Source of the DNA: Bacteriovoracia bacterium
GTDB taxonomy: Bacteria > Bdellovibrionota > UBA1018 > JBFWNL01
Length of the DNA stretch: 64,000 bases
Direction of reading: 5' to 3'
Assembly: GCA_050251055.1 (NCBI GenBank)
Contig: JBFWNL010000007.1
Coordinates: 64,001-128,000, forward strand
Below, in pieces: positions 1-64,000 of the stretch (within the stretch, counting starts at the first letter, position 1; every line of letters starts with the position of its first letter). The translations under genes were made by a program, and so were the position numbers. The notes beneath the pieces are model-generated. The model was not told the DNA's origin and searched no databases. It saw nothing but the letters and a program-made list of their open reading frames with translations.

Positions 1-459
1 TTGCAAGGTCTTGTTCGTCGCGGAAACAAGCTGGATCGGCAGCGAGTTGGGAGGTAGTGGGTCGGAAGTGTACCAGCCCAGGCGTACCTCGTATCCCGCT
101 TTTTCGATGAAGCGCGAGAGGTAGTCCAGGTTTTCGATGTAATAGGCGTTCTGCGTGTGGTTTTCCGGTATGATGAGAACCTTCTTCACCGAGCTCAGGT
201 TCAAGCGCTTCATCCAGAGTTCCACGTTGCGCTGAAAGGTTCCACTCGCGGCCTTCAGGTCCTCCGAGCAGATGTTGTTGAAACCGGCGGGGTAAAGATT
301 GCAATCCACCGGCGCGATTTTGTAGCCGGAGTCCCGTAAGTCGGTGGAGCAGTAAAACGGCGGCGGGGCTATGCGCGCCTTCTCTTGGTACCACTGCTTG
401 ATCTTGGCGTGGTGCTGGTGAAATTTTTCCGCCAATACTTCCCGGGCCGGTTTTGCCAT
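1..459 (-). CDS. gshA: Glutamate-cysteine ligase GshA (5' part; runs off the window start)
   Basis: Absent from the ORF track. Manual translation from ATG 459 gives MAKPAREVLAEKF...PPFYCSTDLRDSGYKIAPVDCNLYPAGFNNI...VLIIPENHTQNAYYIENL, the signature of the Acidithiobacillus/betaproteobacterial GshA family. Confidence 0.85.
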   Translation of the reverse strand, partial: MAKPAREVLAEKFHQHHAKIKQWYQEKARIAPPPFYCSTDLRDSGYKIAPVDCNLYPAGFNNICSEDLKAASGTFQRNVELWMKRLNLSSVKKVLIIPENHTQNAYYIENLDYLSRFIEKAGYEVRLGWYTSDPLPPNSLPIQLVSATNKTLQ

Positions 460-468
460 GGCGATCCC

Positions 469-1545
469 TTATTGGAGTTCTTTAAGTGACTTCTCGAGCG
501 ACTGGACGGCCTCCAGTATAGCGGCGGGGCCGGTTTTTTTCCAGGTTTCCAGTAGGTCGAAAACCTTGCCGCGAAACTCGTTGAAATCGGCCACGAGAAC
601 CTGGCGGAGCTCGTCACGATATCGCTGTAACTCGATCGCGCTACGCTTTCCGGGGGGCTTCGGCGGGGTCTGCACGAGTCGCGCATAGGCGGCGTAGTCT
701 TGGGCGAGCGTTTTCTGCGAGTCCTCCACCCATTGCGCGCGTTCTGTAGCGACCGGCGATTCCGCCGCTTTTAAGAGAAAAACGGTGCCTTCCAGTAGGC
801 AGGTCGCGCGACGCTTCAGCGCGGCTCTGAGGTCTCCTTCTTCTACGCCGTTCTTTTGCACGGCAGGGGAAGGAAGTAACCGACAGGTGCGCAACTTAAA
901 TTCTTGCTCCAGGCGTACGGCCTCTGCCGTCACGGCGTATTTTTCCGAGCTGGAGTGGGCGAGCTGAGCTTCACTATCCTTATCGAGCGCGAGCAGGGCC
1001 CAGGCCTTCAGCAACAACGCGTTCGCTGGCAGGGAGTGGTCGTTCTGATGCTTGCCCAGCCCGTTGAGCACGTCGAGGGCCGTGAGCAAAGCTTCCTTGG
1101 GCTTGCCGGTTTTTAGCTGGGCGCGGCCCAGCCGGAGGCGGGCGGCATGCCCGGGGTTCGATTTACCCGTCGCGCCGATAAAATATTTCAGGGGTTTCTT
1201 CGCTTCCTCGTACTTGCGCTGCTGCATCAGCACGTCGGCAAGCGTCCAGTGGGCTTCCAGGAAGTGGGGGCTGGCCGGAAATTTCGCGATCAGGCGCTGC
1301 AAGCGAAAGGCGGATTCGCCAAGCTTCCCGCCGCGGATGAGGGTCTGCGCCTCATCCCAGAGTAGCGTCGCCTCGTCGAGAGCGGGTTTTGGCTCCACGA
1401 TGATCGCGCCTTTGTGAGGCGCGGTTACGTCGCGGTTCGTATCTTCCTTCGTGCCGGGGACCGGATTGCGCGGGTCTTCAGCGAACGCCGGCCGTGCCAG
1501 CAGCAGCGCCATCAGAAGGGTCGGGGCCAAATGCCAGTGCAACAT
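469..1545 (-). CDS. Exported TPR protein (BamD/YfiO-like N-terminal TPRs)
   Basis: Signal peptide ending PAFA; TPR-like helices LQRLIAKFPAS...EAHWTLA, ARLRLGRA. Start could be TTG 1545 or ATG 1512. Confidence 0.7.
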   Translation of the reverse strand: MLHWHLAPTLLMALLLARPAFAEDPRNPVPGTKEDTNRDVTAPHKGAIIVEPKPALDEATLLWDEAQTLIRGGKLGESAFRLQRLIAKFPASPHFLEAHWTLADVLMQQRKYEEAKKPLKYFIGATGKSNPGHAARLRLGRAQLKTGKPKEALLTALDVLNGLGKHQNDHSLPANALLLKAWALLALDKDSEAQLAHSSSEKYAVTAEAVRLEQEFKLRTCRLLPSPAVQKNGVEEGDLRAALKRRATCLLEGTVFLLKAAESPVATERAQWVEDSQKTLAQDYAAYARLVQTPPKPPGKRSAIELQRYRDELRQVLVADFNEFRGKVFDLLETWKKTGPAAILEAVQSLEKSLKELQ

Positions 1546-2641
1546 GGAATAAGTCCTCTATGGAATGCACGTCTCTTACGAGCTCGGGCAGCTTATGGAT
1601 TTTTGGCACCGCGTGGGCGCCCTTCAGTTTCGCCAGACGGTTCTGCAGCTCGTCGGTTACCACGCGTTCGCGGTCCTGCAGGGTCCCCACGATTTGGAGG
1701 CCTTGCTGCAAGGGGTCTTCGCCGTGATGGTCTGCACTCTTACTCGGTTCCGCCACCGCGGGCGGGAAGAACCCCAGGGTACGGTTCAGGACCACGCCAT
1801 CGAAGTTGAAGCGCTTTTCGTAAAAAGCGTCGATCAGATGCGTGAACTCGGGAATCGTATCCGGAGTCGCGGTCGTCACCGAGACGAAGCCCACGTCCTC
1901 GGACTCGAGCAGGGCGGTCACGCGATAGAGCTTTTCCATGAAGCGGTCCTGCACTTCAAACAGGGCATTGGCGAATTCGATCAGGTAGCCAATGAAGCCC
2001 GATCCCGTGAAGCTTTCGAGCACGCCGAGCGCTTTCTTCATCGCTACCGACACCAGGCGGTTCGCCGGTACGATGAGCCAACGGATGAATTTTTCCTCGA
2101 AAAGGCGCGTGAGCGTCTGCGAGGCATTCAGAAAGGTGAGGGTGCTTCGATTCGGTGGCGTATCCAGGATGATGCAGTCGTATTCGGAGTCGTGCGCCAT
2201 GGCGTCGAGTTTTTGTAGCGCCATGTATTCGTTCGCCCCGGAAAACTCACTGGCGACCGTTTTGAAAAGCGGGTTGTTGAGCACCATCTCCGCGGTCTTG
2301 GGCGTGGGCGAGAGCGAATGCATGAAGGTTTCAAAGGTTTTACGCGTATCGGGGATCACGGCGAAAAATTTCCCTTCGCCCTCGGCTCCCGCGGGCGGGT
2401 TCCAGCCGAGTTTCGCGCGCGCGGCGGCGAACTGCGCGGTAAGGTCCGTGGGGTGGTCGCTCAAGGCGTCGAGTCCGAGCGAGGTGGCGAGGCGCTTGGC
2501 GGGGTCGATCGTAATCACAAGCGCTCGCTTGCCCAGCATCGCGGCGCGAAGCGCGATCGCCGCGCTGACCGTGGTCTTGCCGACGCCTCCGGTGCCGCAG
2601 GTGATGATGATTCTCCGCCGGGCAATGATATCATCGATCAT
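1478..2641 (-). CDS. ArsA/Get3-family ATPase (Walker A lacks the signature Lys)
   Basis: GTGGVGKTT, TIDPAKRL, DTPP motifs; ATG 2641 overlaps the upstream stop (ATGA). Confidence 0.85.
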   Translation of the reverse strand: MIDDIIARRRIIITCGTGGVGKTTVSAAIALRAAMLGKRALVITIDPAKRLATSLGLDALSDHPTDLTAQFAAARAKLGWNPPAGAEGEGKFFAVIPDTRKTFETFMHSLSPTPKTAEMVLNNPLFKTVASEFSGANEYMALQKLDAMAHDSEYDCIILDTPPNRSTLTFLNASQTLTRLFEEKFIRWLIVPANRLVSVAMKKALGVLESFTGSGFIGYLIEFANALFEVQDRFMEKLYRVTALLESEDVGFVSVTTATPDTIPEFTHLIDAFYEKRFNFDGVVLNRTLGFFPPAVAEPSKSADHHGEDPLQQGLQIVGTLQDRERVVTDELQNRLAKLKGAHAVPKIHKLPELVRDVHSIEDLFHVALAFGPDPSDGAAAGTAGVR

Positions 2642-3516
2642 GCGGAACCCCCCGTGGGTTTCAGTAGCCCGCCGCACACGTCGCGCACGATGCCCCCGTG
2701 GTCGCGCTTAAGCGAGAACGACAGCGACTGATATGGGATCTTGCGCTCCTGCCAGAGCAGCAGGTTGAACTTCTCCAGCTGCGCGCGTTTTTCCACGTAA
2801 TCCCGCGCGGACGCGGCCACCGGGCTTTTCCAGTCGTCCGGATCCTTCACGGCATCGGCAGGGGCCGGCACGTCGGGGAAGCGGCGATTGACTATGTAAT
2901 GGGGCACGCTATCCGGAAACAGCCTTTGCCAGATCTCGGCAAGTTCGAGGCTTTCGCGCAGGGGCATTTCTTCGGCGAGCGCCACGATGAGCGTACCGCT
3001 TTCCTTCGGGTCGCCGAAGGTGCGAAGCATCGCTTCGGCATCTTCGCGGGCCGCCCCGCCGCGGAAGAGTTTGGAGAAATTGTCGGTGCTCTGGAACATT
3101 GCCAGCCCGTGGCCGGTGGAGGGCATGTCGACGACGACGTGGTCGTAGTTCTTGCGCTCCCACCACACCTTGCCCAGCAGCACGAGCTCGTGCACGCCTG
3201 GAGCCGCCTGGGTGATGTACTGGATCAAGGAATTGTTCACGAAGAGCTTGGCGAGCGTCTTCACCTTGATCTTCTGGGTCATGTACTCTTCGAAGGCGGT
3301 GGCGGTGGTGACGTTCACGTGCCAAAGGTTCGGTCCGTGTTGGGTGCGCTCGCCCGGGGTGCGAAACGGATCATCGAAGGTGATCCAGAGCGTGCGCTTG
3401 CCTTGTTCGGAGAGGCCGAGCGCGACCGCCTGCGAAACCGTGGTCTTACCGACGCCGCCCTTGCCGCTGACGAAAAGGATTTTCCGCCGCCAAAAATTGG
3501 AAACAAAATCACTCAT
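2638..3516 (-). CDS. ArsA/Get3-family ATPase
   Basis: SGKGGVGKTT, APGVHEL, VVDMPSTGH motifs; ATG 3516 overlaps the upstream stop (ATGA). Confidence 0.85.
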   Translation of the reverse strand: MSDFVSNFWRRKILFVSGKGGVGKTTVSQAVALGLSEQGKRTLWITFDDPFRTPGERTQHGPNLWHVNVTTATAFEEYMTQKIKVKTLAKLFVNNSLIQYITQAAPGVHELVLLGKVWWERKNYDHVVVDMPSTGHGLAMFQSTDNFSKLFRGGAAREDAEAMLRTFGDPKESGTLIVALAEEMPLRESLELAEIWQRLFPDSVPHYIVNRRFPDVPAPADAVKDPDDWKSPVAASARDYVEKRAQLEKFNLLLWQERKIPYQSLSFSLKRDHGGIVRDVCGGLLKPTGGSA

Positions 3517-4430
3517 TTCGAGTGGATCCACTCCACGGGGATGCCAGCGCCTTCCAGTCGCGCACGCTCCGCGTTAGTCAAGCCGCCGTCCAAGTTGAGT
3601 ACGAAGCGGCGCGTGCCATCCGATGCGTCCTGGCTAAATCCACTCAGCGCTTTGGCCGAAGGGACGCGTTCCTTGGAGATCCAAGCCAAGCGGGGGATTT
3701 GAGCGGGGGGAAACTGCGGCCAGAGCGAAGGCGAAACGTCGAAATCTGTTTCCATCGCGACTTCTTCGAGATTTTTGATGTTCGCCAGGTATTCGAGGTT
3801 TTGCGCCGACGGCGTCGCGCCCCGGACGCGGATGCGTTTGGGGTGGGGCGTGAGATTCATCACGTCCATGTGGGAATACCAGGGCCAGTAGTCGGTCACG
3901 AAAAGCAGGCGCGTTTTCGCCGGCAGGGCGTTGAGCATATCCCGGTGCTCGTAGGCGGGGAACTTCGCGGTGTTGAAGCTGACGGAAAACTCGGACTTCA
4001 AATCGCGCAGGGACGCGACCTCTTCGGTCCGCGGGAATTCGGTAAACGAGAATACGATCCGTGGAAATGAGATTTCATTGAGCGCCTTTACTTGTTTGGC
4101 GTTCGGGGCTAGGGCGCCCAGGTAGACGAATTCGGCGCCGGCTTCCGCGAGTTCGCGCCACGCGCGGCCGGTTTCCCCCGAAGCAGGATAGAAAGCCGAC
4201 TCCATTCGCAGTCGTCCCGCTGCCGCGAGTTTCTTCAAGCTTAAGACTTGGCCAGCCGTTGGGTTTTCCACCTCGATCAGAAAGGACGGGCTTCCGCCCT
4301 GGGCCACCCACTCGTCGATTTGTCGCGGCGTGGGCACACCTTTGTAATAGAAAGTTTCGCTCAGCGGGTTTGGGGATAGGTTTACGGCGAGGAAAAGCCC
4401 GTAAAACACGGGCATAAGGGATGGCGTCAT
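3513..4430 (-). CDS. Hypothetical exported protein
   Basis: 305-aa ORF with hydrophobic N-terminus; first gene of the overlapping minus-strand run. Confidence 0.6.
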   Translation of the reverse strand: MTPSLMPVFYGLFLAVNLSPNPLSETFYYKGVPTPRQIDEWVAQGGSPSFLIEVENPTAGQVLSLKKLAAAGRLRMESAFYPASGETGRAWRELAEAGAEFVYLGALAPNAKQVKALNEISFPRIVFSFTEFPRTEEVASLRDLKSEFSVSFNTAKFPAYEHRDMLNALPAKTRLLFVTDYWPWYSHMDVMNLTPHPKRIRVRGATPSAQNLEYLANIKNLEEVAMETDFDVSPSLWPQFPPAQIPRLAWISKERVPSAKALSGFSQDASDGTRRFVLNLDGGLTNAERARLEGAGIPVEWIHSK

Positions 4431-4531
4431 GTTCTGGTCAGGGAACCATAACCCCCCTTTCGTTTCAATTATAAACTATGGTAAATACAGAAGTCTGAAG
4501 ACGTCTGAATCAGATTCGAAAGGATAACGCA

Positions 4532-5143
4532 ATGCGCTCAAAATCTGCAAAACTCTCGCTCGTCCTAGCGGTCACCACGCTGCTCTCGTTCGCGACGGCC
4601 TGTGGCCCGAAGGCTTTCACCAAGGGAGAGTACGATGATCCGACGCGCGTCGAGCTGCTTGATGACCGCTTTAACGAAGCCGACATGCAGCAAATGGCCG
4701 ACACGATCGTGAAAGCGATGGTCGCATGCGGTTATATCGCCAACGCGAAGACCCCGCCGATCGTGATCGTGGAGCGCGTGCAGAACCGCACCGAGGAGCA
4801 CATCGATACTGTTTCCATGACGGACAAAATCCGCACGGCGTTGATCAAAACGAACAAAGTTCGTTTCGTGAACAAGCAGCAACGCGAGACCCTGGAAGAC
4901 GAATACAAGTACAACGAAGGCGGCAACGTCTCGGAAGTTTCCCAGAAGAAGCGCGGCAGGCAGATCGGCGCCGATTATATCTTCGAGGGCGCGCTGGCGA
5001 CGAACATCCAGGAAGTGGGCGGCGATAAGCTGATCTACTACAAGCTGACGATGAATCTCACGAACCTGGAGACTTCCACGATTGACTGCACGGAAGAACG
5101 CGAGATCCGTAAGAAGTTCAAGAAGCAACATGTAGGGTTGTGA
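4532..5143 (+). CDS. lpoB: Penicillin-binding protein activator LpoB-family lipoprotein
   Basis: Lipobox ATAC; VQNRTEEHID, GRQIGADY, YYKLTMNLTNLET motifs; SD AAGGA upstream. Confidence 0.8.
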   Translation: MRSKSAKLSLVLAVTTLLSFATACGPKAFTKGEYDDPTRVELLDDRFNEADMQQMADTIVKAMVACGYIANAKTPPIVIVERVQNRTEEHIDTVSMTDKIRTALIKTNKVRFVNKQQRETLEDEYKYNEGGNVSEVSQKKRGRQIGADYIFEGALATNIQEVGGDKLIYYKLTMNLTNLETSTIDCTEEREIRKKFKKQHVGL

Positions 5144-6402
5144 TCGCGCGAGGATTCCCGCTATTTTTCTTTGCGGCGCTGGCGGCTTCCATGCTCGCTG
5201 GTTGCGCCTCTTCGCGCATGTCGGATCGCACGACCGACCGGCTCTTTCGCGAGGGCAAGTACGACCAAGCCGTCGAGCGCCTGAAGGACGGGCTGGAGAA
5301 GGAAGGCGACGGTAACGACCAGTTGTTGTGGCTGATGGATTTGGGGTTGGCGCTCCACGCGGCGGGCCGTTACGACGAGAGCACGAAGTATTTCCTGCAG
5401 GCCGACAAGATCGCCGAGATCAAGGACTATACTTCGCTGGCGGCCGAGGCCACGACGCTGCTGACGAGCGAGAACATCAAGCACTATCAGGGCGAGGACT
5501 TCGAAAAGGTCATGATCAACGTGTACCTCGCCATGAACTACGCGATCCAAGGCAACACGGAAGAGGCGCTCGTCGAGGCGAGGCGAGTAAACCGCAAGCT
5601 CTACCTCATGATCACGGACGGGCAGCGCAAGTACAAGCTCAACGAGTTCGCGCGCTATCTGTCGGCGATCCTGTACGAATCGAATGGCGATTATAACGAC
5701 GCCTATATCGATTACAAAGAGACGCTGAAGTTGCGCCCGACCTTCAAGACGGTAGGACGCGATCTGTGGCGGACGGCGTGGCTGCAGCGAATGAATGACG
5801 AGGCGGATGGTTGGCGCCGTCAGTTTGGGCTCTCGTCCACCGACATCGAGCTCGCCAAGGAGACCGGTCCGCGCTCAGCCAAAGGCGAGGTGGTGATCCT
5901 GTACGAGAATGGCATCTCGCCCATCAAACAGCCCAATCCCCAGTTCACGAGCCTGCCGAAGTTTTTCGCGCGTCGAAACCCGTCGCACGGGGCAAGTATC
6001 CTGGTGAATGATCAGATGATTCCCCAGGGCACGGAGATTTTGCATGACATCGAGGCGACGGCTATCCAGAACTTAGACGAAAAGTACGGCGCGCTCGTCG
6101 CTAAGAAGATCGCGGGCGTGGTGGCGAAGGAAGTCGTCGCGAATCAGGTGGAGAAGCGCACGGACAGTCCCATTCTGGGCGCTCTCACGCGGCTCTTTTT
6201 TTACGCCAGTGACACCGCCGACGTTCGTTCGTGGAGCCTGCTGCCGAAGGACCTGCAAGTCGCGCGCGTGACCCTGCCCCCCGGCGAGTACCGCATTCAG
6301 GTGCAGCCGCAGGGGGTGGGGGAGCGCCTCCCGGAAAAAACCGTGAAGGTCGTGGCTGGGCGTAAGACCTTCGTCGCTTTCCGTTACACGCCTAGCTTCT
6401 AG
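5140..6402 (+). CDS. COG3014-like TPR lipoprotein
   Basis: Lipobox LAGC; YQGEDFEKVMIN, ALVEARR, ADVRSWSLLP motifs; GTGA overlap with lpoB. Confidence 0.8.
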   Translation: MIARGFPLFFFAALAASMLAGCASSRMSDRTTDRLFREGKYDQAVERLKDGLEKEGDGNDQLLWLMDLGLALHAAGRYDESTKYFLQADKIAEIKDYTSLAAEATTLLTSENIKHYQGEDFEKVMINVYLAMNYAIQGNTEEALVEARRVNRKLYLMITDGQRKYKLNEFARYLSAILYESNGDYNDAYIDYKETLKLRPTFKTVGRDLWRTAWLQRMNDEADGWRRQFGLSSTDIELAKETGPRSAKGEVVILYENGISPIKQPNPQFTSLPKFFARRNPSHGASILVNDQMIPQGTEILHDIEATAIQNLDEKYGALVAKKIAGVVAKEVVANQVEKRTDSPILGALTRLFFYASDTADVRSWSLLPKDLQVARVTLPPGEYRIQVQPQGVGERLPEKTVKVVAGRKTFVAFRYTPSF

Positions 6403-7523
6403 GGCGCACCCAGCGCTTGTCTCAACTGCCTGGGTACGCAGGGAAGCCCGCGAAGATCGCGACGGTGGGCCACATGACCGACCATGAATTCCATCATGCG
6501 GCGGGCTTGGTCGGGATCGACCTTGGCGTGGGATTCTTCCGGATGGAATTGCAGGAGGAAAAACATTCCGTCGCGACTCTCCATCGCTTCGATGATCTTG
6601 CCATGCCGTCCCGTCTCGATCAGGTCGCTTCCAGGCCGGGATTCGACGGCTTCGTGATGGCGGCTGACCCAAACTAGGGGCTGGCCTCCGGTGTTTCCGC
6701 TCGCTTGACTCAAAAGCGACGGTTTTCCGTCGGGGCGGCCAATCAGGTCGACGGGGTGGGGATTCTGATGCAAGTTCTTGGGCAGCCCGGTTTCGATTGG
6801 GATGTCTTGGGTGAGCGTATGGCCATGCAGCACTCCGCAAAGCTGCATCCCACGGCAAACGCCGAGCACGGTGCCTTCGCCTCGGTCGCGATAAGCGCGC
6901 AGTACGCGAAGTTCCAAATCGTCACGGAGGATGTTGAGCTCTTTGCGGTTAGCGTACATTTTCGGCTCTCCATATAGGGGCGGCGCGATGTCGTCGCCAC
7001 CCATGGCGAAGAGTGCGTCCACTTGCTCGGACAGCTGGCGATCGAAGTCGTCGCGATACTTCGCGTACGCGAGATCCGAAAAGAGGAGGTCGGTGCCGAG
7101 CGGTAGTGTGAGCACCTCCGCGCCCGCGGCCTCGAGTTGCTTGGCGAGGTTATTTACGCGCGTGCTATTCGGCAGGGTGTCGTCGAACTCGTTCGCCAGC
7201 AGTACGATCCGGCTCCGACCGCGCGGTTTGCGTTCGGGGGGAGGGAGTCGGGTGAGTTCCCCGGGCGGCATTTTCTCGGTCCACTGCTTGGGGTCGTCGA
7301 GCGCGCGAAGCAGGAGCGGCTTCAATTCAATACGGTCTTCGATGGCGGCGACGTAGCGGCGAGCCGCTTCCGCGGGCGACTCTCCGGCGGTCACGGGTAA
7401 GAGTAGCGGAGGACTCTCGGCGGTGGGGCGCCAGCGATAGAACGTGATCGGGTCCTCGGCCCGGGCTTGGGGAATCTGCGCCGGAGCCAGCAGGGCGACA
7501 AATATCAAGAAGATCGAGATCAT
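6399..7523 (-). CDS. Exported peptidase C26 (gamma-glutamyl hydrolase, class I amidotransferase fold)
   Basis: Signal peptide ending QARA; MGGDDIAP, GVCRGMQL (catalytic Cys), SRHHEAV, QFHPE. Confidence 0.8.
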   Translation of the reverse strand: MISIFLIFVALLAPAQIPQARAEDPITFYRWRPTAESPPLLLPVTAGESPAEAARRYVAAIEDRIELKPLLLRALDDPKQWTEKMPPGELTRLPPPERKPRGRSRIVLLANEFDDTLPNSTRVNNLAKQLEAAGAEVLTLPLGTDLLFSDLAYAKYRDDFDRQLSEQVDALFAMGGDDIAPPLYGEPKMYANRKELNILRDDLELRVLRAYRDRGEGTVLGVCRGMQLCGVLHGHTLTQDIPIETGLPKNLHQNPHPVDLIGRPDGKPSLLSQASGNTGGQPLVWVSRHHEAVESRPGSDLIETGRHGKIIEAMESRDGMFFLLQFHPEESHAKVDPDQARRMMEFMVGHVAHRRDLRGLPCVPRQLRQALGAP

Positions 7524-7534
7524 ACCTCGATTGC

Positions 7535-7562
7535 TTATCGGTATGCCGGGACTGTGAGCTTA
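7535..7562 (-). promoter_or_regulatory. sigma28 (FliA)-like promoter
   Basis: TAAG-N16-ACCGATAA, 11 nt before the ATG at 7523; spacer is one nt longer than canonical. Confidence 0.5.
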
Positions 7563-8348
7563 CTTTTCCGTTAAGCCCGCTCGACGCAGCACCATCTTCT
7601 GGATGGGAATACCGTCTTTGATAAAGAGGCGCTCGAAGAGCGTCACTTCGGGCATCGTCAAAGAACCGGCGTCTGCCCGGTTGGCGTGGCGATCCCGCGT
7701 GAATTCGACGACTTCCCAGGTGTCGGCCGCGCCTTGGGCCGCCCCGATCATCGCTTCGAAATAGCCTGGGTGATCGGTCCGGAGTTCAAAGGTTCCCTTT
7801 GCGCGTACCGAAGGCGCGATCGCCCGTAGCCAATCCGCCGTTACCAGGCGTTTATGCAACTGCGCCTTTTTCTCCCAAGGATCCGGAAAGAACAAATACA
7901 GGCGATCGATCTCGCCCTCGCCGAAGATGAAGGGCAGGCGCTCCGCGTGGCTGCGCATGACCGCCACGTTTTTCAGCCCGCGGCGTTCGGCCTTCTGGTG
8001 GGCCATGAAGATCTGTTTGAATTTCCAATCCAGGCCTACATAAATATTGGCGGGATCGCGCGTCGCCCACTCGAGCAGCACGTGACCCCCGTTGCATCCC
8101 ATCTCGACGTGAACTTCGGGGCGGCGGCCCAGGGCTTCCGCGCGCGCGCAGGTCTCGGGGAAGAGCTCGCGCCACTTCCCGCGCCGGGCTTCGGCCGTGT
8201 TTTCGATGAAGACCTTATCCGATAGGCCCTTCAGCTTGTTGAAGTAAGGGTTTTTGGAAGGGTAATAGCGATACGCCGGGTCGGCCACCGATGGGTTGGC
8301 GGCGCGTAGGGGTTTGAAGGGATCGGGCGTACGCTCTTTGGATTCCAC
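7560..8348 (-). CDS. trmB: tRNA (guanine-N7)-methyltransferase
   Basis: VEMGCNGG, LFFPDPWEK, LRTDHPGYF, TLFE motifs. Confidence 0.9.
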   Translation of the reverse strand: MESKERTPDPFKPLRAANPSVADPAYRYYPSKNPYFNKLKGLSDKVFIENTAEARRGKWRELFPETCARAEALGRRPEVHVEMGCNGGHVLLEWATRDPANIYVGLDWKFKQIFMAHQKAERRGLKNVAVMRSHAERLPFIFGEGEIDRLYLFFPDPWEKKAQLHKRLVTADWLRAIAPSVRAKGTFELRTDHPGYFEAMIGAAQGAADTWEVVEFTRDRHANRADAGSLTMPEVTLFERLFIKDGIPIQKMVLRRAGLTEK

Positions 8349-8503
8349 AAAGGGCTTCTAACGAAATTGAGGGGAGGTGTCCAGTAATGGCCGCGCGAAT
8401 GCGCAAGGGTTTATCTACTGGAAGGCAGGGAACTTTTATCGTCGCCCGGGGGACTCTCTGCTGGGCGATTACGGACGAATGAAAACCGCGCAATTTATGG
8501 AGG

Positions 8504-8544
8504 GGGGCCGCCCTTCGTGTCCGTCCGTGTATCCGGGCGGCCCC
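8504..8544 (-). other. Stem-loop in the flagellin 3' region with a GGA-rich loop
   Basis: Perfect 10-bp stem GGGGCCGCCC/GGGCGGCCCC; 21-nt loop GGATACACGGACGGACACGAA; no immediate U-tract. Confidence 0.6.
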
Positions 8545-8578
8545 TCGAAATTGCGTATTTAACCTAAGTCGCTAACTA

Positions 8579-9412
8579 CTAGCCGAGCAGCTTGAGGGCT
8601 TGCATCGGGTTCGCGTTGGCTTGGCCCAACATCGCGATGTTGGACTGGGTCAAGATATTCTGCTTCGTCAGAATGCTCGACTCTTCGGCCATATCCGTGT
8701 CGCGGATACGCGAGTTAGCGGCAGACAGGTTTTCCACGTAGATGTTCAAGTTGTTGATCGTGGATTGCAACCGGTTCTGGAGCGCGCCCAGGCCGGAGCG
8801 GTTTTCGCTGATGCGCTTGATCGCGGTGTCGAGCATCGACAGGTTGTTCTGCGCGCCTTCCTTGCTCATGGTGTTGGCGGATTCCAAGCCCAGGGCCTGG
8901 AGCGTCGCGACCTGTTCTTGCGAGTCGAAGCGCAGGCGATCTTGCGTCGGATCGTTACCCATGCCGATCTGGACTTCCAGGGGCGGGGACGTTCCGTTCA
9001 AAAGTTTGGTGCCGTTGAATTCCGTGCTTTGGGCGATGCGGTCGATTTCGGACTTCAGGTGCTGAACTTCCTTATCGACGAAGCCGCGTTCCGTGTCACC
9101 GATGGTGTCGGAAGCCGCTTGGATCGACAGTTCGCGCAGACGGATGAGCACGTTGCCGATTTCGTTCATGGCGCCTTCGGCCACTTGCACCAAGCTGATC
9201 CCGTCGTTGGCGTTACGGTTGGCTTGTTGCAAGGAACGGGTTTGAGCCTTCAACTTCTCGCTGATGGCCAAGCCCGCGGCGTCGTCGCCGGAGCGGTTGA
9301 TACGTGACCCCGAAGCCATGTGCTCCAGGGAGGTGTCTTGCATTCTCTTATTAATTCCCAAGTACCGCTGACTGGCGAGTGCTTGAGTGTTTGTGGCTAT
9401 ACGCAATCCCAT
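8579..9412 (-). CDS. fliC: Flagellin (short, 277 aa)
   Basis: MGLRIATN, SGSRINRSGDDAAGLAISE, LGALQNRL, SRIRDTDMA; SD GAGGAGG. Confidence 0.97.
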   Translation of the reverse strand: MGLRIATNTQALASQRYLGINKRMQDTSLEHMASGSRINRSGDDAAGLAISEKLKAQTRSLQQANRNANDGISLVQVAEGAMNEIGNVLIRLRELSIQAASDTIGDTERGFVDKEVQHLKSEIDRIAQSTEFNGTKLLNGTSPPLEVQIGMGNDPTQDRLRFDSQEQVATLQALGLESANTMSKEGAQNNLSMLDTAIKRISENRSGLGALQNRLQSTINNLNIYVENLSAANSRIRDTDMAEESSILTKQNILTQSNIAMLGQANANPMQALKLLG

Positions 9413-9416
9413 ACTA

Positions 9417-9522
9417 TCCTCCTCGTGTTGTCGTCATAAGCCCTCCGTGAATGTCTGTTTTACAGTCCGAACCATTCGATCTCAGCCTGAGTCTCACGGT
9501 TGCGAACTGGGCAATCCCTGCC
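9417..9522 (-). promoter_or_regulatory. Putative CsrA-binding sites in the flagellin 5' UTR
   Basis: Hairpin GGCA-GGGAT-TGCC (9510-9522), ACGGAGG near 9442-9448, and GGA in the SD. Confidence 0.55.
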
Positions 9523-9535
9523 GGTTACATGCAAC

Positions 9536-9562
9536 TCATCGGTGCGGGCGTTCGCGGCTTTA
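9536..9562 (-). promoter_or_regulatory. sigma28 (FliA) promoter of flagellin
   Basis: TAAA-N15-ACCGATGA, close to the consensus TAAA-N15-GCCGATAA. Confidence 0.85.
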
Positions 9563-9778
9563 GGGGAAACTTGATTGATTTCGGCTACTTATAGTTGATT
9601 GAGTTAGTCGGATTTAAGACTGACTAAAATAGTTTAGACTGCGTTTTCAGGAAATTACCGCATTTTTCCGGAGCAAGCTCGACCTTTTTTCGGACGGGAA
9701 AATCGGAAAAAATATTTCTCTCGGATGTTTTTAGGCTCGGGGTGCGGAATTGGGCAAATCCTGCCGATGGGTAGGGGC

Positions 9779-10222
9779 ATGTCGAGAGGTTTTGCCTTAG
9801 TCGTGATTTTCGCCGGATTGAGCCTCGTTTCTTGCCATAGCGAGAAGCTCGAGGAAGTTTGCGCGCGCGAGTTCGTACAGTTCAAGCGTGGCGTGGACGC
9901 GGCGAAGGTCGCGTTCGTTGCCGAACCCTCTCGTGCGATCGCGTCGGTGCCTTCACCGCCTTCATTACTGGGCGAGGACGACTGGGATCGATGGAAAGAC
10001 TGGAGTGTCGACGCCCTTCGTGACGTGCAGGCCTACCTCGACGTCATGGAAAACTACCCGGAACGTCGGGACCTCAAACGCGAGCTTTCCCAGCTGGCGA
10101 ATGAACTCGTGGCCTTCTATGGGTTTGCCGAAAGGCGGGACCGCCAGGCGATTTCGCGTACGGCCTTGGACATTCACCGGCAAATGCAAAGCGTGGAACG
10201 AGGAATCTGCGCCAAGCCTTAG
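9779..10222 (+). CDS. Hypothetical helical lipoprotein
   Basis: Lipobox LVSC after ATG 9779. Confidence 0.6.
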   Translation: MSRGFALVVIFAGLSLVSCHSEKLEEVCAREFVQFKRGVDAAKVAFVAEPSRAIASVPSPPSLLGEDDWDRWKDWSVDALRDVQAYLDVMENYPERRDLKRELSQLANELVAFYGFAERRDRQAISRTALDIHRQMQSVERGICAKP

Positions 10223-10279
10223 CCTGGTTTTGACAATCCTGTGGATTTTCCTGACAAATCCAATTAAGTAAAGCGCACT

Positions 10280-10912
10280 GTGGATGTACTTTTATTAGCG
10301 GGGTCCGCGGCCTTCGTGGGCTTCATTCACTCCCTGTCTCCAGCGCATTGGTTGCCGCTGGTTTTGATCGCCAAATCGCGCAAGTGGAACCGTCAGGTCA
10401 CTTTCCTGGGCGCGCTCACGGCGGCGGCCGGGCATATTCTCGTTTCGCTCCTGGTGGCGGGAGCGGTCGTGGGATTTGGGACCTACTCGTGGGTGAATTA
10501 CGAAGAGGAAGTGGAACGTTACGGCGGATTGCTCCTCGTGGTCTTTGGTTTGCTCTATGCGATCCTAAACTACCGACGTCATCACGCATGTCATGGGCAT
10601 GGTCATCACGGCCCCAATCCTAAAAACACCCAAAAGCCGTTCGCCTTCCTTTTCATGCTGGGCTTCTCTCCTTGTTTTGCCGTGCTGCCGATCTTCATCG
10701 CCGCTGCGCCGCATGGGCCGCACGGGCTATTTACCTCCGCGGTGGCTTTTGCGGTGGGGGTGATTGCCGCGCTCGGCGGAGCGGGGTGGCTCGTATCCTC
10801 GGGCAAACTCGAGCTCGACCATCCGCTGCTGGAGCACTACGCCGACGTGATCGCCGGTGGCGCGATCGCCATCGTCGGCGTGATCTTGTACTTTACCTCC
10901 CACGGTCACTAG
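10280..10912 (+). CDS. Nickel/cobalt transporter-like membrane protein (RcnA/NiCoT/UreH-like)
   Basis: IHSLSPAHW motif, His-rich loop HHACHGHGHHG, SPC motif, about 6 hydrophobic segments. Confidence 0.7.
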   Translation: MDVLLLAGSAAFVGFIHSLSPAHWLPLVLIAKSRKWNRQVTFLGALTAAAGHILVSLLVAGAVVGFGTYSWVNYEEEVERYGGLLLVVFGLLYAILNYRRHHACHGHGHHGPNPKNTQKPFAFLFMLGFSPCFAVLPIFIAAAPHGPHGLFTSAVAFAVGVIAALGGAGWLVSSGKLELDHPLLEHYADVIAGGAIAIVGVILYFTSHGH

Positions 10913-10979
10913 TCCGGTCACCTCAAGATTTTCTGACATTTGCCTCGTGGCATTTTCTGAATTCGGTTACACTTTTCCC

Positions 10980-11663
10980 ATGCGATACCAGAATGGGCTG
11001 CACTTGCTCATCGTCGTGACGAGCTTCGGGGTAATAGGCCTCGGCGCGGACCCGGCTTTCGCCGCGCGCGGGGGTGCCCGCGTCGGCGCGCCGCCAGCCT
11101 CGGACGCGACCGCGACGGCCACCGCCACCCCGTCCCCCGAACGTCCGCTCGAGGATGGGGAAGAGGATTACGAGCAAAACCTTTCAGCCGGTCTCGGGGT
11201 CGGGATGGCGTTTCCCACCGGCAGCGACAAAAAAATCCGCCTTAATCTCGGCTTCAACCTGGGGATCGACCTCACGGAAAAAACCCAGTTCGCGCTCTAT
11301 TTCTACTCTTCGAGCCAAGCTCTGAATGCTGGCAACAACTTGGCCCAGACCAGCCAGTCGGGTGCGAGCATTTCGCTCGTGGGCGCGCAGTATAGTTACA
11401 TCTTCGACGGTAAGCTCTCGGGGCTGATGGCCGGGCCGATGCTGGGATTGGCCGTGGTCTCGGTCGACAACAACGGCACGACCGGCGCGACCATTCCGCT
11501 CTCGGCCGGCTTGCACCTGGGCTACGATCACTTCATTAGCGAGACCTTCTCCGTGGGCGGGGACTTGAGCTTTCTTTACGTGCTGGGCAAGGACTCGGGC
11601 TCGTTCGCTTCCGAGTCTTTCCGAATCATAAACTTCCTTGTGATGATCAAATATTGGGAGTAG
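10980..11663 (+). CDS. Outer-membrane beta-barrel protein (OmpA/OmpW-like)
   Basis: Signal peptide ending PAFA; Pro/Thr/Ala linker; alternating Gly/aromatic strands; ends IKYWE. Confidence 0.65.
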   Translation: MRYQNGLHLLIVVTSFGVIGLGADPAFAARGGARVGAPPASDATATATATPSPERPLEDGEEDYEQNLSAGLGVGMAFPTGSDKKIRLNLGFNLGIDLTEKTQFALYFYSSSQALNAGNNLAQTSQSGASISLVGAQYSYIFDGKLSGLMAGPMLGLAVVSVDNNGTTGATIPLSAGLHLGYDHFISETFSVGGDLSFLYVLGKDSGSFASESFRIINFLVMIKYWE

Positions 11664-11696
11664 CGAGCCAGGCTTCGGCCTGATCGATGACGAAGC

Positions 11697-12677
11697 TTAT
11701 AACTCCTTCAGCCCCGATACCGCCTCTCGGTACTCTTTCGCCAGGTTCTGCATGATTTCGGCCGCCGGCAACACTTCGTCGATGAGACCCACGCCCTGGC
11801 CGGCACTCCAGACTTCCTTCCAGGTTGGCATGGCTACGGCTTTTTCTAGCGCCTTCGTGCCGAGGTAGTAGCGCAGCATGCGCGCGTATTTTTTAGTGCG
11901 AGCATTTGAAATCAACAGCTTCTCGAGGGGGTTGAGACCCAGGCCAATTTTCTGGATGTAAGGTGTGTTGATGACCGAGCACGGAGTACCGGAGACTTTG
12001 AGCGTGAGCACGATGTCCTCGGGTTCGGCATCCAGAATGGCTTTTTTGTAGTTCTCTTTTACTTTGGCTTCGCGGCACGCAATGAAGCGCGTGCCGATCT
12101 GTACGGCCGAGGCGCCGAGCGCGAGGGCGGCGGCGATCTGCGAGCCGTGCGCGATGCCGCCGGCCGCGACGATGGGAATCTTGAGGTGCTTTTTGAGGTA
12201 GGGGATCAGCACGAGCGGGGAGGTGGGACCCGCGTGGCCGCCCGCGCCGGCGCTCACGGCGATCACGCCATCGGCGCCGAGGTCTTCAACCTTGCGGGCG
12301 TAGTCGAGCGTCGTGATGTCGCAGTATACCTTGCTGCCTACGGCGTGCATTTCACGAATCACATCCTTGGGCGTACCGAGCGAAGTGATCACGAGCGGCA
12401 CGCGCTCTTCCGCGCAAACCTGAAGGTCGGCCGCTTGACGTGGATTGCTTTGGTTCACGATGAGGTTCACGGCGAAGGGTTTCTGCGTGCGCGCCTTCGT
12501 CGCCCGCACCGCTTGCCGGAACTCTTCGGTCGTGCGCCAATTCAGCGAGGGCATCCCCCCCACGCCGCCCGCGTTGCTGACGGCCGAGACGAGCTCTTCA
12601 TCACTGACGAGAAACATCGGCCCCGCGATGATGGGCAGTTCGCAACCTAGCTGTTCGGTAAAAGGGGTGTGTAGCAT
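11697..12677 (-). CDS. Nitronate monooxygenase/FabK-like flavoprotein
   Basis: PIIAGPM, GAGGHAG, AAGGIAHG, QIGTRFIA motifs. Confidence 0.9.
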   Translation of the reverse strand: MLHTPFTEQLGCELPIIAGPMFLVSDEELVSAVSNAGGVGGMPSLNWRTTEEFRQAVRATKARTQKPFAVNLIVNQSNPRQAADLQVCAEERVPLVITSLGTPKDVIREMHAVGSKVYCDITTLDYARKVEDLGADGVIAVSAGAGGHAGPTSPLVLIPYLKKHLKIPIVAAGGIAHGSQIAAALALGASAVQIGTRFIACREAKVKENYKKAILDAEPEDIVLTLKVSGTPCSVINTPYIQKIGLGLNPLEKLLISNARTKKYARMLRYYLGTKALEKAVAMPTWKEVWSAGQGVGLIDEVLPAAEIMQNLAKEYREAVSGLKEL

Positions 12678-12757
12678 CCCCTCATCCTACCAGAAAGGTG
12701 GCCGCCTACCCGGGGGGATTCTTGACAAAATCACCGAGAATCCCCTAAATAGCGCCC

Positions 12758-13084
12758 ATGCCTGTCTACGAATACAAATGCGCCAAGTGCGAAAAGATTC
12801 ATGAAATGATTCAGAAATTTTCGGACGCGCCCATCCGCGACTGCCCTGACTGCGGAGCGCCGGTGGAGAAGCTCATGAGCCTGACTTCGTTTTCCCTCAA
12901 GGGAACGGGTTGGTACTCTACCGACTACGGTCGCGCTGGCGGTGGTAAGAAGGCCGGCAATTCCTCGGGCTCGTCAGGCTCGGGCGGCTTCGAAGCCAGC
13001 GCGGCGGCGGAAAAACCCGCCGCCGTTTGCCAACCCACCCCGGGTGGTGCCTGTGGTGCCCCCGCCTGTGGACAAAGTGAATAA
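12758..13084 (+). CDS. FmdB-family zinc-ribbon protein
   Basis: MPVYEYKCAKC...CPDCG...FSLKGTGWYSTDY. Confidence 0.9.
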   Translation: MPVYEYKCAKCEKIHEMIQKFSDAPIRDCPDCGAPVEKLMSLTSFSLKGTGWYSTDYGRAGGGKKAGNSSGSSGSGGFEASAAAEKPAAVCQPTPGGACGAPACGQSE

Positions 13085-13087
13085 CGC

Positions 13088-15076
13088 TTAGTTGCCGCTG
13101 ATTCGGAAGCAAGTCGGCCGACAGTTCACGCAGTTCTGGCCCCAGACGCTGGCCAGAATTTTCCAGTTCCCAGCGTTGTCTTTGAATACGCGGCAGGAGC
13201 CGCCCCCGTTGCCGCCAGCGTGGGAGTCGTGCGGTCCGTCGATGTTATTGGCGTTGGCCTGGTTTTCCAGATGCCCGCCCGTACCGTTCGTCGCGTGCGG
13301 GCCGGTGTCGTGGCGGTACTCGCCTACGGAACAAAAATCCCAGTTTCTGCCGGTGCCCAAAGCCGACGGCGTGCTCAGGTTCCATGTCTTGATGACGGCT
13401 GGCCCGGCGTTGCCGGAGCCATCCATCGGGAAATAGGCCAACTCACTGAATACTCCGGGCGATACCTGATCCCGCGAGCAGGACCAAGAGTTAGAAGCGG
13501 TAAAGGCATTGCCGTTCGGGACAACGGGGCGAGCCGCGTGCTGGACGGAAAGGTTGGTCGGTACCGAAATGGGTACCCCGCTCGGATGGACGAAGTTCGA
13601 CATGCCCGTTAGGTCCAGGCCCAGCTCGACGACTTCGATTCTTTGCCAGCTGGCTTGCCCATTCGCGTTGGCCGCGAGCACGCGTCCCGGCGTGGCCGCG
13701 CCCACGGTTTCCGCGTCGACCTCGAACTTCGAGTTCGCGGCTGCCGGATCATACACGCCCAGTTTTCCCACCGTGCGTGGGGTTCCCGTCGTGGTCGCGT
13801 GTTTAGTGAGGGTGAGCGTGTTGGCGCCTCCACTATCTTTCACGTAGAGGCCGTCCCAGCGGACGGTCACGGCCGCGGGAGTGCTGGAGCTGAGAGCGCC
13901 TTGGTTCGGTCCCATCGCTCGCAGCTCGATGCGCGAGGGAAGGGAGGCGGGATTGGATCCGCTGGCCGCCGCCCATCCGGGCTCGGCCACGAAATCCACG
14001 CTGGTCGACGCGGCGTCGTTCGTCCAGCTGGGGCCCTGTAAGCCGCGGGCCCGGATCGAACCGAGCACGATTCGGCTCGATTGGTTCAAGAGGGAGCCGG
14101 GCGAGTTCCGCGTTCCCAGCGCACGAGAGAAAAGTTGGTAGGCGCCATTGTCGGGTTGGGTAGCGGGCAGCGAATAATATCCGACGATTTCCTGGGAGCT
14201 TACCCCGAGACTATCGGAGATCGCCTTGAAGCCCAGTTCGCTTTCCACCGCGCGTCTCGCGTGGATCACGCCTTCGGTGAAAATCCCAGGGCGATCCGCC
14301 GCCGGAAGGTTCGCGAGATAGGCCAGGCCTTGATCGCGGTTGGGTACGTCGTCGGCGATCGAGAGCGCCGAGACCATGCATTTGGGATTGGCGTTCGGAT
14401 TCCAGGTTCCTCCCATGGCCAAGCAGCCCGCTTGACCTTGCTCGATGTCCGAGCCGCGGCAGCCGACGATCGGCACGTTGGTGCCGTTACCGGTCGCGGT
14501 CTGGACGATCACGCCGAATTGTTTGGACATCGTGGGTGCGCCCACGCCCGTGTTCCCGGCACCCGCAGGCATACGGTTCCGATATTCGATTTTTAAAACG
14601 ACGGCGGTTTCGTGAAGATTCGGACCCATCTGCACGGGATCGCTCACGCGGGCGATACTAATCGTTTGCGGCCGGTAGCCGGTGCCCGCCTGGTTGTTTT
14701 GGGCGATGATTGTATTGCCAGGGGGAAGCACGATGCGGTCGATGCCGGCCGTTTGTGCCGTTCCCATTGAAGCTTGCAGGTTAATACGGACGGGATTGGC
14801 CCCTAGGCGCAATGAGCCCATGCACGTATCCGGTTTCGCCAACGTCATGTTGATGAGCCCCGAGTCGTTCGTTGCTTCGCCGATGCTCGCGAAGCTGCGC
14901 ACGCTCTTGGACGTGTTGTGCAGGAACGTACTCGACGTCACGGCGATGATGCCCATGAGCAAAGCCGCGATGCTTACTTCGAGCAACGCTCCGCCTGCGT
15001 TTGATTTGAGTCCTAAATCAGTCCCATTGCCTAAGGCAGGCGTGTTGCCTACCCGACGAGCCCTCAGAGTCCCCAT
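13088..15076 (-). CDS. Large prepilin-type protein with a fibre/adhesin-like C-terminal region
   Basis: NAG|GALLEVSIAALLMGIIAV (Gly-1, Glu+5, hydrophobic helix); GRVLAANANGQASWQ fibre-like motif; Cys-rich C-terminus. Confidence 0.7.
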   Translation of the reverse strand: MGTLRARRVGNTPALGNGTDLGLKSNAGGALLEVSIAALLMGIIAVTSSTFLHNTSKSVRSFASIGEATNDSGLINMTLAKPDTCMGSLRLGANPVRINLQASMGTAQTAGIDRIVLPPGNTIIAQNNQAGTGYRPQTISIARVSDPVQMGPNLHETAVVLKIEYRNRMPAGAGNTGVGAPTMSKQFGVIVQTATGNGTNVPIVGCRGSDIEQGQAGCLAMGGTWNPNANPKCMVSALSIADDVPNRDQGLAYLANLPAADRPGIFTEGVIHARRAVESELGFKAISDSLGVSSQEIVGYYSLPATQPDNGAYQLFSRALGTRNSPGSLLNQSSRIVLGSIRARGLQGPSWTNDAASTSVDFVAEPGWAAASGSNPASLPSRIELRAMGPNQGALSSSTPAAVTVRWDGLYVKDSGGANTLTLTKHATTTGTPRTVGKLGVYDPAAANSKFEVDAETVGAATPGRVLAANANGQASWQRIEVVELGLDLTGMSNFVHPSGVPISVPTNLSVQHAARPVVPNGNAFTASNSWSCSRDQVSPGVFSELAYFPMDGSGNAGPAVIKTWNLSTPSALGTGRNWDFCSVGEYRHDTGPHATNGTGGHLENQANANNIDGPHDSHAGGNGGGSCRVFKDNAGNWKILASVWGQNCVNCRPTCFRISGN

Positions 15077-15231
15077 TTCACTTGCCCCTGAGAGTCTTCC
15101 GGCCCCGAATACGCGAAAAACCCTAACGAAACATCAGTCTAATTAAATTGATTGAAATAGTCAATTATAAATTACTCAATAAATACATTATGTTGTGCTG
15201 GCATCAAAGAGGTACTCAGGTACGGGGGAGG

Positions 15232-15735
15232 CTAAATTCCCGTGATTTTCACCAAGATTCGCTTCTCCCGGCGCCCATCGAACTCGGCGTAAAATACCTG
15301 CTGCCAGGTTCCGAAGTCGAGTTTTCCGCTGGTCACGGGAATCGTGAGGGCGTGATTGGTGAGGTAGGACTTCAGATGGGCGTCACCGTTATCTTCGCCG
15401 GTTTGGTGGTGCTCGTAGTCTTCGCCATAGGGGGCGAGATTTTCAATCCAGCGGGAGATGTCCCGCAAAAGGCCGCCTTCGGCATCGTTGATGTAGACGC
15501 CGGCGGTGATGTGCATGGCGCTGACGAAGCAGAAGCCGTCGGTGACTTTCGAGCGAGCGAGCACTTCTTCCACGTGGTCGGTGACATTTACGAGCGCGTA
15601 GCGCTTGGGGATGTTCACATACAGGTGTTCGGTATGATGAATCGCGGGCGATTTTTCCACGTGGGCGACGGGTTTTGCCCGCAGAAAACCCGGGCACTTA
15701 CCGGGGTCGAGCAGCCAGTCGGAATCTTTCAGCAC
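15232..15735 (-). CDS. yjbQ: YjbQ/UPF0047 family protein
   Basis: MHITAGVYIND, DNGDAHLK, GTWQQVFYAEFDG motifs; start uncertain. Confidence 0.9.
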   Translation of the reverse strand: MLKDSDWLLDPGKCPGFLRAKPVAHVEKSPAIHHTEHLYVNIPKRYALVNVTDHVEEVLARSKVTDGFCFVSAMHITAGVYINDAEGGLLRDISRWIENLAPYGEDYEHHQTGEDNGDAHLKSYLTNHALTIPVTSGKLDFGTWQQVFYAEFDGRREKRILVKITGI

Positions 15736-15751
15736 CCGTTCCTCCGCGTTG

Positions 15752-16084
15752 CTAGTTATCGATGCGTTGACCTGTCTTCATGCAGAGCTCGAAGAGCTTG
15801 TCGAAGGGGTACATCCCGGTGTTGTGTAGGTCGCTCCAGTTCACCCGGATGGCGTAGCGTCCGACCAGCTCCACCGCCGTGGGCTTCACGGTTGCCACGA
15901 TCGACTCCCGTTTCAGCGTCCGCACGCCGGTCATCTCATCCACGCAGTTGGCGCAGGGGCAGTGGAAGCGCAGCTCGAAGTAGGGGAGCAAGAAGCGTTC
16001 TCCAGTGTTCCACTCCATGAGCATTTCACGGTCGCTGTGCTTTTCGATGCGGTTGGGGATGAGGTCAGCCATGAACTCAAACAA
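15752..16084 (-). CDS. DUF971 family (gamma-butyrobetaine hydroxylase N-terminal-like) protein
   Basis: LRFHCPCANC, VGRYAIRVNWSDLHNTGMY motifs. Confidence 0.9.
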   Translation of the reverse strand: MFEFMADLIPNRIEKHSDREMLMEWNTGERFLLPYFELRFHCPCANCVDEMTGVRTLKRESIVATVKPTAVELVGRYAIRVNWSDLHNTGMYPFDKLFELCMKTGQRIDN

Positions 16085-16221
16085 ACACAGCGTTCGGGGT
16101 CTGTCTATATGGGGGTTATTTCAGGTGAAAAATCACACACATCAGTAATTGACTAAATAAGTAATGAATTATATAAGAGGTGCGCTTTAGCTAGGTGTAC
16201 GGAGCCAGGAAGGAAATCTTC

Positions 16222-17055
16222 ATGAAGGCGACCGCGCATCTGATCTTATTGGCAACGGTGTTCACCGCCACGGCCTGTAGCAACTCCATTCCCGCTCCCA
16301 TTTCGTCGGCGAATTCTCCCGGGCCCACAAATCCCGGGGGCGAAGAAGAATCCACGATCAACAAACCTATTTTCGAAGGGTCGGTGCCGCTCTCCGCGCC
16401 TTCGACGACCGAAAGCTTTGCGATCGAAGGGCTTTCTCCGGGGTTTGCCGAAATGATCGGGGACTGCGCATTTCACCAAACAAAATCCACTCTAGAAGGG
16501 TTCGGTCATGAAATCGCCGATCAAGCGAATCTGTACGATCGTCACTATTTGAATCAGCACTCGACAAAACTGACTCGTGCGGGTGACCAGTATCGCCTTT
16601 ATTTAGACATGAAATCCTTCGGCTATTCCCGGGAAGTCTATTTTCAGCGCGAGGTTGGGAGCGGCCACCATACCGTGTTCTTGGTCGGGGTAAACGTAGA
16701 TGGGGAAGGCAGGGTGAAGTGGGAAGCCGTTGGCGAGACGCCGGCAAAGGAAATCAGGTTTGCCTTTTATGCGCAAGATTCGCTTCCTTACCTTCAATTC
16801 GATACCTTCCACTCAAAACACGGTTCGGGAGTCCTGACCGATACTGGCCGTAAAGCGATCACTTTTCGGAATACCACTGACTTTGAGTTAAAGGGTGCGA
16901 ACCTCGTCGTTTCCCGGGCCATGCCGGATAGAATACCGCTCCATTGGATCTCGCACCCGGTCCACGGCGAAAAATCGTTTGGCCAGCGGTCGGACTATTT
17001 TATCGATGCCAAGGCGTATTTGCAGTGCATCCGGCAGGCCGTGGGCTTGAACTAA
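16222..17055 (+). CDS. Hypothetical lipoprotein
   Basis: SD AAGGA; lipobox ATAC; Pro/Ser linker. Confidence 0.65.
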   Translation: MKATAHLILLATVFTATACSNSIPAPISSANSPGPTNPGGEEESTINKPIFEGSVPLSAPSTTESFAIEGLSPGFAEMIGDCAFHQTKSTLEGFGHEIADQANLYDRHYLNQHSTKLTRAGDQYRLYLDMKSFGYSREVYFQREVGSGHHTVFLVGVNVDGEGRVKWEAVGETPAKEIRFAFYAQDSLPYLQFDTFHSKHGSGVLTDTGRKAITFRNTTDFELKGANLVVSRAMPDRIPLHWISHPVHGEKSFGQRSDYFIDAKAYLQCIRQAVGLN

Positions 17056-17107
17056 GTCCAAATAGAACCCGATTGAGCCGCCGCCCCGCCTGCGGTATGA
17101 CCGGAGC

Positions 17108-18223
17108 ATGAGCTCATCGCAAAAAACGCTTCGCGGCGCGGTTATCGGCTACGGTTTCATCTCAGGCAAAGGCCATATCCCGGCCTACCTCGAGCGTGCT
17201 CAAAAGCAGCAGGATGTCCAGATCACGGCGGTGGCCGACATCTGCGAGGGCCGGCGCAAGATCGCGGCCGAAACCCTGCCTGGCGTGCGCGTTTACAGTG
17301 ACTACGAATCGCTGCTCGCCGGCGAAACCGGCAAGCTTGATTTCGTCGATATCTCCACGCCTCCTTGTGACCACGCGAAGATCGCGCACGCGGCGTTTGA
17401 TCGCGGCTTACACGTGCTTTGCGAAAAGCCCCTGACCACTTCCTTGGAAGACGCCCGTGCGCTTTTGAAACATGCTCAGGACGCCCAGCGCGTGCTTTTC
17501 CCTTGTCACAACTACAAGCATGCGCCCGTGGTGAAAGCTATTCGCGAGATCATCGACAGCGGCAAGATCGGCCGCGTGAAGTCGGTGGCGCTCAGCACCT
17601 ACCGCAACACGCACGCCAAGGGCGTGACCGAATGGAACACGCACTGGCGCCGCGAAAACCGCTACAGTGGCGGCGGCATCGCGATGGACCACGGTAGCCA
17701 TAGCTTTTATTTGATGTTCGATTGGCTGGGATCGTATCCCACCGCGGTCACGGCGAAGATGTCGACCCAAGGCACGAAGCCCGATGGTTCGCCCATGGAC
17801 ACGGAAGATAATTTCACCGCGACGCTCACGTTCCCTACGGGCTCGGCCCACGCCTACCTGACTTGGACGGCGGGCGTGCGCAAGGTCATTTACAGCATTC
17901 AAGGCGAGCGCGGCGCGGTCACCGTCGATGACGACGATCTCCAGCTGGCGACTATCGAAAAAACCTCCGGCCCCGACGTCGCCCAAGGCGCCGTGAAATG
18001 GAACGTCGAGAAGCGCTCGATCGCTTCGCATTGGATGGATGCGAGCCACGTAAGCTGGTTTAACTCGCTTTTTGATCAATTCAAGGGCGCCATCGCGCGC
18101 GGCGAATTCGTGGGAAAAGAAGCCCGCGAGTCGTATCTCTGCATCGAGCTCATCATGGCCGCTTACGCTTCGGCCGCCGATCGGTGCCAGGAACAGCCTC
18201 TTTTGGGCTTGCCCACCGCGTAA
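17108..18223 (+). CDS. Gfo/Idh/MocA-family oxidoreductase
   Basis: IGYGFIS Rossmann motif, CEKP, GGGIAMDHGSH. Confidence 0.92.
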   Translation: MSSSQKTLRGAVIGYGFISGKGHIPAYLERAQKQQDVQITAVADICEGRRKIAAETLPGVRVYSDYESLLAGETGKLDFVDISTPPCDHAKIAHAAFDRGLHVLCEKPLTTSLEDARALLKHAQDAQRVLFPCHNYKHAPVVKAIREIIDSGKIGRVKSVALSTYRNTHAKGVTEWNTHWRRENRYSGGGIAMDHGSHSFYLMFDWLGSYPTAVTAKMSTQGTKPDGSPMDTEDNFTATLTFPTGSAHAYLTWTAGVRKVIYSIQGERGAVTVDDDDLQLATIEKTSGPDVAQGAVKWNVEKRSIASHWMDASHVSWFNSLFDQFKGAIARGEFVGKEARESYLCIELIMAAYASAADRCQEQPLLGLPTA

Positions 18224-18355
18224 TTTTGGGTGGATTGCCCAAAACGGGGTTTTGCCGCCTTTTCTGATCAAAATGCTGGGTGATTATGGCCTTGCGCTCT
18301 GGGGCTCCGTGGACTAATTCACTTAGGTTTCAAATCCATAAGGAGCATTCATAGC

Positions 18356-19723
18356 ATGGCTCAGCCAACGACCCAGTCGAGTACAAAGAAAAGCACGGCC
18401 CGCAACATTACACCCGCCAAAGGGAAGCTCGCGGTTCTCACTCCCGGCATGGGGGCGGTGGCCACTACTTTTTACGCCGGCGTCGAAGCCGTCAAGAAAG
18501 GCATCTCGCAGCCAATCGGTTCGTACACTCAGCTCGGCAAGATTCGTTTGGGCAAGCGTACGGAGAATCGTCATAAGCTGGTGAAGGATCTCGTACCGCT
18601 CGCTTCGCTCGATCAGCTGGTGTTCGGTGGCTGGGACATTTTCCCCGAGAACGCTTACGAAGCCGCGAAGAACGCGCAAGTGCTCGAAAAAGAATTGCTG
18701 GAAGCCGTGAAGGAACCGCTCTCGAAGATCAAGCCAATGGCGGCTGTTTTCGATCACGAGTTCGTGAAGCGCATCGACGGCCCGAACGTCAAGAAGGGCG
18801 CCAACAAGATGGAGCTCGCCGAACAGCTCCGCGCCGACATCCGTAATTTCATGAAAGACAACGGCTGCGATCGCGCCGTGATGGTTTGGTGCGCGTCCAC
18901 CGAAGTGTATACGCCGCCTACGGCCGTGCACCAGTCGGTGAAGGCTTTCGAAGAAGGCCTGCGTAACAACGATCCTTCGATCTCGCCCGCGCAGATCTAC
19001 ACGTACGCCGCGCTGAAAGAGCGGGTGCCCTACGCCAACGGATCGCCGAACGTGTCGGTCGAAATGCCCTGCCTGCAGGAGCTGGCCAACGAAATGGCTA
19101 CCCCGATCTCGGGTTCGGATTTCAAGACGGGTCAAACGTTGTTGAAGACCGTCATCGCTCCCGGCCTGCGCAACCGCCAGTTGGGCGTCGCTGGCTGGTA
19201 CAGCACCAACATCCTCGGTAACCGCGATGGCGAAGTGCTCGATGATCCGGGCTCGTTCAAGTCGAAGGAAGTCACCAAGAGCGGCGTGCTCACGGACATC
19301 TTCTCGGCGGAAATGTACCCCGAGCTCTACAAAGACATCCACCACGTGGTCCGCATCAATTACTACCCACCACGCGGCGATAATAAAGAAGGCTGGGACA
19401 ACATCGACATCTTCGGTTGGCTGGGCTACCCGATGCAGATCAAGGTGAACTTCCTCTGCCGCGACTCCATTTTGGCCGCCCCGATCGTGCTCGATCTGGC
19501 GCTGTTCATGGATCTCGCGTCGCGCGCCGAAATGCGCGGCATTCAAGAGTGGCTTTCGTTCTACTTCAAATCGCCGGTCGTGAAACCGGGCCTGCGCGCC
19601 GAGCATGATCTGTCGACGCAGCTCCTGAAGCTCGAGAACACGTTGCGCTTCTTCACCAACGAAGAGCTCATCAATCACTTGGGCCTCACGCATTACGGCA
19701 TCGACGAAGGCGAAAACGCCTAA
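18356..19723 (+). CDS. ino1: Inositol-3-phosphate synthase
   Basis: GMGAVATT, VWCASTE, ANGSPN, GSDFKTGQT, NILGNRDG, NFLCRDSILAAPIVLDL, FYFKSP; SD AAGGAG. Confidence 0.96.
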   Translation: MAQPTTQSSTKKSTARNITPAKGKLAVLTPGMGAVATTFYAGVEAVKKGISQPIGSYTQLGKIRLGKRTENRHKLVKDLVPLASLDQLVFGGWDIFPENAYEAAKNAQVLEKELLEAVKEPLSKIKPMAAVFDHEFVKRIDGPNVKKGANKMELAEQLRADIRNFMKDNGCDRAVMVWCASTEVYTPPTAVHQSVKAFEEGLRNNDPSISPAQIYTYAALKERVPYANGSPNVSVEMPCLQELANEMATPISGSDFKTGQTLLKTVIAPGLRNRQLGVAGWYSTNILGNRDGEVLDDPGSFKSKEVTKSGVLTDIFSAEMYPELYKDIHHVVRINYYPPRGDNKEGWDNIDIFGWLGYPMQIKVNFLCRDSILAAPIVLDLALFMDLASRAEMRGIQEWLSFYFKSPVVKPGLRAEHDLSTQLLKLENTLRFFTNEELINHLGLTHYGIDEGENA

Positions 19724-19745
19724 TAACGAAGGCGAAAACGCTTAA
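19704..19745. repeat. Tandem 20-bp duplication of the ino1 3' end
   Basis: ACGAAGGCGAAAACGCCTAA (19704-19723) and ACGAAGGCGAAAACGCTTAA (19726-19745), 19/20 identical. Confidence 0.9.
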
Positions 19746-19749
19746 GGTG

Positions 19750-20685
19750 CTAGCGACCCGAGTTCTTTAGGTATCGAATCACGTGTTCGACATCCATTCC
19801 TTTCGGCGGAGGGTTGCGTTCGAATAGGTTTCTAACGACCTCCTCTAGACGTCGTCCGTCCAGGAGACGGATAAAGTGGTATATGTAGGGGTCTTTCTTC
19901 GCTGCTAGTTCTTGGAGAGCTTCCACAATTTTGGGTTCTTGCGCTTTCGAGAAGTGAGATGCGTGCCCGGCTGCGACGTCATACACGGCTCGGAAAATAT
20001 CCGTAGGGGATGCTGTGTCGACGTTCATCAACCACGCTTCTCCGGCAAGAAACTTTTCGAGTGCTCCAGGGACAGCCTCTTCGATGACTACGGTTCCTTT
20101 GGGCTGGGTCTTGAATCGGAGTAAGCTCCGCGGGGTCATGGGTGCCTGGTTAGCAGACGCTTTGAATTCTCGGGCGCCGATGACGCCAAGAATTAGACTG
20201 GGAGCTTGGTCGATCACGAATGGGCTATCAAGTTCTGTCGCGATCGCGGTCGCCCGTTGTAAGATTGCAGACTCGGGGGTTCCGTCCCCCCTAAATGAAA
20301 AGGCGTGCACGACGTCGACGTCACCGCCAGCTCGGAAAGTGCCCGAACTGGACGAACCCACGATTTGTATACCGATGCCCTCTGACTCCAATCTGTCTAA
20401 GTAGGCCACGAAGGAGGGGTCGTAGACTTCGTGTGCATCTTGCCGTGATAAAATAACCGCCGAGCGCCCATTTTTCCCATAGGGAGCCAGCCGCTGCCTG
20501 GAGCGGGTAATCAGTTTCTCGGTTGAAGCGTTTAGGGGAAACAGGGAGTCGGCGGCACCATGGTCCAGGACTCTGCGGATTTTTTCTTCTGGGCAGCTTC
20601 CTAGGGCAGCGCTGTTTTGTAGGCAGAAATAGGCAAGCAGGAAAAGGCTAGGTAGGTTTCTTACGTTGATTGTAAATCGAGCCAT
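19750..20685 (-). CDS. Hypothetical exported protein lying antisense within the inositol cluster
   Basis: 311-aa ORF with hydrophobic N-terminus; looks more AT-rich than its neighbours by eye. Confidence 0.6.
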   Translation of the reverse strand: MARFTINVRNLPSLFLLAYFCLQNSAALGSCPEEKIRRVLDHGAADSLFPLNASTEKLITRSRQRLAPYGKNGRSAVILSRQDAHEVYDPSFVAYLDRLESEGIGIQIVGSSSSGTFRAGGDVDVVHAFSFRGDGTPESAILQRATAIATELDSPFVIDQAPSLILGVIGAREFKASANQAPMTPRSLLRFKTQPKGTVVIEEAVPGALEKFLAGEAWLMNVDTASPTDIFRAVYDVAAGHASHFSKAQEPKIVEALQELAAKKDPYIYHFIRLLDGRRLEEVVRNLFERNPPPKGMDVEHVIRYLKNSGR

Positions 20686-20694
20686 TCTAGTAAC

Positions 20695-20721
20695 TTATCG
20701 GTGGGAAGCCCCGCATACCTA
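20695..20721 (-). promoter_or_regulatory. sigma28-like promoter
   Basis: TAGG-N15-ACCGATAA, 9 nt before ATG 20685. Confidence 0.6.
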
Positions 20722-20846
20722 AAGAATGACGGTAAAGTGACGGTAGCATCTGCGGTAGGCAGGTTGTGCCAGGTAAGGCTATGAGATCTTAGAGGTTTTT
20801 CGCTGTTTTTTAAATGGCAGACGGGGTTTGTCGTGCTATGTTCTGA

Positions 20847-21779
20847 ATGATGCACATCGACGGAACCTTCTTTGAGTTAACCGGGGACTTGATCAACACG
20901 ATCATTTTGTTCGGTCTGCTCTTCGCCCTCATCATCGCTTACGTGATTCGTTTGGTCGTGGTGGGGCGCGCGCGCTTTGATCGCGTGGATCGGGAGGGCA
21001 CGGGTTTGCTTTTGAAGAAGGGCCCCATGGAGATGGTCTACTGGAGTTTGCAGCCTTTCGCCCGTTTGGCGGTGTTCTTTCGGGTGACGCCAAACATGCT
21101 TTCTTGGGCTTGTTTGGTTTTGGGGCTGGCGGCGGGGACTTGCTTGGCCTTCGGTCACTTTGGTTTCGGAGCGGCCTTCGCTACCGTGTCGGCGCTGCTC
21201 GACGCACTGGATGGCATGGTCGCGCGTATGACCGGACGGGCTTCCGACGCGGGCGAAGTGCTCGATGCCACCGTTGATCGCTACAGCGAATTTTTCTTTC
21301 TGGGTGGGCTTTGCGTTTATTATCGCGATATGTCCGAGCTGGTCGTGCTGACGCTGCTCGCGCTCATGGGCTCGTTCATGGTGAGCTACTCCACCGCCAA
21401 AGCGGAAGCGCTGCAGGTGAAGCCACCGCGCGGAAACATGCGGCGTACGGAGCGCGCGATTTTCATGACCGTGGGCGCCGCGCTCGCACCCATCAGCATT
21501 CCTTGGTTTGAGACGCCGGCGTACCTCAACGTGCCGGTCCCCGTGGGTTATCCCATGGTGCTTGCGGTGGGGATCATCGCCGTGCTGGCGAACTTCTCGG
21601 CGATCGAGCGCCTAGTGGCGATCGCGAAAGCCGTGCGCGCACGGGAAAACCAGGCACGTGAGCAGCTCAAGCAAGCGGAAGCGCTCACGGAAGCCCGGCA
21701 GGAGCTTGAGCAGATTGCCGGCTCTGACGACGCCGAAGCCGCGCCCGCGAACGCCACCAGCCGGTCGCCCAAGGTCTAG
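20847..21779 (+). CDS. CDP-alcohol phosphatidyltransferase (phosphatidylinositol-phosphate synthase-like)
   Basis: TPNMLS; DALDGMVAR-x8-GEVLDATVDR signature; SFMVSY..AKAEA; RTER. Confidence 0.92.
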   Translation: MMHIDGTFFELTGDLINTIILFGLLFALIIAYVIRLVVVGRARFDRVDREGTGLLLKKGPMEMVYWSLQPFARLAVFFRVTPNMLSWACLVLGLAAGTCLAFGHFGFGAAFATVSALLDALDGMVARMTGRASDAGEVLDATVDRYSEFFFLGGLCVYYRDMSELVVLTLLALMGSFMVSYSTAKAEALQVKPPRGNMRRTERAIFMTVGAALAPISIPWFETPAYLNVPVPVGYPMVLAVGIIAVLANFSAIERLVAIAKAVRARENQAREQLKQAEALTEARQELEQIAGSDDAEAAPANATSRSPKV

Positions 21780-21846
21780 GTCCACCAAAACCCCTATTTT
21801 ATCGGGCTATTTTTCCCGCCATGAAGTATATCCGGGCGGTTAGCCT

Positions 21847-23214
21847 ATGGAAATCCAGCAGCCGAAAAATCAAAAGCCCGTCTTGAAAACCCCCGTGCCT
21901 GGACCGAAGAGCCAAGCGATTCGTGCCCGTGAGGAGCAAGCGCTTGCCCCCGGCTTACAAGGCTTTGCGCTCATGGCGGGCATCGTGGTCGACGAGGCTC
22001 GCGGCAGCGCCGTGACGGATGTCGACGGCAACACTTTTCTCGACATCATTGGCGGTATCGGCGTGAACGGACTGGGCCACTCACACCCTAAGTTCGTCGA
22101 AGCGATCCAGAAGCAGGTGGCGAAGGCTTCGGTGGGGAGCTTCACTTCGGAAGCGCGCGTGCGCTTGTTCGAGCAGCTTTCGAAAAATCGCCCGACCCCC
22201 TCGGTGTATCGCACGCAACTTTATTCCGGAGGCGCGGAAGCGGTGGAGAGCGCGCTGAGGCTCGCGAAGTGCCATACCGGCAAGTACGAGTTCATCAGTT
22301 TTTGGGGCGGGTTCCACGGCAAAACCATGGGTGTGCTATCGCTCATGGGCTCGGACTTTAAAAATGGCCTCGGCCCGATGGTGCCGGGTTCGCACATTGT
22401 CCCATACGCGAACTGTTATCGCTGTCCCTTTCAGTTAAAGAATCCAAGCTGCGGCATGGCCTGCGTGGAGCATCTGCGCAAACACGTTAAGCTGGGGACC
22501 GCGGGCGCGGTCGCGGGCATCATCGCCGAGCCTATGCAGGGCACGGCCGGAAATGTGATTCCGCCGAATGACTTCTTGCCCGCCGTGGCGGAAGTGGCGA
22601 AGGAGATCGGCGCGCTCATGATCATCGACGAAATGATCACGGGCTTTGGTCGCACGGGTAAGTACTGGGGCGCCCACCATTCGGGTGTGCAGGCCGATAT
22701 CGTCACGCTCGGTAAGCAATTCGGAGGTGGTTTTCCGATGTCGGCCGTGATGACTACGGATGACATCTCAAAGGCGCAGCCCTGGAGCGTTCCCTCGGGG
22801 TCTTCTTCCAGCTACGGCGGAAACCCGTTGGGCGCGGCGGCCGGCGCGGCGGCGCTCACAATCATCGAGGAAGAGGGATTGGTCGAGAACTCCCGTAAAA
22901 TGGGGGATTATTTCCTGGGCAAGCTCAAGCCCTTCGAGGAAAAATACTCCTTTATCGGCGAGGCGCGGGGAGCGGGACTTTTCCTGGCGCTCGAGATGGT
23001 TCGCGACAAGGTGACGAAGGAGCCGCTCAGCAAAAAGGCGTGTCAGCGTGTTTTCACCGAGTGCCTCAAGCGTGGATTGCTCACCATGGCTTACGCGCCA
23101 AGTTTCCGCATTCAACCCGCGATGTCCATCGATACCGGCACCATCGATGCCGCCGTGGGCGTGCTGGAAGAAGTTTTCGACTTAATGGAAAAAGAAAAAC
23201 TTTGGCAGGCGTAG
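21847..23214 (+). CDS. Class III PLP-dependent aminotransferase
   Basis: SGGAEAVE, GFHGKT, EPMQG, IDEMITGFGRTG, TLGK (PLP Lys), SYGGNP. Confidence 0.92.
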   Translation: MEIQQPKNQKPVLKTPVPGPKSQAIRAREEQALAPGLQGFALMAGIVVDEARGSAVTDVDGNTFLDIIGGIGVNGLGHSHPKFVEAIQKQVAKASVGSFTSEARVRLFEQLSKNRPTPSVYRTQLYSGGAEAVESALRLAKCHTGKYEFISFWGGFHGKTMGVLSLMGSDFKNGLGPMVPGSHIVPYANCYRCPFQLKNPSCGMACVEHLRKHVKLGTAGAVAGIIAEPMQGTAGNVIPPNDFLPAVAEVAKEIGALMIIDEMITGFGRTGKYWGAHHSGVQADIVTLGKQFGGGFPMSAVMTTDDISKAQPWSVPSGSSSSYGGNPLGAAAGAAALTIIEEEGLVENSRKMGDYFLGKLKPFEEKYSFIGEARGAGLFLALEMVRDKVTKEPLSKKACQRVFTECLKRGLLTMAYAPSFRIQPAMSIDTGTIDAAVGVLEEVFDLMEKEKLWQA

Positions 23215-23256
23215 GCGCCTGCCTTTGGGGGTCCTGATCGGGTCCCCAAGGGAGCG

Positions 23257-26200
23257 CTAGTGCGCGTTCACTTCGCGCTCGTGCCCGGCCTCGAGGTAAG
23301 CTTCGGAACCGTGGCGATGGGTGCGCTCCCGGTATTCGCCGACGGTTTCCACGACCAAGTAGATCAGAATCGCGTAGGCCGAACCCCACATCAGATCCAG
23401 GATGTAGTGGTGGTTGAGGTACACGGCCGAAAAGCACATCAGCAAGTAGAAGAAGACGCAGAAACGCCGCAGGGATCCAAATTTGTATGCGTAAAGCACC
23501 GAGATCAGCGGATAAGCCACATGCAAAGATGGGATGGCGCCGAAGACGTCGGCTGCACGCCCGTACATCTCGCTAAAAAAGTGGGTGCCGAGGATCTGAT
23601 CGAAGCGCGCGGCGCCCGCCGAACTCGCGGGCACGTCGAGACGGGCGGGGCCTAATCCGTACTGAGCCACGTACCAGGGCGGCGCGGCCGCGTACCAGTA
23701 GTAGGTCGAGTAGCCCAGGCAGTTGGTCCAAAAGAACGTCCACATCATGCGGGGAGCCTTGCGCACGATCTCCCGCGCGGAATATTTATGCGTCCCGTGG
23801 AAGCCCAGCCAGAACATGAAGTAGGCGGCGCTGAAGACGAAGAGCGCGACGAAAACCAGGTAGGCGAAGCCGGTAACGAGGTCGAGCGCCGGATGCGTAT
23901 GTAGCTGCCACCACTCGTTAGGGGTAAGCACGCCCTTCGCGGTTTGGATGCCAAAGAAACGCTTATCGAAGAGATACGGCTCCTTCACGTGGATCGGCCC
24001 CCGCAGCCAGTCGGCATAAAAACGCTGGCTGTCGTAGACGATGCCCACGAGGAATACGGGTAGCAGGAACTTCAAGAACTCCCGGGTCGGTTTGCCGAGG
24101 TAAGCTAGCGCCAGCATCAATCCCGAAATGAGCAGGTGATCGGAGCGCAGGCCTCCGAGCGCAAGGAGGGAAAGCACGTACCCCGCGATCAGCCCCAGCG
24201 GCATCCAGCGCTCGCGCGGCGAAAGCGATCGCCACCACGCGGGCCAGCGGAAGATCCAGTCCCAGCCGCGGTAACGTAGCAAACGGCCCCAAACCTGGAG
24301 CGGCTCCATGATCCGGAAGCGAACTTTTGGGCGGGCATTTTCGATCTGCAGCTTTTCGGAGTCGCGATAGTAAAGGTAAGCCGGTAAGGCGATCATCGCC
24401 GCGAGCAGGGTGGTGATTTCACCCAAGACCGCGAGCTTACCGAAGCTAACGAAAGCCTGGTTGCCGGCGATGAGGAGCGATCCGTAACCGACGACCGTCG
24501 TGAGGCTCGCCATGCCGACGGCGCTGCCGGTGCTGCGGATTACCCCCAAGATGCTGCCCCGGCCATCGAGGCGGTAACGCTGGAAGATATTTACGCCGTA
24601 GTCGACGCCGATACCGAAGGTGATGGGGAGCGCGATGAAGTTCAGGAAATTGATCTTGAAATCGAAACCCAGGATCACGCCCGCCATCCAGGTTACCCCC
24701 AGGATCAGTGAGAAGAGGCAGAGCGAGATCAAGCGCGCGCTCCGGAAAAGCGCGATCACGAGCAGGATCACGGCGCCGAAGGCGAAGAGCGTGGCCCGAG
24801 GTCCGTCACGCTTAATGGCGTCGATCATGTCGGCGGTCACGGGGAATTGACCGGCTACCGGGATGCCGGGCGTGACCTTGTCCGCCACCGCGCGCAGGTC
24901 GCGGACGAACTGCAGGAGCTTGTTGCTGTCCTTCGTGGGGTTGGTCACCGGCGGTTCCACCAACACGAGATTGCCCACGGCCCCGCTTTTTTCCGTGAAC
25001 TTGCGCAATACCATCGGCGGCAGATCCTGGACGGACACCGGTACGTAGCTTTCCTCGTTCAGAAACTCGGACGCGAGTTTCTTTTCCTCGGGCGAGAGCG
25101 CGGACAGAATGCGCGGCGTGAGCTGCGACTTGATTTGGCGCAGGACCCGGATCTTTTCCGGCTGGCCCAAGGGCACGAAATCGTCGATTGAGTAAACGGA
25201 AGCGATCAGGCTCTGGCTGCCCTGAGACCTCTGCAGTTTCTTGGCTTCTTCCGCCACGCGCACGGCCTCCGCCTTGGTGTGCGGCATGATTACGGTGGGC
25301 GAGAGCCAGCGCTGGAAGACCTCGTCGATGCGTTTGGAGAGAAACGCCGAGCCCTGCTCGATGCTGCGTTTATCACGCAGTTTTTCCAGGTTGGTTTCCA
25401 GGATGGCGTCGCTGTAGCTAAAGAAGGTGATGAGCGAGACGACGGTCAGCGCGAAAGTCAGGCCCCAGATCGGGCGGGAAAACTTACGAATGAGCCAGAT
25501 GATGGGCTCGGCGAAAAACTGGAATGGCTTGGGGTCGCCAGGAAGCTCGCGCTTTACTCGGATCGGCAGGATGCGGTGCCAGACCGTGAGAAGGGCCGGC
25601 AGCAGCGTGTAGGCCGAAATCCAGCAGATCACCATGCCGATGAGGCCGATCACGCCGAATTGCTTGAAGCCGCGGAAGCTGGTGAGCATGAGCGATCCGT
25701 AGGAAAGCCCTGCCGCCAGCGCGGCGACCAGGGTCGCGGTATAGGTCTGAGTCAGGGCGAGGTGCACGCCGCGAATGTTTCCATTGCCCTTGCGGCGCTC
25801 CTCCATGTAGCGCGCGAGGTAGATAATGCCGAAGTTGATGCCGTTGCCGATGACGATCGAGCCCAGGAACGCGGAGTTGGCGTTAAGGTAGCCCACCGCG
25901 AAGAACGAAACGCCGAAGGTCGCCAGGGTGCCGATGAATAGGCTCACCATGAGCGCGAAGACCCCGCCGATCGTTCGGTAGTAAACGAGCATGAAAACCG
26001 TGCACAGGATTACTACGATGATCGTAGAGAGCTCGAGATCCTCCATGAGCGAATGATGCTCTTCGATGAGGTTCTGGACGCTGCCGGAAAACTTCACGTC
26101 CAGCCCCGCCCCGTATTTGGCTTCGTTGCCCTTCGGGTCGAGACCGGCGATAGCTTGATCGACGGCGTGACGAAGGCGTTCGGCCCCATCGATGCCTGAG

Positions 26201-26805
26201 GCGGCCCCCGGTAGATCGACGAGTAGAATACGGATCGTCTCGTCTTGATTGGCGTAATAGCCGTTCGGGAAGTGGGAGTAAGACGATGTCTTCTGGTTGT
26301 ATTTCGCCCGCATGGCGTCGAAATCGAGCTTGGGCTCCGGAATCTCGGTGGTCCGGAAAATATTCAAGGGGTTGTAGAGTTCTTTTTCGTAGCTGATGCG
26401 GTCGCGGATGTAGGTTCGGATGGAGGTGAGATCATCGATCTCCATGTAAAGTGCCTTGCGCGAATCAAAGAACTTCAGCTCATCGGTGATCTTATACTCG
26501 GTACCGGCGACGATGGACTTTGGGACTTGCTTCAGGCGGTCGACCAGATCGTGCAGGAATCGGAGACTGCCCTTGGGGTTGGGCGAAAAAATCAGCACCG
26601 CGAGATTCTCGGTGGACTCGAGCCGTTCGGTCACTTCCTTGAGATCGATGACGCTGCGAGCGTCCGTGGGCAAAAGCTCTTCGATGTTTGTCCGGAGATT
26701 CTTGTAAAGCTGGATCGAGTAATAGCCACCCCAGATAGCGATGAGCAACCCGATGATGCAGATCAGCCCGGCTCGTTTGAGCACTAGGCGGGAGTAGAAA
26801 TTCAC
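23257..26805 (-). CDS. MMPL/RND-family transporter fused to a C-terminal Aur1-like (IPC synthase/PAP2) domain
   Basis: Two RND halves (IGNGINFGII; FGIGVDYGVNI), then AAPPWY, AGAARFD, FGAIPSLH and YLNHHYILDL in a single 1182-aa frame. Confidence 0.88.
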   Translation of the reverse strand: MNFYSRLVLKRAGLICIIGLLIAIWGGYYSIQLYKNLRTNIEELLPTDARSVIDLKEVTERLESTENLAVLIFSPNPKGSLRFLHDLVDRLKQVPKSIVAGTEYKITDELKFFDSRKALYMEIDDLTSIRTYIRDRISYEKELYNPLNIFRTTEIPEPKLDFDAMRAKYNQKTSSYSHFPNGYYANQDETIRILLVDLPGAASGIDGAERLRHAVDQAIAGLDPKGNEAKYGAGLDVKFSGSVQNLIEEHHSLMEDLELSTIIVVILCTVFMLVYYRTIGGVFALMVSLFIGTLATFGVSFFAVGYLNANSAFLGSIVIGNGINFGIIYLARYMEERRKGNGNIRGVHLALTQTYTATLVAALAAGLSYGSLMLTSFRGFKQFGVIGLIGMVICWISAYTLLPALLTVWHRILPIRVKRELPGDPKPFQFFAEPIIWLIRKFSRPIWGLTFALTVVSLITFFSYSDAILETNLEKLRDKRSIEQGSAFLSKRIDEVFQRWLSPTVIMPHTKAEAVRVAEEAKKLQRSQGSQSLIASVYSIDDFVPLGQPEKIRVLRQIKSQLTPRILSALSPEEKKLASEFLNEESYVPVSVQDLPPMVLRKFTEKSGAVGNLVLVEPPVTNPTKDSNKLLQFVRDLRAVADKVTPGIPVAGQFPVTADMIDAIKRDGPRATLFAFGAVILLVIALFRSARLISLCLFSLILGVTWMAGVILGFDFKINFLNFIALPITFGIGVDYGVNIFQRYRLDGRGSILGVIRSTGSAVGMASLTTVVGYGSLLIAGNQAFVSFGKLAVLGEITTLLAAMIALPAYLYYRDSEKLQIENARPKVRFRIMEPLQVWGRLLRYRGWDWIFRWPAWWRSLSPRERWMPLGLIAGYVLSLLALGGLRSDHLLISGLMLALAYLGKPTREFLKFLLPVFLVGIVYDSQRFYADWLRGPIHVKEPYLFDKRFFGIQTAKGVLTPNEWWQLHTHPALDLVTGFAYLVFVALFVFSAAYFMFWLGFHGTHKYSAREIVRKAPRMMWTFFWTNCLGYSTYYWYAAAPPWYVAQYGLGPARLDVPASSAGAARFDQILGTHFFSEMYGRAADVFGAIPSLHVAYPLISVLYAYKFGSLRRFCVFFYLLMCFSAVYLNHHYILDLMWGSAYAILIYLVVETVGEYRERTHRHGSEAYLEAGHEREVNAH

Positions 26806-26895
26806 CCTCGAGAGTTAACCTGAGTGACGGCGTCCGCAAAGCAGTTTCAGCAATTAGCGTTGTGTTTCCGCCTATTTTGGTCTTTACTATTGGTC

Positions 26896-27678
26896 GTGAA
26901 TCTCTGTCAGTTACTCGTGCGCTGGACCAAGCGATTGGGCGAATTTATGCTCTTCGTCAACGAGACGATCAAAGTCTTTCCGGGTCTGTGGAAGCGCCGC
27001 GACTTGTTCTTCCGTCAGTGTGAATTTATCGGAGTGACTTCGACAGGTATTATTCTCGTGGCGGCGCTCTTTATGGGTGCTGTTTTAGGTTATCAACTTT
27101 ACGTGTCATTTCATTACTTTGGTGCCGAGGCTTTACTCGGCGGAAGCGTCGGGGTGGCACTCTTCCGGGAGCTGGCTCCCGTCATGGGCGCGGTGATGGT
27201 GACCGGGCGGGCGGGCGCGGCGATGGCCGCTGAGATCGCCAGTATGCGAATCTCCGAACAGATCGACGCGCTCGAGGTCATGGCGATCGATCCGATGGAA
27301 TACCTCGTGGCTCCGCGGGTGGTGGCGGGCGTTTGCATGATGCCGCTTCTGTCCGTCCTTTTCGCGGGCATCGCTTCGCTTGCGGCCGCGGGCGTGGCCT
27401 GCGGAGTGATGGGATTGAGCACGCCGGTCTATTGGAGTCAGTTTTCCAAAGTGGTCGATCCGATCGAGCTCACCCATTGCGTGACCAAGGGAGCGATGTT
27501 CGGGTTGGTGCTGACCTGGGTGGGTTGTTTCTATGGGTTTCGTGCGCACGGGGGCGCCTACGCGGTAGGCAAGGCCACACGTACGACGGTGGTGGTGAGC
27601 TGTCTCACGATTCTGCTCTCGGATTACGTGCTGACGTCGCTACTTCCATTTGGATTTGCCAGACTGATTGCCGAATGA
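26896..27678 (+). CDS. mlaE: MlaE-family lipid ABC permease
   Basis: RELAPV, GRAGAAMAAEIASMRISEQIDALEVMAIDP, VGKATRTTVV; start uncertain (26824-26947). Confidence 0.92.
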   Translation: MNLCQLLVRWTKRLGEFMLFVNETIKVFPGLWKRRDLFFRQCEFIGVTSTGIILVAALFMGAVLGYQLYVSFHYFGAEALLGGSVGVALFRELAPVMGAVMVTGRAGAAMAAEIASMRISEQIDALEVMAIDPMEYLVAPRVVAGVCMMPLLSVLFAGIASLAAAGVACGVMGLSTPVYWSQFSKVVDPIELTHCVTKGAMFGLVLTWVGCFYGFRAHGGAYAVGKATRTTVVVSCLTILLSDYVLTSLLPFGFARLIAE

Positions 27679-27706
27679 CCGATTGCAGAATAGAAAGAGT
27701 ACGACT

Positions 27707-29197
27707 ATGGCAGGCGAAAACATCCGAACCGTAAAAATCAAAGTGGGCCTCTTCTCCTTGGCCGGACTGGCGCTGATCGGCGTGATCACCGTCTTCGTGA
27801 ACGATCGCCCCTTCTGGTGGCGGGGGTGCGAGTTGGTGCACGTGAACATCGAGGATGCCACGGGCCTAAAGACGAAATCCCCCATCCGTTCGCTCGGGTT
27901 GCAGATCGGGTACCTTCATTCGGTCGAGCTCTTTCAGCAGCAGGTCCGTTTGGGGATTTGCATCACCGCGCCGGTGGAAGTGCTGCCGGACACGCGCGCC
28001 TATGTGAAGGGCGAAGGTTTCTTGGGCGACAAATTCGTGGAGCTAAAGCCCGTGAAGTACGTTGGGCAATCGCGCGATGAGACGTTGAACGACGCAGCTC
28101 CCTCGCAGACCTCGACTCCCGCGCCGGCGCAAACCTGGGCACCCAGCCGGCCGATCCACCCATTGCTTTGGGCGATGGGGTGGGGCGTGGACGCGGCTTG
28201 GGCGGCCAAAACCAACGTGAACGTGGCCGAGGCGAAGGATAGCCGCAAGGAGATCCCGGTCGGTGAAAAGAGCCAAGACGTGCAGGAGTTGGTGAACGAG
28301 GTCAACGGCCTCGTGGGCGAACTCTCCGTGCTCACGAACAATCTCAAAACGTCGCTCAACCCGGTCGACATGCAGCGCACGATGCAGAAGTTGAATCGTA
28401 CGCTTGAGAACGCGGCGAAAACGCTTTCGCCGGAAGGCAATCTCACCACTACGGCCCAACGCGCGCTCGCGAAACTCGAAGACGCCATCGAGCAGATGCG
28501 CGACATGGTGACGCGAATCAACCAGGGCGAAGGCTCGGTGGGCATGGTGATCAACGACCCCAGCTATGCCGAGGAGCTGCGCGATGCCCTCCGGAATTTG
28601 AATTCGCTGCTTTCGAAGGTGAGCGGCGTACGTTTCCAGGTGGATGTCGGAGCGGAAGCTTTGCCGGCTTACAGCGATGCGCGGGGCTGGTTCCGGTTGG
28701 GCATCTGGCCGTCGGCCGACCGCTACTATCTGCTCGGTTTGTCGGTCGATCCGCGCGGGAAAACCAATGTGCTGGACGTCACCACCACGGCGGGCACGGC
28801 TAGCACCACGACTCGTTCGGTAACCACTGAGCAAGGAGGCATCCTGCTCACCGCGATGTTGGGTAAGGTGTTTTGGCACCGGCTTGATTTTTCGGCCGGC
28901 ATCTATCACGGGGACGCCACGCTGGGCGTGGCTTTCAATCTGGGACCGCAGACCAATGAGGAGCTGCTCCGGGTGGAGGCGCAGGGGTTTAGCGGCGCGG
29001 ATGGAAGGGGCGGCCACCAGTTCGACGGCCGCGCGAACGCCATCTGGTTTCCGTCGCAGAGCCCTTACCTGAAGACGATTTACATCCGCGGCGGGGTGGA
29101 TTCGGTTCGCCAGGTAAACGGAAAGTTTTCGTATTCGGTGGGCGCCGGCATCTCGTTCAACGACCGGGACATCAAGATGCTCTTCGCGCTCCGCTAG
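27707..29197 (+). CDS. MlaD/MCE-domain protein with helical stalk and beta-rich C-terminal domain
   Basis: IKVGLF transmembrane anchor; DATGLK...GLQIG...GFLGDKFVEL MCE motifs; GEGSVGMVIND. Confidence 0.88.
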   Translation: MAGENIRTVKIKVGLFSLAGLALIGVITVFVNDRPFWWRGCELVHVNIEDATGLKTKSPIRSLGLQIGYLHSVELFQQQVRLGICITAPVEVLPDTRAYVKGEGFLGDKFVELKPVKYVGQSRDETLNDAAPSQTSTPAPAQTWAPSRPIHPLLWAMGWGVDAAWAAKTNVNVAEAKDSRKEIPVGEKSQDVQELVNEVNGLVGELSVLTNNLKTSLNPVDMQRTMQKLNRTLENAAKTLSPEGNLTTTAQRALAKLEDAIEQMRDMVTRINQGEGSVGMVINDPSYAEELRDALRNLNSLLSKVSGVRFQVDVGAEALPAYSDARGWFRLGIWPSADRYYLLGLSVDPRGKTNVLDVTTTAGTASTTTRSVTTEQGGILLTAMLGKVFWHRLDFSAGIYHGDATLGVAFNLGPQTNEELLRVEAQGFSGADGRGGHQFDGRANAIWFPSQSPYLKTIYIRGGVDSVRQVNGKFSYSVGAGISFNDRDIKMLFALR

Positions 29198-29313
29198 CCT
29201 GCGTAGGTCTTCCCGGACCTCCCCCGCGCGAATTGTTGTAGGGAAGTTCGACAGCTGAAAACAAAGTAGTCACTCGGCTCGGCCTTTTACACCCCAGCGC
29301 GGTTTAAAGCCCT

Positions 29314-29330
29314 TCGGCTTCCGATTTGCA
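29314..29330 (+). promoter_or_regulatory. sigma54-type -24/-12 promoter
   Basis: TCGGCTTCCGATTTGCA (GG-N10-GC), 38 nt before ATG 29369. Confidence 0.5.
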
Positions 29331-29368
29331 ATAGTCCAGGGTAGGGGTCAGTAAGGGTAGAGAGTGGT

Positions 29369-30517
29369 ATGAGTCAAAATTTAATTTCCGTCCGTGCGCT
29401 CAGCGCTTGGTCGTTTGCCGCCTTTTTGCTGGCGGGTTGCACGCAACCGATTCCCGCGTATATCGCGCCTCAGTTGCGGGGCCCGAGTTCTCCGGGAGAG
29501 CAGAGCTTTCACCGCGAAGGGCGCAGTGAATCCTATAACGTCGCGGCCGCGCAGGCGAAAATCGATATCTTGTTCATGGTGGACAACTCCGGCTCGATGG
29601 AAAACGAACAAAACATATTGGCCACGTCGTTCGGCCAATTCATCAATCAGTTCATTACGCGCAATTTGGATTTTCACGTGGGTGTGGTCACGACCGACGT
29701 GACTCCTTTAAGTGGCAATTCCAATTACTGGAGCGGGACGAACGCCAACAGCGCCTTTTACGGGTACCAAAGTCCGGGGCCGGGCCGACTGTTGTCCCGT
29801 ACCGCTGAACGCTATCTGCAAAATACATCGCAGAACCTGGTTTCCCAGTTCCAGGCCAACGTTAACGTCGGAACTCGGGGAAGCGGCAATGAGCAGGGGT
29901 TGGAGTCCATCTATGAAACCTTGGACCCGCTGCTATCGGTGCCGACCGCGCCCAACGCCGGTTTCGTGCGTAATGATGCTTTGTTATCGCTGGTGATTGT
30001 TTCGGATGAAGACGAGTGCCTGAACGCGGCGGCCCATTCGATGCCGCCGGTGGAAACGGCCCAACAACGGATCGACCGCACTTTGGCCCGGATTCAGGCG
30101 GCGAAGGGCAACGTGGCGAACATGCATCGGCTCGATTACATCATTAACCTGGATACCCCGCCCACGAACCAAACTTATCCGGCGGGGCTGCTTTACTATC
30201 CGCAGATTTATCTGATGGCGGCGGCTCAAACCATGGCCACGCCGATCAACATCGGAGCCAACTTCTCGGCGCCGCTCGTGGCGCTGGGAGATGAATTGGC
30301 CGTCCAGGCCGAGCGGCAGTTCCAGCTCTCGGCGATTCCGATCGTGGATACGATCGATGTCCTGATTGACGGTGCCATCGAGATCCCGCACAGCGCGGAC
30401 AACGGCTGGAGTTACCTGCCGGCGCCCGCGAACCGGGTTCAGCTCAACGGCAACGCCCTCTTGCAGGCGCGCGGGCACGTGTTGACGATCTCGTACGAGA
30501 CGCTGGTGGCGGACTAA
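29369..30517 (+). CDS. vWA-domain lipoprotein (CglB-like)
   Basis: Lipobox LAGC; IDILFMVDNSGSM (MIDAS), VGVVTTD, GSGNEQGL, IVSDEDEC. Confidence 0.8.
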   Translation: MSQNLISVRALSAWSFAAFLLAGCTQPIPAYIAPQLRGPSSPGEQSFHREGRSESYNVAAAQAKIDILFMVDNSGSMENEQNILATSFGQFINQFITRNLDFHVGVVTTDVTPLSGNSNYWSGTNANSAFYGYQSPGPGRLLSRTAERYLQNTSQNLVSQFQANVNVGTRGSGNEQGLESIYETLDPLLSVPTAPNAGFVRNDALLSLVIVSDEDECLNAAAHSMPPVETAQQRIDRTLARIQAAKGNVANMHRLDYIINLDTPPTNQTYPAGLLYYPQIYLMAAAQTMATPINIGANFSAPLVALGDELAVQAERQFQLSAIPIVDTIDVLIDGAIEIPHSADNGWSYLPAPANRVQLNGNALLQARGHVLTISYETLVAD

Positions 30518-30529
30518 TCCTTTTGAGAG

Positions 30530-31222
30530 CTAGGCGACGATCGCGCCTTTGAGGCTGTCGAAGATGAATTTGCCAATCTTCGATAGCTCTTCCGGTTCGA
30601 GCTGATTAAATCTCAAGCCCAAGCCGTTATTCCCCTTCCAGACGACGGTGCTCATGGTGTTGAGTCCGCCCAGATCGGGGATCTGGGTATGCAAGGTTTC
30701 GTTCACCGACCCGAGGTCCTCGGTGGTTTCCACGAAGGCCCCTCCCACGGATAGGTTCGAAATAGTCGCTTCCTTGCCGTTGCCGAGGCGGATCGGGATC
30801 CGCGTTTTAATCCGGCGAAACTTGCGCTTTTCGTTGCCATCGTACTTGGATTGCGTGTTGAGCACGTACTGAATGGCGAGCGTTAGGCTCTGCTCGTTCG
30901 TTGGCAGCTTGAGAATCACTAGCTGTTCGTATTTGATCATGTTGACCAAAACCTCATTCGTGGTCTGGCCAGCCAGGAAAACCACCGGCAAGTTGGCTTG
31001 CGAGTTTTTCAGCTGGTCGACCAGGCGGTCTCCGTTGAGATCTGGCAACTGGTATTCGGTGATCAGTATGTCGGGGCGATTTTTTTCAAATAAGGACAGC
31101 GCGGCTTGCCCATTGGAAGCCATGATGGCGTTGAAGCCATGCTTGATTAGAATTCGGCAGACGTCGACTTTAACGCCGGTGTCCGGGCTCACCACGAGCA
31201 CTTTCGTCTGTTTTGCTGTCAT
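30530..31222 (-). CDS. Receiver-like domain plus PilZ domain protein
   Basis: REC fold (PDILITEYQLPDLNG); PilZ motifs RKFRR and NLSVGG. Confidence 0.85.
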   Translation of the reverse strand: MTAKQTKVLVVSPDTGVKVDVCRILIKHGFNAIMASNGQAALSLFEKNRPDILITEYQLPDLNGDRLVDQLKNSQANLPVVFLAGQTTNEVLVNMIKYEQLVILKLPTNEQSLTLAIQYVLNTQSKYDGNEKRKFRRIKTRIPIRLGNGKEATISNLSVGGAFVETTEDLGSVNETLHTQIPDLGGLNTMSTVVWKGNNGLGLRFNQLEPEELSKIGKFIFDSLKGAIVA

Positions 31223-31351
31223 CTTCCCCTCGTACTAGTATATCCCAACGGTCGGGTTCCTGAATGTGTCGGACTTAAATGAGTCAGATAAGACCCGAGG
31301 GCGCACTTCTAAAGATTAATCGAGCTTAAGCGATGCATCAATAGGCGGATT

Positions 31352-31894
31352 TTAACCGGCTTTTCCGCCTTCCGGTGAGGCTTTGCTGCGCGGCAGGGGT
31401 GGATGCGTCAGTCGCCACCAGAACCAAGATTGGTAGGCGATTAATAGCGCGATAGCGCTCAGGTATCCGAGACACAGGGGGCGGAGCATCTTTACGCTGA
31501 AGGGAAGGACGATTTTCAGGAGAAAGTTCACGCCGTCAATAAACGGCCAGAGTATGCCTAGGAAAGTCAGCAGCAGTGGGTAGTAGAGGTAGCGGAGGGA
31601 GTGCAGCCAGAGTTCCGCCCGCGAACAGCCGTGGTGGTGGTTCAGCTCGTCGCGGGTAACGGCTAGGGCCGTGGCCAACGCCAGAAGGACGTAGATCAGG
31701 CGCCGGCTCGCGGAATACTCCACGAAATAAACAAAAATCACGCATATCCCGAGCGCGAGGGAGTCGAAAACGTGCTGACGGGCTTCCAGCGCGGTAAGGG
31801 TGCCCACGCGCGCCCGCGGGCGATGGAACTTGATCTCGTCAACCCAGGCGAGCGCGAGGGATCCGCCGAATACAATGACGCCGAGAAAGAACAT
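31352..31894 (-). CDS. Hypothetical integral membrane protein
   Basis: About 5 hydrophobic segments with DE..FH, RDE..HH and ELWLH motifs. Confidence 0.6.
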   Translation of the reverse strand: MFFLGVIVFGGSLALAWVDEIKFHRPRARVGTLTALEARQHVFDSLALGICVIFVYFVEYSASRRLIYVLLALATALAVTRDELNHHHGCSRAELWLHSLRYLYYPLLLTFLGILWPFIDGVNFLLKIVLPFSVKMLRPLCLGYLSAIALLIAYQSWFWWRLTHPPLPRSKASPEGGKAG

Positions 31895-31947
31895 GGACCT
31901 ATTCTATGCGGGCGCGTCGGGTTGTCCATGCCCGGGTGGGGGGTGGT

Positions 31948-34900
31948 TTATTTTTCGTCGCCCGGCTCGCTTCCGGTTTCGGATGAAGACTCGATGCCTC
32001 GCTCCGTGACGCGCGTGACGACCTCGGCCGCGACTTTCTCACCGCCGGGCACGGCGTATTCAGCGGAGATTTTCGTCTCCCCTGACTTGAGGGCTACGGC
32101 GTGACCTTCATTTTCCTTGGCGTTGCTAATGCTCAAGATCTCGCGGTTATCGCTCTTCCAGATCGCAAGCGCCGTGACGTCGACACGCGATCCGTCGCCG
32201 CCACGCGCGTAGGCCTTGAACTTGCGTTTTTCGCCGACGGCAAGCGCACCGCGGTCGGGTTGAATTTCCAGTCGGGTGGGATCGACTTCCTTTACCGTCA
32301 ACGCCATGGAGACGGATGGGAGGTCTACATCCGGCAATTCGGCCACGATCTTGGCCACGCCCGCGCCTAGGCCCTGGCAAATTCCCGTCGCGGCGCCCAC
32401 GCTCGCGATCCCCCTGTCTTCAGTCGAGAAGATGACTTTCGCGGTGACGTCGTCGATGCTTCCATCTGAAAGGGTAGCTAGAACCTGGGCGGAGTAGCGA
32501 TCTCCTTTGGCGATGGTCGCTGCGTTTTCTGCGAACGCGAGCTGTCGCGGCACGGCGGGCGTTACTTGAACCAGGCGGCTGCCCCAAGTGGATTCCCGGT
32601 CGGCAAGCTGTAGGACCGCCGCGCCCACGCTCACTCCAGTGATCATACCTGGCTGCATGGCGCTCGCGGACAGCACCCCGGGGCGATCGGACGTCCATAC
32701 CAACTGCGAGGTGACGTCACGCACGGATCCGTCGCCGTAGTAACCGCGCGCGGTGAGGCGTAGCGAGTTCCCCTTCGCCACCGATAGCGATCCGAGGGGT
32801 AGGATTTCCACCCGTAGCAGGCGCGCCGAGGTGACTTGAAGTTTTGCGTGCCCCGTGACGTCGCCGCCGGAATATGCGCTGACAAAGGACATTCCGTCGA
32901 GCACCGAGCGGATCGCGCCTTCGCGGTGACTCGACATGCGGGCGGTGATTTTGGCGGTTTTTCCGGCCTGGATCCCGATGAACGTGCCCGGACGGGCTTC
33001 GTCCGCTTTCGCCACGGATTCGTCGTCCGCTGTCCACTGCACTGCGGAGGTCAGGTCGCGGCGCGAGCCGTTCGTATAGATGCCGAGCGCGGTAAAGGCT
33101 TGCAATTCGCCGGCCGCCACGCTCGCTTCGGGGGGAGCGATTTCGATCCAGGCGAGTGCGACGTCCTGTACGGTGACGCTCGCACGGCCGGTGATTCCAT
33201 CCAGGGTGGCCGAGAGTTCCGTACGTCCCGGTTTTTCCCCGGCGCGGAATGCACCCGATCCCAAGGGCTTCGCCACTTGCGCATCAGCCGATGCCCACGC
33301 GGCCTCGTGGGTGAGATTGCGGCGCGAGCCGTCCTGATAGACACCGGTGGCATTAAAGGTTTCGGTTTCGTCGATTTCTAGAACGGCATCCAGGGGGGAG
33401 AGTTCGATCGCCACGAGCGTCTTTCCCGCGGCGGTTACCTTTAAAAGCGCGTACCCCGTGACCACGGCTTTTTCGTTCGCTCCCGCGGCCCCCGTGGAGA
33501 AGGAAACGCGTGCTTCTCCTTCCTTAACGCCTTTGAATGCGCCCCCGCCTTCGCTGGCCGCTACTTCCGGTTTCTCCGATCGCCAGATGCCTTCGCGTAG
33601 GGGTTCGGCCCGCCCATCGCTGAACTTTCCGATCGCCTGGTAATGAATGAGCTTTCCTGCTTCTACTTGACCGGAGTTCCCGAGCGGAGGTACGAGTTCG
33701 ATCGAGACGAGTTTGAGTTCATTGGGTTCGCGGTTTTGCACCTCAAGCGTGGCTTGCGCAACGAGGCCGCTGCCCGGTTCTTTGGCCATGACGCCGAGAC
33801 GGCCGGCCTTTAGTCCGCGGGCGATGCCCGAGGCCTCGATCGTCGCCAGCTCCCGATCGCTTACACCCCATTCGACTTTGGTGGAAATGTCCTGGGTGCT
33901 TTGATCGTCGAAGGTCCCTTTGGCGGTAAAGACGATAGCTTGGCCTACCCGAACCGCACCGCGTTCCGGATTGATCTGGATCGAGGTCAGCTGCGGGGTC
34001 GTCGCGAGAACCACCAGGGCCGCCTGGGCCGAACGGCGTTGCCCGGGCTCGGTGGCGGTGATCGTGACCCGGCCGGGTTTCAGGGTTTTAAATAGTCCGT
34101 TTTCCTCGAGCGCCGCTACGGAAGGGTCGGAGCTTTGCCATTGGGCTTCGGCGGTGAGCTCACGCGAGCTCCCATCTGAATACGCCCCGATGAAGTGGAA
34201 CCGTTGAGAAGTGCCCGCCCGCACCGATGCGGTGAAGGGGTCCAAGAAAACGTTCACGAGACTCGGGGCACGGCGTAGAACCGTGACGTCCAGCCGCCCG
34301 GTTTTGGGAGACGTGCCGTTTCCCATTTCGACGGCTTCGATACGCGTGACGCCTTCGCCGAGGGCCACCAACTGCCCTTCGGATCCCGGCGCGTTACTCA
34401 CTTGGGCGACGGCACCGACCGTTGAGTTCCACACCACCCGGTCGGTGAATGGCACGCTCGTGCCGTCGGAAAAATGTCCCGTGGCCGAGAGGGGCCGGAC
34501 ATCTTCCACGTACACGGGGCCGACAAGGGGAGCAATCGTGATACCGGTGAGTACGGCGGGAGTGACCGTCACTACCGCCCGGGCGGACTCCACCACTTCC
34601 GCGGGGCGCTCGAGGCTTCCGGGCGCGCTGAGCGCGATCAGGTTTCGCACCGCCGACGCCATGATTTCCGCGTTGCCGGGGCGTATTCCGGTGACGACTC
34701 CCGGAGACCCGGGAGCGTTGCTAACGAGGGCGACGTCGGTCTGTCGACTGCGCCAGGCGACGCCGCTGGTGATATCTGAGGTCGTGCCGTTGGAAAACCG
34801 TCCCAAGGCGCGAAGCGGAACTCGTTGGCCGGCCGGGACGCTTGCGGCCGCTGGATTGACATCAATCGATAGCAGCTGTTCGGGACGAATCACGACGTTA

Positions 34901-35826
34901 ACATAGACGGGGGGAGCGCCGGCGTAACTGACGAGCACTTCCGTGGAGCCGGCGCCTTGCGCTCGGGCGACGTTCAGCCGGACCGGGTCGAAGCGAAGCA
35001 CCGCGGAGTTCTGGCTCTGCCAGGTCACTTGGGAGGTGAGGTTCACGTATTGACCACTGGAGTTGGTGAAGATCGCCTCGGCTTGGAACGGGATCTCCGC
35101 CAGAGTCCAAGGTTGGGCGACGCTACTCGGCGTGATTCGCAGGGGTGAAAGCAGCTCGGCGGCGGCGACGCGTACGCCATTGAGGTCGGCCGTGAGCCCG
35201 CCGAGGGTGGCGCGGACGTTAATCAAGCCAAGGCTTGAGTTTGACGCCGTTAGACGGCCCGGATTCCCCGCGGAAAAATTTGCGATCGAGGGCTGGGATG
35301 AAATCCAGCTCGCCTGGGAGGTGACATCTCGGGTAGTGTTGTCCGTATAAGTCATCGTGGCTTGGAGATTTCGGAACGAACCTTGGGGAATACCGCCGAC
35401 TAGCGGCGATACTCGCAGTCGGAGGGGGGCCGCTTCCGAAACGCGGACGGAAATTTCTACGAAAACTTTTTTCTGATTGGCGGGATTCTGCAAGGCCGCG
35501 CGAATTCGGGCCGCTCCCCGGCCTTGGGCGCGGAAGGTACCGGCGGAGGTGACCGTCAACACGGGGTCACCGCTGATTTCCCACTCCAGTTCTTGGGCCT
35601 GTAGCATCTGCGCCGGTTGCCCGGCGCTGATTTTGTAGATGCGAATCTGATTAGTGGTGCCGAGCGGCCAGCTGGCGTTGATGGAGGAAAGATCCGTCTC
35701 AAGCGAGAACTCCGCTTTTGCGAGCTCATCCTGACGGTACAGCCCCGTGCAGCCGGTGGTGGATATAGATAGAGCGACGATTAACCCAAAGAGTAAACGA
35801 ACCAAGCGAGAACCCCCTGCTTTCAC
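31948..35826 (-). CDS. Lipoprotein with about 13 Big_2 (intimin/Lig-type Ig-like) repeats
   Basis: Lipobox TTGC; 13 units of ~90 aa with a G.(F/Y).DG..(D)VT...W.S.D..VA pattern. Confidence 0.9.
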   Translation of the reverse strand: MKAGGSRLVRLLFGLIVALSISTTGCTGLYRQDELAKAEFSLETDLSSINASWPLGTTNQIRIYKISAGQPAQMLQAQELEWEISGDPVLTVTSAGTFRAQGRGAARIRAALQNPANQKKVFVEISVRVSEAAPLRLRVSPLVGGIPQGSFRNLQATMTYTDNTTRDVTSQASWISSQPSIANFSAGNPGRLTASNSSLGLINVRATLGGLTADLNGVRVAAAELLSPLRITPSSVAQPWTLAEIPFQAEAIFTNSSGQYVNLTSQVTWQSQNSAVLRFDPVRLNVARAQGAGSTEVLVSYAGAPPVYVNVVIRPEQLLSIDVNPAAASVPAGQRVPLRALGRFSNGTTSDITSGVAWRSRQTDVALVSNAPGSPGVVTGIRPGNAEIMASAVRNLIALSAPGSLERPAEVVESARAVVTVTPAVLTGITIAPLVGPVYVEDVRPLSATGHFSDGTSVPFTDRVVWNSTVGAVAQVSNAPGSEGQLVALGEGVTRIEAVEMGNGTSPKTGRLDVTVLRRAPSLVNVFLDPFTASVRAGTSQRFHFIGAYSDGSSRELTAEAQWQSSDPSVAALEENGLFKTLKPGRVTITATEPGQRRSAQAALVVLATTPQLTSIQINPERGAVRVGQAIVFTAKGTFDDQSTQDISTKVEWGVSDRELATIEASGIARGLKAGRLGVMAKEPGSGLVAQATLEVQNREPNELKLVSIELVPPLGNSGQVEAGKLIHYQAIGKFSDGRAEPLREGIWRSEKPEVAASEGGGAFKGVKEGEARVSFSTGAAGANEKAVVTGYALLKVTAAGKTLVAIELSPLDAVLEIDETETFNATGVYQDGSRRNLTHEAAWASADAQVAKPLGSGAFRAGEKPGRTELSATLDGITGRASVTVQDVALAWIEIAPPEASVAAGELQAFTALGIYTNGSRRDLTSAVQWTADDESVAKADEARPGTFIGIQAGKTAKITARMSSHREGAIRSVLDGMSFVSAYSGGDVTGHAKLQVTSARLLRVEILPLGSLSVAKGNSLRLTARGYYGDGSVRDVTSQLVWTSDRPGVLSASAMQPGMITGVSVGAAVLQLADRESTWGSRLVQVTPAVPRQLAFAENAATIAKGDRYSAQVLATLSDGSIDDVTAKVIFSTEDRGIASVGAATGICQGLGAGVAKIVAELPDVDLPSVSMALTVKEVDPTRLEIQPDRGALAVGEKRKFKAYARGGDGSRVDVTALAIWKSDNREILSISNAKENEGHAVALKSGETKISAEYAVPGGEKVAAEVVTRVTERGIESSSETGSEPGDEK

Positions 35827-35873
35827 ACACGTTCCTCAGCGTAAGCCCAGATACCTCTTTATTTTCATATATA

Positions 35874-35888
35874 TGACTATATTAGTCA
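35874..35888. promoter_or_regulatory. Palindromic operator candidate TGACTA-TAT-TAGTCA
   Basis: Perfect 6-bp arms; related copies at 9596, 9621, 15149 and 16150. Confidence 0.45.
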
Positions 35889-35983
35889 ACAATTATGATG
35901 CCACAAAAACCTTTAAATATCATCGAATTAAATTTATTCGACTGATAAAAATTAATAATAAATTAAGAATCCCGGCCCACTCT

Positions 35984-37285
35984 TTATTTCAAGAGACTGC
36001 GAACGGCGTTGAGGTCTCCATCGTTCTTTGCGGGGGTCAGGCCCAGGATTTCGCTCACCAAGGCGTAGATGTGGAGGTTGCTAAAGGCGCCCGACGTATA
36101 CTTTGACTTGAAGGCCGGACCGCGGGCAACGAAGAACCCGCGCATTACGGCGAGCTCGTTATCGTATCCGTGCGTCGCCGCCGAAGGCTTGCGCGGGCTT
36201 TGCGAGATGTAGAATTTTTCGTCCGGCACGCAGATGATCGGTGCCGTACGGACGCTCTTGCCGTAGCGATAACGGGCAGGCAGGTTTCCGTTCTTGTAGA
36301 CCGCCATATGCGGATGGGCGTCTTTCAAGGCGGAGAAAACGGCATCGAGCTTACCGGCCTTGGGGAAAATCTGGGCAAAGGCGCCCGCGCTGATGATCTC
36401 GACATCGCTCAAGTTGATGTACTTATCGAGGGCGATCACCTTGTCGGCGTCGATGGCACTCATGCCATGGTCGGACACGAATACTAGATTCACCTTGTCT
36501 TCAAGCTTTCGGTTTTCCAGCCCCTTCGCGAGCAGACCGATGGCGTCGTCAACCTCTTGGATGGCTTTCTTCACTTCGGTCGAATCCGGACCGTAACCGT
36601 GACCGGCGCTGTCGACGTCTTCGAAGTAAAGCGTGATCATCGTTGGACGCGTGGCGAGCGGCAGATCCAGCCAGTCCAATACCTGCTGCACGCGCTGGTC
36701 GCGCGGGAACTTCGCATCGTACTTCTTATAGTAGGTTGGGCGTACGCCTTTAATTTCCGCGGTGCTGCCTGGCCAAAACATCGCGGCGGCGGTCTGCCCT
36801 TGCTTCTCGGCGGTTACCCAGATCGGTTCTCCCCACCACCAGCGAGGATCATCCGTGATTTCGGAGGAGGCGCCCAAGCTGAACGTAACTCCGGGGAGGT
36901 TAGGGTCGCGGATATCGTTGGCGGTGATACCGTGGTTGTCCGGGAGCAGTCCCGTGACGATCGAGTAATGATTGGGGAATGTTAGCGTCGGAAAAACCGG
37001 TAGGAGGGCTTCCGCGCGTACACCTTGATCCGCGATGCGCTTGAGATTCGTCGGTGCATACTTGGATAGGTAGTCGTGGCGAAAACCATCCACGGAAACC
37101 AGGATGACGGTGGGTTTAAAATCGCCAACCGGTGCGATGGACTGTTCGGGGGTAGGGCTGGCAGTCGAGGCCGGAAGCTTGGCGCTGGTTTTGGGCAAAG
37201 CCGGCGCGTTGAGGGAGGCTGCCCCGCAGCTCACTACCGCCAGAGTTAAGAGCGTTACCCAAGTCCGTCCCCAAATTTTAGTCAT
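35984..37285 (-). CDS. Nucleotide pyrophosphatase/phosphodiesterase (alkaline phosphatase superfamily) lipoprotein
   Basis: Lipobox VVSC; SVDGFR, FPTLTFPNH, DSAGH, SDHGM, HGYDN. Confidence 0.92.
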   Translation of the reverse strand: MTKIWGRTWVTLLTLAVVSCGAASLNAPALPKTSAKLPASTASPTPEQSIAPVGDFKPTVILVSVDGFRHDYLSKYAPTNLKRIADQGVRAEALLPVFPTLTFPNHYSIVTGLLPDNHGITANDIRDPNLPGVTFSLGASSEITDDPRWWWGEPIWVTAEKQGQTAAAMFWPGSTAEIKGVRPTYYKKYDAKFPRDQRVQQVLDWLDLPLATRPTMITLYFEDVDSAGHGYGPDSTEVKKAIQEVDDAIGLLAKGLENRKLEDKVNLVFVSDHGMSAIDADKVIALDKYINLSDVEIISAGAFAQIFPKAGKLDAVFSALKDAHPHMAVYKNGNLPARYRYGKSVRTAPIICVPDEKFYISQSPRKPSAATHGYDNELAVMRGFFVARGPAFKSKYTSGAFSNLHIYALVSEILGLTPAKNDGDLNAVRSLLK

Positions 37286-37387
37286 GAAATGATCCCCCGA
37301 GATTTTCATCTCGTTCGGATAACATCAAAGCAGATGAGCGGGTAGGGGAGCCCCGAAATTCTAACTAATGCGATGCACCACAGATGA

Positions 37388-37816
37388 CTAGCCGCGCGGA
37401 AAGCGCGTGCTTTCAGGGAATTCCTGTAGGATTTCCTGCTGGGCTTTTTCAACGTCCGCGGCGCGTTGAGGAGCTTGTTGGCTCATCTCTTCCTCTAAAG
37501 TTTTGGTGCGACGCGTTGGAAGATTCAGAAAAATTACTTTCTTCACTTCTTCTGGGACTCCGCGCAGTGCCAGCGCAAGCTTAGTATCCGGAATACGACC
37601 GAGTACTTTCTGGAGTTCTCGCACGTGGATTTTAGCCAAGTCGTCGAAGGTGAAGAGCTTGGCTTGAATCTCTTGGGCAAGCTTTGGGTCTCGGACCACG
37701 ATCTCCGCCATGATGCGGTCCCTTGATTCCTTATCGAGATGCTGGAAGATCTCGACGACCGCCATCACTCCTCCAATGGCTTTCCCCTGCGGTTTCTCCT
37801 GCTCAGATTTTTTCAT
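37388..37816 (-). CDS. Stand-alone FliG C-terminal domain protein
   Basis: GGVMAVVEI, LFTFDDL, LALALRG, RRTKTLEEEM, DVEKAQQEI; only 142 aa. Confidence 0.8.
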   Translation of the reverse strand: MKKSEQEKPQGKAIGGVMAVVEIFQHLDKESRDRIMAEIVVRDPKLAQEIQAKLFTFDDLAKIHVRELQKVLGRIPDTKLALALRGVPEEVKKVIFLNLPTRRTKTLEEEMSQQAPQRAADVEKAQQEILQEFPESTRFPRG

Positions 37817-37992
37817 ATGAGTGTGTCGGCGCCCGAACTGTAGTCCTGGCATCGCACCTTAATAGTACTTGCGGCCGCGTGGAGTTGGGAGAACAATCAG
37901 ACCAGTTTTTTAATGCTGATGGAACGGCCGCCAAAAGGCGCTGCGCGTTACTTTGTTCTTGTCAGCAAATAGCCGCAGTGGGAGAGGGAGCG

Positions 37993-39369
37993 ATGGCCCA
38001 GTCCGTACTAGACGAAATCCGCAAACAGGATCAAGGGAAGGTGAAGGTTGCCGTCACCGACGTGGACGGTATCCTTCGCGGTAAGTACCTACGCAAAGAC
38101 AAGTTTCTTTCGGCCGCGACTCCGGGGGAAGGCGCCGGCTTTGGTTTTTGCAATGTCGTTTTCGGCTGGGACTCTTCCGACGTCTGCTACGACAACGCCC
38201 AGTACACGGGTTGGCACACGGGGTATCCCGATGCCCACGTGAAGCTCGATTTGAACACCTACCGTCGGGTGCCCTGGGACGGCAATGTCGCTTTTTTTCT
38301 CGGCGACTTCGTTGACGGCCAGGGCGCGCCGCTGGGCGTGTGCCCTCGGGCGCTCTTAAAACAAGTGATTGCGCGTGCGGCTAAAGCGGGCTTTCGGGCG
38401 AGCTGTGGGATGGAGTTCGAGTGGTTCAACTTCCGCGAGACCCCGCAATCGCTCGCGGAAAAGAAGTATCACTCGCCCGAGCCGCTCTCTCCCGGCATGT
38501 TTGGTTATTCGGTCCTGCGCATGAGCCAAAATCAGCCGTTCTTCGCGGCGCTCATGGACGAGATGGCCGCCTTCAACGTGCCGATCGAGGGGTTGCACAC
38601 CGAAACGGGGCCCGGTGTATTCGAAGCGGCGATTTTGTATTCCGACGCACTCGAGGCGGCGGACCGCGCGGTACTCTTCAAGAGCGCGGCAAAGGAAATC
38701 GGCCATCGCTTCGGCATCTTGCCCAGCTTCATGGCGAAGTGGAATTCCACGCTCCCGGGGTGCAGCGGCCATACCCACCAAAGTCTCGGGCCGGTGGGCG
38801 GCGGCAGCGACGGAAAGAATCTTTTTTTTGATGAAGCCGATCCAAACAAGATGAGCAAGCTCTTCAGACAATACTTGGCCGGCCAGCTGGCCTGTTTGCC
38901 GGAAATCCTGCCGTTTTTCGCGCCGAACGTGAATAGTTACAAACGCCTGGTCGACGGCTATTGGGCGCCGACCAAGCCGACCTGGGGCGTGGACAACCGC
39001 ACGGTGGCGTTTCGCGTGATTCCGGGCAGCGCAAAGTCGACGCGGTTAGAGACGCGCGTGCCGGGCTCCGACGTGAATCCCTATTTGGCGGTTGCCGCCT
39101 GTATCGCGAGTGGTTTGTACGGCATCGAAAAGGGGTTGGAGCTGAAAGAAAAACCCGTCCTCGGCAGCGCTTACAAAGAAAGCTCGGCCGTGCGCTTGCC
39201 GCGGGATTTGCATGAAGCTACGCGCCGGCTCGCCGATTCGAAAATCGCGCGGGAACTCTTTGGCGAAGCCTTTGTCGACCATTTCGTCCGCACCCGTCAG
39301 TGGGAGTGGCGTCAGTTCCAGGACTCCGTCACGAGCTGGGAAATGCAAAGGTACTTCGAGATCATTTGA
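37993..39369 (+). CDS. Glutamine synthetase-like gamma-glutamyl-amine ligase
   Basis: DVDGILRGK, HTETGPG, SGHTHQS, NSYKRL, DGYWAP, NRT, ETRVPG; SD GGGAG before ATG 37993. Confidence 0.9.
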   Translation: MAQSVLDEIRKQDQGKVKVAVTDVDGILRGKYLRKDKFLSAATPGEGAGFGFCNVVFGWDSSDVCYDNAQYTGWHTGYPDAHVKLDLNTYRRVPWDGNVAFFLGDFVDGQGAPLGVCPRALLKQVIARAAKAGFRASCGMEFEWFNFRETPQSLAEKKYHSPEPLSPGMFGYSVLRMSQNQPFFAALMDEMAAFNVPIEGLHTETGPGVFEAAILYSDALEAADRAVLFKSAAKEIGHRFGILPSFMAKWNSTLPGCSGHTHQSLGPVGGGSDGKNLFFDEADPNKMSKLFRQYLAGQLACLPEILPFFAPNVNSYKRLVDGYWAPTKPTWGVDNRTVAFRVIPGSAKSTRLETRVPGSDVNPYLAVAACIASGLYGIEKGLELKEKPVLGSAYKESSAVRLPRDLHEATRRLADSKIARELFGEAFVDHFVRTRQWEWRQFQDSVTSWEMQRYFEII

Positions 39370-39379
39370 AGGAGAATCC

Positions 39380-40522
39380 ATGAGCCAATATCGTTTCAGT
39401 TTTCCGACGCCGATCCATTTCGGTGCGGGTGTTCGCCGACAAGTTGCCGATTTTTTAAAGGCACAGAAAATCGAACGGCCTCTGATCGTCACCGATCGGG
39501 GCGTCGCCGCGATTCCGGTGTTCCAGGACTTCGCCGCTTCGCTCGCGAAGGGCGGGCTCGCCTGCGAGACGTTTTCGGGCATCTGGGGCAACCCCGTGAA
39601 GAGCCAGGTGACCGCGGGCGTGCAGGCGTACCGGGCCCATCGCGCGGATGCCATCGTCGGCATCGGCGGTGGGGCGGCGCTCGACGTGGCGAAGGCGATC
39701 GCGCTTATGGTCACGCATCCCGGCGATCTTTTCGACTACGAGGACGAAAAACCGGGAGCGCGTCCGGTGGATGGCGAGATCCCGTTTTGGATCGCGCTCC
39801 CGACGACTTCCGGCACCGGCAGCGAAGTCGGCCGAAGCTCGGTCGTGTCGGATGACGAAACGCACGTAAAGAAGATCATCTTCTCGACCAAGCTCTTGGC
39901 ACGCGCGGTTTTTGCGGATCCGGAGTTCACGCTGGAGCTTCCCGCGAAAATCACGGCCGCGGTGGGGATGGATGCGCTCACCCACTGCGTGGAAGCGTAC
40001 CTCGCGAAAGGATTTCACCCCATCTGTGACGGGATCGCGCTAGAGGGCGTCCGTCTCTGTGGTCAAAGCTTGGTCAGGGTGGTTACGACCCCGAGTGATA
40101 TACAGGCGCGGAGTCTAATGATGATGGGCTCCATGATGGGCGCCATCGCGTTTCAAAAGGGCTTGGGCCTGACCCACTCCTGCGCGCACGCTCTCTCCAC
40201 GGTGGTGGACATGCATCACGGCTTGGCGAACGGGATCATGATCGACCACGCGCTCAAGTTCAACGTGCCGGCGGTGCCCGAACGATTTACGAATCTGGCG
40301 CAAACCGTGGGCCTGAAAGACATCCAGCCGTCCTCCTTCGTTAAGTGGCTGACGGAGCTGAAGGCCCAGACCGGCATTCCGGCGCAGTTAGGCGAAATGG
40401 GCGTGAAGAAAGATCAAGTGGAGCGGCTCTCGCAGATTGCGATCGCCGACGCCTGCCATCCGAGCAATCCGCGAGCCTGCACGCAGGACGATTTCCGCCG
40501 CATTTTCACGGAAGCCCTCTAG
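39380..40522 (+). CDS. Iron-containing alcohol dehydrogenase
   Basis: GGGAALD, PTTSGTGSE, DALTHCVE, HSCAHAL, HHGLAN; SD AAGGAG. Confidence 0.92.
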   Translation: MSQYRFSFPTPIHFGAGVRRQVADFLKAQKIERPLIVTDRGVAAIPVFQDFAASLAKGGLACETFSGIWGNPVKSQVTAGVQAYRAHRADAIVGIGGGAALDVAKAIALMVTHPGDLFDYEDEKPGARPVDGEIPFWIALPTTSGTGSEVGRSSVVSDDETHVKKIIFSTKLLARAVFADPEFTLELPAKITAAVGMDALTHCVEAYLAKGFHPICDGIALEGVRLCGQSLVRVVTTPSDIQARSLMMMGSMMGAIAFQKGLGLTHSCAHALSTVVDMHHGLANGIMIDHALKFNVPAVPERFTNLAQTVGLKDIQPSSFVKWLTELKAQTGIPAQLGEMGVKKDQVERLSQIAIADACHPSNPRACTQDDFRRIFTEAL

Positions 40523-40525
40523 CGC

Positions 40526-41332
40526 ATGCGCCTAGCGATCTCCGCCTGCTTCTTCCACGCCGACCCCCAACGACCGATCTTCAAGGGGAAGACATTGCAG
40601 TATCTCGAGCAGACGCTCGCCCATTGGGTGATGTCCGAAGGCGCGCGCGCCTATCTGCTACCGGCGCCGCCCGCCATGGCGGGGGGGAAGGTGACCCTCA
40701 AGGACCTAGTCCGCGATTTCGACGGATTGATTCTACATGGAGGTGCGGACGTATCCCCGAAATCCTACGGTGATACGGCGCTGAAGCCCGAATGGAACGG
40801 CGACTATGTCCGTGACCAGTATGAGATCGCGCTCATGAAGGAGTTCATGACCCAAAGCAAGCCCGTGCTCGGCATCTGTCGGGGGTTGCAGCTCATGAAT
40901 GTCGCCTTGGGTGGGACCTTGATCCAGGACATCGCGACCCAAGTGCCCGGGGCGATCAATCATCGGAATTGGGAGATCTATGATCAGAATTTCCACGCCG
41001 TGGATATCTTCGCGGCCAGCGAGCTGGCCAAGGTCTACCCGGGAACGAAATCGGCTTGGGTCAATAGCGTGCACCATCAGGCCGTCAAGGATCTGCCGAA
41101 GGATTTTGCCGTCGAAGCCCGTTCGCCTCGCGACGGCGTCATCGAGGCCTGCCGTCTGAAAAGCCGCAATTATGTGCTAGGCGTGCAATGGCATCCGGAG
41201 TTCATGTGGCAGCCCGGCGTATTGCCGGAAACCGCCGCGGGTGCCGGTCTGGCCAAGCCTCCGGCCGGGCCGCTGCTGGACCCGCGCCCGCTCTTGCAGA
41301 ATTTCATGAAAGTCGTCTCGGAAAGGAAATAG
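40526..41332 (+). CDS. Gamma-glutamyl amide hydrolase (PuuD-like, peptidase C26)
   Basis: HGGADVSP, GICRGLQ, NSVHHQAV, QWHPE. Confidence 0.92.
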   Translation: MRLAISACFFHADPQRPIFKGKTLQYLEQTLAHWVMSEGARAYLLPAPPAMAGGKVTLKDLVRDFDGLILHGGADVSPKSYGDTALKPEWNGDYVRDQYEIALMKEFMTQSKPVLGICRGLQLMNVALGGTLIQDIATQVPGAINHRNWEIYDQNFHAVDIFAASELAKVYPGTKSAWVNSVHHQAVKDLPKDFAVEARSPRDGVIEACRLKSRNYVLGVQWHPEFMWQPGVLPETAAGAGLAKPPAGPLLDPRPLLQNFMKVVSERK

Positions 41333-41335
41333 TCC

Positions 41336-42706
41336 ATGCTGAAGATCACGAATCCCGCTACCGGAAAGACCATTCGGGAAGTCGAAACGGATACCGCGGA
41401 GAGCGTCGCCCAGAAATTCGCGCGGGCTAGGGCCGCGCAGGCCGAGTGGGCCCGTATCTCGATCACCGAACGCGTGGCGACAATGCAAAGGCTCAAAACG
41501 CTGATCGAACGGGACGCCGAAAAGATCGCCATGACTTTGACGCAAGAGGTGGGCAAGGGAATTGCGCAATCCCGCAATGAGGTGAAAGGGCTCGCCGGTC
41601 GTTTCGATTTCTTCATGGCCACGGTCGAGGAGACCATGAGCGAGGAGAAGGTGTTTTCCGACGGCGGGATGGAAGAGGTCATTGGGCTTGAACCGCTCGG
41701 GGTGGTGGCTAATATCTCGGCCTGGAACTATCCACTTTTTGTTGGGTTCAACGTAATCGTGCCCGCGCTCTTGACGGGGAACGCGGTGCTCTACAAACCT
41801 TCCGAGTTCGCGACCCTGACCGGGTTGCTCATGGCGGAGCTGATCTGGGAGGCCGGCGTCCCCAAGGACATCTTCATTCCCGTGATCGGAACCGGCGCCG
41901 TTGGGGTTGATCTCCTAAAACAACCGATTCACGGTGTCTTTTTCACGGGTTCTTACGCAACGGGGGCGAAGATCGCCGAGGCGGCCGCCAAGAAAATGAT
42001 CAAGTTTCAGCTGGAGCTGGGCGGGAAGGATCCCGCTTACGTGGCCGAGGACGTGAACGTGGCGAATGCCGCTGCCTCCACCGCGGATGGGGCGTTTTAT
42101 AACACGGGCCAAAGTTGTTGTTCGGTGGAGCGGATCTACGTCCACACCAAGATCTACGACCATTTCGTGGAGGAGTTCGTGAAGACCGTGAAGTCCTTCG
42201 TCACGGGAGACCCTTCCGACGAAAAGACCTATATCGGGCCGCTCACCCGGGGGGCGCATGTGCCTTTCCTGGAGAATCAGGTGGCCGACGCGGTGGCGAA
42301 GGGCGCGAGACTCTTGACTGGAGGGAAGCGCCGGGCGGGCGCGGGTAACTACTTTGAACCGACCGTCTTTACGAACGTCAATCATTCGATGGACTTGATG
42401 CGTGAGGAGAGTTTCGGCCCCATCATCGGAATCCAGAAGGTCGCCGGTGACGAGGAAGCGCTCAAGCTCATGAACGACACGCCCTACGGCCTGACGGCGG
42501 CGGTGTATACCGCGAGCCGGGAGCGGGCAAACCGCATCTTGGGGCAGGTCCAGGCGGGTTCTGCCTACTGGAACTGCTGCGATCGCGTGAGTCCGCGTCT
42601 GCCTTGGTCGGGCCGCGGTCATTCGGGAGTGGGGGCGACGCTTTCGAAGTACGGGATTTTGGCTTTTCTGCAGCCGAAAGCTTGGCACCTCCGGGCGCCG
42701 AGCTGA
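41336..42706 (+). CDS. Aldehyde dehydrogenase
   Basis: AWNYP, FTGS, LELGGKDP, GQSCCS, EESFGP. Confidence 0.95.
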   Translation: MLKITNPATGKTIREVETDTAESVAQKFARARAAQAEWARISITERVATMQRLKTLIERDAEKIAMTLTQEVGKGIAQSRNEVKGLAGRFDFFMATVEETMSEEKVFSDGGMEEVIGLEPLGVVANISAWNYPLFVGFNVIVPALLTGNAVLYKPSEFATLTGLLMAELIWEAGVPKDIFIPVIGTGAVGVDLLKQPIHGVFFTGSYATGAKIAEAAAKKMIKFQLELGGKDPAYVAEDVNVANAAASTADGAFYNTGQSCCSVERIYVHTKIYDHFVEEFVKTVKSFVTGDPSDEKTYIGPLTRGAHVPFLENQVADAVAKGARLLTGGKRRAGAGNYFEPTVFTNVNHSMDLMREESFGPIIGIQKVAGDEEALKLMNDTPYGLTAAVYTASRERANRILGQVQAGSAYWNCCDRVSPRLPWSGRGHSGVGATLSKYGILAFLQPKAWHLRAPS

Positions 42707-42797
42707 GATCGCGCGAAATTTTTTTTCGGATCGCGGCTGCGCCCCTTGCGCCGGAGCAGACTCCCTGGCTAAAATATAGGTCTAAGCGGAGAGCAAG

Positions 42798-43193
42798 ATG
42801 CTCTCCTCCAAGGAGTCTGAACGATCGATGTTTACCCCGATGTTTAAGACGCTGAATAAAGGACTATTCAGCGCCTGCGTGCTGTTGACGGTGTTAGCGA
42901 TCATCACGGTGAGCCGCCCGGTGGGTGCGGAGTCAGATAACGGCGGGCAGGAGTCCCTCGTGGGCAACGCCGGGGAAAACTACCAAGGCGTCACTCAGGC
43001 CCCTCCCGTGCTGCCGTACCAAAGTCTCTACGAAAAACTCGAACTCAAGAACGGCGGTATCGTCGAGACGGTCAACGGCCAAAAGGTCACGCCTCCCGCG
43101 GGAGCGATGAAGATTCTCCAGGCGGGTAGCCGTACCCCGGCTAAGCGCCGTGGGAACCAGGTCCGACGTGCCGTCGCTTCCGAGTCACGATAA
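42798..43193 (+). CDS. Hypothetical exported protein
   Basis: Hydrophobic N-terminal segment; start uncertain (42798, 42828 or 42840). Confidence 0.55.
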   Translation: MLSSKESERSMFTPMFKTLNKGLFSACVLLTVLAIITVSRPVGAESDNGGQESLVGNAGENYQGVTQAPPVLPYQSLYEKLELKNGGIVETVNGQKVTPPAGAMKILQAGSRTPAKRRGNQVRRAVASESR

Positions 43194-43195
43194 AT

Positions 43196-44131
43196 TCAGG
43201 GACAGGGCTTTCGGCGAAAAAGCGTGAGCACTCCATAGTAGTCGTACTGGGAAACGTCCGACTTACGATACACATTTCCGATGAAATAATCTTGCTCGGC
43301 TAGGTAGTAGAGCTGGAAGTAAATCCGATTCGACGCTTCGAGCACGAGCGAGGTAGTGGATCCGGGTAGGCGGCGCAAGTTTTTAAGCCGGCCGTTGATG
43401 CTGGCTCGGCTAAACGAGCGCCCGTTGCGGAAGAGCTCGACCACGCTGTTGCCCGTGGAGTTCGTGCCCTGGGCGTTCAAGAATAGATCGACCTTCACGT
43501 GCCATTCGCGTTCGGGGCCCCGCGGTAGCTGCGCGTCGCCTTCCCAGCAACCACCAATGCGCGGATCGCGGTCGGCGGCCATCGTGGATTGCGAAAGCTG
43601 ATTGGCGAAGTCTCGGATGCGCACGCGATGCAGGAATCCCTCCGCATCTTGAGCGGTCTCGACGTGGGCGAGTCCCGCCTCGGATTTAAGCCAGGTGGCA
43701 TCGAGGGGGGGCGGCACGGCGGGGCTAAGGCTAGGGTTAGGCAATGCCGCGGTAGGGGCGGGGGGCGATGCGAGCGGAGTAGTCGGGCGCGCCGTCGGAG
43801 TGCTCGAGGTGGGGGCGGCAGGTGCCGCTCCTTGAGAAAGGTTCTGCATCCATTGCTGTTGTCCGGGATTCGCTCGCAACCCTAAGTCGGCGAGTAGAAT
43901 GAGCATCATCTTGCCCAGGATTTCCTCCGCTTTACGCGCACGTTCTTCTAGGTTTTGAATTTGCCCGAGTCGGTCGATTTCGTGATCGCTGATTTCCCGG
44001 ATTTTTTCTCGCAGTCCGTCCGCTTGGGAAGCGGGTTCCGCCGGCGGAGGGGGCAGTTGCCTGCCGCCCAAGTAAAAACCAGCGGCGCCGGCAAGTAAGA
44101 CGACGAAGGCTAGTTGGATCGCCTTAGGCAT
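43196..44131 (-). CDS. Hypothetical membrane-anchored protein with a Pro-rich linker
   Basis: N-terminal TM, short coiled coil, Pro/Thr linker, beta-rich C-terminal domain. Confidence 0.65.
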   Translation of the reverse strand: MPKAIQLAFVVLLAGAAGFYLGGRQLPPPPAEPASQADGLREKIREISDHEIDRLGQIQNLEERARKAEEILGKMMLILLADLGLRANPGQQQWMQNLSQGAAPAAPTSSTPTARPTTPLASPPAPTAALPNPSLSPAVPPPLDATWLKSEAGLAHVETAQDAEGFLHRVRIRDFANQLSQSTMAADRDPRIGGCWEGDAQLPRGPEREWHVKVDLFLNAQGTNSTGNSVVELFRNGRSFSRASINGRLKNLRRLPGSTTSLVLEASNRIYFQLYYLAEQDYFIGNVYRKSDVSQYDYYGVLTLFRRKPCP

Positions 44132-45056
44132 CGGAGCCCTCGATCCAGTGGCTGACCTGTCGGATTACCTCGCGGTGATGATCGAAGATCATGGCGTGGC
44201 CGCAGCGGTCGATCTCGTGTAGCCGGGCGTTCGGAATCAGGCTCGCCAGGTAGCGCGCCGACTCGGGACTAAAGAGCTTGTCTTGCTTACCCTGGAGAAT
44301 AAGGGTGGGAACGTTCACGTCGCGTAGGCGATCTTCCCACTTTTGCCAGTCGATCATGCGGGCGCCCACTGAATGCTGGTGCAAGGTATCGGCGACGTGG
44401 GGCTGTTTCAGGACAAGGTAGCCGAGGTCGAGGTAGAAAGTGTCGAGCAGGCGAGGATTAAACAGGTTCTCTTTGCAAATCGTCTTGTACTGGAACTTGG
44501 TGACGAACTTATGACTTAAGCGCGCGCGCCAAAGGCGGGAGTTCACCCACATGATCCCCCGATAAAGTGGAGACTTCAGATAGCGCATCGGGAACGGCGG
44601 CATGGGATTCAGCAGCACGATTTTTTGGATCTGCGGGAGACGTTGGGCCGCGGCGGCCCAAGTGACCCCGCCCCCGTAGGACAGCCCCACGAGCACGACT
44701 TTCTGGATGCATTGGGACTCCAAGAAGAGCCGTAGCATCTCCACATCGCCTTCGATTTCCGTCGGTGAATTTCGGGGTTCGGAAAATCCCCAGCCAGGTA
44801 GGTCGGGCACGAAGACGTGGTAGTGGCCAGCGAGCGGAGCCATCACTCGCGGCCAATCCATGAAGAACCCACCAAACCCGTGTAGCAGTACGATCGCCGG
44901 TCCGTGCTTTTGGCTTAACCCCATTTGGGCGAAGCAAACGCGTTTGCCTTGGATGACGACGGAATCCAACAGCGGGGGCGGACGCAGACGCTGTCCCGGA
45001 CGGGTCCCGCGGGCGATTTCTTGAAGTTCGGATAAGAGTCGAGCGAAGTAACGCAA
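44124..45056 (-). CDS. Alpha/beta-fold hydrolase
   Basis: LLHGFG, DLPGWGFS, GLSYGG, QGKQD, CGH. Confidence 0.9.
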   Translation of the reverse strand: MRYFARLLSELQEIARGTRPGQRLRPPPLLDSVVIQGKRVCFAQMGLSQKHGPAIVLLHGFGGFFMDWPRVMAPLAGHYHVFVPDLPGWGFSEPRNSPTEIEGDVEMLRLFLESQCIQKVVLVGLSYGGGVTWAAAAQRLPQIQKIVLLNPMPPFPMRYLKSPLYRGIMWVNSRLWRARLSHKFVTKFQYKTICKENLFNPRLLDTFYLDLGYLVLKQPHVADTLHQHSVGARMIDWQKWEDRLRDVNVPTLILQGKQDKLFSPESARYLASLIPNARLHEIDRCGHAMIFDHHREVIRQVSHWIEGSDA

Positions 45057-45105
45057 GCGATGCCTTTAAAGGCATGCTACCTGAATTTTTTGTCGAGATC
45101 GACGC

Positions 45106-45660
45106 TTAGTTGCGGCGCAAGATGCAGCGGACGTAGCGAAGGACGTCCTGGTTGCCGTCATCCACGTAGCCGCGCGATCCATTGTAGAAATAGGCGGCGT
45201 CTTCGTAGCCTTGGGAGCGCGTCGCCGTCCAGAAATGCTTGTTACAAAGATCCTCGAGCAGCCAGCGCAGACCGTTTTCATCGGCGGTGAGATAGTCGCG
45301 CGCGGTCGGCAGGAGCATACCGCGGTCACGGCAGGCCTTGCGGGCACCGGCATAGTTGTATTTTTCGTCGAGAGTGGGTCCCCAGACAAGGTTGGCCGTC
45401 GTGTCCAGCCAGGTTTCTTGCGCCTTGCCGGCATCTTTGGTGACCAGGAACCATTCTGTTTTCACGCGCTTGCCCCAGTTCGTATAAACTTGGGTGGCCT
45501 CTTCCCGATTTCGCTCCCGGCAATCGAGGATCCGGTCGGCTACCTTGCCCGACCCTCCACAGGCTCGGAAGTTTTCTGCATGCAGAAGTTCTTCCGCCGA
45601 GGCCGAGACCGAGACCGAAATCACGAACGCGAATGCCAAGAGTGCGAAAATGGGTTTCAT
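45106..45660 (-). CDS. Exported protein, DUF1566/C-type-lectin-like
   Basis: Signal peptide ending ASA; DTTANLVW, ARKAC, LPT, FWTAT, VRCI motifs. Confidence 0.6.
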   Translation of the reverse strand: MKPIFALLAFAFVISVSVSASAEELLHAENFRACGGSGKVADRILDCRERNREEATQVYTNWGKRVKTEWFLVTKDAGKAQETWLDTTANLVWGPTLDEKYNYAGARKACRDRGMLLPTARDYLTADENGLRWLLEDLCNKHFWTATRSQGYEDAAYFYNGSRGYVDDGNQDVLRYVRCILRRN

Positions 45661-45722
45661 AGGTGTGCCTGAAATAGCACCCGCAGCATGAGACGACAAG
45701 TCAGGAGTGTTGTCGCTGCGCG

Positions 45723-46754
45723 CTATTCGTGCGCGTGTTCGTAGCAGTCGTCATGGTCGACGACGATCGCCAGGATTTCTTCTTCGAGCGAGAGCGCGTT
45801 CGATTGGGCCACGGCATCAAAGTTCAAACCAAACTGATTTGAATAACGCGGCGCAACCCAGCTCGGGGTGCTCGTGCGAATCACCATCGCTTGATCCTGT
45901 AAGTCGGCTTCCTTCCAGGCTCGGCGTAAAAACATTGCCAGGGTCGCAGCTCCATCCGCCATGCGGTCCATCGCCAGATCCAGCTGTTGGGTCGCCCCAT
46001 CGCCGGAACGCCCTAGCTTGAGATCGATGCCAATCACCTGATCCTTATACTGGTAGGCGCGATTCACCTCGACGAACGCATGATCCAGGGTTTTGCCCGT
46101 TTGGAACTGGCTTGTGAACTTGGCATCCCCTAATAGCTTCGTGGCTCGCTTCAAGACTTCCGCCTTGAGATCGTTGAAGTCGACGGTTTCGAGGTTGTCG
46201 GTTTCAAAGAACTTGTGGATCCCCTTGTTACCGGTTTTTTGTCCGTCGTAGTTCTCCGTCGTGTGCAATGGCTGCGCGAGGTCACCTACATAGTGGGACA
46301 TGGCTCCCGCCATTTCTACGGCCGTCTTGAAGTCACCCGATTTCGCGGCATTCACCGCCAGCGTGTAGAACTGTTGAATTCGCCAGACCGCCGTGCCGTA
46401 CTCCACCAGGGTCTTTTGGCCGTAAGCCGCCACCGCGTCTTCATAGCGGCGGGGGAACTTGGTGAAATCGGCGGGGTTGTCGAAGTAAGAATCCGGTTCG
46501 AAATAGTGCGTGGGTTTTTCAATGGAGCTATTGCGTCCGGACTTCCAGGTATTATCCGGTACGTTGGTGAGCACGCCCAGGTTACCGGCGTTGGACGACC
46601 AAAACTGATTCGCAAGCTGGCTGCCCGTTTCGGCGACGATCTGGTGGCCGACGTGGCCCCAGCCGAAAGAGTTTTGCGGTAGCGTGGCCGATACGGCGGC
46701 CGTTCCGATCAAAATCCATTGAGCGATGGACTTCGATCCCATAGGTTTCGTCAT
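45723..46754 (-). CDS. S1/P1 nuclease / zinc phospholipase C family exported enzyme
   Basis: Signal peptide followed by WGHVGH; HYVGDLAQPLH; IHKFFE. Confidence 0.85.
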   Translation of the reverse strand: MTKPMGSKSIAQWILIGTAAVSATLPQNSFGWGHVGHQIVAETGSQLANQFWSSNAGNLGVLTNVPDNTWKSGRNSSIEKPTHYFEPDSYFDNPADFTKFPRRYEDAVAAYGQKTLVEYGTAVWRIQQFYTLAVNAAKSGDFKTAVEMAGAMSHYVGDLAQPLHTTENYDGQKTGNKGIHKFFETDNLETVDFNDLKAEVLKRATKLLGDAKFTSQFQTGKTLDHAFVEVNRAYQYKDQVIGIDLKLGRSGDGATQQLDLAMDRMADGAATLAMFLRRAWKEADLQDQAMVIRTSTPSWVAPRYSNQFGLNFDAVAQSNALSLEEEILAIVVDHDDCYEHAHE

Positions 46755-46996
46755 GAGATCCCCCCGAGAGATATTGAGCGCACGTCAAAAACCTATCGAA
46801 ACTATAGCATGGGAAAAGCAACTGCCGTCACGCCTAAATACCGATCCTGACAGGATTCTAATGGAAGTAAGGGGGCTATGCGTTAGTGTGACGCGCGGCT
46901 AAGCACATCGATTTGTAATGATTTGTGGTGATTTTGCTCCCGCTCGAGTTCCTCGTTGCGGTGTTTGTCGGGGTGCGCTAAGGTCCCGAAAATCTT

Positions 46997-48859
46997 ATGA
47001 ATCTCCGGAATGTTTGCATCATTGCGCACGTCGACCATGGAAAAACCACTCTCGTGGATTATCTGCTTCGCCAAGCGGGAACATTTAAACAACACGAAAC
47101 CGTGAACGAGCGCGTAATGGATTCGATGGATCTGGAGCGCGAGCGCGGCATCACGATTCTCGCGAAGAACACTTCCGTGCGCGTGGGCGACGTGAAGATC
47201 AATATCGTGGATACGCCCGGCCACGCGGACTTCGGCGGGGAAGTGGAACGCATCATGGGCATGGTTGACGGTGCGCTCTTGCTCGTGGACGCCGCTGAGG
47301 GCCCGCTTCCCCAAACCCGTTTCGTTTTGCAGAAGGCACTCGCCCAGGGCCTCAAGGTGATTCTCGTCATTAACAAGGTCGATCGTCCGGAATGTGCTGA
47401 CGGTCTGCGCATTCAAGAAGTCGTGAATCAGACGTTTGATCTCTTCATCGATTTAGGCGCGACCGAAGAGCAGGCCGATTTTCCGATCGTGTACGCCTGC
47501 GCGCGCGCTGGCTGGTGCACCACCGACTTCGATCGCATTCCGGGCCTGATCAAAGGCACCGACACGAGCACGTTGCGGCCGCTGTTTGACATTATTTTGG
47601 ATAAGGTCCCGCCGCCGAAGCTCGCCGCGGACAAGGATTTCAAGATGCTCGTCGCGAATCTTTCTTACTCCGAGTACGTGGGACGTCTCGCGATCGGTCG
47701 CGTGCTCTCCGGCGGCGTAAAGAAGAACCAGCGGATCCTCCGCTACGGGGTCGATACGGCGGGGAATCCCAAGAACGAAACCTTTGCGGTTACGCAGCTT
47801 TTTACCTTTGAGGGCCTCAAGCAATCCGAAGTGCCGGAGCTCACCGCGGGGGATATCGGCGTTATTTCCGGTAGTGAAAATATCGAGATCGGCGACACCC
47901 TAGCGGGATCGGACGCGGTGAAGGCGTTGCCTCGCATCTACGTGGAAAAACCCACGCTTGCGATGACGTTTTCCGTGAACACTTCGCCCCTCTCCGGCCA
48001 AGAGGGCGAGGCGATCCAATCGCGCAAGCTGCGCGAGCGCCTCCTGCGCGAAGTGCTGCACAACGTGGCGCTACGGTTCGAGGAAACCGCCCAGCCCGAT
48101 CAGTTCCGTATCTTGGGCCGTGGCGAGCTGCAGTTCGCGATTTTGATCGAACAGATGCGGCGCGAAGGTTTCGAGTTCATGGTCGGCAAACCCTTGGTGC
48201 TCTACAAAGCCGGCGAGGCGGGCGAGCGGATGGAGCCCTTCGAGATGGCGGTCTTGGATCTGCCCGAGGCCCACGCCAGCGACGTGACCCAGCTTTTCCA
48301 GCAGCGCAAAGGCGTGATGATGAAGTTCGAGCCGCGCGGCGCGGGTCGCGTGCGCCTGGAGTTCGAGATTCCCACGCGCGGCCTGCTCGGCATGCGTTCG
48401 AAGTACTTAACTGCTACGCGGGGTGGAGGGCTATTCAGCTCGCAACTCCTGGATTACCGTCTGCATAAAGGTGATATCCCGCACCGCTTGGTGGGGGCGC
48501 TCGTGTGCGATCGCGCGGGTGAAACCGTCGAATACGGCCTATTGGGTTTGAAAGACCGGGGCGTGATGTTCCTGGGGCCCGGGGTAAAAGTTTATGAAGG
48601 CATGATCATTGGCGAGGGGAACAAGGAGAACGACCTCAACGTCAATCCTTGCCGCGAGAAGAAACTCACCAACATCCGCGCCGCGCACGCCGAAGTGCTG
48701 GTCACCCTGGCCGGTATTCGTCAGATGTCGCTTGAGCAGTGTATTGAATGGATTGACGAGGACGAGTGGATCGAGGTCACGCCGGAGAGCATCCGTCTGC
48801 GTAAAAAAGTGCTGCAGGAAAACCTGCGCAGCGTGAAGCGCTCCGAGCGCGTTACTTGA
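46997..48859 (+). CDS. typA: Translational GTPase TypA/BipA
   Basis: IAHVDHGKTT, RGITI, DTPGHADF, NKVD, GRGEL, KKLTNIRA. Confidence 0.97.
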   Translation: MNLRNVCIIAHVDHGKTTLVDYLLRQAGTFKQHETVNERVMDSMDLERERGITILAKNTSVRVGDVKINIVDTPGHADFGGEVERIMGMVDGALLLVDAAEGPLPQTRFVLQKALAQGLKVILVINKVDRPECADGLRIQEVVNQTFDLFIDLGATEEQADFPIVYACARAGWCTTDFDRIPGLIKGTDTSTLRPLFDIILDKVPPPKLAADKDFKMLVANLSYSEYVGRLAIGRVLSGGVKKNQRILRYGVDTAGNPKNETFAVTQLFTFEGLKQSEVPELTAGDIGVISGSENIEIGDTLAGSDAVKALPRIYVEKPTLAMTFSVNTSPLSGQEGEAIQSRKLRERLLREVLHNVALRFEETAQPDQFRILGRGELQFAILIEQMRREGFEFMVGKPLVLYKAGEAGERMEPFEMAVLDLPEAHASDVTQLFQQRKGVMMKFEPRGAGRVRLEFEIPTRGLLGMRSKYLTATRGGGLFSSQLLDYRLHKGDIPHRLVGALVCDRAGETVEYGLLGLKDRGVMFLGPGVKVYEGMIIGEGNKENDLNVNPCREKKLTNIRAAHAEVLVTLAGIRQMSLEQCIEWIDEDEWIEVTPESIRLRKKVLQENLRSVKRSERVT

Positions 48860-48871
48860 CCGCGGTTGGCA

Positions 48872-49999
48872 TCAGATATCTGCGACCCGGCGCATGAGTT
48901 TCATGTCTGAACAGGCCGCTACGTGGTCTCGCGCCACTTGGGTCGCGCTTCCGGTCACGGAATCGAACGCATAGGTGATCAAGTCTTGAGTTGTATCGTG
49001 GCAGACGCTGAAGCGATCGCCCACCGAGTTGAAGACCACGCGCCGAGGGTTATCCCCAGGCGAAACCGTAAGAGACGTCTGCAGCGTGAGGGTGTCGCCG
49101 GAAATACGGTGAAAGTAAAGTTTGTCCGTTCCGGTGTCCGAGACGATCGCCCATTCCCCTTCCGGATGGACCGCCAGGTAGCTCGTGTTGGCGGTGGAGT
49201 TCGTAGTCGCGCCCACGGACGTGAGCGCCCCGGAGGGGTCCTTGGTGAAGACCCGAATCTGCGGGATGAGATTGATGCTATTGAGCATCATCACGAAGAG
49301 GCGATCTCGAGCGATGCTCCAAACGCCGATGTTGGGGAACTCGTTCGTCGGCGGGACATAGTCCGTGCCGGTGGTGGAACTGGGCACGCCGTCGGACCCG
49401 AGGGGGATGGCACGGATTCGGTGTTCCAAGTACCCAATGACGTAGAGCGCGCTACCGTCCGGAACGACGGTCAAGGTGGTTCCATCGACGTTGGGGGAGT
49501 TCAGAGGGTAGGTTTGCGTCGATTGTACTTCTCCCTCCTCATTCACTCGGATCGCCAAGAACTGATACATCGTGCTTTGTCCCACATATAAGATCGGTAA
49601 GGTGGGGTGGAACACAAGAACATCGCCGTTGGCGTTGCAAGGAGCTGCAAATGAGCCCGCGGTGGTAAGGACCCCGGTACGTGGGTGCACGGTAAAGAAT
49701 TGAATGGTAGCCACACCAGAGAGGCAGAGCGCGACGACGTTGCGCGTAGGATGTACGGCCAAAGTTTTCGGGGTGAAGCTGAGGTCTACCTCGCTCACTT
49801 CGATTGGTACCGAGCCCGGCTCCCAGCGTAGGGTTTTAATGCCGAATCCTAAGGAGTCGACGAGAAGGAGAAACTGACCCGCGTCCACGGGGCGGTGAAA
49901 GCGGGCGGTACAGGCAGAAGTGGTAAGGCAAAGGGCCGACGTGACGATCACGCCGGCCGTCCGAAAGCGCATGGCTTTTAGAATTACCACCTCAGGCAC
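48872..49999 (-). CDS. Lactonase-type beta-propeller lipoprotein
   Basis: Lipobox TSAC; repeated blades AVHP, VFHP, VVPDG, AVHPEG, PRRVVFN; start could be 49972. Confidence 0.7.
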   Translation of the reverse strand: MPEVVILKAMRFRTAGVIVTSALCLTTSACTARFHRPVDAGQFLLLVDSLGFGIKTLRWEPGSVPIEVSEVDLSFTPKTLAVHPTRNVVALCLSGVATIQFFTVHPRTGVLTTAGSFAAPCNANGDVLVFHPTLPILYVGQSTMYQFLAIRVNEEGEVQSTQTYPLNSPNVDGTTLTVVPDGSALYVIGYLEHRIRAIPLGSDGVPSSTTGTDYVPPTNEFPNIGVWSIARDRLFVMMLNSINLIPQIRVFTKDPSGALTSVGATTNSTANTSYLAVHPEGEWAIVSDTGTDKLYFHRISGDTLTLQTSLTVSPGDNPRRVVFNSVGDRFSVCHDTTQDLITYAFDSVTGSATQVARDHVAACSDMKLMRRVADI

Positions 50000-50130
50000 T
50001 CACGTGTCACGGTAGTAACACTACGCGTGTCAAACCCTTAGACAGACTCGGGGTGACTCCGCCTCCCCCTTGGATCGTAAAAAAATGTTAAAAAACAATT
50101 AGTTAATCCCTGGGTCAGTTTTGACTCGCT

Positions 50131-50147
50131 TTGGCATTTTCCTTGCT
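50131..50147 (+). promoter_or_regulatory. sigma54-type -24/-12 promoter
   Basis: TTGGCATTTTCCTTGCT (GG-N10-GC). Confidence 0.75.
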
Positions 50148-50239
50148 CTATTCCACCTCAAGAGAGCATTGCGTGATGGCTGTCCCGTGTGGATGTAGAG
50201 CGAACCATCACTTTGTTGAACTTGTTTGTGGAGGTACAT

Positions 50240-50938
50240 ATGAACATTCGGACGATCTCGATCGCCCCTGCCGTCAAAGCGTGGGCGATCCTTACGGTCG
50301 CGGTCCTCTCCGGTTGCGGAGGCGGGACCAGCGTACCAGCAGTGATTCCTGGATCTTTAACCCCGAACGGCGGCGCCTGTATCACGGGCGTTGGCGGTCA
50401 ATTGGCCCAGATCGGTTTTACCGGCCAAAATAACTATTTCGACGATTACTACGTCCGTGGCGGACAAGCCCAGGGTGGCGCTTATGGCACCATGACCGTG
50501 GGTGGCGGCGGGGCGATCGGCGGCCCAGGGATCAACCTGAGCCGTTCGAGCTCGGATGGTTATATCCAGATGAACGTCAATTTTCCCGGCGGCCAGGGCG
50601 TGCTCCCCGGCGGCAGTGGCTACGGCCCGGCCAACATCAGCGGCACGATCCAGCTGAGCCAAGCCGTGGTGCAAGACATCTATAACCAGTTCCTTGGGCC
50701 TTATTACGGCGGGGGCTACGGTCTTCCCGGATACCCCAATGGATATCCTAACGGGTATCCGAACGGGCAGCAAACGACGCAGGTCTGCGTGAGCAACCTT
50801 GTGATCGATGGCCTCCACCAAGGCTCTACGTTTTACAACGTGTATCCTCAAGCCGCCGTATACCTCTACATCACCGTGGGTGGCGTAGCGGGTGGGCAGC
50901 AGGGTTACACCGGCCAGCCTTACGGGCTCTACTTCTAA
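50240..50938 (+). CDS. Gly/Tyr-rich lipoprotein with (GYPN)3 repeat
   Basis: SD GGAGG; lipobox LSGC; GYPNGYPNGYPNG. Confidence 0.75.
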   Translation: MNIRTISIAPAVKAWAILTVAVLSGCGGGTSVPAVIPGSLTPNGGACITGVGGQLAQIGFTGQNNYFDDYYVRGGQAQGGAYGTMTVGGGGAIGGPGINLSRSSSDGYIQMNVNFPGGQGVLPGGSGYGPANISGTIQLSQAVVQDIYNQFLGPYYGGGYGLPGYPNGYPNGYPNGQQTTQVCVSNLVIDGLHQGSTFYNVYPQAAVYLYITVGGVAGGQQGYTGQPYGLYF

Positions 50939-50962
50939 GTCGATACGTACCTCCCGATATCC

Positions 50963-51160
50963 AAGCGGGTTGGTCGTCGCAGTGGAAGTGAAAGCGAAAG
51001 CGCGGGCAAGCTGTAGCAGTGTAAAGGTGCCGCCCACACCGAAGAGCAGTAAAGCAGATCAAAGCCAAACCGCTTAAACTCGCAGTTTGGACAGAAAAGA
51101 CCGCGAGTTTTGTAGGAAGGGACCAGTATGACGGCACTGGTCCCTTCTTCTTTTTGTTTT
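50963..51160 (+). ncRNA. Candidate structured small RNA or long structured 3' UTR (family not recognised)
   Basis: Long-range stem 50963-50974/51064-51075, hairpin 51076-51110, terminator 51116-51160, repeated GCAG..AAG units. Confidence 0.4.
51116..51160 (+). terminator. Rho-independent terminator
   Basis: 12-bp stem GAAGGGACCAGT/ACTGGTCCCTTC followed by TTCTTTTTGTTTT. Confidence 0.9.
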
Positions 51161-51176
51161 CCCGAATGCGCGGTAG

Positions 51177-51998
51177 TTAGCGGACCCGGCACGAAGCCAG
51201 GGTGCGGGCCGCGCGCGGAGTGCCCGCGTTGCGCCGGTACTCGGTGACCGCGTCCACGATCGCCTGGGCGATGCGGTGCCGGCCCCATTTGGACATCATC
51301 ATCGTACGATCGACGACGCTGCTCATGAAGCCCGCTTCCACGAGCACGCTCGGCATGTCGGCTCCCAGTAACACGTAAAACAAAGCTTGCTTCACCCCGC
51401 GGTTCTTGCGCTTGCCCGTCTCGAGCGTCTTGGTTGCGCCCACGAGCTGGCCTTGAATTTTGCACGCGAGGTGCTTGCTTTCGCTCAGGTTGGCGTCAAT
51501 CAGCAGGTCCTTCACGATGAGCGAGACGTCCGATTTCTTCCCCGCCTTGGAACCTTCCAGCACGGCATTCTCCAGATCGGCGAGGCGTTTCGAGGACGCA
51601 TCCGTGGAGTTATTGAGAATATACGTTTCAAAACCTTCCGCGTCCGAGGCGTGATCCCGGGCAGAGTTCATGTGGAGTGAGATAAATAGATTGGCGCCTA
51701 AGCGATTGGCGATCGCCGTGCGATCGGTAAGGCCCATATCCAGGTCTTCCCGTCGGGTGAGGACGGCGCGCACGCCCTTGCCCTGGAGCTGGGCGGCGAC
51801 CTCCCTGGAAAGAAGAAGCGTGAGATCCTTCTCCGCGATCGCCTGCGCCCCATCCTTATAGATGGCGCCGTGATCGGATCCGCCGTGACCGGGGTCCAAA
51901 ACGACGAGGAACGGCTTACAGGCCGCCTCCGTCGGAGTGACCGCGGCCGTTACGAATAGAAGAGTGATGAGGCTGAGTTTTCTAATTCCTAAAAGCAT
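51177..51998 (-). CDS. N-acetylmuramoyl-L-alanine amidase (Amidase_3, catalytic domain only, exported)
   Basis: Signal peptide; DPGHGG, EKD, SLHMN, LVEAGF. Confidence 0.92.
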   Translation of the reverse strand: MLLGIRKLSLITLLFVTAAVTPTEAACKPFLVVLDPGHGGSDHGAIYKDGAQAIAEKDLTLLLSREVAAQLQGKGVRAVLTRREDLDMGLTDRTAIANRLGANLFISLHMNSARDHASDAEGFETYILNNSTDASSKRLADLENAVLEGSKAGKKSDVSLIVKDLLIDANLSESKHLACKIQGQLVGATKTLETGKRKNRGVKQALFYVLLGADMPSVLVEAGFMSSVVDRTMMMSKWGRHRIAQAIVDAVTEYRRNAGTPRAARTLASCRVR

Positions 51999-52069
51999 TT
52001 ATACGTGCATTCCTTTGCACTTGCCGGGACCCGGGAGCCCTGGCAATAGCTTATGACGAGGAGAGCTTC

Positions 52070-53161
52070 ATGAGCAAGCTGAATGACTCGATCGGGGCTC
52101 TGGGAGCCTGGTTCGAGCGTCAAAAACGTGTCCTACCGTGGCGTGACGACCCAAGCCTGTACCGCGTATGGATCTCCGAGATCATGCTCCAGCAAACTCA
52201 GGTCGCGACCGTCGTACCGTATTTCAACCGGTTTATGACACGCTTCCCTAGGCTCGAAGATTTGGCGCAGGCCCCCGTGGAAGACGTTCTCGCTCAGTGG
52301 TCTGGTCTGGGGTACTACTCGCGTGCCCGTAACATTCATAAGGCCGCCCAGCGGGCCCATCGCGACGGTTTTCCGCAGAACCTCGCGGGCTGGCTCGAAA
52401 TGCCGGGCGTGGGTCCCTACACCGCCGGGGCGGTTCTTTCCATCGCGCTGGATCACGTCGTGCCCATTCTGGATGGAAATATCGAGCGCGTGATGTCGCG
52501 TCTGCGTCGAGTGGGACGGTACGAAGCCAAGAAGTCGCGACTTTGGCGGTTGTCGAAAATTTTTGTGAAGCGCGGCGCGGATTTGGGCGTGCGTCCACGC
52601 GTGTTGAATCAAGCGTTGATGGAGTTAGGCGCCACCGTTTGTACGCCAAAAAAACCGGCGTGCATGCTTTGTCCGCTGGCGGACATCTGCCGTGCGCGCG
52701 CCGCCGGCGACATGGAGGCCTACCCGCCGACGAAACCGAAAGCGCCGTGGGTCCAAGTGCGTGAAGACGTGCACTTGATCTTGGGGGCGGCCGGTCGCGG
52801 ATTACTCATGCGACAAGGGGTCGGTGACTGGCGGCAAGATCTCTGGGATCTGCCGGCGGATTCACCTTCGAAGCAGGACTTCGAGTCCCTGGGGTTCGTG
52901 GAAGTTCGTTACGTGGTGACCCGACACAAGGTGAGTCGACGGGCGACGATTTGGCGGGCGAAAACGGCGAAGCCCGTTTGGCGTGCGGCCGAAGCACAGT
53001 GGGTATCGTTGCCCCAGCTGACTACGGCGTGGGAAGAAGGAAAAGTGCCCCCACTACCGGTAGGCTCGGCGCTTAAGAAGACGCTTTTGGCGGTGCGAGC
53101 GCGGTATCCGGAAGCTTGGCGCGAAGCTGCGCCAAGAAATTCAAGGCCTGCAAAGGCGTGA
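52070..53161 (+). CDS. mutY: A/G-specific adenine glycosylase
   Basis: SEIMLQQTQV, WSGLGYYSRARN, PGVGPYTA, DGN, C-x6-C-x2-C-x5-C. Confidence 0.95.
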   Translation: MSKLNDSIGALGAWFERQKRVLPWRDDPSLYRVWISEIMLQQTQVATVVPYFNRFMTRFPRLEDLAQAPVEDVLAQWSGLGYYSRARNIHKAAQRAHRDGFPQNLAGWLEMPGVGPYTAGAVLSIALDHVVPILDGNIERVMSRLRRVGRYEAKKSRLWRLSKIFVKRGADLGVRPRVLNQALMELGATVCTPKKPACMLCPLADICRARAAGDMEAYPPTKPKAPWVQVREDVHLILGAAGRGLLMRQGVGDWRQDLWDLPADSPSKQDFESLGFVEVRYVVTRHKVSRRATIWRAKTAKPVWRAAEAQWVSLPQLTTAWEEGKVPPLPVGSALKKTLLAVRARYPEAWREAAPRNSRPAKA

Positions 53162-55751
53162 ACTCATTTAAATTCGAATCGTAAAGTTCCTGGGCCAGTC
53201 TCGCGTGCGCTTCGGCGCGGGGATCCGGTTCGCGCACGGGAGCGGGCGCTGCCGCTACGGTGTCTGGCGCGCGCAGATTGAAGAGCGAGAGCTGGCTGGG
53301 GTCTTCCATCTGGCCGGCACCCGAACGACTTTGCGTTTCGAGTTTCTTCAGTACGTCCCAGGCATGGTGGATGATGGGTTCCGGTATGCCCGCGAGCTTG
53401 GCGACCTGGATCCCGAAGCTTTCGTTCGCCGCCCCCGGCCGTAACTTATAGAGGAATCGCAATGCGGACGCCTGGGCGCCGCCTTCGACCGCCATGTGGG
53501 CGTTGGCTAGGCGAGGGAGTTCTTCCGATAGGTGCGTGAGTTCGTGGTAGTGGGTCGCAAACAACGTGCGTGCTTCGATTTCGCGGCAGATCCAGCTTAA
53601 GGTGGCCCAAGCCACACTCATGCCGTCGAAGGTGCTGGTGCCACGGCCAATCTCGTCGAGCACGATGAGCGAGCGGTCGTCCGCGTGATGCAGGATGTGG
53701 GCGAGCTCGGTCATCTCCACCATGAACGTGCTTTGCCCGCGTGCGATGGCGTCGTGGGCGCCGATACGGGTGTAAAGCGAGTGGAATTTGCCCCAACGCG
53801 CGGAACGCGCTGGTACGGGGGCACCCATCTGACCGAGGATCACGATGAGGGCGATCTGGCGCATGATCGTCGATTTACCGCCCATGTTCGGGCCAGTGAT
53901 CAGGAGAGTTTGGCGTGTGTCGGGCGAGAGCTCCAGGTCGTTCGGCACGAACTTGCCGGGCTGAGAAGCGTCCACCAACGGGTGGCGTCCGTCACGGATT
54001 TCGAGCGCGAGCGTGGCGTCGATCTTTGGAAAGCACCAACCGGGTTCCAAGCCCAGCTGCGCGAGCGACCCCAGGGCGTCGAGCTGGCCGAGGCCGGTGG
54101 CCGCATTCATAATATGTGGGGTGAGCGCGCGGATTTCCGCGACCAGGTCTTCAAATAGTTTCGTTTCGAGCGCCTTCTGGCGGGTGGAGGCGTTGATGAT
54201 CTTGTCTTCAAAGTCCTTCAGCTCGTCGTGGAAGAAGCGCTCGGCGTTCACCGTGCTCTGTTTGCGCTGGTAGTGCGCGGGCACCTGCTTGAGATTCGCC
54301 TTGGTGACCTCAATGTAATACCCAAACACGCGATTGTAGCGGATCTTTAGGGATGAAATGCCCGTTGCCTCGCGCTCGCGCGCTTCCATCTCGATCAGGC
54401 GTTTTTCGCCTTCCTGGGTGAGCAGGATCAGTTCGTCGAGCTCGGGCGTGGTGCCAAGATTGAAAACACCGCCATCGCGGACGACGAGCGGAGCTTCGTC
54501 GCGCTGGGTACGAAGGATGCGATCGGTGAGGGGGCCTAGCGCCTCAAAGGCAGTGCGCAGGGAAGCCGCCTGGGCCTGGATCAGCGGCGCCGAGAAGGGT
54601 TTCAGCTCCGCGGCCAAGCCCGGGAGCGTGCGCAGTGAGCGTCCGAGCGCCAAGGTGTCGCGCGGGTTCGCCAACCCCGTAGCTACGCGGCCCAAGATTC
54701 GTTCCAGGTCGTAAACTTCCGCGAGCTGGGTTTGTAGCCGCTTCAGGCCGGCGCCATCGCGCCCCAACGACTGCACCCCTACCTGGCGTTCGGCGATCGC
54801 TTTTTCGTCGCAAAGTGGCTCTAATAACCAGCGCTTTAGCTGGCGCGCCCCCAGGGCGGTCTTCGTGCGGTTCATCCAGTCGTAAAGATTCGGCGTGCCG
54901 TCGGCGGCGGGGAGCAGGTCTAGGTGTTGAGCCGTGCGCGGCCCGAGCTGCAGCGAAGTGTCGCGGCGGAACGTCCGCGGCGGTTTCAAATGCGCGAGCG
55001 TGTCGAGCTTCTGCAGGCGCTGGGTGTAGAAAATCAGTAGAGCCAATCCGTAGGCGGCGGCTTCGTGCGGAAAGTGGGACTCGAGCGAAGACCAGCCGAA
55101 GGCTTTTTTTACCAAGGCGAGCGCGGGTTCATGATTGAGGTAATGCGGAGGCAGCGCTTCGACTAGCGTTTGGGATTCCGGGCCGGCAAGGCCCTCGGGT
55201 AATCCGGTCATCCCGGCCAAGATCCAATGGCGGACATTCAACGTCCCGCACTGGGTAGAGAGTTCTTGGGCGTCGAGCGGTGGGGTGAGGAACGATTCGC
55301 CGGTAGCGGGGTCGAAAGCCACAAAAACCCAACTGGGCGCGGCGCCGGGAATCGGTACGAGCGTCGCCAGGAACGCGGCATCCGTCTCGAGGGATTCGAA
55401 TTGCACCGCGGGGGTAAAGATTCGGGTGATGTCACGGCGGACGATGCCCTTGGCCGTTTCGGGGTCTTCGACTTGTTCGCCGATGGCGACCTTCTTGCCC
55501 GCCTTCAAAAGTTTCTGGATGTAGCCCTGGGCGCTGTGGTGGGGAACGCCGGCCATGGGCATCGGGTCGGGTTTCGATTTGTCACGCGAAGTGAGCGTGA
55601 TGCCTAGAATTCGGGAAGCGACGACGGCGTCGTCCCCGAAGAGCTCGTAGAAATCGCCCATGCGGAAGAACAAAAGTGCGTCCCCGGCCTGCTCTTGGAC
55701 TTTGGCCTTGAGATCCCAGTACTGGCGCATGAGGGGAGTAAGCTCTGACAT
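53073..55751 (-). CDS. mutS: DNA mismatch repair protein MutS
   Basis: TPLMRQY, FRMGDFYELF, GPNMGGKST, STFMVEM, DEIGRGTS, ATHYHEL. Confidence 0.97.
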   Translation of the reverse strand: MSELTPLMRQYWDLKAKVQEQAGDALLFFRMGDFYELFGDDAVVASRILGITLTSRDKSKPDPMPMAGVPHHSAQGYIQKLLKAGKKVAIGEQVEDPETAKGIVRRDITRIFTPAVQFESLETDAAFLATLVPIPGAAPSWVFVAFDPATGESFLTPPLDAQELSTQCGTLNVRHWILAGMTGLPEGLAGPESQTLVEALPPHYLNHEPALALVKKAFGWSSLESHFPHEAAAYGLALLIFYTQRLQKLDTLAHLKPPRTFRRDTSLQLGPRTAQHLDLLPAADGTPNLYDWMNRTKTALGARQLKRWLLEPLCDEKAIAERQVGVQSLGRDGAGLKRLQTQLAEVYDLERILGRVATGLANPRDTLALGRSLRTLPGLAAELKPFSAPLIQAQAASLRTAFEALGPLTDRILRTQRDEAPLVVRDGGVFNLGTTPELDELILLTQEGEKRLIEMEAREREATGISSLKIRYNRVFGYYIEVTKANLKQVPAHYQRKQSTVNAERFFHDELKDFEDKIINASTRQKALETKLFEDLVAEIRALTPHIMNAATGLGQLDALGSLAQLGLEPGWCFPKIDATLALEIRDGRHPLVDASQPGKFVPNDLELSPDTRQTLLITGPNMGGKSTIMRQIALIVILGQMGAPVPARSARWGKFHSLYTRIGAHDAIARGQSTFMVEMTELAHILHHADDRSLIVLDEIGRGTSTFDGMSVAWATLSWICREIEARTLFATHYHELTHLSEELPRLANAHMAVEGGAQASALRFLYKLRPGAANESFGIQVAKLAGIPEPIIHHAWDVLKKLETQSRSGAGQMEDPSQLSLFNLRAPDTVAAAPAPVREPDPRAEAHARLAQELYDSNLNEFTPLQALNFLAQLRAKLPDTALAPPKASS

Positions 55752-55912
55752 CGGTGCTTTGCAGATAGCAGACGCGCCGGGGGTCGCCCAGACTTTTTTG
55801 CCGGCACTCGGCAGCGGTTGCCGCACGGAGCCGTCCCCGTCTTTGCGTCAGTCCCTTGGCGGATAAAATGCCTTTTTCATCATGGGCTTTGCGCGGTACG
55901 GCAAAGGTCGCG

Positions 55913-55929
55913 TTGGTATGGGGCTTGCT
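55913..55929 (+). promoter_or_regulatory. sigma54-type -24/-12 promoter
   Basis: TTGGTATGGGGCTTGCT (GG-N10-GC), just upstream of SD GGAGG and ATG 55953. Confidence 0.7.
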
Positions 55930-55952
55930 GATTACCTCCCGGAGGATTTCGC

Positions 55953-58013
55953 ATGTCCGGAGTATCCCCCAGCGGGGACCCAACCTACTACCATGACCTA
56001 GTCGCGAACTACCGTCGCGCCAACGAGGACTTGGAAGAGCAGAACAAGACCGAGCGGGAGCAGGCCGCCGAGCGCCAAGAGGCCCACAACCAGGCTTCGG
56101 AGCGAAAGACCAAGGACGCGATTCAATCCATTGAAGATTCCTATGAGCGCACGATCAAGAACGTGAAGCGCTCGGCAAATGAAACCCTCGAAGACTCCCG
56201 TAACGTGGACCGTGAACAGTACCAGGACCTGAAGCGTTCCACTTACAACCGATACGGGGCGTACCAGAACGAGGTGAACGACGCGAAGCGTGCGGTCGCG
56301 GAAACCGAAAAATCCTGGCAGAACGTACACCGGCAAGATCAAGAAAAGCTCCAAGACATGGAGCAGCGGCATACGCAGTCGATCAATCGGATGAATCGTC
56401 AGCAAGCGAACGAGCTGCACGACGCGGTTACGCGCGTGCGCGATGATGCTTCCGAGCAGCATGCGCAAAGCGTGCAGCGGGAGCGGGAGGATTTTTACGG
56501 ATTCCGCAAACGCATCCAGGACACTTATGACCAGGCCGCCACGGAGCTGCATAAGGATGCTGCCAAGCAGAGGAATCACAATTTGGAAGAGATTGCGAAG
56601 CTCGAGCGCCTCGGGAATGAGCGCGCCGATGAGGCTCGGCTCGTTGACGAGCGTAAGCGAGCGGACATTTCTCGCACTATGGACCATCGGATGGGCCAGC
56701 AGCTTGAGGCTCAGCGCATCTCCCACACCGAAGAGATGACGGATTTGCGCGGCCGCGCGAAAATGGCCGCCGATGCCCAGGCAAACTACATGCGCGATAA
56801 GAACTTGGGCCGCGTCGAGGCGATCAAGGACGTCGAGAGCGACTGGAAAATGCGGGAACGCCAGATCATGGACACGGCGATGCAGGAGAAGGAAAAGCTT
56901 AAGGCCGATGTCGTCGACACGGAGTCTTACCTTCGCGCGCAGAATCAAAGTACTTTGAGCGAGAAGGACGCCTACTTCACACGGGTGATCGGCCGCCAGA
57001 ACGCCGAGAACCTAAAGGAACGACAAGAGCTGCAGAGCACGTTTGACCGCGCGAAGGGGGAGCTGGATCTCCGCAATCAGCGCGACCGCGAAATGTCCGC
57101 TAAACGTCTGGAGAGTGCGCTCGATGTAGCCAATCAACAGCGTAACGAGGCATTGGCCGATCAAGCGCGCCAGTACCAGGAGACCGGGGGCCGTCAGCGT
57201 CAGGAAATGCGCCAGCAGATTGCGCAGCTGGAAAAGAAAGTGCAAGTGGCGGAAACCACCGATGATCCGAGCAAGATTTCGCCTGCGGCCGAGCAGGCCG
57301 TACGCCGGAACGTGATCGGGGAGTATCAACGCATCTTCCAAGCCGACAAGGAGCGTAACGACGAAACGATGAACCGCTTGCGGAGGGGGCTCGCGGACGA
57401 TCTCGAGAGCGAAAAGCTACGTAACCGCTCAAGCGAGATGAAGATGTCCCGCACTCATATGGCGGAGCAGGACGCCGAGCGGTCCCAGTTCTATGCGTTC
57501 GTGCAGGACACCGAGCAGCAGACGAATCAAAAGCTGGCCATGAAGGAAGACGAGTCTCAGCGGGGAATGGAGGCCTTGATTCGAAATCATACCCGCCAGT
57601 CCGAGCGAGTCCGTCGGGATACGGAAGATCGGGCGTTGGCCCAGGATCTAAACGCCAAGGCCCGCCTTCAATCCACGCAGCAGGACGCTGATTTTAACGA
57701 AAAAATGACCCATCGCAAGCACGCGCACGAACTGACCCAGCAGGCGCGTGAGTTTAACCGCGCGATGAACCTAAAAGATGAAGAAACGAAGCGCGCGCTC
57801 GATGACATGAAACACGAGACGGATAAACGCATTAACGATATCGAGCGTGAAAAACGATTAGCCCTGGACTCACAGGCGCGTACCTACGAACAAAGAATCA
57901 AGGAACTTGAGGCTTCCAATAACGAGCGGCAGCGTGTTATGGCTTCCAACTACGAAGACCAACTGGAGAGAGTAAAACAGTCGAATGCCCGACTCATCCA
58001 ACGAAAGAGCTAA
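55953..58013 (+). CDS. Long coiled-coil hypothetical protein (686 aa)
   Basis: E/R/Q/D/K-rich, almost Pro-free, no signal peptide. Confidence 0.85.
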   Translation: MSGVSPSGDPTYYHDLVANYRRANEDLEEQNKTEREQAAERQEAHNQASERKTKDAIQSIEDSYERTIKNVKRSANETLEDSRNVDREQYQDLKRSTYNRYGAYQNEVNDAKRAVAETEKSWQNVHRQDQEKLQDMEQRHTQSINRMNRQQANELHDAVTRVRDDASEQHAQSVQREREDFYGFRKRIQDTYDQAATELHKDAAKQRNHNLEEIAKLERLGNERADEARLVDERKRADISRTMDHRMGQQLEAQRISHTEEMTDLRGRAKMAADAQANYMRDKNLGRVEAIKDVESDWKMRERQIMDTAMQEKEKLKADVVDTESYLRAQNQSTLSEKDAYFTRVIGRQNAENLKERQELQSTFDRAKGELDLRNQRDREMSAKRLESALDVANQQRNEALADQARQYQETGGRQRQEMRQQIAQLEKKVQVAETTDDPSKISPAAEQAVRRNVIGEYQRIFQADKERNDETMNRLRRGLADDLESEKLRNRSSEMKMSRTHMAEQDAERSQFYAFVQDTEQQTNQKLAMKEDESQRGMEALIRNHTRQSERVRRDTEDRALAQDLNAKARLQSTQQDADFNEKMTHRKHAHELTQQAREFNRAMNLKDEETKRALDDMKHETDKRINDIEREKRLALDSQARTYEQRIKELEASNNERQRVMASNYEDQLERVKQSNARLIQRKS

Positions 58014-59502
58014 CAGAAGAGTTAAAATCGTCTGCACGCTAGGCCCCGCGAGCGAAACCCCGGAAAAAATCCAAGGACTGATCGACGCCGGCATGAACGT
58101 CGCGCGCTTGAACTTCAGCCACGGCACGGCCGCGTTCCACCGGGGCCTGTGCACGCGGGTCCGCGAGGGCGCGAAGCGTGCGGGACGCAACGTCGCGGTC
58201 ATGCAGGACCTGCAGGGACCCAAGATTCGCGTGGGCGTCCTGCCCAAGGGCGGCGTTACGTTCAAGGCTGGGGACACCCTGCGTCTGTACCCGGAAAGCA
58301 GCGAGGGCGGCGCGGAAAAGAGCGCCCCGCCCGCCGCCCAGGGAGGGGAGATCCTCGTTCCGCTGCCGGTCGATCTCGCGGGACCGATCAGCAAGGCCGT
58401 GAAGAAAGGCGCGCGGATTCTCTTTGACGACGGGTTGATCGCTACCCGGGTCGCGAAAACTTCCGGCATGGAGATCTTTCTCGAGGTCGAGCAGGGCGGG
58501 AAGCTCACGAGCAACAAAGGGATGAATCTCCCAGGTTCTCCGCTGCCGATCCCCAGCTGCACCGAAAAAGACCTGCGCGATTTGAAAGAAGGGCTGGCCA
58601 TGGGCGTGGATGCCGTCGCGCTCTCTTTCGTGCGCTCCTACAAAGACGTCGAGTTCGTGCAGGATCAGATCCGCAAGAACTCTAACCATCGTCCGCTCGT
58701 GATTTCTAAAGTGGAGCGCGAGGAAGCAGTCGATAGTTTCGAATCGGTGATCGAAGTGTCCGACGGCATCCTCATCGCCCGCGGCGACATGGCGGTGGAA
58801 ATCGGCCCGGATCGGGTACCGGTGGTCCAAAAACAATTGATTTACGCCTGTAACGAGCTCGGGGTGCCGATCATCACCGCCACGCAGATGCTCGAGTCGA
58901 TGGTGAACTCGCCCACGCCCACGCGCGCCGAAGCGAGCGACGTCGCCAACGCCGTATTCGACGGCACGGACGCCGTGATGCTTTCGGCGGAAACCGCTTC
59001 CGGGCAGTTTCCGGCCGAGACGGTGCGCATAATGGATCAGATTATCCGGGGCGCCGAAGGCTCGAGCTACGGCAACGTGAAAGCCCACAAGATTCAGCCC
59101 CTGAAGGGGTCCATCGTCGATTCCATCCAGTTCAGCGCGGCCCGTATCGCCCAGCACGTGAACGCCACCGCGATCGTGGCGATTACCCATTCGGGCACCG
59201 CCGCGCGGACACTCGCGAAATACCGGCCCGAGACGCCGATCATCGCGCTCATGGATAACGAGAATTCGCTCGCCAAGCTCGCCTTTAGCTGGGGCGTGGA
59301 AGGCGTGCTGATCCCAGAAATCCTCTCCACCGACGATTTGTTCCAGATGATCGAGCGCGTGTTGCTGGAGCACAAGCTGGCTCGGAACGAGGACTACGTG
59401 GTCGTCACCGCGGGCATCCCGTCACTCCGACGGGGCACCACAAATATGGTGAAGGTGCATTGCATCGGCGCGGTCATTGAGCGCGCTTCCCGAAAAATTT
59501 AA
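57985..59502 (+). CDS. pyk: Pyruvate kinase
   Basis: KIVCTLGPAS, ARLNFSHG, DLQGPKIR, ARGDMAVE, ATQMLESM, PTRAEASDVANA. Confidence 0.97.
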   Translation: MPDSSNERANRRVKIVCTLGPASETPEKIQGLIDAGMNVARLNFSHGTAAFHRGLCTRVREGAKRAGRNVAVMQDLQGPKIRVGVLPKGGVTFKAGDTLRLYPESSEGGAEKSAPPAAQGGEILVPLPVDLAGPISKAVKKGARILFDDGLIATRVAKTSGMEIFLEVEQGGKLTSNKGMNLPGSPLPIPSCTEKDLRDLKEGLAMGVDAVALSFVRSYKDVEFVQDQIRKNSNHRPLVISKVEREEAVDSFESVIEVSDGILIARGDMAVEIGPDRVPVVQKQLIYACNELGVPIITATQMLESMVNSPTPTRAEASDVANAVFDGTDAVMLSAETASGQFPAETVRIMDQIIRGAEGSSYGNVKAHKIQPLKGSIVDSIQFSAARIAQHVNATAIVAITHSGTAARTLAKYRPETPIIALMDNENSLAKLAFSWGVEGVLIPEILSTDDLFQMIERVLLEHKLARNEDYVVVTAGIPSLRRGTTNMVKVHCIGAVIERASRKI

Positions 59503-59510
59503 CCGTCCGA

Positions 59511-59550
59511 AATACAAAAGGCCCGACGAAGAACTCGCCGGGCCTTCCTT
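59511..59550. terminator. Probable bidirectional terminator
   Basis: AAGGCCCGACGA/TCGCCGGGCCTT stem between convergent genes, with an A-run on the left. Confidence 0.75.
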
Positions 59551-59589
59551 CAGAAACGCGTCGCGTTCCCGAAATGAAACGGATATCGA

Positions 59590-60000
59590 TTAGGCGGCTT
59601 TGAGCAGGGTCTTTTTCTCGATACCCTGCCAGCCGCGGTTCAATTTCTGGTAACGGCGGACATTGCGGGAAAAGTCCGTGGTGAAGCCGCGTTGATACTT
59701 CGTAAACACGCGGTCCAGGTAGTTGTAGTAAGTCTTATAGAGGTGCGTAGCTAGGAAGTTGCCGAACCACGACTTCGGAAATGTGCGGCCTACTTTGTAG
59801 CGGCGGGAGAAGCCACGCACTTCGTGGTTCATGAGGCGGTACCAGGTATTCGCTTCCGATGAGTGGATGAAGTTGCCGACGAAGATGTTCTTGCCATCGA
59901 AGGTGAATCCGACTTCCCAGCCCATCCCGGCGGGTTTTTGGTATGCTTTGCATACGAGCTTTCCATTGCGATAAATCTTGGTTTTCATCAAAGTCTTCAT
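59590..60000 (-). CDS. Hypothetical basic, aromatic-rich protein
   Basis: SD TAAGGAG; 136 aa; ends KAA. Confidence 0.75.
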   Translation of the reverse strand: MKTLMKTKIYRNGKLVCKAYQKPAGMGWEVGFTFDGKNIFVGNFIHSSEANTWYRLMNHEVRGFSRRYKVGRTFPKSWFGNFLATHLYKTYYNYLDRVFTKYQRGFTTDFSRNVRRYQKLNRGWQGIEKKTLLKAA

Positions 60001-60142
60001 CGATTCTCCTTATGGTTTGGTTACAACCAGGAGACTCTTCGGAAGCGCCGCGGGGCGCATTGAGCAAAGAATTCTCAAGTGCCGATTTCTGTCATTGCGG
60101 TGGAAACGACCTGGGCCTCGGACGCCGCAGCAAAGGCGGTGA

Positions 60143-60820
60143 TTATTCGTCCAACGCGACGAGTTCGAAAGCTTTTCGGTTCGCGTCGTACACGACGGAG
60201 GTCGGTGATTTTTCCCACTGCACGAGCTGAATCACGTCGCACTGAGATACCAGTGACACGGTCGCGGCGCCATCGGCGGCGGGTTTTGAATAATCCCCCT
60301 TTTCGCCAATCGCGAGCTCATCGACTTTCGGGGCGTCCAAAGGAATGAGTGGAAGGGCAGGGTCCCCCGGTAAGATGACCAGCTGGGATCGCGGCTTATC
60401 CAGGAGCACGGCGTCGTCGTCCTTCCCGTCGCAGTCGAAATCATGCTTCAGGTGAAATGCCGGAAAGAGCCCACGAGTGGTGAGGCTCGTCATGCCGCCG
60501 CTGGTGGCAAGCTCGTAGACGCGTTCGACCAGGGTGCCGAGCGTCCGCACGCGCGCTTCGGGAAACCGCGCTTGGATGCGTTTCTCCAGGGCGTCAATCC
60601 CTTTTTCCTGCCGGGCTCTGTCGTAGTAAGGCGTGAGTCGGTCCCGGATATCGCCGTAGGTCTCGCGTCCCGAGAGCGGGTCTTCGAGATCGGCTTCGGA
60701 GCGTTTCTGTTCGAGAAAGTACGTGAGGGCCGCGGGTTTACGTTTGAAGATCAGATGCGTGCCGACGGCGCCGCAGACGAGGATCGCGATCAGAACGGTA
60801 AGGAGCGTGTCCCGCGACAT
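60143..60820 (-). CDS. Hypothetical membrane-anchored protein
   Basis: N-terminal TM; DFDCDGKDD Ca-binding-like loop; abuts the serB stop. Confidence 0.65.
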   Translation of the reverse strand: MSRDTLLTVLIAILVCGAVGTHLIFKRKPAALTYFLEQKRSEADLEDPLSGRETYGDIRDRLTPYYDRARQEKGIDALEKRIQARFPEARVRTLGTLVERVYELATSGGMTSLTTRGLFPAFHLKHDFDCDGKDDDAVLLDKPRSQLVILPGDPALPLIPLDAPKVDELAIGEKGDYSKPAADGAATVSLVSQCDVIQLVQWEKSPTSVVYDANRKAFELVALDE

Positions 60821-62044
60821 TTAAAGCATCGCCTCCGCCACGTCTCGCCCCGACAGGCCCAGTAAGTAAAAGATTGAACGGAGATTTTTCTGGTTCAGCG
60901 ACAGTTTCGCTTGTGCGCTGACCAAGGGCTTCGCGTTGAAGGCGATGCCTAGGCCCGCTTTCTCGAGCATCAAAAGATCGTTGGCGCCGTCGCCGACGGC
61001 AATCACTTGGTCGAGGCTGATACGCTCCTGCTGGGCGATGACTTCGAGGAGATCGGCCTTGCGTTGGGCGTTAATGATGGGCGGGAAAACCTTGCCCGTC
61101 ACCGCGCCGCCCACGACCTCGAGCTGGTTGGCGTAAACGTAGTCGATGCCGAGTTTTTCTTTTAGCCGGTCCGCGACGAAGGTGAAACCCCCACTGATGA
61201 GGGCAGTCTTATAGCCCAATCGGCGCAGGACCTGAAACATTTCGATGGCGCCGGGCGTGATTTCAATGCGGGCGAAAACTTTCTCGAAGTCGGCGGCGTT
61301 GGCTCCCTTTAGCTTTGCGCAGCGCTCGCTCAAGCTTTGGTCGAAGTTCATCTGGCCCTTCATGGCCGCGTGGGTGATCGCGGAAACCTCGTCGTATACC
61401 CCGCGCTCGCGCGCTAGCTCGTCGATCACTTCGTTGCGAATCAGCGTCGAATCCATGTCGAAAACCACGAGGCGCTTGGCTCGGCGGAAGAGCCCTTCGG
61501 CTTGAAGAGCCACGTCGACGGCCTGGTTTTGGGCGATCTGCAAAAGCTGTTTTTTCATCGCACTCTGGTCGACGGCGCGGGTGGAGGACACGAGTAGCTC
61601 TACGCAGCTGAAGCCGCTGTCGCTCAGCCGCTGGATGCGGTCGATGTTGAGGCCGAACTTCGCCAGCACCGCGGTCACTTCGTGCAAAGCGGTCGCGGTG
61701 ACTTGCTCGCCGATGAGCGTGAGCGCGTAGCGGTAGCTTTGGGCCGATTCGCGTGCTTCGCGGAACTCGTCGAGCCCGAGCACTTGGAATTCGAGCTTCA
61801 GGCCGAGTTCGGTCGCTTTGAAAAGCAGATCCTTGATGACCGTTTTGTCCTGTTCGTCTTCGGGTTTGAGTTGAAAGAGAATCGAGAGGGAAAGGAGTCC
61901 GTGAATGACCGCTTGGCCGATGTCCAAGATCGTGGCCTGACCTTGGGCGAGAATGCCGGTGAGCTGGGACGTGATCCCGGGGTGGTCATTTCCCGACACG
62001 GTGACGAGAACTACCGAGTTAGAGGGGGACTTGGTTGCGGTCAG
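60821..62044 (-). CDS. serB: Phosphoserine phosphatase with two ACT domains (probable CTG start)
   Basis: LVTVSGNDHPGI, FDMDSTL, ISGGF, GDGANDL; SD TAAGGAG 5 nt before in-frame CTG 62044. Confidence 0.93.
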   Translation of the reverse strand: MTATKSPSNSVVLVTVSGNDHPGITSQLTGILAQGQATILDIGQAVIHGLLSLSILFQLKPEDEQDKTVIKDLLFKATELGLKLEFQVLGLDEFREARESAQSYRYALTLIGEQVTATALHEVTAVLAKFGLNIDRIQRLSDSGFSCVELLVSSTRAVDQSAMKKQLLQIAQNQAVDVALQAEGLFRRAKRLVVFDMDSTLIRNEVIDELARERGVYDEVSAITHAAMKGQMNFDQSLSERCAKLKGANAADFEKVFARIEITPGAIEMFQVLRRLGYKTALISGGFTFVADRLKEKLGIDYVYANQLEVVGGAVTGKVFPPIINAQRKADLLEVIAQQERISLDQVIAVGDGANDLLMLEKAGLGIAFNAKPLVSAQAKLSLNQKNLRSIFYLLGLSGRDVAEAML

Positions 62045-62108
62045 ATACGCTCCTTACCGATTACGTTTAACCGCTACCATAAACCCAGGTGCTTTTCGAC
62101 ACACGCAC

Positions 62109-62135
62109 TCAAGTTTTTGGCGGTAAAACCGATAA
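62109..62135 (+). promoter_or_regulatory. sigma28-like promoter
   Basis: TCAA-N15-ACCGATAA. Confidence 0.7.
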
Positions 62136-62163
62136 TAAAAGTACACTACTTTTGGAGGTTCCC

Positions 62164-62436
62164 ATGCTGGTGACGTGGCTCATGGTGTTCGCGGTGGACG
62201 TGGCGCAAGCACAAGACAAGGACAAGTATCAAGACAAGCATCTTGATCAGAAGACAAGGGATCGTAAACCCGCGGCCGTGTACGCGGCGCCGGCATTACG
62301 GGATGCCATGAGAACCACCGAAGCCGCGCCTTGGCGCTTGAGCGCGCCCGGCGAGTTTCAGCTCGAGACTTCCTCCGCCACCCCTCTCTGGGGAGACCAA
62401 GTTCTCTACCGCAGCGAAGACTGGAAGAAGTACTAA
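62164..62436 (+). CDS. Small exported hypothetical protein
   Basis: SD GGAGG; signal-like N-terminus ending AQA; QDK repeats; RKPA motif. Confidence 0.6.
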   Translation: MLVTWLMVFAVDVAQAQDKDKYQDKHLDQKTRDRKPAAVYAAPALRDAMRTTEAAPWRLSAPGEFQLETSSATPLWGDQVLYRSEDWKKY

Positions 62437-62439
62437 GTC

Positions 62440-63852
62440 ATGTCCGATTCTAGCACCAGACGTCTCCGCATCCTCGTTGCCGAGGACGAAGTCGACCTTC
62501 GGGAGATCATGACTTACATCCTTGAAAGCGAAGGCAACGCCGAAGTGCTGCAAGCGGGCACGGGCCAGGAAGCGATGCGTTTACTTGAGCAGCATCGTGA
62601 CCTCGATCTGATTTTTTGCGATTACAATATGCCGGAAGGAAATGGCGGCGATGTTTACCGCTTTATCCGCGAGCGCGGTCTGGACGTGCCCTACGTCATG
62701 GTGAGCAGCGATCGTCCCGAGGACCATCCCATTTTTCAAGGAGCGGAGTTGGCGGGATATGTTTCGAAACCGTTCGTGAAGCAAGGCCTCTTGGATCTGG
62801 TCCAGGGCGCCCGCGGACAGTCGACGCTGCCGCCTACGGACGTGGAAGTACTGGATGAGTCCGCCTTCCTAAAGCTGGGGTTGGCGAGCTTCGCGGGCGT
62901 CACCGAGCTTAGCTTTGATGTCTACGTGCGTCTGTCCGACCGCAAATTCATCCGGTTCATGAAAGCAGGCGATCCGTTCGGGGATAACGAGCGCGGGCGC
63001 TTTCAGGCCAAGCAGATCACCGAGGTTTTTGTGAAGCGCGCGAAAGCCTCCGAGCTATTTCGCCAATTTAAAAGTGGCCTTCTCAATATTCCGCGCCTGC
63101 TTTCGGTGACCCCTACGGAGTCGGTGCGTATTTCCGCACGCACTTCAGCGATCATTCGGGACCTGTCCGTGTGCTTCGGGTGGAGCGAAGAAGTTCAAGA
63201 CCTTACGAATCAAAGCATCCAAGTGGTGCTCACGCAGCTGAAACGTTCGGGAGAGTTCACGAACTTCTTGGAGCGCCTTGAGTTCCACGCCAACGACTAT
63301 TTCGGCAGTCACTGCGCGCTGCTGGCTTTCGTAGCCAATGGCCTCGCCAACGAAATAGGTTGGACCTCCGAGCTGACCGCTTATAAATTGAGCTTTGCGG
63401 CTTATCTGCACGACATGGAGCTGACGGATGCGCAGATTCTGCGCGTCCATGACCTAAACCGGATGGGGGGCTCACCTGAGTTTTCCGACCTGCCCGATGT
63501 GCAGAAATACCTTCAGCACCCTCTGAAGATGGTCGAGCGTCTCGCCGGATGGAACGATCTGCCGCCGGACGTGGCTACGATCATCGGTCAGCATCATGAG
63601 CAGATGGACGGCAAAGGCTTCCCGCTTGGGTTACCTGCGCGGAAGATCGCACCGCTTTCAGCGCTTTTTATCATCGCGCAGGACTTCGTCGATTTCCAGC
63701 TTGTCCAGGCGCGGCCCGGCTCTGCGCAGTTCCAACGCAACCTCGTGAACTTGTTTCTCACGTCACGAGAAAGTGTCTATACCGCAGGCCAGTTCCGGCA
63801 GATTTTTCAGGCGCTCGCCAAGGGCGTGGCGCGGTCCAAGCTAGCGAGTTAG
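62440..63852 (+). CDS. Response regulator with a degenerate HD-GYP-like domain
   Basis: REC domain (AEDE, CDYNMP, SKPF); LHDMEL; HHEQMDGKGFP. Confidence 0.85.
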   Translation: MSDSSTRRLRILVAEDEVDLREIMTYILESEGNAEVLQAGTGQEAMRLLEQHRDLDLIFCDYNMPEGNGGDVYRFIRERGLDVPYVMVSSDRPEDHPIFQGAELAGYVSKPFVKQGLLDLVQGARGQSTLPPTDVEVLDESAFLKLGLASFAGVTELSFDVYVRLSDRKFIRFMKAGDPFGDNERGRFQAKQITEVFVKRAKASELFRQFKSGLLNIPRLLSVTPTESVRISARTSAIIRDLSVCFGWSEEVQDLTNQSIQVVLTQLKRSGEFTNFLERLEFHANDYFGSHCALLAFVANGLANEIGWTSELTAYKLSFAAYLHDMELTDAQILRVHDLNRMGGSPEFSDLPDVQKYLQHPLKMVERLAGWNDLPPDVATIIGQHHEQMDGKGFPLGLPARKIAPLSALFIIAQDFVDFQLVQARPGSAQFQRNLVNLFLTSRESVYTAGQFRQIFQALAKGVARSKLAS

Positions 63853-64000
63853 CTATTTTCTAGCGTCGAGCCAAGTTTTGCAGAAACCCTGGTAGTTTTC
63901 GGCAATCTTCATCGCGGCTTCCTCACGCGAGCATTTGCCTTCCTTCACGGCCTTGAGCGGTTCCCAGAAGATGGAGCGACCGATGGCGAAGCCGGTGAAA
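63853..64000 (-). CDS. DUF2090 (IolC C-terminal aldolase-like) protein, 3' end only
   Basis: Manual translation gives FTGFAIGRSIFWEPL...SREEAAMKIAENY...WLDARK*. Confidence 0.7.
   Translation of the reverse strand, partial: FTGFAIGRSIFWEPLKAVKEGKCSREEAAMKIAENYQGFCKTWLDARK

What the first reader, a model, noticed from the sequence alone, without database searches (positions are those of the whole stretch)
17108..29197. Candidate biosynthesis-and-export system for an inositol or amino-inositol phospho(sphingo)lipid
Seen: dehydrogenase, ino1, CDP-alcohol phosphatidyltransferase and class III aminotransferase on +, converging on an MMPL-Aur1 fusion that is divergent from mlaE-mlaD. Known: Ino1 makes inositol-3-P; CDP-alcohol transferases make PI or PIP; Aur1-type enzymes move phosphoinositol from PI to ceramide; MMPL and MCE proteins move lipids; inositol lipids are rare in Gram-negatives (Bacteroidetes, myxobacteria). 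Inference: one locus covers head-group synthesis, modification, transfer and trans-envelope trafficking. No serine palmitoyltransferase or dedicated PIP phosphatase is present in this window.
Basis: partly seen in the sequence, partly recalled or inferred. Interest (0 to 1): 0.88.

Follow-up and report, generated by a model that had tools for sequence, protein, structure and literature searches.

The report
Inositol-lipid cluster with synthase-exporter fusion
A predatory-bacterium-type genome carries a conserved gene cluster that most likely builds an inositol-headed (probably amine-modified) membrane sphingolipid, and its last enzyme is fused to a lipid export pump, giving a testable candidate for how such lipids leave the inner membrane.

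Summary
Window 17108-29197 holds a GFO/IDH/MocA oxidoreductase, myo-inositol-phosphate synthase (MIPS), a PIP-synthase-type CDP-alcohol transferase (PIPS), a class III aminotransferase (AT3), a 1182-aa HpnN-like MMPL transporter fused to an Aur1-type PAP2_3 domain, and mlaE-mlaD.

The genes are co-conserved. In 121 genomes of the same class, AT3 and GFO co-occur (60 both, 4 and 3 alone, 54 neither). 61 of 64 AT3 genomes have MIPS, and 64 of 68 PAP2_3 genomes have MIPS.

AT3 lies beside PAP2_3 in three different orientations. MMPL sits directly upstream of PAP2_3, unfused, in most relatives. The fusion itself is rare.

A serine palmitoyltransferase candidate with an adjacent GNAT gene, and one PgpA gene, lie elsewhere in the genome.

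Best reading (confidence about 0.6): a Bacteroides/yeast-like inositol phosphoceramide pathway with an added OH-to-NH2 head-group module, and a transferase physically coupled to an RND lipid exporter.

Caveats:
- No lipid was measured.
- The MMPL family is far wider than PAP2_3 (104 against 68 of 121 genomes).
- The MlaED link is weaker.

I rate it a new variant of a known kind.

The parts
17108..18223 (+). GFO/IDH/MocA-family NAD(P) oxidoreductase, predicted cytoplasmic. Proposed to oxidise one inositol hydroxyl to a ketone.
   Evidence: Pfam PF01408, PF22725 and PF02894. All NCBIfam hits are far below cut-off, including IolG at 60 bits. Best PDB hit 72 bits; scyllo-inositol dehydrogenase 65 bits. 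No TM segment or signal peptide. Co-occurs with AT3: 60 genomes both, 4 and 3 alone, 54 neither, of 121.
18356..19723 (+). myo-Inositol-phosphate synthase (MIPS/Ino1).
   Evidence: PF07994 1.8e-98 and PF01658 5.7e-33. 81-90% identical orthologues in 17 of 80 related loci. Present in 64 of 68 PAP2_3-bearing genomes.
19750..20685 (-). 311-aa ORF of no known family with a lipoprotein-like N-terminus. Probably an insertion, not part of the conserved cluster.
   Evidence: No Pfam or NCBIfam hit. No homologue in 80 related loci. Single copy, GC 0.54 against 0.58-0.61 for its neighbours.
20847..21779 (+). PIP-synthase-type CDP-alcohol phosphatidyltransferase (PIPS), with an extra N-terminal TM helix.
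   Evidence: PF01066. NCBIfam inositol-phosphate transferase families are the best hits, below cut-off. Best PDB hit is mycobacterial PgsA1, 6h5a, 7.6e-14. It carries the motif DX2DGX2AR...GX3DX3D that PMC9246714 (section 6) quotes for PIPS (residues 119-127 and 136-144).
21847..23214 (+). Class III (GABA-AT/ArgD-like) PLP aminotransferase, predicted cytoplasmic. Proposed keto-inositol(-phosphate) aminotransferase.
   Evidence: PF00202 2.1e-92. No NCBIfam cut-off reached. Nearest paralogue in the genome is 30% identical. Orthologues at 60-79% identity lie beside PAP2_3 in 44 of 80 loci, in three orientations. Adjacent to MIPS in 9 of 9 genomes of family f13.
23204..23223 (-). GC-rich hairpin followed by a T run, between the convergent stop codons of AT3 and the fusion gene. 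Terminator-like.
   Evidence: It heads the terminator list (8 pairs, 7 of them G-C). The scan as a whole is not above chance (23 found against 17.2 +/- 4.6).
23257..24225 (-). C-terminal Aur1-type PAP2_3 phosphotransferase module of the fusion (about aa 861-1182). Proposed phospho-inositol/inosamine:ceramide transferase.
   Evidence: NF052609 1.2e-55 and PAP2_3 5.6e-13. Invariant PSLH and NHHYxxD, which align with the same motifs of yeast AUR1. Top Foldseek hits are Aur1 9ivc_A (2.8e-6) and 9vj4_A (7.4e-6).
24226..24360 (-). Basic linker (about aa 816-860) with an internal Met at aa 832, where the stand-alone PAP2_3 gene would have started.
   Evidence: Junction alignment. Low pLDDT at 826-837.
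24361..26805 (-). HpnN-like MMPL (HAE3 RND) lipid transporter module of the fusion: 12 TM helices and two periplasmic domains.
   Evidence: PF03176, TIGR03480 1e-78. Hydropathy. AF2 model pLDDT 89.1. Best fold match HpnN 5khn, E 1.5e-26, TMt 0.70.
26824..27678 (+). MlaE-family permease, divergent from the fusion gene.
   Evidence: PF02405 2.1e-69; TIGR00056 233 bits, above its cut-off of 212. Beside MMPL in 12 of 80 loci.
27668..29197 (+). 509-aa MlaD/MCE-domain protein with an N-terminal TM anchor and a long C-terminal extension.
   Evidence: PF02470 1.7e-09. TM at aa 26-44. No Walker-A ORF within 5-6 kb.

Best explanation
The locus encodes the head-group branch of an inositol phospholipid / phosphosphingolipid pathway of the Bacteroides BT_1522-1526 / yeast Aur1 type, with two additions.

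Steps shown by homology:
- MIPS makes inositol phosphate.
- A PIPS-type enzyme joins it to CDP-diacylglycerol.
- An Aur1-type PAP2_3 transferase moves the phospho-head group from the glycerolipid to an acceptor.

Inferred steps:
(a) The acceptor is ceramide, made by the Spt and GNAT genes on another contig.
(b) The PIP intermediate is dephosphorylated by an enzyme outside the cluster; the single PgpA is the candidate.
(c) The cytoplasmic GFO oxidoreductase and class III aminotransferase together replace one ring hydroxyl by an amine. This probably happens before the PIPS step, and would give an inosamine rather than inositol head group.
(d) The PAP2_3 active site faces the periplasm, and the product is handed to the covalently attached HpnN-like RND pump for extraction from the inner membrane towards the outer membrane.
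(e) The ATPase-less MlaE/MCE pair next door may take part in that traffic.
For: Family assignments:
- The profile of the PAP2_3 domain finds only AUR1 in the PDB, E 1.2e-20, with PSLH and HHYxxD aligned.
- The two best fold matches of the PAP2_3 domain are Aur1 structures.
- The best fold match of the MMPL part is HpnN.

Clustering in 80 related loci:
- AT3 is present in 44, PIPS in 35, MMPL in 30, GFO in 22 and MIPS in 17.
- Among the 43 loci with at least 5 kb on both sides, the counts are AT3 23, PIPS 21, MMPL 16, GFO 15 and MIPS 11.
- All 15 of those loci that have GFO also have AT3.
- MMPL lies directly upstream of PAP2_3 on the same strand, with a gap of 39-219 nt in most loci.

Phyletic profiles over 121 class genomes:
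- AT3 and GFO: 60 both, 4 and 3 alone, 54 neither.
- 61 of 64 AT3 genomes have MIPS.
- 64 of 68 PAP2_3 genomes have MIPS.
- 5 of 5 genomes whose clusters lack MIPS carry it elsewhere.

MIPS-AT3 linkage in other families:
- MIPS and AT3 are adjacent in 9 of 9 genomes of family f13, where GFO is unlinked but present.
- MIPS-PIPS-AT3 operons occur in families f7 and f8.

Ceramide supply:
- The Spt candidate's best PDB hits are serine palmitoyltransferases at 410 bits, against 347 and 282 bits for BioF/KBL enzymes.
- A GNAT gene lies directly downstream of it.

The fusion:
- It is real and recurs in 3 other proteins at 47-58% identity.

Substitutions linked to AT3 status:
- PAP2_3 and PIPS from genomes without AT3 carry excess substitutions at positions conserved in AT3-bearing loci. 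For PAP2_3 the total is 58, against mean 18.2 and maximum 40 in 2000 random picks of five AT3+ rows. For PIPS it is 88, against mean 20.3 and maximum 67 in 2000 random picks of four.
- PIPS E137 inside GX3DX3D becomes Ala in 3 of 4 AT3-less lineages. Ala is also the residue in mycobacterial PgsA1.

Other:
- GFO and AT3 have no TM segment or signal peptide.
- No squalene-hopene cyclase was found in the genome, so a hopanoid role for the pump is unlikely.
Against: - No lipid, transcript or enzyme activity was examined.
- All the specific NCBIfam equivalog cut-offs are missed: PI-DHC synthase 189 of 480 bits, the PIPS families, HpnN 265 of 752.
- GFO and AT3 give no substrate-specific match. Known inosose aminotransferases belong, from recall, to another family (DegT/StsC).
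- No PIP phosphatase is in the cluster.
- MMPL homologues occur in 104 of 121 class genomes against 68 for PAP2_3, so the pump family is not specific to this lipid.
- Spt-like genes are nearly universal in the class (112 of 121), so their presence does not discriminate.
- Family f13 has MIPS, AT3 and GFO but no PAP2_3 hit. The aminated cyclitol therefore need not end on ceramide.
- PAP2_3 sequences from AT3-less genomes are scattered among AT3-bearing ones. The substitution excess could reflect faster evolution of those lineages: the control kept no branch lengths, and n is only 5 and 4 lineages.
- D932, the best co-varying PAP2_3 position, is also Asp in yeast AUR1, which handles plain inositol.
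- The domain orientation in the AF2 model is uncertain because the linker has pLDDT below 50.
- The periplasmic placement of the active site rests on hydropathy and the positive-inside rule only.
Confidence: 0.6

Rival explanations
1. The cluster makes a plain inositol lipid. MIPS, PIPS and PAP2_3 make ordinary PI and inositol phosphoceramide as in Bacteroides. GFO and AT3 make a separate, soluble aminocyclitol (a solute or small metabolite) from the same inositol pool and sit nearby only because they share the precursor.
For: - Family f13 (9 of 9 genomes) has MIPS-AT3 adjacent and GFO elsewhere, but no PAP2_3 hit.
- 10 genomes have MIPS and PAP2_3 without AT3 or GFO, so the transferase works without them.
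- PAP2_3 from AT3-less genomes is not a separate clade.
Against: - AT3 is the closest neighbour of PAP2_3: it is present in 44 of 80 loci, often within 10-700 nt, in three different orientations.
- 48 of 49 genomes with an AT3 orthologue at 59% identity or more have PAP2_3.
- MIPS-PIPS-AT3 operons in families f7 and f8 put AT3 next to a membrane lipid enzyme.
- PIPS and PAP2_3 show AT3-linked substitutions.
- In f13 the MIPS-AT3 pair lies in one direction with MlaC and an outer-membrane efflux protein, which again points to lipid traffic.
Confidence: 0.2
2. The acceptor is not ceramide. The PAP2_3 module transfers the head group to another acceptor, or it acts as the missing lipid phosphatase that turns PIP into PI. 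The end product would then be a glycerophospholipid (phosphatidyl-inositol or phosphatidyl-inosamine).
For: - No PIP phosphatase is in the cluster, and PAP2 is a phosphatase superfamily.
- The NF052609 cut-off is missed (189 of 480 bits).
- Spt is nearly universal in the class, so it gives no specific link.
Against: - The only significant PDB relative by sequence is the IPC synthase AUR1, and the two best fold matches are Aur1 structures, one of them with ceramide bound. The phosphatases PgpB and B. subtilis PgpB score E above 1.
- The closest curated family is the Bacteroides enzyme whose deletion removes PI-DHC but not PI-DAG (PMC9246714, section 6, read).
- A PgpA gene exists elsewhere in the genome for the phosphatase step.
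Confidence: 0.12
3. The MMPL pump is a general envelope-lipid exporter of the class. Its adjacency and fusion to PAP2_3 reflect shared membrane location or co-expression, not hand-over of this product. mlaE-mlaD are an unrelated neighbour.
For: - MMPL homologues are found in 104 of 121 class genomes, many without PAP2_3 or MIPS, and often in 2-3 copies.
- Only 30 of 80 PAP2_3 loci show MMPL nearby, and 12 show MlaE.
- Only 1 of 68 PAP2_3-bearing class genomes has the fusion.
Against: - Where MMPL is present it lies directly upstream, on the same strand, 39-219 nt from PAP2_3 in most loci.
- The fusion is kept in at least 4 proteins down to 47% identity.
- MIPS-PIPS-AT3 operons also lie next to an MMPL where PAP2_3 is elsewhere (L092, L095).
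- The window's MMPL is the only copy in its genome.
Confidence: 0.25

Closest known systems
Bacteroides thetaiotaomicron inositol lipid cluster BT_1522-BT_1526 (Heaver et al. 2022, PMC9246714; sections 6 and 10 read)
   Same: It has MIPS, a PIPS with the same DX2DGX2AR...GX3DX3D motif, and a PAP2_3 PI-dihydroceramide synthase. NF052609, the NCBIfam family named phosphoinositol dihydroceramide synthase (the role the paper gives BT_1522), matches at 1.2e-55. The genes are clustered.
   Different: - No PgpA-type PIP phosphatase is in the cluster here.
- A GFO oxidoreductase and a class III aminotransferase are added.
- The synthase is fused to, or in relatives directly follows, an MMPL transporter.
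- The phylum is different (Bdellovibrionota-type relatives).
- All equivalog cut-offs are missed.
- The paper has no occurrence of MMPL, aminotransferase, fusion or Bdellovibrio (word search).
Yeast Aur1 (catalytic subunit of inositol phosphorylceramide synthase; PDB 9ivc, 9vj3, 9vj4)
   Same: Aur1 is the only significant PDB relative of the C-terminal domain by profile (E 1.2e-20 over about 250 residues) and its best fold match. The PPWY, PSLH and HHYxxD motifs are shared.
   Different: Identity is 24%. No Kei1-like partner was identified. Here the domain is bacterial and is the C-terminal module of an RND transporter.
HpnN hopanoid transporter / MmpL lipid exporters (HAE3 RND; PDB 5khn, 6wu0, MmpL3-5)
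   Same: It has the 12-TM, two-periplasmic-domain architecture. HpnN is the best fold match (E 1.5e-26, TMt 0.70). The best NCBIfam family is HpnN.
   Different: Identity is 17-19%, and the HpnN cut-off is missed (265 of 752 bits). No squalene-hopene cyclase was found in the genome. It carries a lipid-synthase domain, which none of the listed structures has.
MmpL gene next to spt in Myxococcus xanthus, proposed as a sphingolipid exporter (bioRxiv 10.64898/2026.04.12.717747; discussion passage read)
   Same: An MMPL-family pump is genetically linked to sphingolipid synthesis in a related deltaproteobacterial-type lineage. It is a hypothesis only.
   Different: There the link is to spt and is untested. 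Here the link is to the head-group transferase, and it is a covalent fusion. The transporters demonstrated in that preprint are LptFG paralogues in Caulobacter.
Oxidoreductase + aminotransferase pairs that turn a ring hydroxyl into an amine (inositol dehydrogenase + inosose aminotransferase of aminocyclitol pathways; GnnA/GnnB of lipid A). Recalled from memory, not from a call.
   Same: The logic of a GFO/IDH/MocA dehydrogenase followed by a PLP aminotransferase is the same.
   Different: The aminotransferase here is class III (PF00202), not the DegT/StsC type. The substrate is unknown. The product is predicted to be lipid-bound.

Membership tests
Aur1 / PI-dihydroceramide synthase type PAP2_3 phosphotransferase | PAP2_3 domain above the Pfam gathering score | tested here: met
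   PF14378 at 49.6 bits against a cut-off of 27, aa 966-1150.
Aur1 / PI-dihydroceramide synthase type PAP2_3 phosphotransferase | Catalytic His/His/Asp motifs (SxH and HHYxxD) | tested here: met
   S1093, H1095, H1132, H1133 and D1137 are invariant in 20 of 20 sequences. They align with the same motifs of AUR1. The catalytic role of these residues is recalled, not tested.
Aur1 / PI-dihydroceramide synthase type PAP2_3 phosphotransferase | Aur1-like fold | tested here: met
   Foldseek ranks 1-2 are Aur1 9ivc_A (2.8e-6) and 9vj4_A (7.4e-6), TM 0.59-0.67. SMSr scores 0.32 and the PgpB-type phosphatases score above 1. The model has pLDDT 78.7 and weak loops.
Aur1 / PI-dihydroceramide synthase type PAP2_3 phosphotransferase | NCBIfam equivalog score for NF052609 | tested here: not met
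   189.1 bits against a cut-off of 480: a homologue, not an equivalog by NCBI's rule.
Aur1 / PI-dihydroceramide synthase type PAP2_3 phosphotransferase | Transfers phosphoinositol from PI to ceramide | not testable with these tools
   Needs an enzyme assay or lipidomics.
Bacteroides-type inositol lipid gene cluster | MIPS + PIPS + PgpA-type PIP phosphatase + PI-DHC synthase encoded together | tested here: not met
   Three of the four are present in the cluster. The only PgpA (PF04608, 5.9e-33) lies on contig C3.
PIP synthase (CDP-alcohol phosphatidyltransferase acting on inositol phosphate) | Motif DX2DGX2AR...GX3DX3D, with inositol-phosphate transferases as best relatives | tested here: met
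   Residues 119-127 and 136-144. The best PDB hits are PgsA1/PIPS entries. The top four NCBIfam hits are all inositol-phosphate transferases.
PIP synthase (CDP-alcohol phosphatidyltransferase acting on inositol phosphate) | NCBIfam equivalog cut-offs | tested here: not met
   116 of 180, 101 of 350 and 96 of 170 bits.
HpnN / MMPL (HAE3 RND) lipid transporter | MMPL domains, 12 TM helices, two periplasmic domains, HpnN-like fold | tested here: met
   PF03176 with two stretches. Hydropathy. AF2 model pLDDT 89.1. HpnN is the top fold match.
HpnN / MMPL (HAE3 RND) lipid transporter | HpnN proper: equivalog score and a hopanoid pathway in the genome | tested here: not met
   TIGR03480 at 265 of 752 bits. 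No PF13243 hit in the 93.5%-complete genome.
Mla (MlaFEDCB) phospholipid transport system | MlaE permease and MlaD MCE protein | tested here: met
   TIGR00056 at 233 bits, above its cut-off of 212. PF02470 at 38.2 bits, above 25.1.
Mla (MlaFEDCB) phospholipid transport system | Cognate ABC ATPase (MlaF) encoded with them | tested here: not met
   No Walker-A ORF within 5-6 kb in the window, whereas the C3 paralogue has one. None in 11 of 11 related loci. The test is motif-based.
Inosose aminotransferase of aminocyclitol pathways (DegT/DnrJ/EryC1/StrS family; recalled) | DegT-type fold-type I aminotransferase domain | tested here: not met
   Only PF00202 (class III) was found. If it aminates an inosose, it does so as an analogue, not as a member.
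Bacterial ceramide synthesis (Spt, bCerS, CerR) | Serine palmitoyltransferase in the genome | tested here: inconclusive
   The best NCBIfam hit is SerpalmtaseCFB at 502 bits, under its cut-off of 640. The best PDB hits are SPT 8guh/3a2b at 410 bits, against 347 for BioF/KBL. A GNAT gene lies downstream. CerR was not searched.

The most novel reading that the evidence does not exclude
Many Bdellovibrionota make a lipid class not yet described: an amino-deoxy-inositol (inosamine) phosphoceramide and/or phosphatidyl-inosamine, zwitterionic rather than anionic. It would be made by a MIPS + GFO oxidoreductase + class III aminotransferase module feeding a PIPS and an Aur1-type transferase. In this lineage the transferase is covalently joined to an RND pump. 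That would be the first natural synthase-exporter fusion for a sphingolipid, and a direct handle on how bacterial sphingolipids leave the inner membrane.
Probability: 0.4. Interest if true: 0.85.

Novelty: new variant of a known kind. Interest (0 to 1): 0.72.

Why it matters
Bacterial inositol sphingolipid synthesis has been worked out in Bacteroides (PMC9246714).

[quoted passage not shown] In 2026 LptFG paralogues were reported for Caulobacter, and an MmpL route was only hypothesised for Myxococcus (bioRxiv 10.64898/2026.04.12.717747, passage read).

A conserved MMPL-then-Aur1-type gene pair, fused in this genome, gives a concrete and testable candidate for that route.

Separately, the tight co-occurrence of a dehydrogenase/aminotransferase pair with MIPS, PIPS and the transferase predicts an aminated inositol head group. 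My two literature searches found no paper that links inosamine or aminoinositol with phospholipids or sphingolipids.

If real, this would add a neutral head group to the envelope chemistry of predatory bacteria.

Tried and rejected
- Hopanoid transporter reading of the MMPL: rejected as the main reading. No squalene-hopene cyclase hit in the genome, and the HpnN cut-off is missed.

- Fusion as an assembly or frameshift artefact: rejected. Three other fused proteins at 47-58% identity exist, with a continuous junction alignment.

- Further fusions suggested by long 'open frames' (G096, G061, G082): checked and not supported. The upstream frames look non-coding or are unrelated.

- Shorter start for the fusion (the database call P0001, 1062 aa): rejected, because it would remove TM1.

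- Substrate hints for GFO and AT3 from NCBIfam and PDB sequence searches: nothing specific.

- The AT3 hit to PbfA-type lyases (283 bits) is lower than its hits to generic class III families, so I did not follow a phosphonate reading.

- The 311-aa ORF between MIPS and PIPS as a pathway member (for example a phosphatase): no family hit and not conserved.

- NCBIfam scan of the GNAT gene beside Spt: no hit. The atlas gave only 'GNAT family' clusters, so its identity as a bacterial ceramide synthase stays a guess.

- A specificity clade for PAP2_3 from AT3-less genomes: not found; those rows are scattered.

- Not done:
  - a phyletic profile for PIPS;
  - a search for CerR;
  - any expression data (look-up of sequencing runs and read laying unused);
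  - Complex prediction (unused);
  - inspection of inter-domain contacts, because model coordinates and PAE were not available to me.

- Supplementary tables of PMC9246714 were not seen and could list homologues outside Bacteroidetes.

Full report
**What is there**

- 17108-18223 (+): a GFO/IDH/MocA oxidoreductase.
- 18356-19723 (+): MIPS.
- 20847-21779 (+): a CDP-alcohol phosphatidyltransferase. Its best curated relatives are all inositol-phosphate transferases: archaetidylinositol-phosphate synthase (1.7e-33), the Bacteroides BT_1523 family (8.2e-29) and PIP synthase (2.6e-27).
- 21847-23214 (+): a class III aminotransferase (AT3).
- 23257-26805 (-): one 1182-aa ORF. It joins an HpnN-like MMPL transporter to a C-terminal domain that matches the NCBIfam family 'phosphoinositol dihydroceramide synthase' (1.2e-55) and Pfam PAP2_3.
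- 26824-27678 and 27668-29197 (+): MlaE and a 509-aa MCE protein.

None of the specific NCBIfam equivalog cut-offs is reached, so these are homologues and not certified equivalents.

It has no family, a lipoprotein-like N-terminus and a lower GC content, and it has no counterpart in relatives. I treat it as an insertion.

**The fusion protein**

Hydropathy gives the RND pattern: TM1, a periplasmic domain, TM2-6, TM7, a second periplasmic domain, and TM8-12 ending near aa 809. A basic linker follows, and then the PAP2_3 helices.

A shorter database gene call (P0001, 1062 aa) would delete TM1, so the GTG at 26805 is the better start.

An AlphaFold2 model built on 70 aligned sequences is confident (mean pLDDT 89.1, pTM 0.70) except in the linker at 826-837. 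Its best solved-structure match is the hopanoid transporter HpnN (5khn, E 1.5e-26, TMt 0.70).

A profile of the C-terminal domain finds exactly one significant family among all PDB sequences: yeast AUR1, the catalytic subunit of inositol phosphorylceramide synthase (E 1.2e-20). The PPWY, PSLH and HHYxxD stretches are aligned. A separate model of the domain (pLDDT 78.7) has Aur1 structures as its two best fold matches, while PAP2 phosphatases score E above 1. The Ser/His and His/His/Asp positions are invariant in 20 of 20 aligned homologues.

The positive-inside rule places these residues at the periplasmic face. That placement is an inference.

**Is the fusion real, and how common is it?**

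Only 4 fused proteins appeared among the best 120 of 1425 hits: the window's own and three others at 58, 57 and 47% identity. Of the other 116 listed, at least the 80 that carry a name or the 'ncbi' source tag are unfused MMPL proteins of about 800-855 aa at 53-60% identity over about 70% of the query.

The C-terminal domain has more than 2600 stand-alone homologues. The best 120 are 290-391 aa long and 56-69% identical, and several carry the source name 'inositol phosphorylceramide synthase'.

The junction alignment shows three things:
- unfused pumps stop about 10 residues after the last helix;
- stand-alone synthases start shortly before a conserved WPxWW motif;
- two of the fused proteins and the window keep a Met where the synthase gene once began.

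In 121 genomes of the class, only the window's genome has both parts in a single open frame without an internal stop (1 of 68 with the domain). G075 shows the two parts in one frame separated by one TAA. Three other long open frames were checked and are not fusions.

The fusion is therefore a lineage-specific joining of a widespread adjacent gene pair.

**Neighbourhood survey**

An alignment of the synthase domain retrieved 250 relatives from one genome per species. I analysed the 80 best loci. Most are labelled Bacteriovoracaceae, Oligoflexia, Bdellovibrionales or Pseudobdellovibrionaceae MAGs. Seven are Nitrospinota, and there are single Desulfarculia and Vicinamibacteria records.

tblastn of the window's proteins against these loci gave the following counts:

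| Gene | All 80 loci | 43 loci with at least 5 kb on both sides |
|---|---|---|
| AT3 | 44 | 23 |
| PIPS | 35 | 21 |
| MMPL | 30 | 16 |
| GFO | 22 | 15 |
| MIPS | 17 | 11 |
| MlaE | 12 | 10 |
| MlaD | 11 | 10 |

- Many of the 80 loci are short, so absences there are not informative.
- In the 43-locus subset, 14 loci had none of MMPL, AT3, PIPS, GFO or MIPS.
- All 15 loci with GFO also had AT3.
- MMPL lies directly upstream of the synthase on the same strand, 39-219 nt away in most loci.
- AT3 lies next to the synthase in convergent, tandem and divergent arrangements. That argues for selection on the pairing rather than inheritance of one operon.
- Two cluster types exist: GFO-(MIPS)-PIPS-AT3-synthase, and MIPS-PIPS-synthase without GFO or AT3.
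- In 5 of 5 genomes whose clusters lacked MIPS, MIPS was found elsewhere.

**Phyletic profiles**

Six searches over the same 121 genomes (13 family codes; the window's genome is the only member of its family) gave these numbers of genomes with a match:

| Gene | Genomes of 121 |
|---|---|
| Synthase domain (PAP2_3) | 68 |
| AT3 | 64 (49 at 59% identity or more) |
| GFO | 63 |
| MIPS | 75 |
| Spt-like | 112 |
| MMPL | 104 |

The cross-tabulations are:
- AT3 and GFO: 60 both, 4 AT3 only, 3 GFO only, 54 neither.
- AT3 and MIPS: 61 both, 3 AT3 only.
- Synthase and MIPS: 64 both, 4 synthase only. One of those four genomes is 98% complete; the others are 71-88% complete.
- Ten genomes have MIPS and the synthase without AT3 or GFO.

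These genomes are kin, so the counts are descriptive and not a statistical test.

Family f13 is instructive. All 9 genomes have MIPS immediately followed by an AT3 relative (55-58% identity), with GFO on another contig and no synthase hit. In one such locus the pair lies in one direction with MlaC and an outer-membrane efflux protein. In families f7 and f8 the operon is MIPS-PIPS-AT3, with an MMPL nearby.

The dehydrogenase/aminotransferase pair is thus bound to inositol synthesis across the whole class, whether or not the genes are linked.

**Where the amine would enter**

GFO and AT3 have no TM segment or signal peptide. If the synthase works at the periplasmic face, the modification should therefore precede it.

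Synthase sequences from genomes that lack AT3 do not form a clade: 6 rows need 5 changes of state. Five such lineages nonetheless deviate unusually often at columns conserved in AT3-bearing loci.
- Three columns (D932, A1047, I1138) change in at least 4 of 5 lineages. In 2000 random picks of five AT3-bearing sequences the mean was 0.045 such columns and the maximum 2.
- Total deviations were 58, against a mean of 18.2 and a maximum of 40.

PIPS shows the same tendency: 88 deviations against a mean of 20.3 and a maximum of 67.
- Eight columns change in at least 3 of 4 lineages, against a mean of 0.35. The maximum in the random picks was 12, so this measure is not beyond the control.
- E137, inside the GX3DX3D motif, is Ala in 3 of 4 AT3-less lineages, and Ala is also the residue in mycobacterial PgsA1.

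This is suggestive that both enzymes see the aminated head group, and that amination precedes PIPS. But the control ignores branch lengths, the lineages are few, and D932 is also Asp in yeast AUR1.

**Ceramide supply and the missing phosphatase**

The genome has two alpha-oxoamine synthases. One is clearly Kbl. The other has serine palmitoyltransferase as its best NCBIfam family (502 bits, cut-off 640) and as its best PDB relatives (8guh/3a2b at 410 bits, against 347 bits for a BioF/KBL enzyme).

A GNAT-family gene follows it. It has no curated family and only generic GNAT look-alikes. It is a candidate bacterial ceramide synthase, no more.

The Spt-like gene is nearly universal in the class. 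It therefore allows a ceramide acceptor but does not single one out.

One PgpA-family gene lies on another contig. In Bacteroides a PgpA-like protein is the PIP phosphatase (PMC9246714, section 6).

**Transport**

- For a coupling of pump and synthase: the fusion, the conserved adjacency, and MMPL genes next to MIPS-PIPS-AT3 operons.
- Against a dedicated role: MMPL homologues occur in 104 of 121 genomes, often in several copies, including many genomes without MIPS or the synthase.

The most economical reading is a class-wide envelope-lipid (perhaps sphingolipid) exporter, one copy of which has been recruited next to, and here fused with, the head-group transferase.

The mlaE-mlaD pair accompanies MMPL in 12 of 80 loci. 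It lacks an ABC ATPase both here and in 11 of 11 related loci by a motif test, whereas another MlaE paralogue in the genome has one. Its role is open.

**Literature**

- Heaver et al. 2022 (sections 6 and 10 read) define the Bacteroides pathway. They report ceramide phosphoinositol in Myxococcus from earlier work. The text has no occurrence of MMPL, aminotransferase, fusion or Bdellovibrio (word search).
- A 2024 JBC paper states that no sphingolipid flippase or transporter had been identified (passage).
- A 2026 preprint reports LptFG paralogues in Caulobacter and hypothesises an MmpL next to spt in Myxococcus (passage).
- Searches for inosamine or aminoinositol together with phospholipid, sphingolipid or phosphoceramide found nothing relevant.
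- A search on Bdellovibrio, inositol and sphingolipid gave only reviews and unrelated work, by title and abstract.
- Supplements were closed.

**Verdict**

The locus is best read as a Bdellovibrionota variant of the known inositol phosphoceramide pathway with two new features: a head-group dehydrogenase/aminotransferase module, and a synthase coupled to an RND exporter. Confidence is about 0.6 for the whole chain. It is higher for 'inositol lipid with an Aur1-type transferase' and lower for the amine, the ceramide acceptor and the export step taken individually.

It is a new variant of a known kind. Its interest lies in a predicted undescribed head group and in a concrete candidate for sphingolipid export.

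Noticed in passing
window 26824-29197, and loci L010, L014, L016, L019, L020, L027, L032, L054, L072, L073, L077: The MlaE-MlaD pair divergent from the MMPL gene has no ABC ATPase nearby. No Walker A ORF lies within 5-6 kb in the window, and no Walker A + LSGG ORF in 11 of 11 related loci. The genome's C3 MlaE paralogue does have an ATPase between MlaE and MlaD. The MCE protein is long (509 aa), with a helical stretch and a large C-terminal region of unknown kind.
   Followed up: partly
window 19750-20685 (-): A 311-aa ORF with a lipoprotein-like N-terminus, no family and GC 0.54 is inserted between MIPS and PIPS. It is absent from all 80 related loci and single copy in the genome.
   Followed up: partly
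L090 (G019:C1) 8076-12879, minus strand: In a sister family of the class, MlaC, an outer-membrane efflux protein (OEP), MIPS and the AT3 relative lie in one direction. The GFO relative is on another contig, and the PAP2_3 query found no match. The fate of the presumed aminocyclitol there is unknown.
   Followed up: partly
L092 (G034:C10) 7926-15985: A MIPS-PIPS-AT3 operon is followed by a 481-aa metallophosphoesterase/5'-nucleotidase-like protein and a convergent 955-aa MMPL. The phosphoesterase could be an alternative candidate for the PIP phosphatase step in that lineage.
   Followed up: no
L008 (G000:C6) 3969-12018: The Spt candidate and its GNAT neighbour lie a few kb from a polyprenyl synthetase, a flavin amine oxidase-type enzyme and a squalene/phytoene synthase. 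No squalene-hopene cyclase was found in the genome.
   Followed up: no
L009 (G000:C3) 1976-2989 (-): Next to the only PgpA gene lies a Rieske-type protein whose best NCBIfam hit is 4beta-methylsterol monooxygenase (6.9e-28, far below its cut-off). The MMPL also gives a weak hit to the sterol transporter BstA.
   Followed up: no
window 29369-35826: Downstream of the MCE gene lie a MIDAS-adhesin/CglD-like lipoprotein candidate (382 aa), a response regulator-PilZ protein, and a 1292-aa protein with four Big_2 domains. None is conserved next to the cluster.
   Followed up: no
loci L075, L076, L081-L083, L085, L086 (Nitrospinota), L088 (Desulfarculia), L062 (Vicinamibacteria): Aur1-type PAP2_3 homologues at 47-56% identity occur outside Bdellovibrionota. 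In the Nitrospinota loci a distant PIPS relative (28-34% identity) lies 3-7 kb away, and no AT3, GFO or MMPL was detected in the flanks.
   Followed up: no

Follow-up and report, generated by a model that had tools for sequence, protein, structure and literature searches.

We propose, with a probability of about 60%, that a locus of a Bacteriovoracia bacterium encodes a bacterial inositol-lipid pathway together with an accessory two-enzyme module that would aminate the inositol or inositol-phosphate head group. The window analysed is a 64,000-nucleotide stretch of contig JBFWNL010000007.1 (assembly GCA_050251055.1, positions 64,001 to 128,000), and it carries genes for a dehydrogenase, Ino1, a CDP-alcohol transferase and an aminotransferase, all on the plus strand (ORF list and Pfam; Table 1). 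The identities of these genes, the integrity of their catalytic motifs, the strictness with which dehydrogenase and aminotransferase are paired and the dependence of this pair on an inositol-lipid context are observed, and the link of the pair to inositol lipids is strong. The original prediction, that these two enzymes furnish an inosamine head group, is supported, with the chemistry read from gene context. If true, an uncultured Bdellovibrio-like bacterium would make a type of membrane lipid that has yet to be described; we found no amino-inositol membrane lipid of such kind in the literature.

Table 1. Features of the inositol-lipid locus in the window (positions count from the first letter of the 64,000-nucleotide stretch)
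Feature	Position	Strand	Basis
Gfo/Idh/MocA-family NAD(P) sugar or cyclitol dehydrogenase, 371 aa	17108..18223	+	PF01408, PF22725, PF02894
ino1, myo-inositol-1-phosphate synthase, 455 aa	18356..19723	+	PF07994, PF01658
Intervening ORF, 311 aa, signal or lipobox-like N-terminus	19750..20685	-	translation
PIP-synthase-like CDP-alcohol phosphatidyltransferase, 310 aa	20847..21779	+	PF01066
Class III (fold type I) PLP aminotransferase, distinct clade, 455 aa	21847..23214	+	PF00202
GC-rich terminator-like hairpin	23204..23223	none	8-pair stem, 7 G-C pairs; consensus scan only
MMPL/RND lipid transporter fused to PAP2_3 domain, 1182 aa	23257..26805	-	PF03176, PF14378
MlaE and MlaD-like lipid-trafficking genes	26824..29197	+	PF02405 (233.8 bits), PF02470 (38.2 bits)

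The co-orientation claimed at first thus holds for all four genes, but they do not form one uninterrupted operon: the dehydrogenase and ino1 make up one transcription unit and the transferase and aminotransferase a second, and the split by a foreign minus-strand ORF counts against the amination reading. This ORF has no family match in Pfam or NCBIfam and no tblastn match among 80 related loci; in relatives ino1 directly adjoins the transferase with the ORF absent between them, and it is probably outside the pathway. The terminator-like hairpin sits where the aminotransferase and MMPL::PAP2 genes converge, and the MlaE/MlaD-like genes are divergent from the latter.

The genome encodes a single Ino1, which matches both MIPS profiles (PF07994, 330.4 bits against 25; PF01658, 113.8 against 27), and a single PIP-synthase-like transferase. 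The latter matches the CDP-OH_P_transf family with 48 bits and falls below the cut-offs of its best NCBIfam models, those for archaetidylinositol-phosphate synthase (NF040950, 116.1 against 180), BT1523-type PIPS (NF052561, 101 against 350) and PIPS (NF045883, 95.8 against 170). The CDP-AP signature D1xxD2G1xxAR...G2xxxD3xxxD4, as given in the available part of PMC4634129, is present as D119xxD122G123xxAR127...G136xxxD140xxxD144 and is kept, A126 included, in 76/76 orthologs. Likewise, among the pocket residues that the available portions of PMC6506517 and PMC4634129 describe for the Mycobacterium tuberculosis and Renibacterium enzymes, S132, R152 and R155 of the former correspond to S180, R200 and R203, kept in all 76; R255 (72/76) is no more than a candidate counterpart of M. 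tuberculosis R195, which falls outside the alignment shown. The phosphate-binding pocket of PIP synthases thus appears to be retained, as would suit an acceptor that is a phosphorylated cyclitol and a requirement for a PgpA-type phosphatase. As far as those portions extend, the window enzyme shares with PgsA1 and RsPIPS (6h5a, 6h53, 5d91, 5d92) the full signature and, of the phosphate-pocket residues, the three named above and an Asp-Arg pair (D93-R94 in M. tuberculosis, D144-R145 here), but the similarity is weak (E 7.6e-14), K135 is replaced by T183, a helix is added at the N-terminus and a tail at the C-terminus, and the family cut-off is not reached. We detected no active-site change in the transferase tied to the module, the K135 equivalent being T, S or A in module-free sisters too, and this counts against the amination reading.

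The remaining core functions are also present. The PAP2_3 domain of the MMPL fusion resembles phosphoinositol-dihydroceramide synthase, and a PgpA-type phosphatase is encoded at an unlinked site (G000:C3:343421-343846, 115 bits), so that MIPS, PIPS, PgpA-type phosphatase and PAP2_3 transferase are all found in the genome; in Polyangia all four lie in one operon. The nearest described system is the inositol-lipid cluster BT_1522-BT_1526 of Bacteroides thetaiotaomicron (Heaver et al. 2022, PMC9246714), which, in the available part of that paper, comprises MIPS, a PIP synthase joining CDP-DAG to inositol phosphate, a PIP phosphatase of the PgpA type and a phosphoinositol-dihydroceramide synthase with PAP2_3, each with a counterpart in the window or genome; the words aminotransferase, dehydrogenase and oxidoreductase are absent from the same part of the text. 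In contrast to that cluster, here the PAP2_3 domain is fused to an MMPL transporter, PgpA is unlinked, and both the transferase (score above) and the PAP2_3 domain (NF052609, 189.1 bits against 480) stay below NCBIfam cut-offs built on Bacteroides proteins. In relatives the MMPL and PAP2_3 functions adjoin the cluster, fused or as separate genes, and the place of MlaE is unchanged in L001, L008, L171 and L172. The window's genome has no GtrA homolog, which counts against the amination reading.

The dehydrogenase, the genome's only match of its kind, has the N- and C-terminal domains of the Gfo/Idh/MocA family (PF01408, 85.8 bits; PF22725, 75; PF02894, 72). E106-K107-P108 and D194xxxH198, which we take to be the EKP and DxxxH catalytic motifs of these oxidoreductases, are kept in 88/88 distinct orthologs. 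The protein lies below all NCBIfam equivalog cut-offs, including those for IolG (TIGR04380, 60 against 355; NF052679, 34.8 against 540), and models for levoglucosan, xylose and UDP-GlcNAc dehydrogenases score it equally at about 80 bits. The solved scyllo-inositol dehydrogenase 5ya8 matches with only E 5.1e-17. A specific likeness to inositol dehydrogenases is therefore not seen with NCBIfam, and this too counts against the amination reading.

The aminotransferase matches Aminotran_3 over residues 46-443 (310.4 bits against a gathering score of 30.5), and this is its sole Pfam family at E up to 0.001, which places it outside the DegT/DnrJ/EryC1 family. It scores under every NCBIfam equivalog cut-off, including GabT (TIGR00700, 261.7 against 506.65) and argD (TIGR00707, 255.8 against 410.05), the best model being PRK05769 (361.8 against 552). 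A comparison with E. coli GabT showed that: 1) K290, D261 and S322 align with GabT K268, D239 and T297, presumably the PLP Schiff-base lysine, the pyridine-nitrogen aspartate and a residue of the PLP-phosphate loop, respectively, and are kept in 75/75 orthologs. 2) R421 aligns with the carboxylate-binding R398 and is kept in all 75. 3) The position of GabT R141 is taken by K159, a lysine in all 75; that of E211 by T233 (71 T, 2 S and 2 A); and that of Q242 by I264. The catalytic lysine and aspartate and the carboxylate-binding arginine thus appear to be retained, and the residues with which GabT handles its omega-carboxylate substrate lost. A lysine at the R141 position is also found in E. coli putrescine aminotransferase (PatA), and would mark a non-carboxylate substrate and nothing more. 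4) The loop PSGSSSSYGGNP (residues 316-327) aligns with the PGGLGGTYAGNP loop of GabT. The original prediction had singled it out as a Ser-rich substrate loop; it is indeed Ser-rich and clade-specific, but the alignment identifies it as the T-[FY]-x-G-N-P loop usual in this family, the canonical PLP-phosphate loop in a clade-specific form. S317, G318, S320, S321, S322 and Y323 are kept in 75/75 orthologs and S319 in 74/75, and the preceding three-residue PW[SG] insertion is, like the loop serines, clade-specific.

Of 152 locus rows (135 distinct sequences), 151 carry the signature FHGK[TS], about 150 carry EPxQG[TS]xG and about 149 the Ser-rich loop; the corresponding motifs in GabT and ArgD of E. 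coli are HGR and QGEGG. GabT, ArgD, PatA and BioA of E. coli share with the window enzyme the fold family, the PLP lysine, the aspartate and the T/S-[FY]-x-G-N-P loop. Unlike them, it belongs to a clade of its own, which the phylogeny, a check proposed at the outset, separates with 100/99 support, its stem measuring 1.48 changes per column; FHGKT is common only to PatA, the QGEGG of the 2-oxoglutarate enzymes is QGTAG here, and the Ser-rich loop with its insertion is unique to the window clade. The possibility that it is a plain GABA or ornithine transaminase, on which the original prediction would have failed, is excluded by the sub-cut-off scores, the lysine and threonine at the R141 and E211 positions and the separate clade. 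Class III also takes in racemases and lyases, some of which figure among the best PDB matches (9wrf, 2.1e-64; 9wqz, 4.9e-61; 6tor, 1.5e-51); this counts against the amination reading, in which the enzyme would be a transaminase.

We collected the 80 related loci with the aminotransferase alone as query. The transferase is encoded in 64 of them, the dehydrogenase in 59, both in 54 and at least one cluster partner in 74; where at least 3 kb flanked the gene on each side (53 loci), 42 had both partners and five neither, the latter counting against the amination reading. Such adjacency greatly exceeds what chance would give. The Polyangia genes run colinearly in the order ino1-GFO-CDPOH-GtrA-AT3-PAP2_3-PgpA-MMPL (GFO, dehydrogenase; CDPOH, transferase; AT3, aminotransferase). 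A second architecture with the same pair, ino1-HAD-NTP transferase-(ATP-grasp-like)-AT3-GFO-CDP-OH transferase-LPG_synthase_TM, occurs in Binatia, Rokubacteria, Alphaproteobacteria and Terriglobales MAGs, its aminotransferases being 50-55% and its dehydrogenases about 33% identical to those of the window. The available part of PMC9246714 describes a putative alternative inositol-lipid cluster in Bacteroides vulgatus and Prevotella with an NTP transferase, a CDP-alcohol transferase, a HAD hydrolase and a BT_1521-like protein. This is matched by the second architecture (L123, L137, L138, L139, L142, L150) with its ino1, HAD, NTP transferase, long CDP-OH transferase and LPG_synthase_TM, but the cluster as described there has no amination pair, and such an architecture is absent from the window. 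Of 151 sampled genomes of the phylum, 21 have the aminotransferase, and with it occur the dehydrogenase in 21/21, ino1 in 20/21 and a transferase ortholog in 19/21; another 24 genomes have ino1 and neither enzyme of the pair. The two module-positive genomes with no detectable transferase ortholog and the one lacking ino1 (G065, 93% complete; G106) count against the amination reading. Both across two independent cluster architectures and within the phylum sample, the predicted co-occurrence with ino1 is nonetheless strong. Nearly all carriers of the pair are MAGs. In L171 and L172, of the same order, MlaE/MMPL-PAP2/GtrA/CDPOH/ino1 are likewise arranged with neither GFO nor AT3, and therefore the pair is an add-on to a working core.

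Pairs of this sort are familiar from sugar and cyclitol metabolism, in which a secondary alcohol is oxidised to a ketone and then transaminated: an IolG-type dehydrogenase with StsC or MosB gives scyllo-inosamine, NtdC/NtdA gives kanosamine 6-phosphate and ValM acts on validone 7-phosphate. NtdC and IolG are in the Gfo/Idh/MocA family, as is the window dehydrogenase, but the aminotransferases are mostly DegT-type and the window enzyme is class III; to our knowledge, none of these pathways feeds a membrane-lipid transferase. In the proposed module, the dehydrogenase would oxidise the inositol ring at one secondary hydroxyl, most probably in soluble inositol 3-phosphate from Ino1, and the aminotransferase would convert the ketone to an amine. 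The PIP-synthase-like enzyme would then couple the amino-deoxy-inositol phosphate to CDP-diacylglycerol, followed by dephosphorylation; the PAP2_3 domain might hand the head group on and the MMPL protein export it, with MMPL and Mla serving trafficking. The product would be a zwitterionic inositol-type lipid with a phosphate and an amine. We infer the substrate, ring position, order of steps, amino donor and final lipid from gene context. Since Ino1 of sisters is about equally close to that of the window with the module (83-85% identity in G141, G127 and G145) and without it (85-86% in G149), amination after Ino1 is probable and nothing suggests a changed Ino1 substrate.

The same module could make the same type of lipid by acting after assembly, on membrane-bound PI or PIP or a ceramide-linked head group. 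This order of steps, which we consider rather unlikely, would agree with a transferase pocket that shows no change tracking the module, as expected of an enzyme still handling plain inositol phosphate, and both architectures have in common not only inositol phosphate but also the lipid-bound head group. However, no membrane anchor was noticed in either enzyme (no dedicated membrane-segment prediction), the Rossmann motif of the dehydrogenase beginning at residue 9, and the pairs NtdC/NtdA, GnnA/GnnB and WbpB/WbpE use soluble phospho- or nucleotide-sugars. It is less probable still that the pair alters the head group and leaves no amine, for example with the dehydrogenase alone epimerising or oxidising the ring and the class III enzyme being a racemase, epimerase or lyase or using another amine substrate of the pathway. 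The racemases and phospho-lyase among the best solved relatives and a score of 282.6 bits with the PbfA lyase model would favour this, but values of this size are common throughout the family and stay under the cut-offs, a strict partnership with a dehydrogenase that forms ketones follows the classic keto-to-amine logic, and the arginine that binds the carboxylate of an amino or keto acid co-substrate is universally kept.

That the pair supplies a soluble aminocyclitol (solute, signal or antibiotic precursor) from Ino1-derived inositol, with no lipid head group involved, appears improbable. The inosamine pathways to streptidine and rhizopine do yield soluble products, and the NTP transferase, CDP-OH transferase and HAD of the second architecture resemble the di-myo-inositol-phosphate route (60.5 bits for the L123 transferase with NF041135). 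Against this, the pair lies directly beside a membrane CDP-alcohol transferase in both architectures, the window-type architecture sets it between that transferase and PAP2_3, PgpA, GtrA and MMPL, and Pfam searches of selected neighbours gave no gene of aminoglycoside type, such as one for a glycosyltransferase or an amidinotransferase. In kanosamine synthesis the Gfo/Idh/MocA enzyme NtdC acts on glucose 6-phosphate, and a pair working in that manner before Ino1, which would cyclise an amino sugar phosphate, could still end in amino-inositol phosphate; the equal closeness of Ino1 in module-free and module-positive sisters makes this very unlikely. Finally, the two genes might lie beside an ordinary inositol-lipid cluster without being related to it, as their lying outside a common operon in the window might suggest, but this is hardly credible given their linkage in 54/80 loci, in several phyla and two architectures, and their perfect co-occurrence in the phylum sample.

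The source genome (3.77 Mb in 21 contigs, 93.5% complete) carries in the window a Gfo/Idh/MocA dehydrogenase, ino1, a CDP-alcohol phosphatidyltransferase and a class III aminotransferase; searches with the last recovered as its nearest relatives metagenome-assembled genomes (MAGs) titled Bacteriovorax, Bdellovibrio and Oligoflexia. The original prediction was that the dehydrogenase and aminotransferase flanking ino1 supply an inosamine head group to a zwitterionic aminocyclitol lipid. The observation behind it is confirmed, its coordinates coinciding exactly with open reading frames (ORFs). Its claim of co-orientation holds in that all four genes lie on the plus strand, but as a minus-strand ORF of 311 residues separates ino1 from the transferase, they form two units in this genome. 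This ORF, with no Pfam or NCBIfam family and no homolog in 80 related loci, is a lineage-specific insertion. A GC-rich hairpin separates the stop codons of the converging aminotransferase and MMPL::PAP2_3 genes, and genes for MlaE and MlaD follow the latter in divergent orientation. MMPL and PAP2_3 are separate genes in Polyangia and in loci L006 and L008. Two ORFs upstream of the dehydrogenase were rejected as parts of the pathway, as they have neither a family nor a counterpart in related loci; the first of these is probably not a real gene. A promoter scan yielded 2 candidates against 4.2 expected, which is not above chance.

Features of the locus and of related regions (plain positions refer to the window; G000 is the source genome, C5 its contig 5, and L-numbers are loci from other genomes or from elsewhere in the source genome)
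Feature	Position	Strand	Remark
ORF, 290 aa	15148-16020	+	Arg/Ser-rich low-complexity tail, no family match
ORF	16195-17055		no family
Gfo/Idh/MocA dehydrogenase	17108-18223	+	Pfam, NCBIfam
myo-inositol-1-phosphate synthase (ino1)	18356-19723	+	Pfam, NCBIfam
ORF, 311 aa	19750-20685	-	signal or lipobox-like N-terminus; between ino1 and transferase
CDP-alcohol phosphatidyltransferase	20847-21779	+	top models archaetidylinositol-phosphate and phosphatidylinositol-phosphate synthases, all below cut-off (Pfam, NCBIfam)
class III aminotransferase	21847-23214	+	Pfam, NCBIfam
MMPL::PAP2_3 fusion, 1182 aa	23257-26805	-	PAP2_3 resembles phosphoinositol-dihydroceramide synthase; converges on aminotransferase
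PilZ-domain response regulator	30530-31222		adjoins the Big_2 protein
Big_2 repeat protein, 1292 aa	31948-35826	-	repeated Big_2 domains
four-gene run	37723-42706	+	glutamine-synthetase-like, Fe-alcohol dehydrogenase, Peptidase_C26 (gamma-glutamyl hydrolase type), aldehyde dehydrogenase
second PIPS/AIPS-like CDP-alcohol transferase, 233 aa	G000:C5:281416-282117 (L158:417-1118)		AIPS 70.6 bits against a cut-off of 180
268-285-aa protein of the second architecture	L137:7100-7951, L139:7144-7983, L142:7153-7959, L138:7156-7974, L150:7126-7983		no Pfam family

A scan with the aminotransferase as sole query recovered 80 loci, among which the transferase is present in 64, the dehydrogenase in 59 and both in 54, along with GtrA-like (51), PAP2_3 (36), MMPL (35), PgpA (26) and ino1 (15) genes. 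Six of the 80 show no partner, two of them (L070 and L073) being flanked on one side by under 3 kb; where at least 3 kb is available on both sides (n=53), 42 loci have transferase and dehydrogenase and 5 have neither. The order in Polyangia is ino1, dehydrogenase, CDP-alcohol transferase, GtrA, aminotransferase, PAP2_3, PgpA, MMPL. A second scan with a Myxococcaceae ortholog of the aminotransferase reached Anaeromyxobacteraceae, Binatia, Rokubacteria/Methylomirabilia, Alphaproteobacteria and Terriglobales. Here an aminotransferase with the same signature adjoins a dehydrogenase of about 33% identity in clusters of a different build, namely ino1, a HAD hydrolase, an NTP transferase, an ATP-grasp-like protein without family, the aminotransferase, the dehydrogenase, a long CDP-alcohol transferase and LPG_synthase_TM. 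An alternative CDP-inositol route to inositol lipids was proposed by Heaver et al., and the cluster layout given in that paper (PMC9246714) is the same, with the dehydrogenase-aminotransferase pair added in our loci. Present in both architectures, the pair has thus joined two different inositol-lipid pathways. These have Ino1 and its product in common; each also has a CDP-alcohol transferase, but the two transferases differ in type. In the second architecture, a protein of 268-285 residues lies immediately upstream of the aminotransferase, and its copies are 34-65% identical; one weakly resembles an ATP-grasp glutamate ligase (MptN, 20.6 bits), and the window has no counterpart.

Both contig scans returned almost only MAGs as carriers of the pair. 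The sole record without a MAG label, Bdellovibrionota bacterium FG-2 (locus L016; contigs C315 and C361 of genome G151), has an aminotransferase of 67% and an ino1 of 85% identity, with a dehydrogenase of 75-79% identity that is divided between two contig ends; this carrier may be culturable.

Co-occurrence was assessed by searching 151 genomes of the phylum for each of the four proteins, at thresholds of our own setting (E <=1e-100 for the aminotransferase, <=1e-40 for the dehydrogenase and Ino1, <=1e-15 for the transferase). The aminotransferase is present in 21 genomes, and with it the dehydrogenase in 21, ino1 in 20 and a transferase ortholog (at least 43% identity) in 19; these are plain counts without a statistic, kin genomes not being independent. 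The exceptions are G065 (93% complete), in which neither ino1 nor the transferase was found, and G106, in which this query found no transferase. One further genome has only a weaker dehydrogenase match (41% identity), and 24 genomes encode ino1 with neither enzyme of the pair. G149 and G073 (94% and 97% complete), which belong to the same order as the source genome, have the MlaE/MMPL-PAP2/GtrA/CDP-alcohol transferase/ino1 genes in the same arrangement (L171, G149:C6:17000-29000; L172, G073:C16:18000-30000), and neither dehydrogenase nor aminotransferase was found anywhere in them. Hence, the pair is an accessory, the core functioning in its absence; these loci provide natural minus-module controls, and sisters with and without the pair offer a ready comparison. 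Identity of Ino1 to that of the window is 85-86% in G149 as against 83-85% in sisters possessing the pair, which argues that the substrate of Ino1 is unchanged and that amination comes later.

The aminotransferase falls below every NCBIfam equivalog cut-off. When aligned with E. coli GabT, it and 74 orthologs are seen to retain: 1) the PLP lysine and the aspartate; 2) I50; and 3) the carboxylate-binding R398. In all 75 sequences R141 is replaced by lysine and E211 by T, S or A; additionally, Q242 is replaced by I or L and T297 by S. Thus, it is not a plain GABA or ornithine transaminase, and with the glutamate gate lost the amino donor is uncertain. The lysine (Lys159 in the window) was considered as a clue to phosphate binding and rejected, as the same FHGK motif occurs in E. 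coli putrescine aminotransferase; the residue signifies only that the substrate is not a carboxylate. The Ser-rich loop, described earlier as unusual, is the T-[FY]-x-G-N-P loop usual for the family; specific to the clade, and invariant in it, are the serines of this loop and a PW[SG] insertion, both absent from E. coli GabT, ArgD, PatA and BioA. Across 152 locus rows, representing 135 distinct sequences of 50-78% identity, FHGK[TS] is present in 151; EPxQG[TS]xG occurs in about 150, and about 149 have the Ser loop. In a tree of 32 rows, comprising the window protein, 24 of the 135 distinct orthologs (26 were picked and 2 dropped by a coverage filter), the four enzymes of E. coli and the genome's further class III proteins (HemL and two more), the clade is set apart with 100/99 support and a long stem; the outgroup branches are long, and hence their mutual order is unsure.

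All 88 distinct dehydrogenase orthologs contain the EKP and DxxxH motifs, and comparisons with NCBIfam and solved structures pointed to no named enzyme in particular, IolG included. The transferase retains the whole CDP-AP signature, and equivalents of S132, R152 and R155 of Mycobacterium tuberculosis PgsA1 are present in 76 of 76 orthologs; according to PMC6506517 and PMC4634129, these residues hold a sulfate taken as a mimic of the substrate phosphate. Such a pocket fits a cyclitol acceptor that bears a phosphate, with PgpA acting at a subsequent step; the genome encodes PgpA on contig 3, unlinked. A change in the transferase active site matching amination was sought at the position of M. 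tuberculosis K135, which is T, R or S (54, 16 and 6) in the 76 orthologs linked to the pair, and was rejected, since three genomes that lack the pair, with transferases of this same clade, likewise have T, A or S at the position, which is thus not amination-specific here. The genome also encodes a second, more distant PIPS/AIPS-like transferase.

From the observed gene identities, motifs and associations we infer a pathway, and with it the substrate, the position on the ring, the sequence of reactions, the donor and the lipid finally formed. Ino1 would form inositol 3-phosphate, the dehydrogenase would oxidize one hydroxyl of the ring and the aminotransferase would turn the ketone into an amine; the PIP-synthase-like enzyme would then join the product to CDP-diacylglycerol and PgpA would remove the phosphate. 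The PAP2_3 domain might pass the head group on, and the lipid would be moved by MMPL and Mla proteins. Overall, an amino-inositol lipid is the probable product; the main variant, amination after assembly of the lipid, we regard as unlikely. Gene context and the departure of the aminotransferase from GABA and ornithine transaminases support the interpretation in the original prediction. The locus holds a known kind of pathway, that of inositol lipids, with a putative amination pair as the new addition.

Bacterial inositol lipids have been regarded as rare and chemically uniform. No natural amino-inositol lipid, nor this gene combination, was found described in the literature searched, as judged from titles and the openings of abstracts and with subscription journals largely outside its range; the accessible sections of one article mention aminocyclitols only as antibiotics (PMC4587543). 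We assign a probability of 0.55 to the proposal that numerous uncultured bacteria of soil and fresh water (Bdellovibrionota, Myxococcota, Binatota, Methylomirabilota, Gemmatimonadota, Acidobacteria and some Alphaproteobacteria) produce zwitterionic phospholipids or sphingolipids of an amino-inositol (inosamine) class not described before, that the FHGKT/QGTAG/SGSSSSYGGNP class III clade is the first keto-inositol(-phosphate) aminotransferase feeding a membrane-lipid synthase, and that the pair is a portable two-gene module joined to two inositol-lipid pathways. If so, an amine placed on the inositol ring by a conserved module would constitute a new polar head group, resembling phosphatidylethanolamine in charge and inositol in size and hydrogen bonding, in lineages that are uncultured and whose envelopes have therefore hardly been studied. 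The predicted mass shift is -0.984 Da from PI or inositol-phosphoceramide; such lipids would be a candidate source for unassigned aminophospholipids in environmental lipidomics, and a first function would be assigned to a class III aminotransferase clade that is both large and clearly delimited.

Elsewhere in the window, the four-gene run beginning with a glutamine-synthetase-like gene resembles a gamma-glutamylation (Puu-type) amine-catabolism cluster, and a large protein with repeated Big_2 domains adjoins a PilZ-domain response regulator.

Follow-up and report, generated by a model that had tools for sequence, protein, structure and literature searches.

A rare but recurrent fusion of an HpnN-like RND transporter with an Aur1-like PAP2_3 domain in a Bacteriovoracia bacterium

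Why should a lipid-type transporter and a domain resembling a yeast sphingolipid synthase be encoded in one polypeptide, and is their joining real? The question is raised by the reading frame 23257..26805 on the minus strand of the window (the whole stretch of 64,000 nucleotides that was analysed), which belongs to an uncultured predatory-type bacterium (Bacteriovoracia).

Architecture of the fused gene

The frame is single and unbroken, encodes 1182 aa and opens with a GTG codon matching the starts of the homologues in the alignment. From the N- to the C-terminus the protein consists of an HpnN-like MMPL/RND module, a 37-aa linker and an eight-helix PAP2_3 domain.

24331..26805, minus strand: RND/MMPL module (aa 1-825), 12 TM helices and two periplasmic domains, HpnN-like (HAE3)
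25831..25848, minus strand: TM4 motif GNGINF, Asn324 at the position of the HpnN Asp (GVDF)
24598..24615, minus strand: TM10 motif GIGVDY, Asp735-Tyr736, the only titratable relay residue (GVAF in HpnN)
24220..24330, minus strand: linker (aa 826-862), low-confidence over 826-834, then a predicted helix (835-860)
23257..24219, minus strand: PAP2_3 domain (aa 863-1182), eight predicted TM helices (Pfam, NCBIfam, AUR1, AF2 model)
23671..23688, minus strand: AAPPWY, start of a long loop equivalent to Aur1 EL3
23521..23544, minus strand: FGAIPSLH, His1095 aligned with Aur1 His255
23395..23421, minus strand: YLNHHYILD, His1133 corresponding to Aur1 His294 (nucleophile) and Asp1137 to Asp298
23204..23223, minus strand: terminator-like hairpin of 8 pairs (7 G-C) with a T-rich tail, a consensus match only, starting 34 nt past the stop codon

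The first-pass annotation had described this frame as an MMPL/RND transporter with an Aur1-like part at its C-terminus, within 23257-24240. This architecture was borne out by Pfam (MMPL, E 2.2e-33; PAP2_3, E 5.6e-13, 49.6 bits versus a cut-off of 27), by NCBIfam, by the match to AUR1 chains and by fold comparison, and the start of the PAP2_3 part near aa 850-863 (about nt 24220-24250) agrees as well. All the motifs quoted were found, namely GNGINF (aa 320-325), GIGVDY (731-736), AAPPWY (1040-1045), GAARFD (1064-1069), FGAIPSLH (1088-1095) and YLNHHYILD (1129-1137). The motif and domain matches lie far beyond chance. In the AF2 model of the fused protein (pTM 0.69) the mutual placement of the two modules is not readable.

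In the AF2 model (mean pLDDT 88.5) the RND module adopts the RND fold, with two periplasmic domains and 12 TM helices. Foldseek ranked HpnN first for the model (E 5.1e-27, TM 0.69 on target), and the HpnN structure 5khn was the best PDB sequence match (E 3.1e-29). The module nevertheless stays below the curated cut-offs of TIGR03480 (HpnN; 265 versus 752 bits), NF052374 (151.5 versus 1100) and TIGR00921 (148 versus 352), and a scan of 16 ORFs between 13088 and 37309 revealed no hopanoid genes. It had been claimed that, with GINF in the first RND half and GVDY in the second, only one of the two acidic TM sites is kept. The asymmetry is real, being invariant in 11/11 aligned homologues and in 9/9 fused proteins, and alignment to HpnN confirmed a single Asp, located on TM10, with Asn324 in place of the HpnN-type relay Asp on TM4. 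This feature is, however, not peculiar to the fused protein but common to the family, fused or unfused, and HpnN itself has only one Asp, situated in the opposite half.

Strong matches of the PAP2_3 domain were restricted to yeast Aur1 and the Bacteroides phosphoinositol-dihydroceramide synthase family. The latter, NF052609, was the sole curated NCBIfam family matched (aa 881-1155, E 1.2e-55). With 189 bits the domain stays well short of the equivalog cut-off (480), and its relatives score similarly (stand-alone P0125, 176; P0003, 182; P0250, 192 bits). As these scores are far below 480, the bacterial clade including the fused domain is homologous to the Bacteroides enzyme without being its equivalog. 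The yeast AUR1 chains 9vj3/9ivc were matched by sequence with E 1.4e-16, AAPPWY being identical. The presence of the His/His/Asp triad, noted earlier from the motifs, was upheld by alignment (H1095/H1133/D1137 with Aur1 H255/H294/D298); the triad is invariant in 22/22 family members, whose sequences share 88 invariant columns.

Structural comparison pointed in the same direction. Foldseek matched the domain model to Aur1 with E 7e-6 and TM 0.59, and in the VIA fold comparison Aur1 reached Z 16.2 over 260-281 residues, including all eight helices (model residues 1-313). PgpB-type PAP2 phosphatase chains reached Z 9.2-12.2 over 164-190 residues; the core fold is common to Aur1 and these phosphatases, so the difference in Z does not decide between their activities. 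The AF2 models contain eight helices and, at low confidence, long loops of the EL2/EL3 type, and the catalytic loops are predicted on the side opposite to both termini, as in Aur1. The linker region, placed in the cytoplasm, is rich in K/R (13 K+R in aa 810-867) and is followed by the eight helices. Since the RND C-terminus would be cytoplasmic and eight helices follow it, the active-site loops are predicted to face the periplasm, next to the lipid-handling domains that the pump has in the periplasm.

The neighbouring gene cluster and the chemistry of the PAP2_3 domain

The fused gene is situated in a conserved cluster of genes of an inositol-lipid type:

17108..18223, plus strand: GFO/IDH/MocA oxidoreductase, a conserved cluster member
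18356..19723, plus strand: myo-inositol-1-phosphate synthase (MIPS; Pfam NAD_binding_5, E 1.8e-98)
20847..21779, plus strand: CDP-alcohol phosphatidyltransferase, PIP-synthase-like, family matches below cut-offs
21847..23214, plus strand: class-III aminotransferase, convergent with the fused gene and kept beside the PAP2_3 gene
26824..29197, plus strand: MlaE permease and 509-aa MlaD/MCE protein, divergent from the fused gene

The CDP-alcohol transferase matched the archaetidylinositol-phosphate synthase (116 bits), BT_1523 (101 bits) and PIP synthase (96 bits) families, in each case with a score below the cut-off. At 80 loci, with counts limited by contig ends, the neighbourhood of the PAP2_3 gene contained the CDP-alcohol transferase in 36, the aminotransferase in 47, MIPS in 17 and the GFO gene in 20 cases. 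A scan of the neighbouring ORFs yielded no PgpA-type gene in the cluster; one PgpA homologue is encoded elsewhere in the genome (C3:343421-343846).

Concerning a possible acceptor, an Spt-like gene is present in the genome; its best-scoring family is serine palmitoyltransferase (502 bits versus a cut-off of 640). This gene is adjoined by a GNAT acyltransferase gene that matched no NCBIfam model; relatives of the latter occur in 44/46 genomes of the order and adjoin the Spt-like gene in at least 19 genomes. Spt-like genes were found in 39/42 genomes with a PAP2_3 gene versus 88/209 without. They occur almost throughout the families in question, and the association is largely phylogenetic.

On balance we favour the view that the protein is a periplasm-facing head-group transferase of the phosphoinositol type which would feed a proton-driven lipid exporter, and that it arose by natural fusion of normally adjacent, translationally coupled genes. 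The analysis establishes the domain architecture, the homologies, the conservation of the catalytic residues, the gene neighbourhood and the repeated occurrence of the fusion, while donor, acceptor, activity, export and a physical hand-over of the product are inferred.

The alternative that survives best, though we give it a clearly smaller chance, is a transferase with a different chemistry: the head group could be modified, for example to an amino-inositol phosphate by the GFO dehydrogenase and the aminotransferase, or the acceptor could be a lipid other than ceramide, and the RND pump would then export an undescribed lipid. The conservation of the aminotransferase and the dehydrogenase in the cluster, at the frequencies given above and with both genes present in the window, does suggest that the head group is perhaps not plain inositol, and the score of the PAP2_3 domain well under the Bacteroides equivalog cut-off fits such a divergence. 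Against this, neither protein is tied to the inositol ring. The aminotransferase has no specific family match (best, 'acetylornithine aminotransferase family', 362 bits, below cut-off), and the GFO protein resembles inositol 2-dehydrogenase weakly (60 bits versus 355).

It had also been proposed that the domain is no transferase but the missing phosphatase of the cluster, converting PIP to PI. Here the data weigh against the proposal, if weakly, and we regard it as improbable. The PAP2 superfamily does include lipid phosphate phosphatases using the same His/His/Asp chemistry, such phosphatases are among the fold matches (Z 9-12), and the cluster is devoid of a PgpA-type gene. But the nearest proteins by sequence and fold are two characterised inositol-phospho-ceramide synthases, Aur1 standing at Z 16.2. 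PAP2 lipid phosphate phosphatases of the PgpB/LPP type carry the motifs KX6RP (C1) and SRX5HX3D (C3). Neither motif was present in any of the 22 family members, the C3-equivalent being SAVYLNHHYILD. The genome does encode a PgpA homologue elsewhere, and PIP made at the cytoplasmic face would be out of reach of a periplasm-facing site. In Bacteroides, as described in PMC9246714, BT_1522 is dispensable for PI, which is unaltered by its deletion, and the PIP phosphatase is the PgpA-like BT_1525.

The junction and its occurrence in relatives

Two Logan contigs, covering 23000-26523 and 23000-27000 at depths of 6.85 and 14.6, agree with the junction with 0 differences and 0 gaps; they represent two runs of one study and possibly the source samples. 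As far as these contigs show, the junction is real and no assembly chimera, and the fusion looks natural rather than artefactual. Within the linker, the helix 835-860 bears WPxWW, a motif of the N-termini of the stand-alone enzymes. The linker sequence is unconserved. An in-frame ATG at 24307-24309 (Met833) was probably the start of a formerly separate PAP2_3 gene; no clear Shine-Dalgarno sequence was found upstream of it.

The same fused architecture was found in eight other database proteins (P0003, P0004, P0005 and P0247-P0251). P0247-P0251 form a second lineage, of which P0250 is collinear over 1152 aa with 37% identity. Counting the product of the present gene, 8/9 fused proteins keep the triad; in the exception, P0005, the nucleophile His is lost (YLNQGY) and the branch is very long. 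In relatives the two genes are separate neighbours, often with overlapping stop and start codons: an RND gene lies upstream on the same strand at 27/80 genome loci of the PAP2_3 gene, directly adjacent in 19 of the 27, and at least six loci show a 4-nt overlap of the PAP2_3 start codon with the RND stop. None of these 27 loci, and none of the 41 other genomes carrying the PAP2_3 domain, contains the fusion. In the tree the PAP2_3 domain of the fused gene is sister to the unfused P0125 (SH-aLRT 98), and the starred branches require at least two changes of the fused state. The fusion is thus rare but recurrent.

Each partner also occurs without the other, so the RND family is not exclusive to the PAP2_3 enzyme: 26 sampled genomes with a strong RND orthologue (E <= 1e-200) gave no PAP2_3 match, and 15/42 genomes holding PAP2_3 gave no RND match at E <= 1e-100.

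Two further fusions were observed. In P0252 the PAP2_3 domain is joined to a fatty-acid desaturase domain, and in genome G199 an RND orthologue carries a fused START-like lipid-binding domain and has a GT21 lipid glycosyltransferase as its neighbour. Both would link the family further to lipid modification.

Could the fusion nevertheless have no functional meaning, arising from a sequencing or consensus error (a lost stop, a frame shift) or from a recent neutral read-through, with the halves working as if separate? Its rarity, the unconserved linker with an ATG at the expected start of a separate gene, and the possible origin of both supporting contigs from the source samples would be compatible with this. 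We consider it very unlikely given the identity of two contigs from two runs over the junction, the same architecture in eight proteins from other assemblies (five of them in the lineage 37% identical) and the full length of both halves with all conserved motifs kept. Least probable of all is that the PAP2_3 module is a lipid-binding or gating subunit of the pump and not (only) an enzyme, as the loss of the nucleophile from the retained domain of P0005 and the non-enzymatic START-like domain at the same position in G199 might suggest, since the catalytic residues are complete in the present domain and in 7/8 other fused proteins, and the family is so strongly conserved.

Returning to the coupled transferase and exporter, the proposed mechanism would be as follows. 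Asp1137 would activate His1133, by analogy with Aur1, for attack on the phosphodiester of a phosphatidylinositol-type donor, presumably made by the products of two neighbours, the inositol-phosphate synthase gene and the PIP-synthase-like gene. Diacylglycerol would leave, and the eight-helix phosphotransferase of the Aur1/BT_1522 type formed by the C-terminal 320 residues would transfer the head group, a phospho-inositol that may be aminated, onto the hydroxyl of an acceptor lipid, most likely a (dihydro)ceramide provided by way of the Spt-like/GNAT gene pair. [quoted passage not shown] That synthesis is channelled into export, as the first-pass annotation had supposed, is plausible and fits the recurrent fusion, the coupled neighbour genes in relatives and the predicted periplasmic topology of the active site. 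More tentatively, and with less confidence than the general view above, the protein may be a self-contained 'make-and-export' device for a bacterial inositol (perhaps amino-inositol) phosphosphingolipid, with head-group addition in the periplasmic leaflet and direct hand-over to the RND pump.

Significance and comparison with known systems

For bacterial sphingolipids, no flippases or lipid transporters had been identified according to the account in PMC11087976; a preprint (10.64898/2026.04.12.717747) regards the mechanism as a mystery and puts forward LptFG paralogues in Caulobacter. The recurrent transferase-RND fusion serves as 'Rosetta-stone' evidence pointing to one particular transporter family as the candidate for lipid transport, and to the periplasmic leaflet as the candidate site of the last biosynthetic step. 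[quoted passage not shown] The known range of Aur1/BT_1522-type enzymes and of the inositol-lipid cluster now takes in Bdellovibrionota, for which the literature examined contained, as sphingolipids, only the phosphono-sphingolipids of B. stolpii (PMC6148460). A literature search, with subscription journals outside its coverage, found neither an inositol phosphorylceramide synthase together with MMPL nor, in the text it reached, anything relevant on inositol sphingolipids of Bdellovibrionota. As a single polypeptide, the protein would suit structural study of lipid hand-over from enzyme to transporter.

Among transporters, the hopanoid transporter HpnN of Burkholderia (PDB 5khn, 6wu0) is the best match by sequence and fold. 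[quoted passage not shown] The mycobacterial lipid or siderophore exporters MmpL3/4/5 have the MMPL fold in common with it. In MmpL3 each of TM4 and TM10 bears an Asp-Tyr pair, whereas the fused protein keeps the pair at TM10 only.

Among enzymes, Aur1, the catalytic subunit of the Aur1-Kei1 IPC synthase (PDB 9ivc, 9vj3, 9vj4), shares the eight TM helices, the equivalently placed triad and an identical AAPPWY and is the best fold match (TM 0.55-0.62), at an identity of about 18-25%. To our knowledge, no Kei1 partner is known in bacteria. Yeast Aur1 is described as requiring Kei1 for activity and as having a luminal active site (PMC12122681, PMC13133130). BT_1522 of Bacteroides thetaiotaomicron (NF052609; Heaver et al. 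2022, PMC9246714) belongs to the same Pfam family, and its gene is likewise clustered with those for MIPS and a CDP-alcohol transferase of the PIP-synthase type; the fused domain differs in being joined to an RND pump and in coming from another phylum, Bdellovibrionota. The Bacteroides cluster has the PgpA-like PIP phosphatase, whereas that of the window is without it and has in addition the aminotransferase, the GFO dehydrogenase and MlaE/MlaD. A precedent for the fusion of consecutive inositol-lipid steps is the CDP-alcohol phosphatidyltransferase-HAD hydrolase of Prevotella veroralis reported in the same study (Heaver et al. 2022, PMC9246714). There an enzyme is fused to an enzyme, whereas in the present protein an enzyme is fused to a transporter.

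Architecture of the fused gene

Positions 23257 to 26805 of the reverse strand form a single open reading frame, which begins with GTG and comprises 1182 codons, and the start of the deduced protein co-aligns with the first residues of its homologues. The first-pass annotation had described this gene as an MMPL/RND transporter joined to an Aur1-like PAP2_3 domain. Pfam, NCBIfam and structure matches to Aur1 agree on this architecture, and the quoted motifs were all found where they had been placed. Pfam matches MMPL in two stretches (E 2.2e-33) and PAP2_3 at residues 966–1150 (49.6 bits, cut-off 27). HpnN-type RND families of NCBIfam match over residues 190–570 and later. Residues 881–1155 match one NCBIfam family, the phosphoinositol dihydroceramide synthase family NF052609 (E 1.2e-55; 189 bits versus a cut-off of 480). 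When solved structures were searched with the C-terminal 322 residues, chains of yeast Aur1 were the sole matches at E <= 0.001 (E 1.4e-16).

The AAPPWY motif is the same in yeast Aur1 and in the C-terminal part of the fused protein. The claim of a conserved His/His/Asp triad also holds: His1095, His1133 and Asp1137 align to His255, His294 and Asp298 of Aur1, which the accessible text of two cryo-EM papers describes as the catalytic triad (PMC12122681, PMC13133130). Yeast Aur1 itself requires Kei1. The first-pass observation is upheld, with support for both the architecture and the homology of the fused gene. A consensus scan of 22900–27100 gave no promoter-like site, although such a scan does not argue that promoters are absent. 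The listing of public runs that contain the stretch included no RNA run. A literature search, with subscription journals outside its reach, found no published account of an MMPL–PAP2_3 fusion.

In the AlphaFold2 (AF2) model a linker helix (835–860) is followed by eight hydrophobic helices (863–882, 888–902, 905–935, 972–1003, 1018–1039, 1094–1109, 1114–1130 and 1135 onward), the same number as in Aur1. The domain was also modelled separately (pLDDT 80, pTM 0.79) and compared with solved structures.

Table. Structural matches of the separate PAP2_3 domain model
Aur1 9ivc_A: Foldseek E 7e-6; VIA Z 16.2; 281 aligned residues
Aur1 9vj4_A: Foldseek E 2e-5; VIA Z 16.2; 260 aligned residues
PAP2 phosphatases: VIA Z 9.2–12.2; 164–190 aligned residues
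SMSr: VIA Z 10.4; 202 aligned residues

The C-terminus of RND pumps is cytoplasmic. As the linker is in addition rich in Lys and Arg, the active-site loops of the model, with AAPPWY, His1095 and His1133/Asp1137, should face the periplasm, like those of Aur1 on the lumen side.

The junction and the origin of the fusion

The junction was checked in Logan contigs from two public runs, which cover 23000–26523 and 23000–27000 and agree with the window without differences or gaps (word depths 6.85 and 14.6). Both runs belong to one study of a landfill metagenome and are possibly the source samples, so that the contigs show reproducible assembly rather than independence. Stronger support for a real junction comes from fused proteins in other assemblies. 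The full-length search yielded three more proteins with MMPL and PAP2_3, namely P0003 (58% identity), P0004 (57%) and P0005 (47%); among the 120 matches listed, 115 were unfused RND proteins of about 776–855 aa. A search for longer domain-bearing proteins found five further fused ones, P0247–P0251, of 1278–1311 aa. One of these, P0250, can be aligned collinearly to the window's protein across 1152 residues (37% identity) and shares with it GNGINF, GIGVDY and the triad.

The fused protein P0005 (1149 aa) has a very long branch, and its PAP2_3 part, which has lost both the nucleophile His (YLNQGY) and the YDSQRFY block, may be a pseudo-enzyme module. The PAP2_3 family occurs in other fusions, too, with a fatty-acid desaturase domain in P0252 (654 aa) and with a flavin monooxygenase domain in P0243 (843 aa).

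Stand-alone PAP2_3 proteins are abundant (2735 hits; 290–391 aa, 57–69% identity), and their N-terminal WPxWW is kept within the linker of the window's protein at residues 854–858. A scan of genome contigs for relatives gave 80 loci, mostly labelled Bacteriovoracaceae, Oligoflexia, Bdellovibrionales or Bdellovibrionota, with a few Nitrospinota; among the best loci is L070, from a MAG labelled Bacteriovorax stolpii. An RND gene is also present in 31 of them, and 27 of these 31 have it upstream in the same orientation: directly adjacent in 19, separated by an MFS transporter gene in seven and at a distance of 4.9 kb in one. The intervening gene, found in L014, L049, L054, L057, L059, L074 and L077, is an MFS_1 gene of 415–432 aa (e.g. 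L049:6648–7910, forward strand). In all 27 loci the RND frame is closed by a stop codon, and in at least six (L016, L038, L047, L052, L056 and L072) there is a 4-nt overlap between a candidate start and this stop. In the window's protein the linker (residues 826–862) is unconserved, with AF2 pLDDT below 50 at residues 826–834, and contains an in-frame ATG (Met833, nt 24309–24307) at the expected start of a separate gene. The simplest history is that the stop codon was lost, or a small indel occurred, between two coupled genes.

How often this happened was considered with two quick trees of 64 rows each, in which every other hit was used together with selected rows. The domain tree places the unfused P0125 as sister to the window's domain (SH-aLRT 98), and its starred branches require the fused state to have changed at least twice. 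The RND tree unites all four fused proteins in one clade (support 95) with the unfused P0013, P0035 and P0114, and the least forced number of changes is one. A single fusion origin in the Bdellovibrionota group is consequently rejected by the PAP2_3 tree and not by the RND tree; one gain followed by fissions within that RND subclade is possible. The second fused lineage (P0247–P0251, 37% identity) lies outside the whole group full of unfused pairs, and from this position, not from a tree, we infer that its fusion arose independently. A metagenome scan with P0250 as query returned one locus, L090, in which the RND gene is unfused, an MlaC-like gene follows and a PAP2_3 gene is absent. This locus is a GC-rich metagenome relative of the second fused lineage, and the gene behind its RND gene encodes an MlaC-like periplasmic lipid-binding protein (2569–3375, forward strand). 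In a phylum sample of 251 genomes the domain was present in 42, and the long frame (1185 aa) solely in the window's genome.

The gene cluster and a possible ceramide acceptor

The fused gene is surrounded by the following genes:

17108–18223 (+), GFO/IDH/MocA oxidoreductase
18356–19723 (+), myo-inositol-1-phosphate synthase (MIPS)
19750–20685 (−), ORF of 311 aa with a signal-peptide-like N-terminus
20847–21779 (+), CDP-alcohol phosphatidyltransferase, best families inositol-phosphate lipid synthases
21847–23214 (+), class-III aminotransferase
26824–27678 (+), MlaE, divergent from the fused gene
27668–29197 (+), MlaD/MCE protein of 509 aa, divergent from the fused gene

No ABC ATPase gene was found beside MlaE and MlaD (26824–29197). 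The gene order of the cluster recurs in relatives: the 80 loci contain the aminotransferase 47 times, the CDP-alcohol phosphatidyltransferase 36 times, the GFO gene 20 times, MIPS 17 times and MlaE 12 times, counts in which many contigs end too early. An upstream RND gene together with room enough upstream was present in 18 loci. The aminotransferase and the GFO dehydrogenase are conserved members of the cluster and may modify the head group, e.g. by oxidation and then amination. The ORF at 19750–20685 gave no Pfam or NCBIfam match and no tblastn match in the 80 loci; Atlas offered weak nucleotidyltransferase-like leads (score 0.91, 103–120 shared features). Since the gap between MIPS and the CDP-alcohol phosphatidyltransferase, where it is located, is short in relatives, this ORF appears to be specific to the window's genome. 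Downstream of the cluster lie genes for a response regulator–PilZ fusion protein (30530–31222, reverse strand) and for a protein of 1292 aa that contains four Big_2 domains (31948–35826, reverse strand), both probably unrelated to it. For the homologous cluster of Bacteroides, the available portion of a published study describes synthesis of PI via PIP, followed by conversion to phosphoinositol dihydroceramide by BT_1522 (PMC9246714).

As to a ceramide acceptor, the window's genome (3.77 Mb in 21 contigs; completeness 93.5%) encodes an alpha-oxoamine synthase for which serine palmitoyltransferase is the best family (502 bits, below the cut-off of 640), above the Kbl and BioF scores. Immediately behind this Spt-like gene comes a GNAT-type gene (372–424 aa), and the pair is conserved across the order (G000:C6 at about 128620–131014, equivalent to L088:9573–12018). 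Just upstream of the pair lies a carotenoid-type cluster with lycopene cyclase, polyprenyl synthetase, amine-oxidase-type desaturase and phytoene/squalene synthase. As the GNAT gene matches no NCBIfam family and its Atlas label is merely "GNAT family", it can be called no more than a putative ceramide synthase. Of 46 genomes of the order, 44 have a relative of it, which by its coordinates is a neighbour of the Spt-like gene in no fewer than 19.

For the Spt family the best E-values form two classes, separated by a gap from 1e-132 to 1e-107. Counted by us from the tables, 127 of 251 genomes have the strong class, namely 39 of 42 domain holders and 88 of 209 non-holders; kinship makes these genomes non-independent, and in the families concerned nearly all members have the strong class. 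The three holders without it, G122, G245 and G104, are each 92–93% complete in 120–660 contigs. The co-occurrence is compatibility with a ceramide acceptor, not proof. For Bdellovibrio (Bacteriovorax) stolpii, the accessible part of one source records both a serine palmitoyltransferase and sphingophosphonolipids (PMC6148460).

Proposed head-group transfer and lipid export

As the best-supported reading we infer, with a slight leaning in its favour, that the PAP2_3 domain would transfer the head group at the periplasmic side and that the lipid product would then be fed to the RND exporter. The first-pass annotation had also allowed for the domain being the missing phosphatase that converts PIP to PI. 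We consider this improbable, even though PAP2 chemistry is common to phosphatases and the PAP2_3 domain and the cluster is without a PgpA gene. The PAP2 phosphatase motifs KX6RP and SRX5HX3D occur in none of 22 family members, a PgpA homologue is encoded elsewhere in the window's genome, and the predicted periplasmic orientation of the domain speaks against this function as well. The closest relatives of the domain are two characterised synthases, Aur1 and BT_1522. In Bacteroides, according to the part of the study available, deletion of BT_1522 abolished phosphoinositol dihydroceramide and left PI unaltered, and the PIP phosphatase is the PgpA-like BT_1525 (PMC9246714).

Several counts limit the view of the RND pump as an exporter dedicated to this enzyme. 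A search with the RND part had matches at E <= 1e-100 in 66 of 251 genomes, including 27 of the 42 domain holders; the other 15, mostly of one family, gave no such match. A strong RND orthologue (E <= 1e-200) without the PAP2_3 domain was found in 26 genomes, and some genomes have two or three RND paralogues, one of which adjoins the PAP2_3 gene (e.g. G209:C234). In genome G199 an RND orthologue (51% identity) has, where PAP2_3 would be, a START-like Polyketide_cyc2 domain (locus L091, G199:C284):

692–3994 (+), RND with C-terminal Polyketide_cyc2/START-like lipid-binding domain
4003–5226 (−), Glyco_transf_21 (GT21) gene, convergent with the RND-START gene

GT21 is the ceramide glucosyltransferase family. 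In L090, a distant metagenome relative, an MlaC-like gene comes after the RND gene. The RND family looks like a group of lipid exporters that pair with varied head-group enzymes or lipid-binding modules, and the fusion is of value mainly because it points to a candidate family of sphingolipid or inositol-lipid exporters.

Modelled over its full length with AF2 (69-row alignment; mean pLDDT 88.5, pTM 0.69), the fused protein shows an RND fold, and Foldseek ranks HpnN first (E 5.1e-27, TM 0.69 on target), followed by MmpL4, MmpL5 and MmpL3. The asymmetry of the pump, of whose two transmembrane acidic sites only one had been described as kept, is real and yet not special to the fusion, because GINF and GVDY recur without exception in the 11 aligned homologues and the 9 fused proteins. 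Judged from these alignments, the single-Asp arrangement is a family trait. MmpL3 has Asp-Tyr pairs on both TM4 and TM10. In the HMMER alignment HpnN shows GVDF on TM4 and GVAF on TM10, whereas the fused protein shows GINF and GVDY; both thus have one relay Asp each, in opposite halves of the pump.
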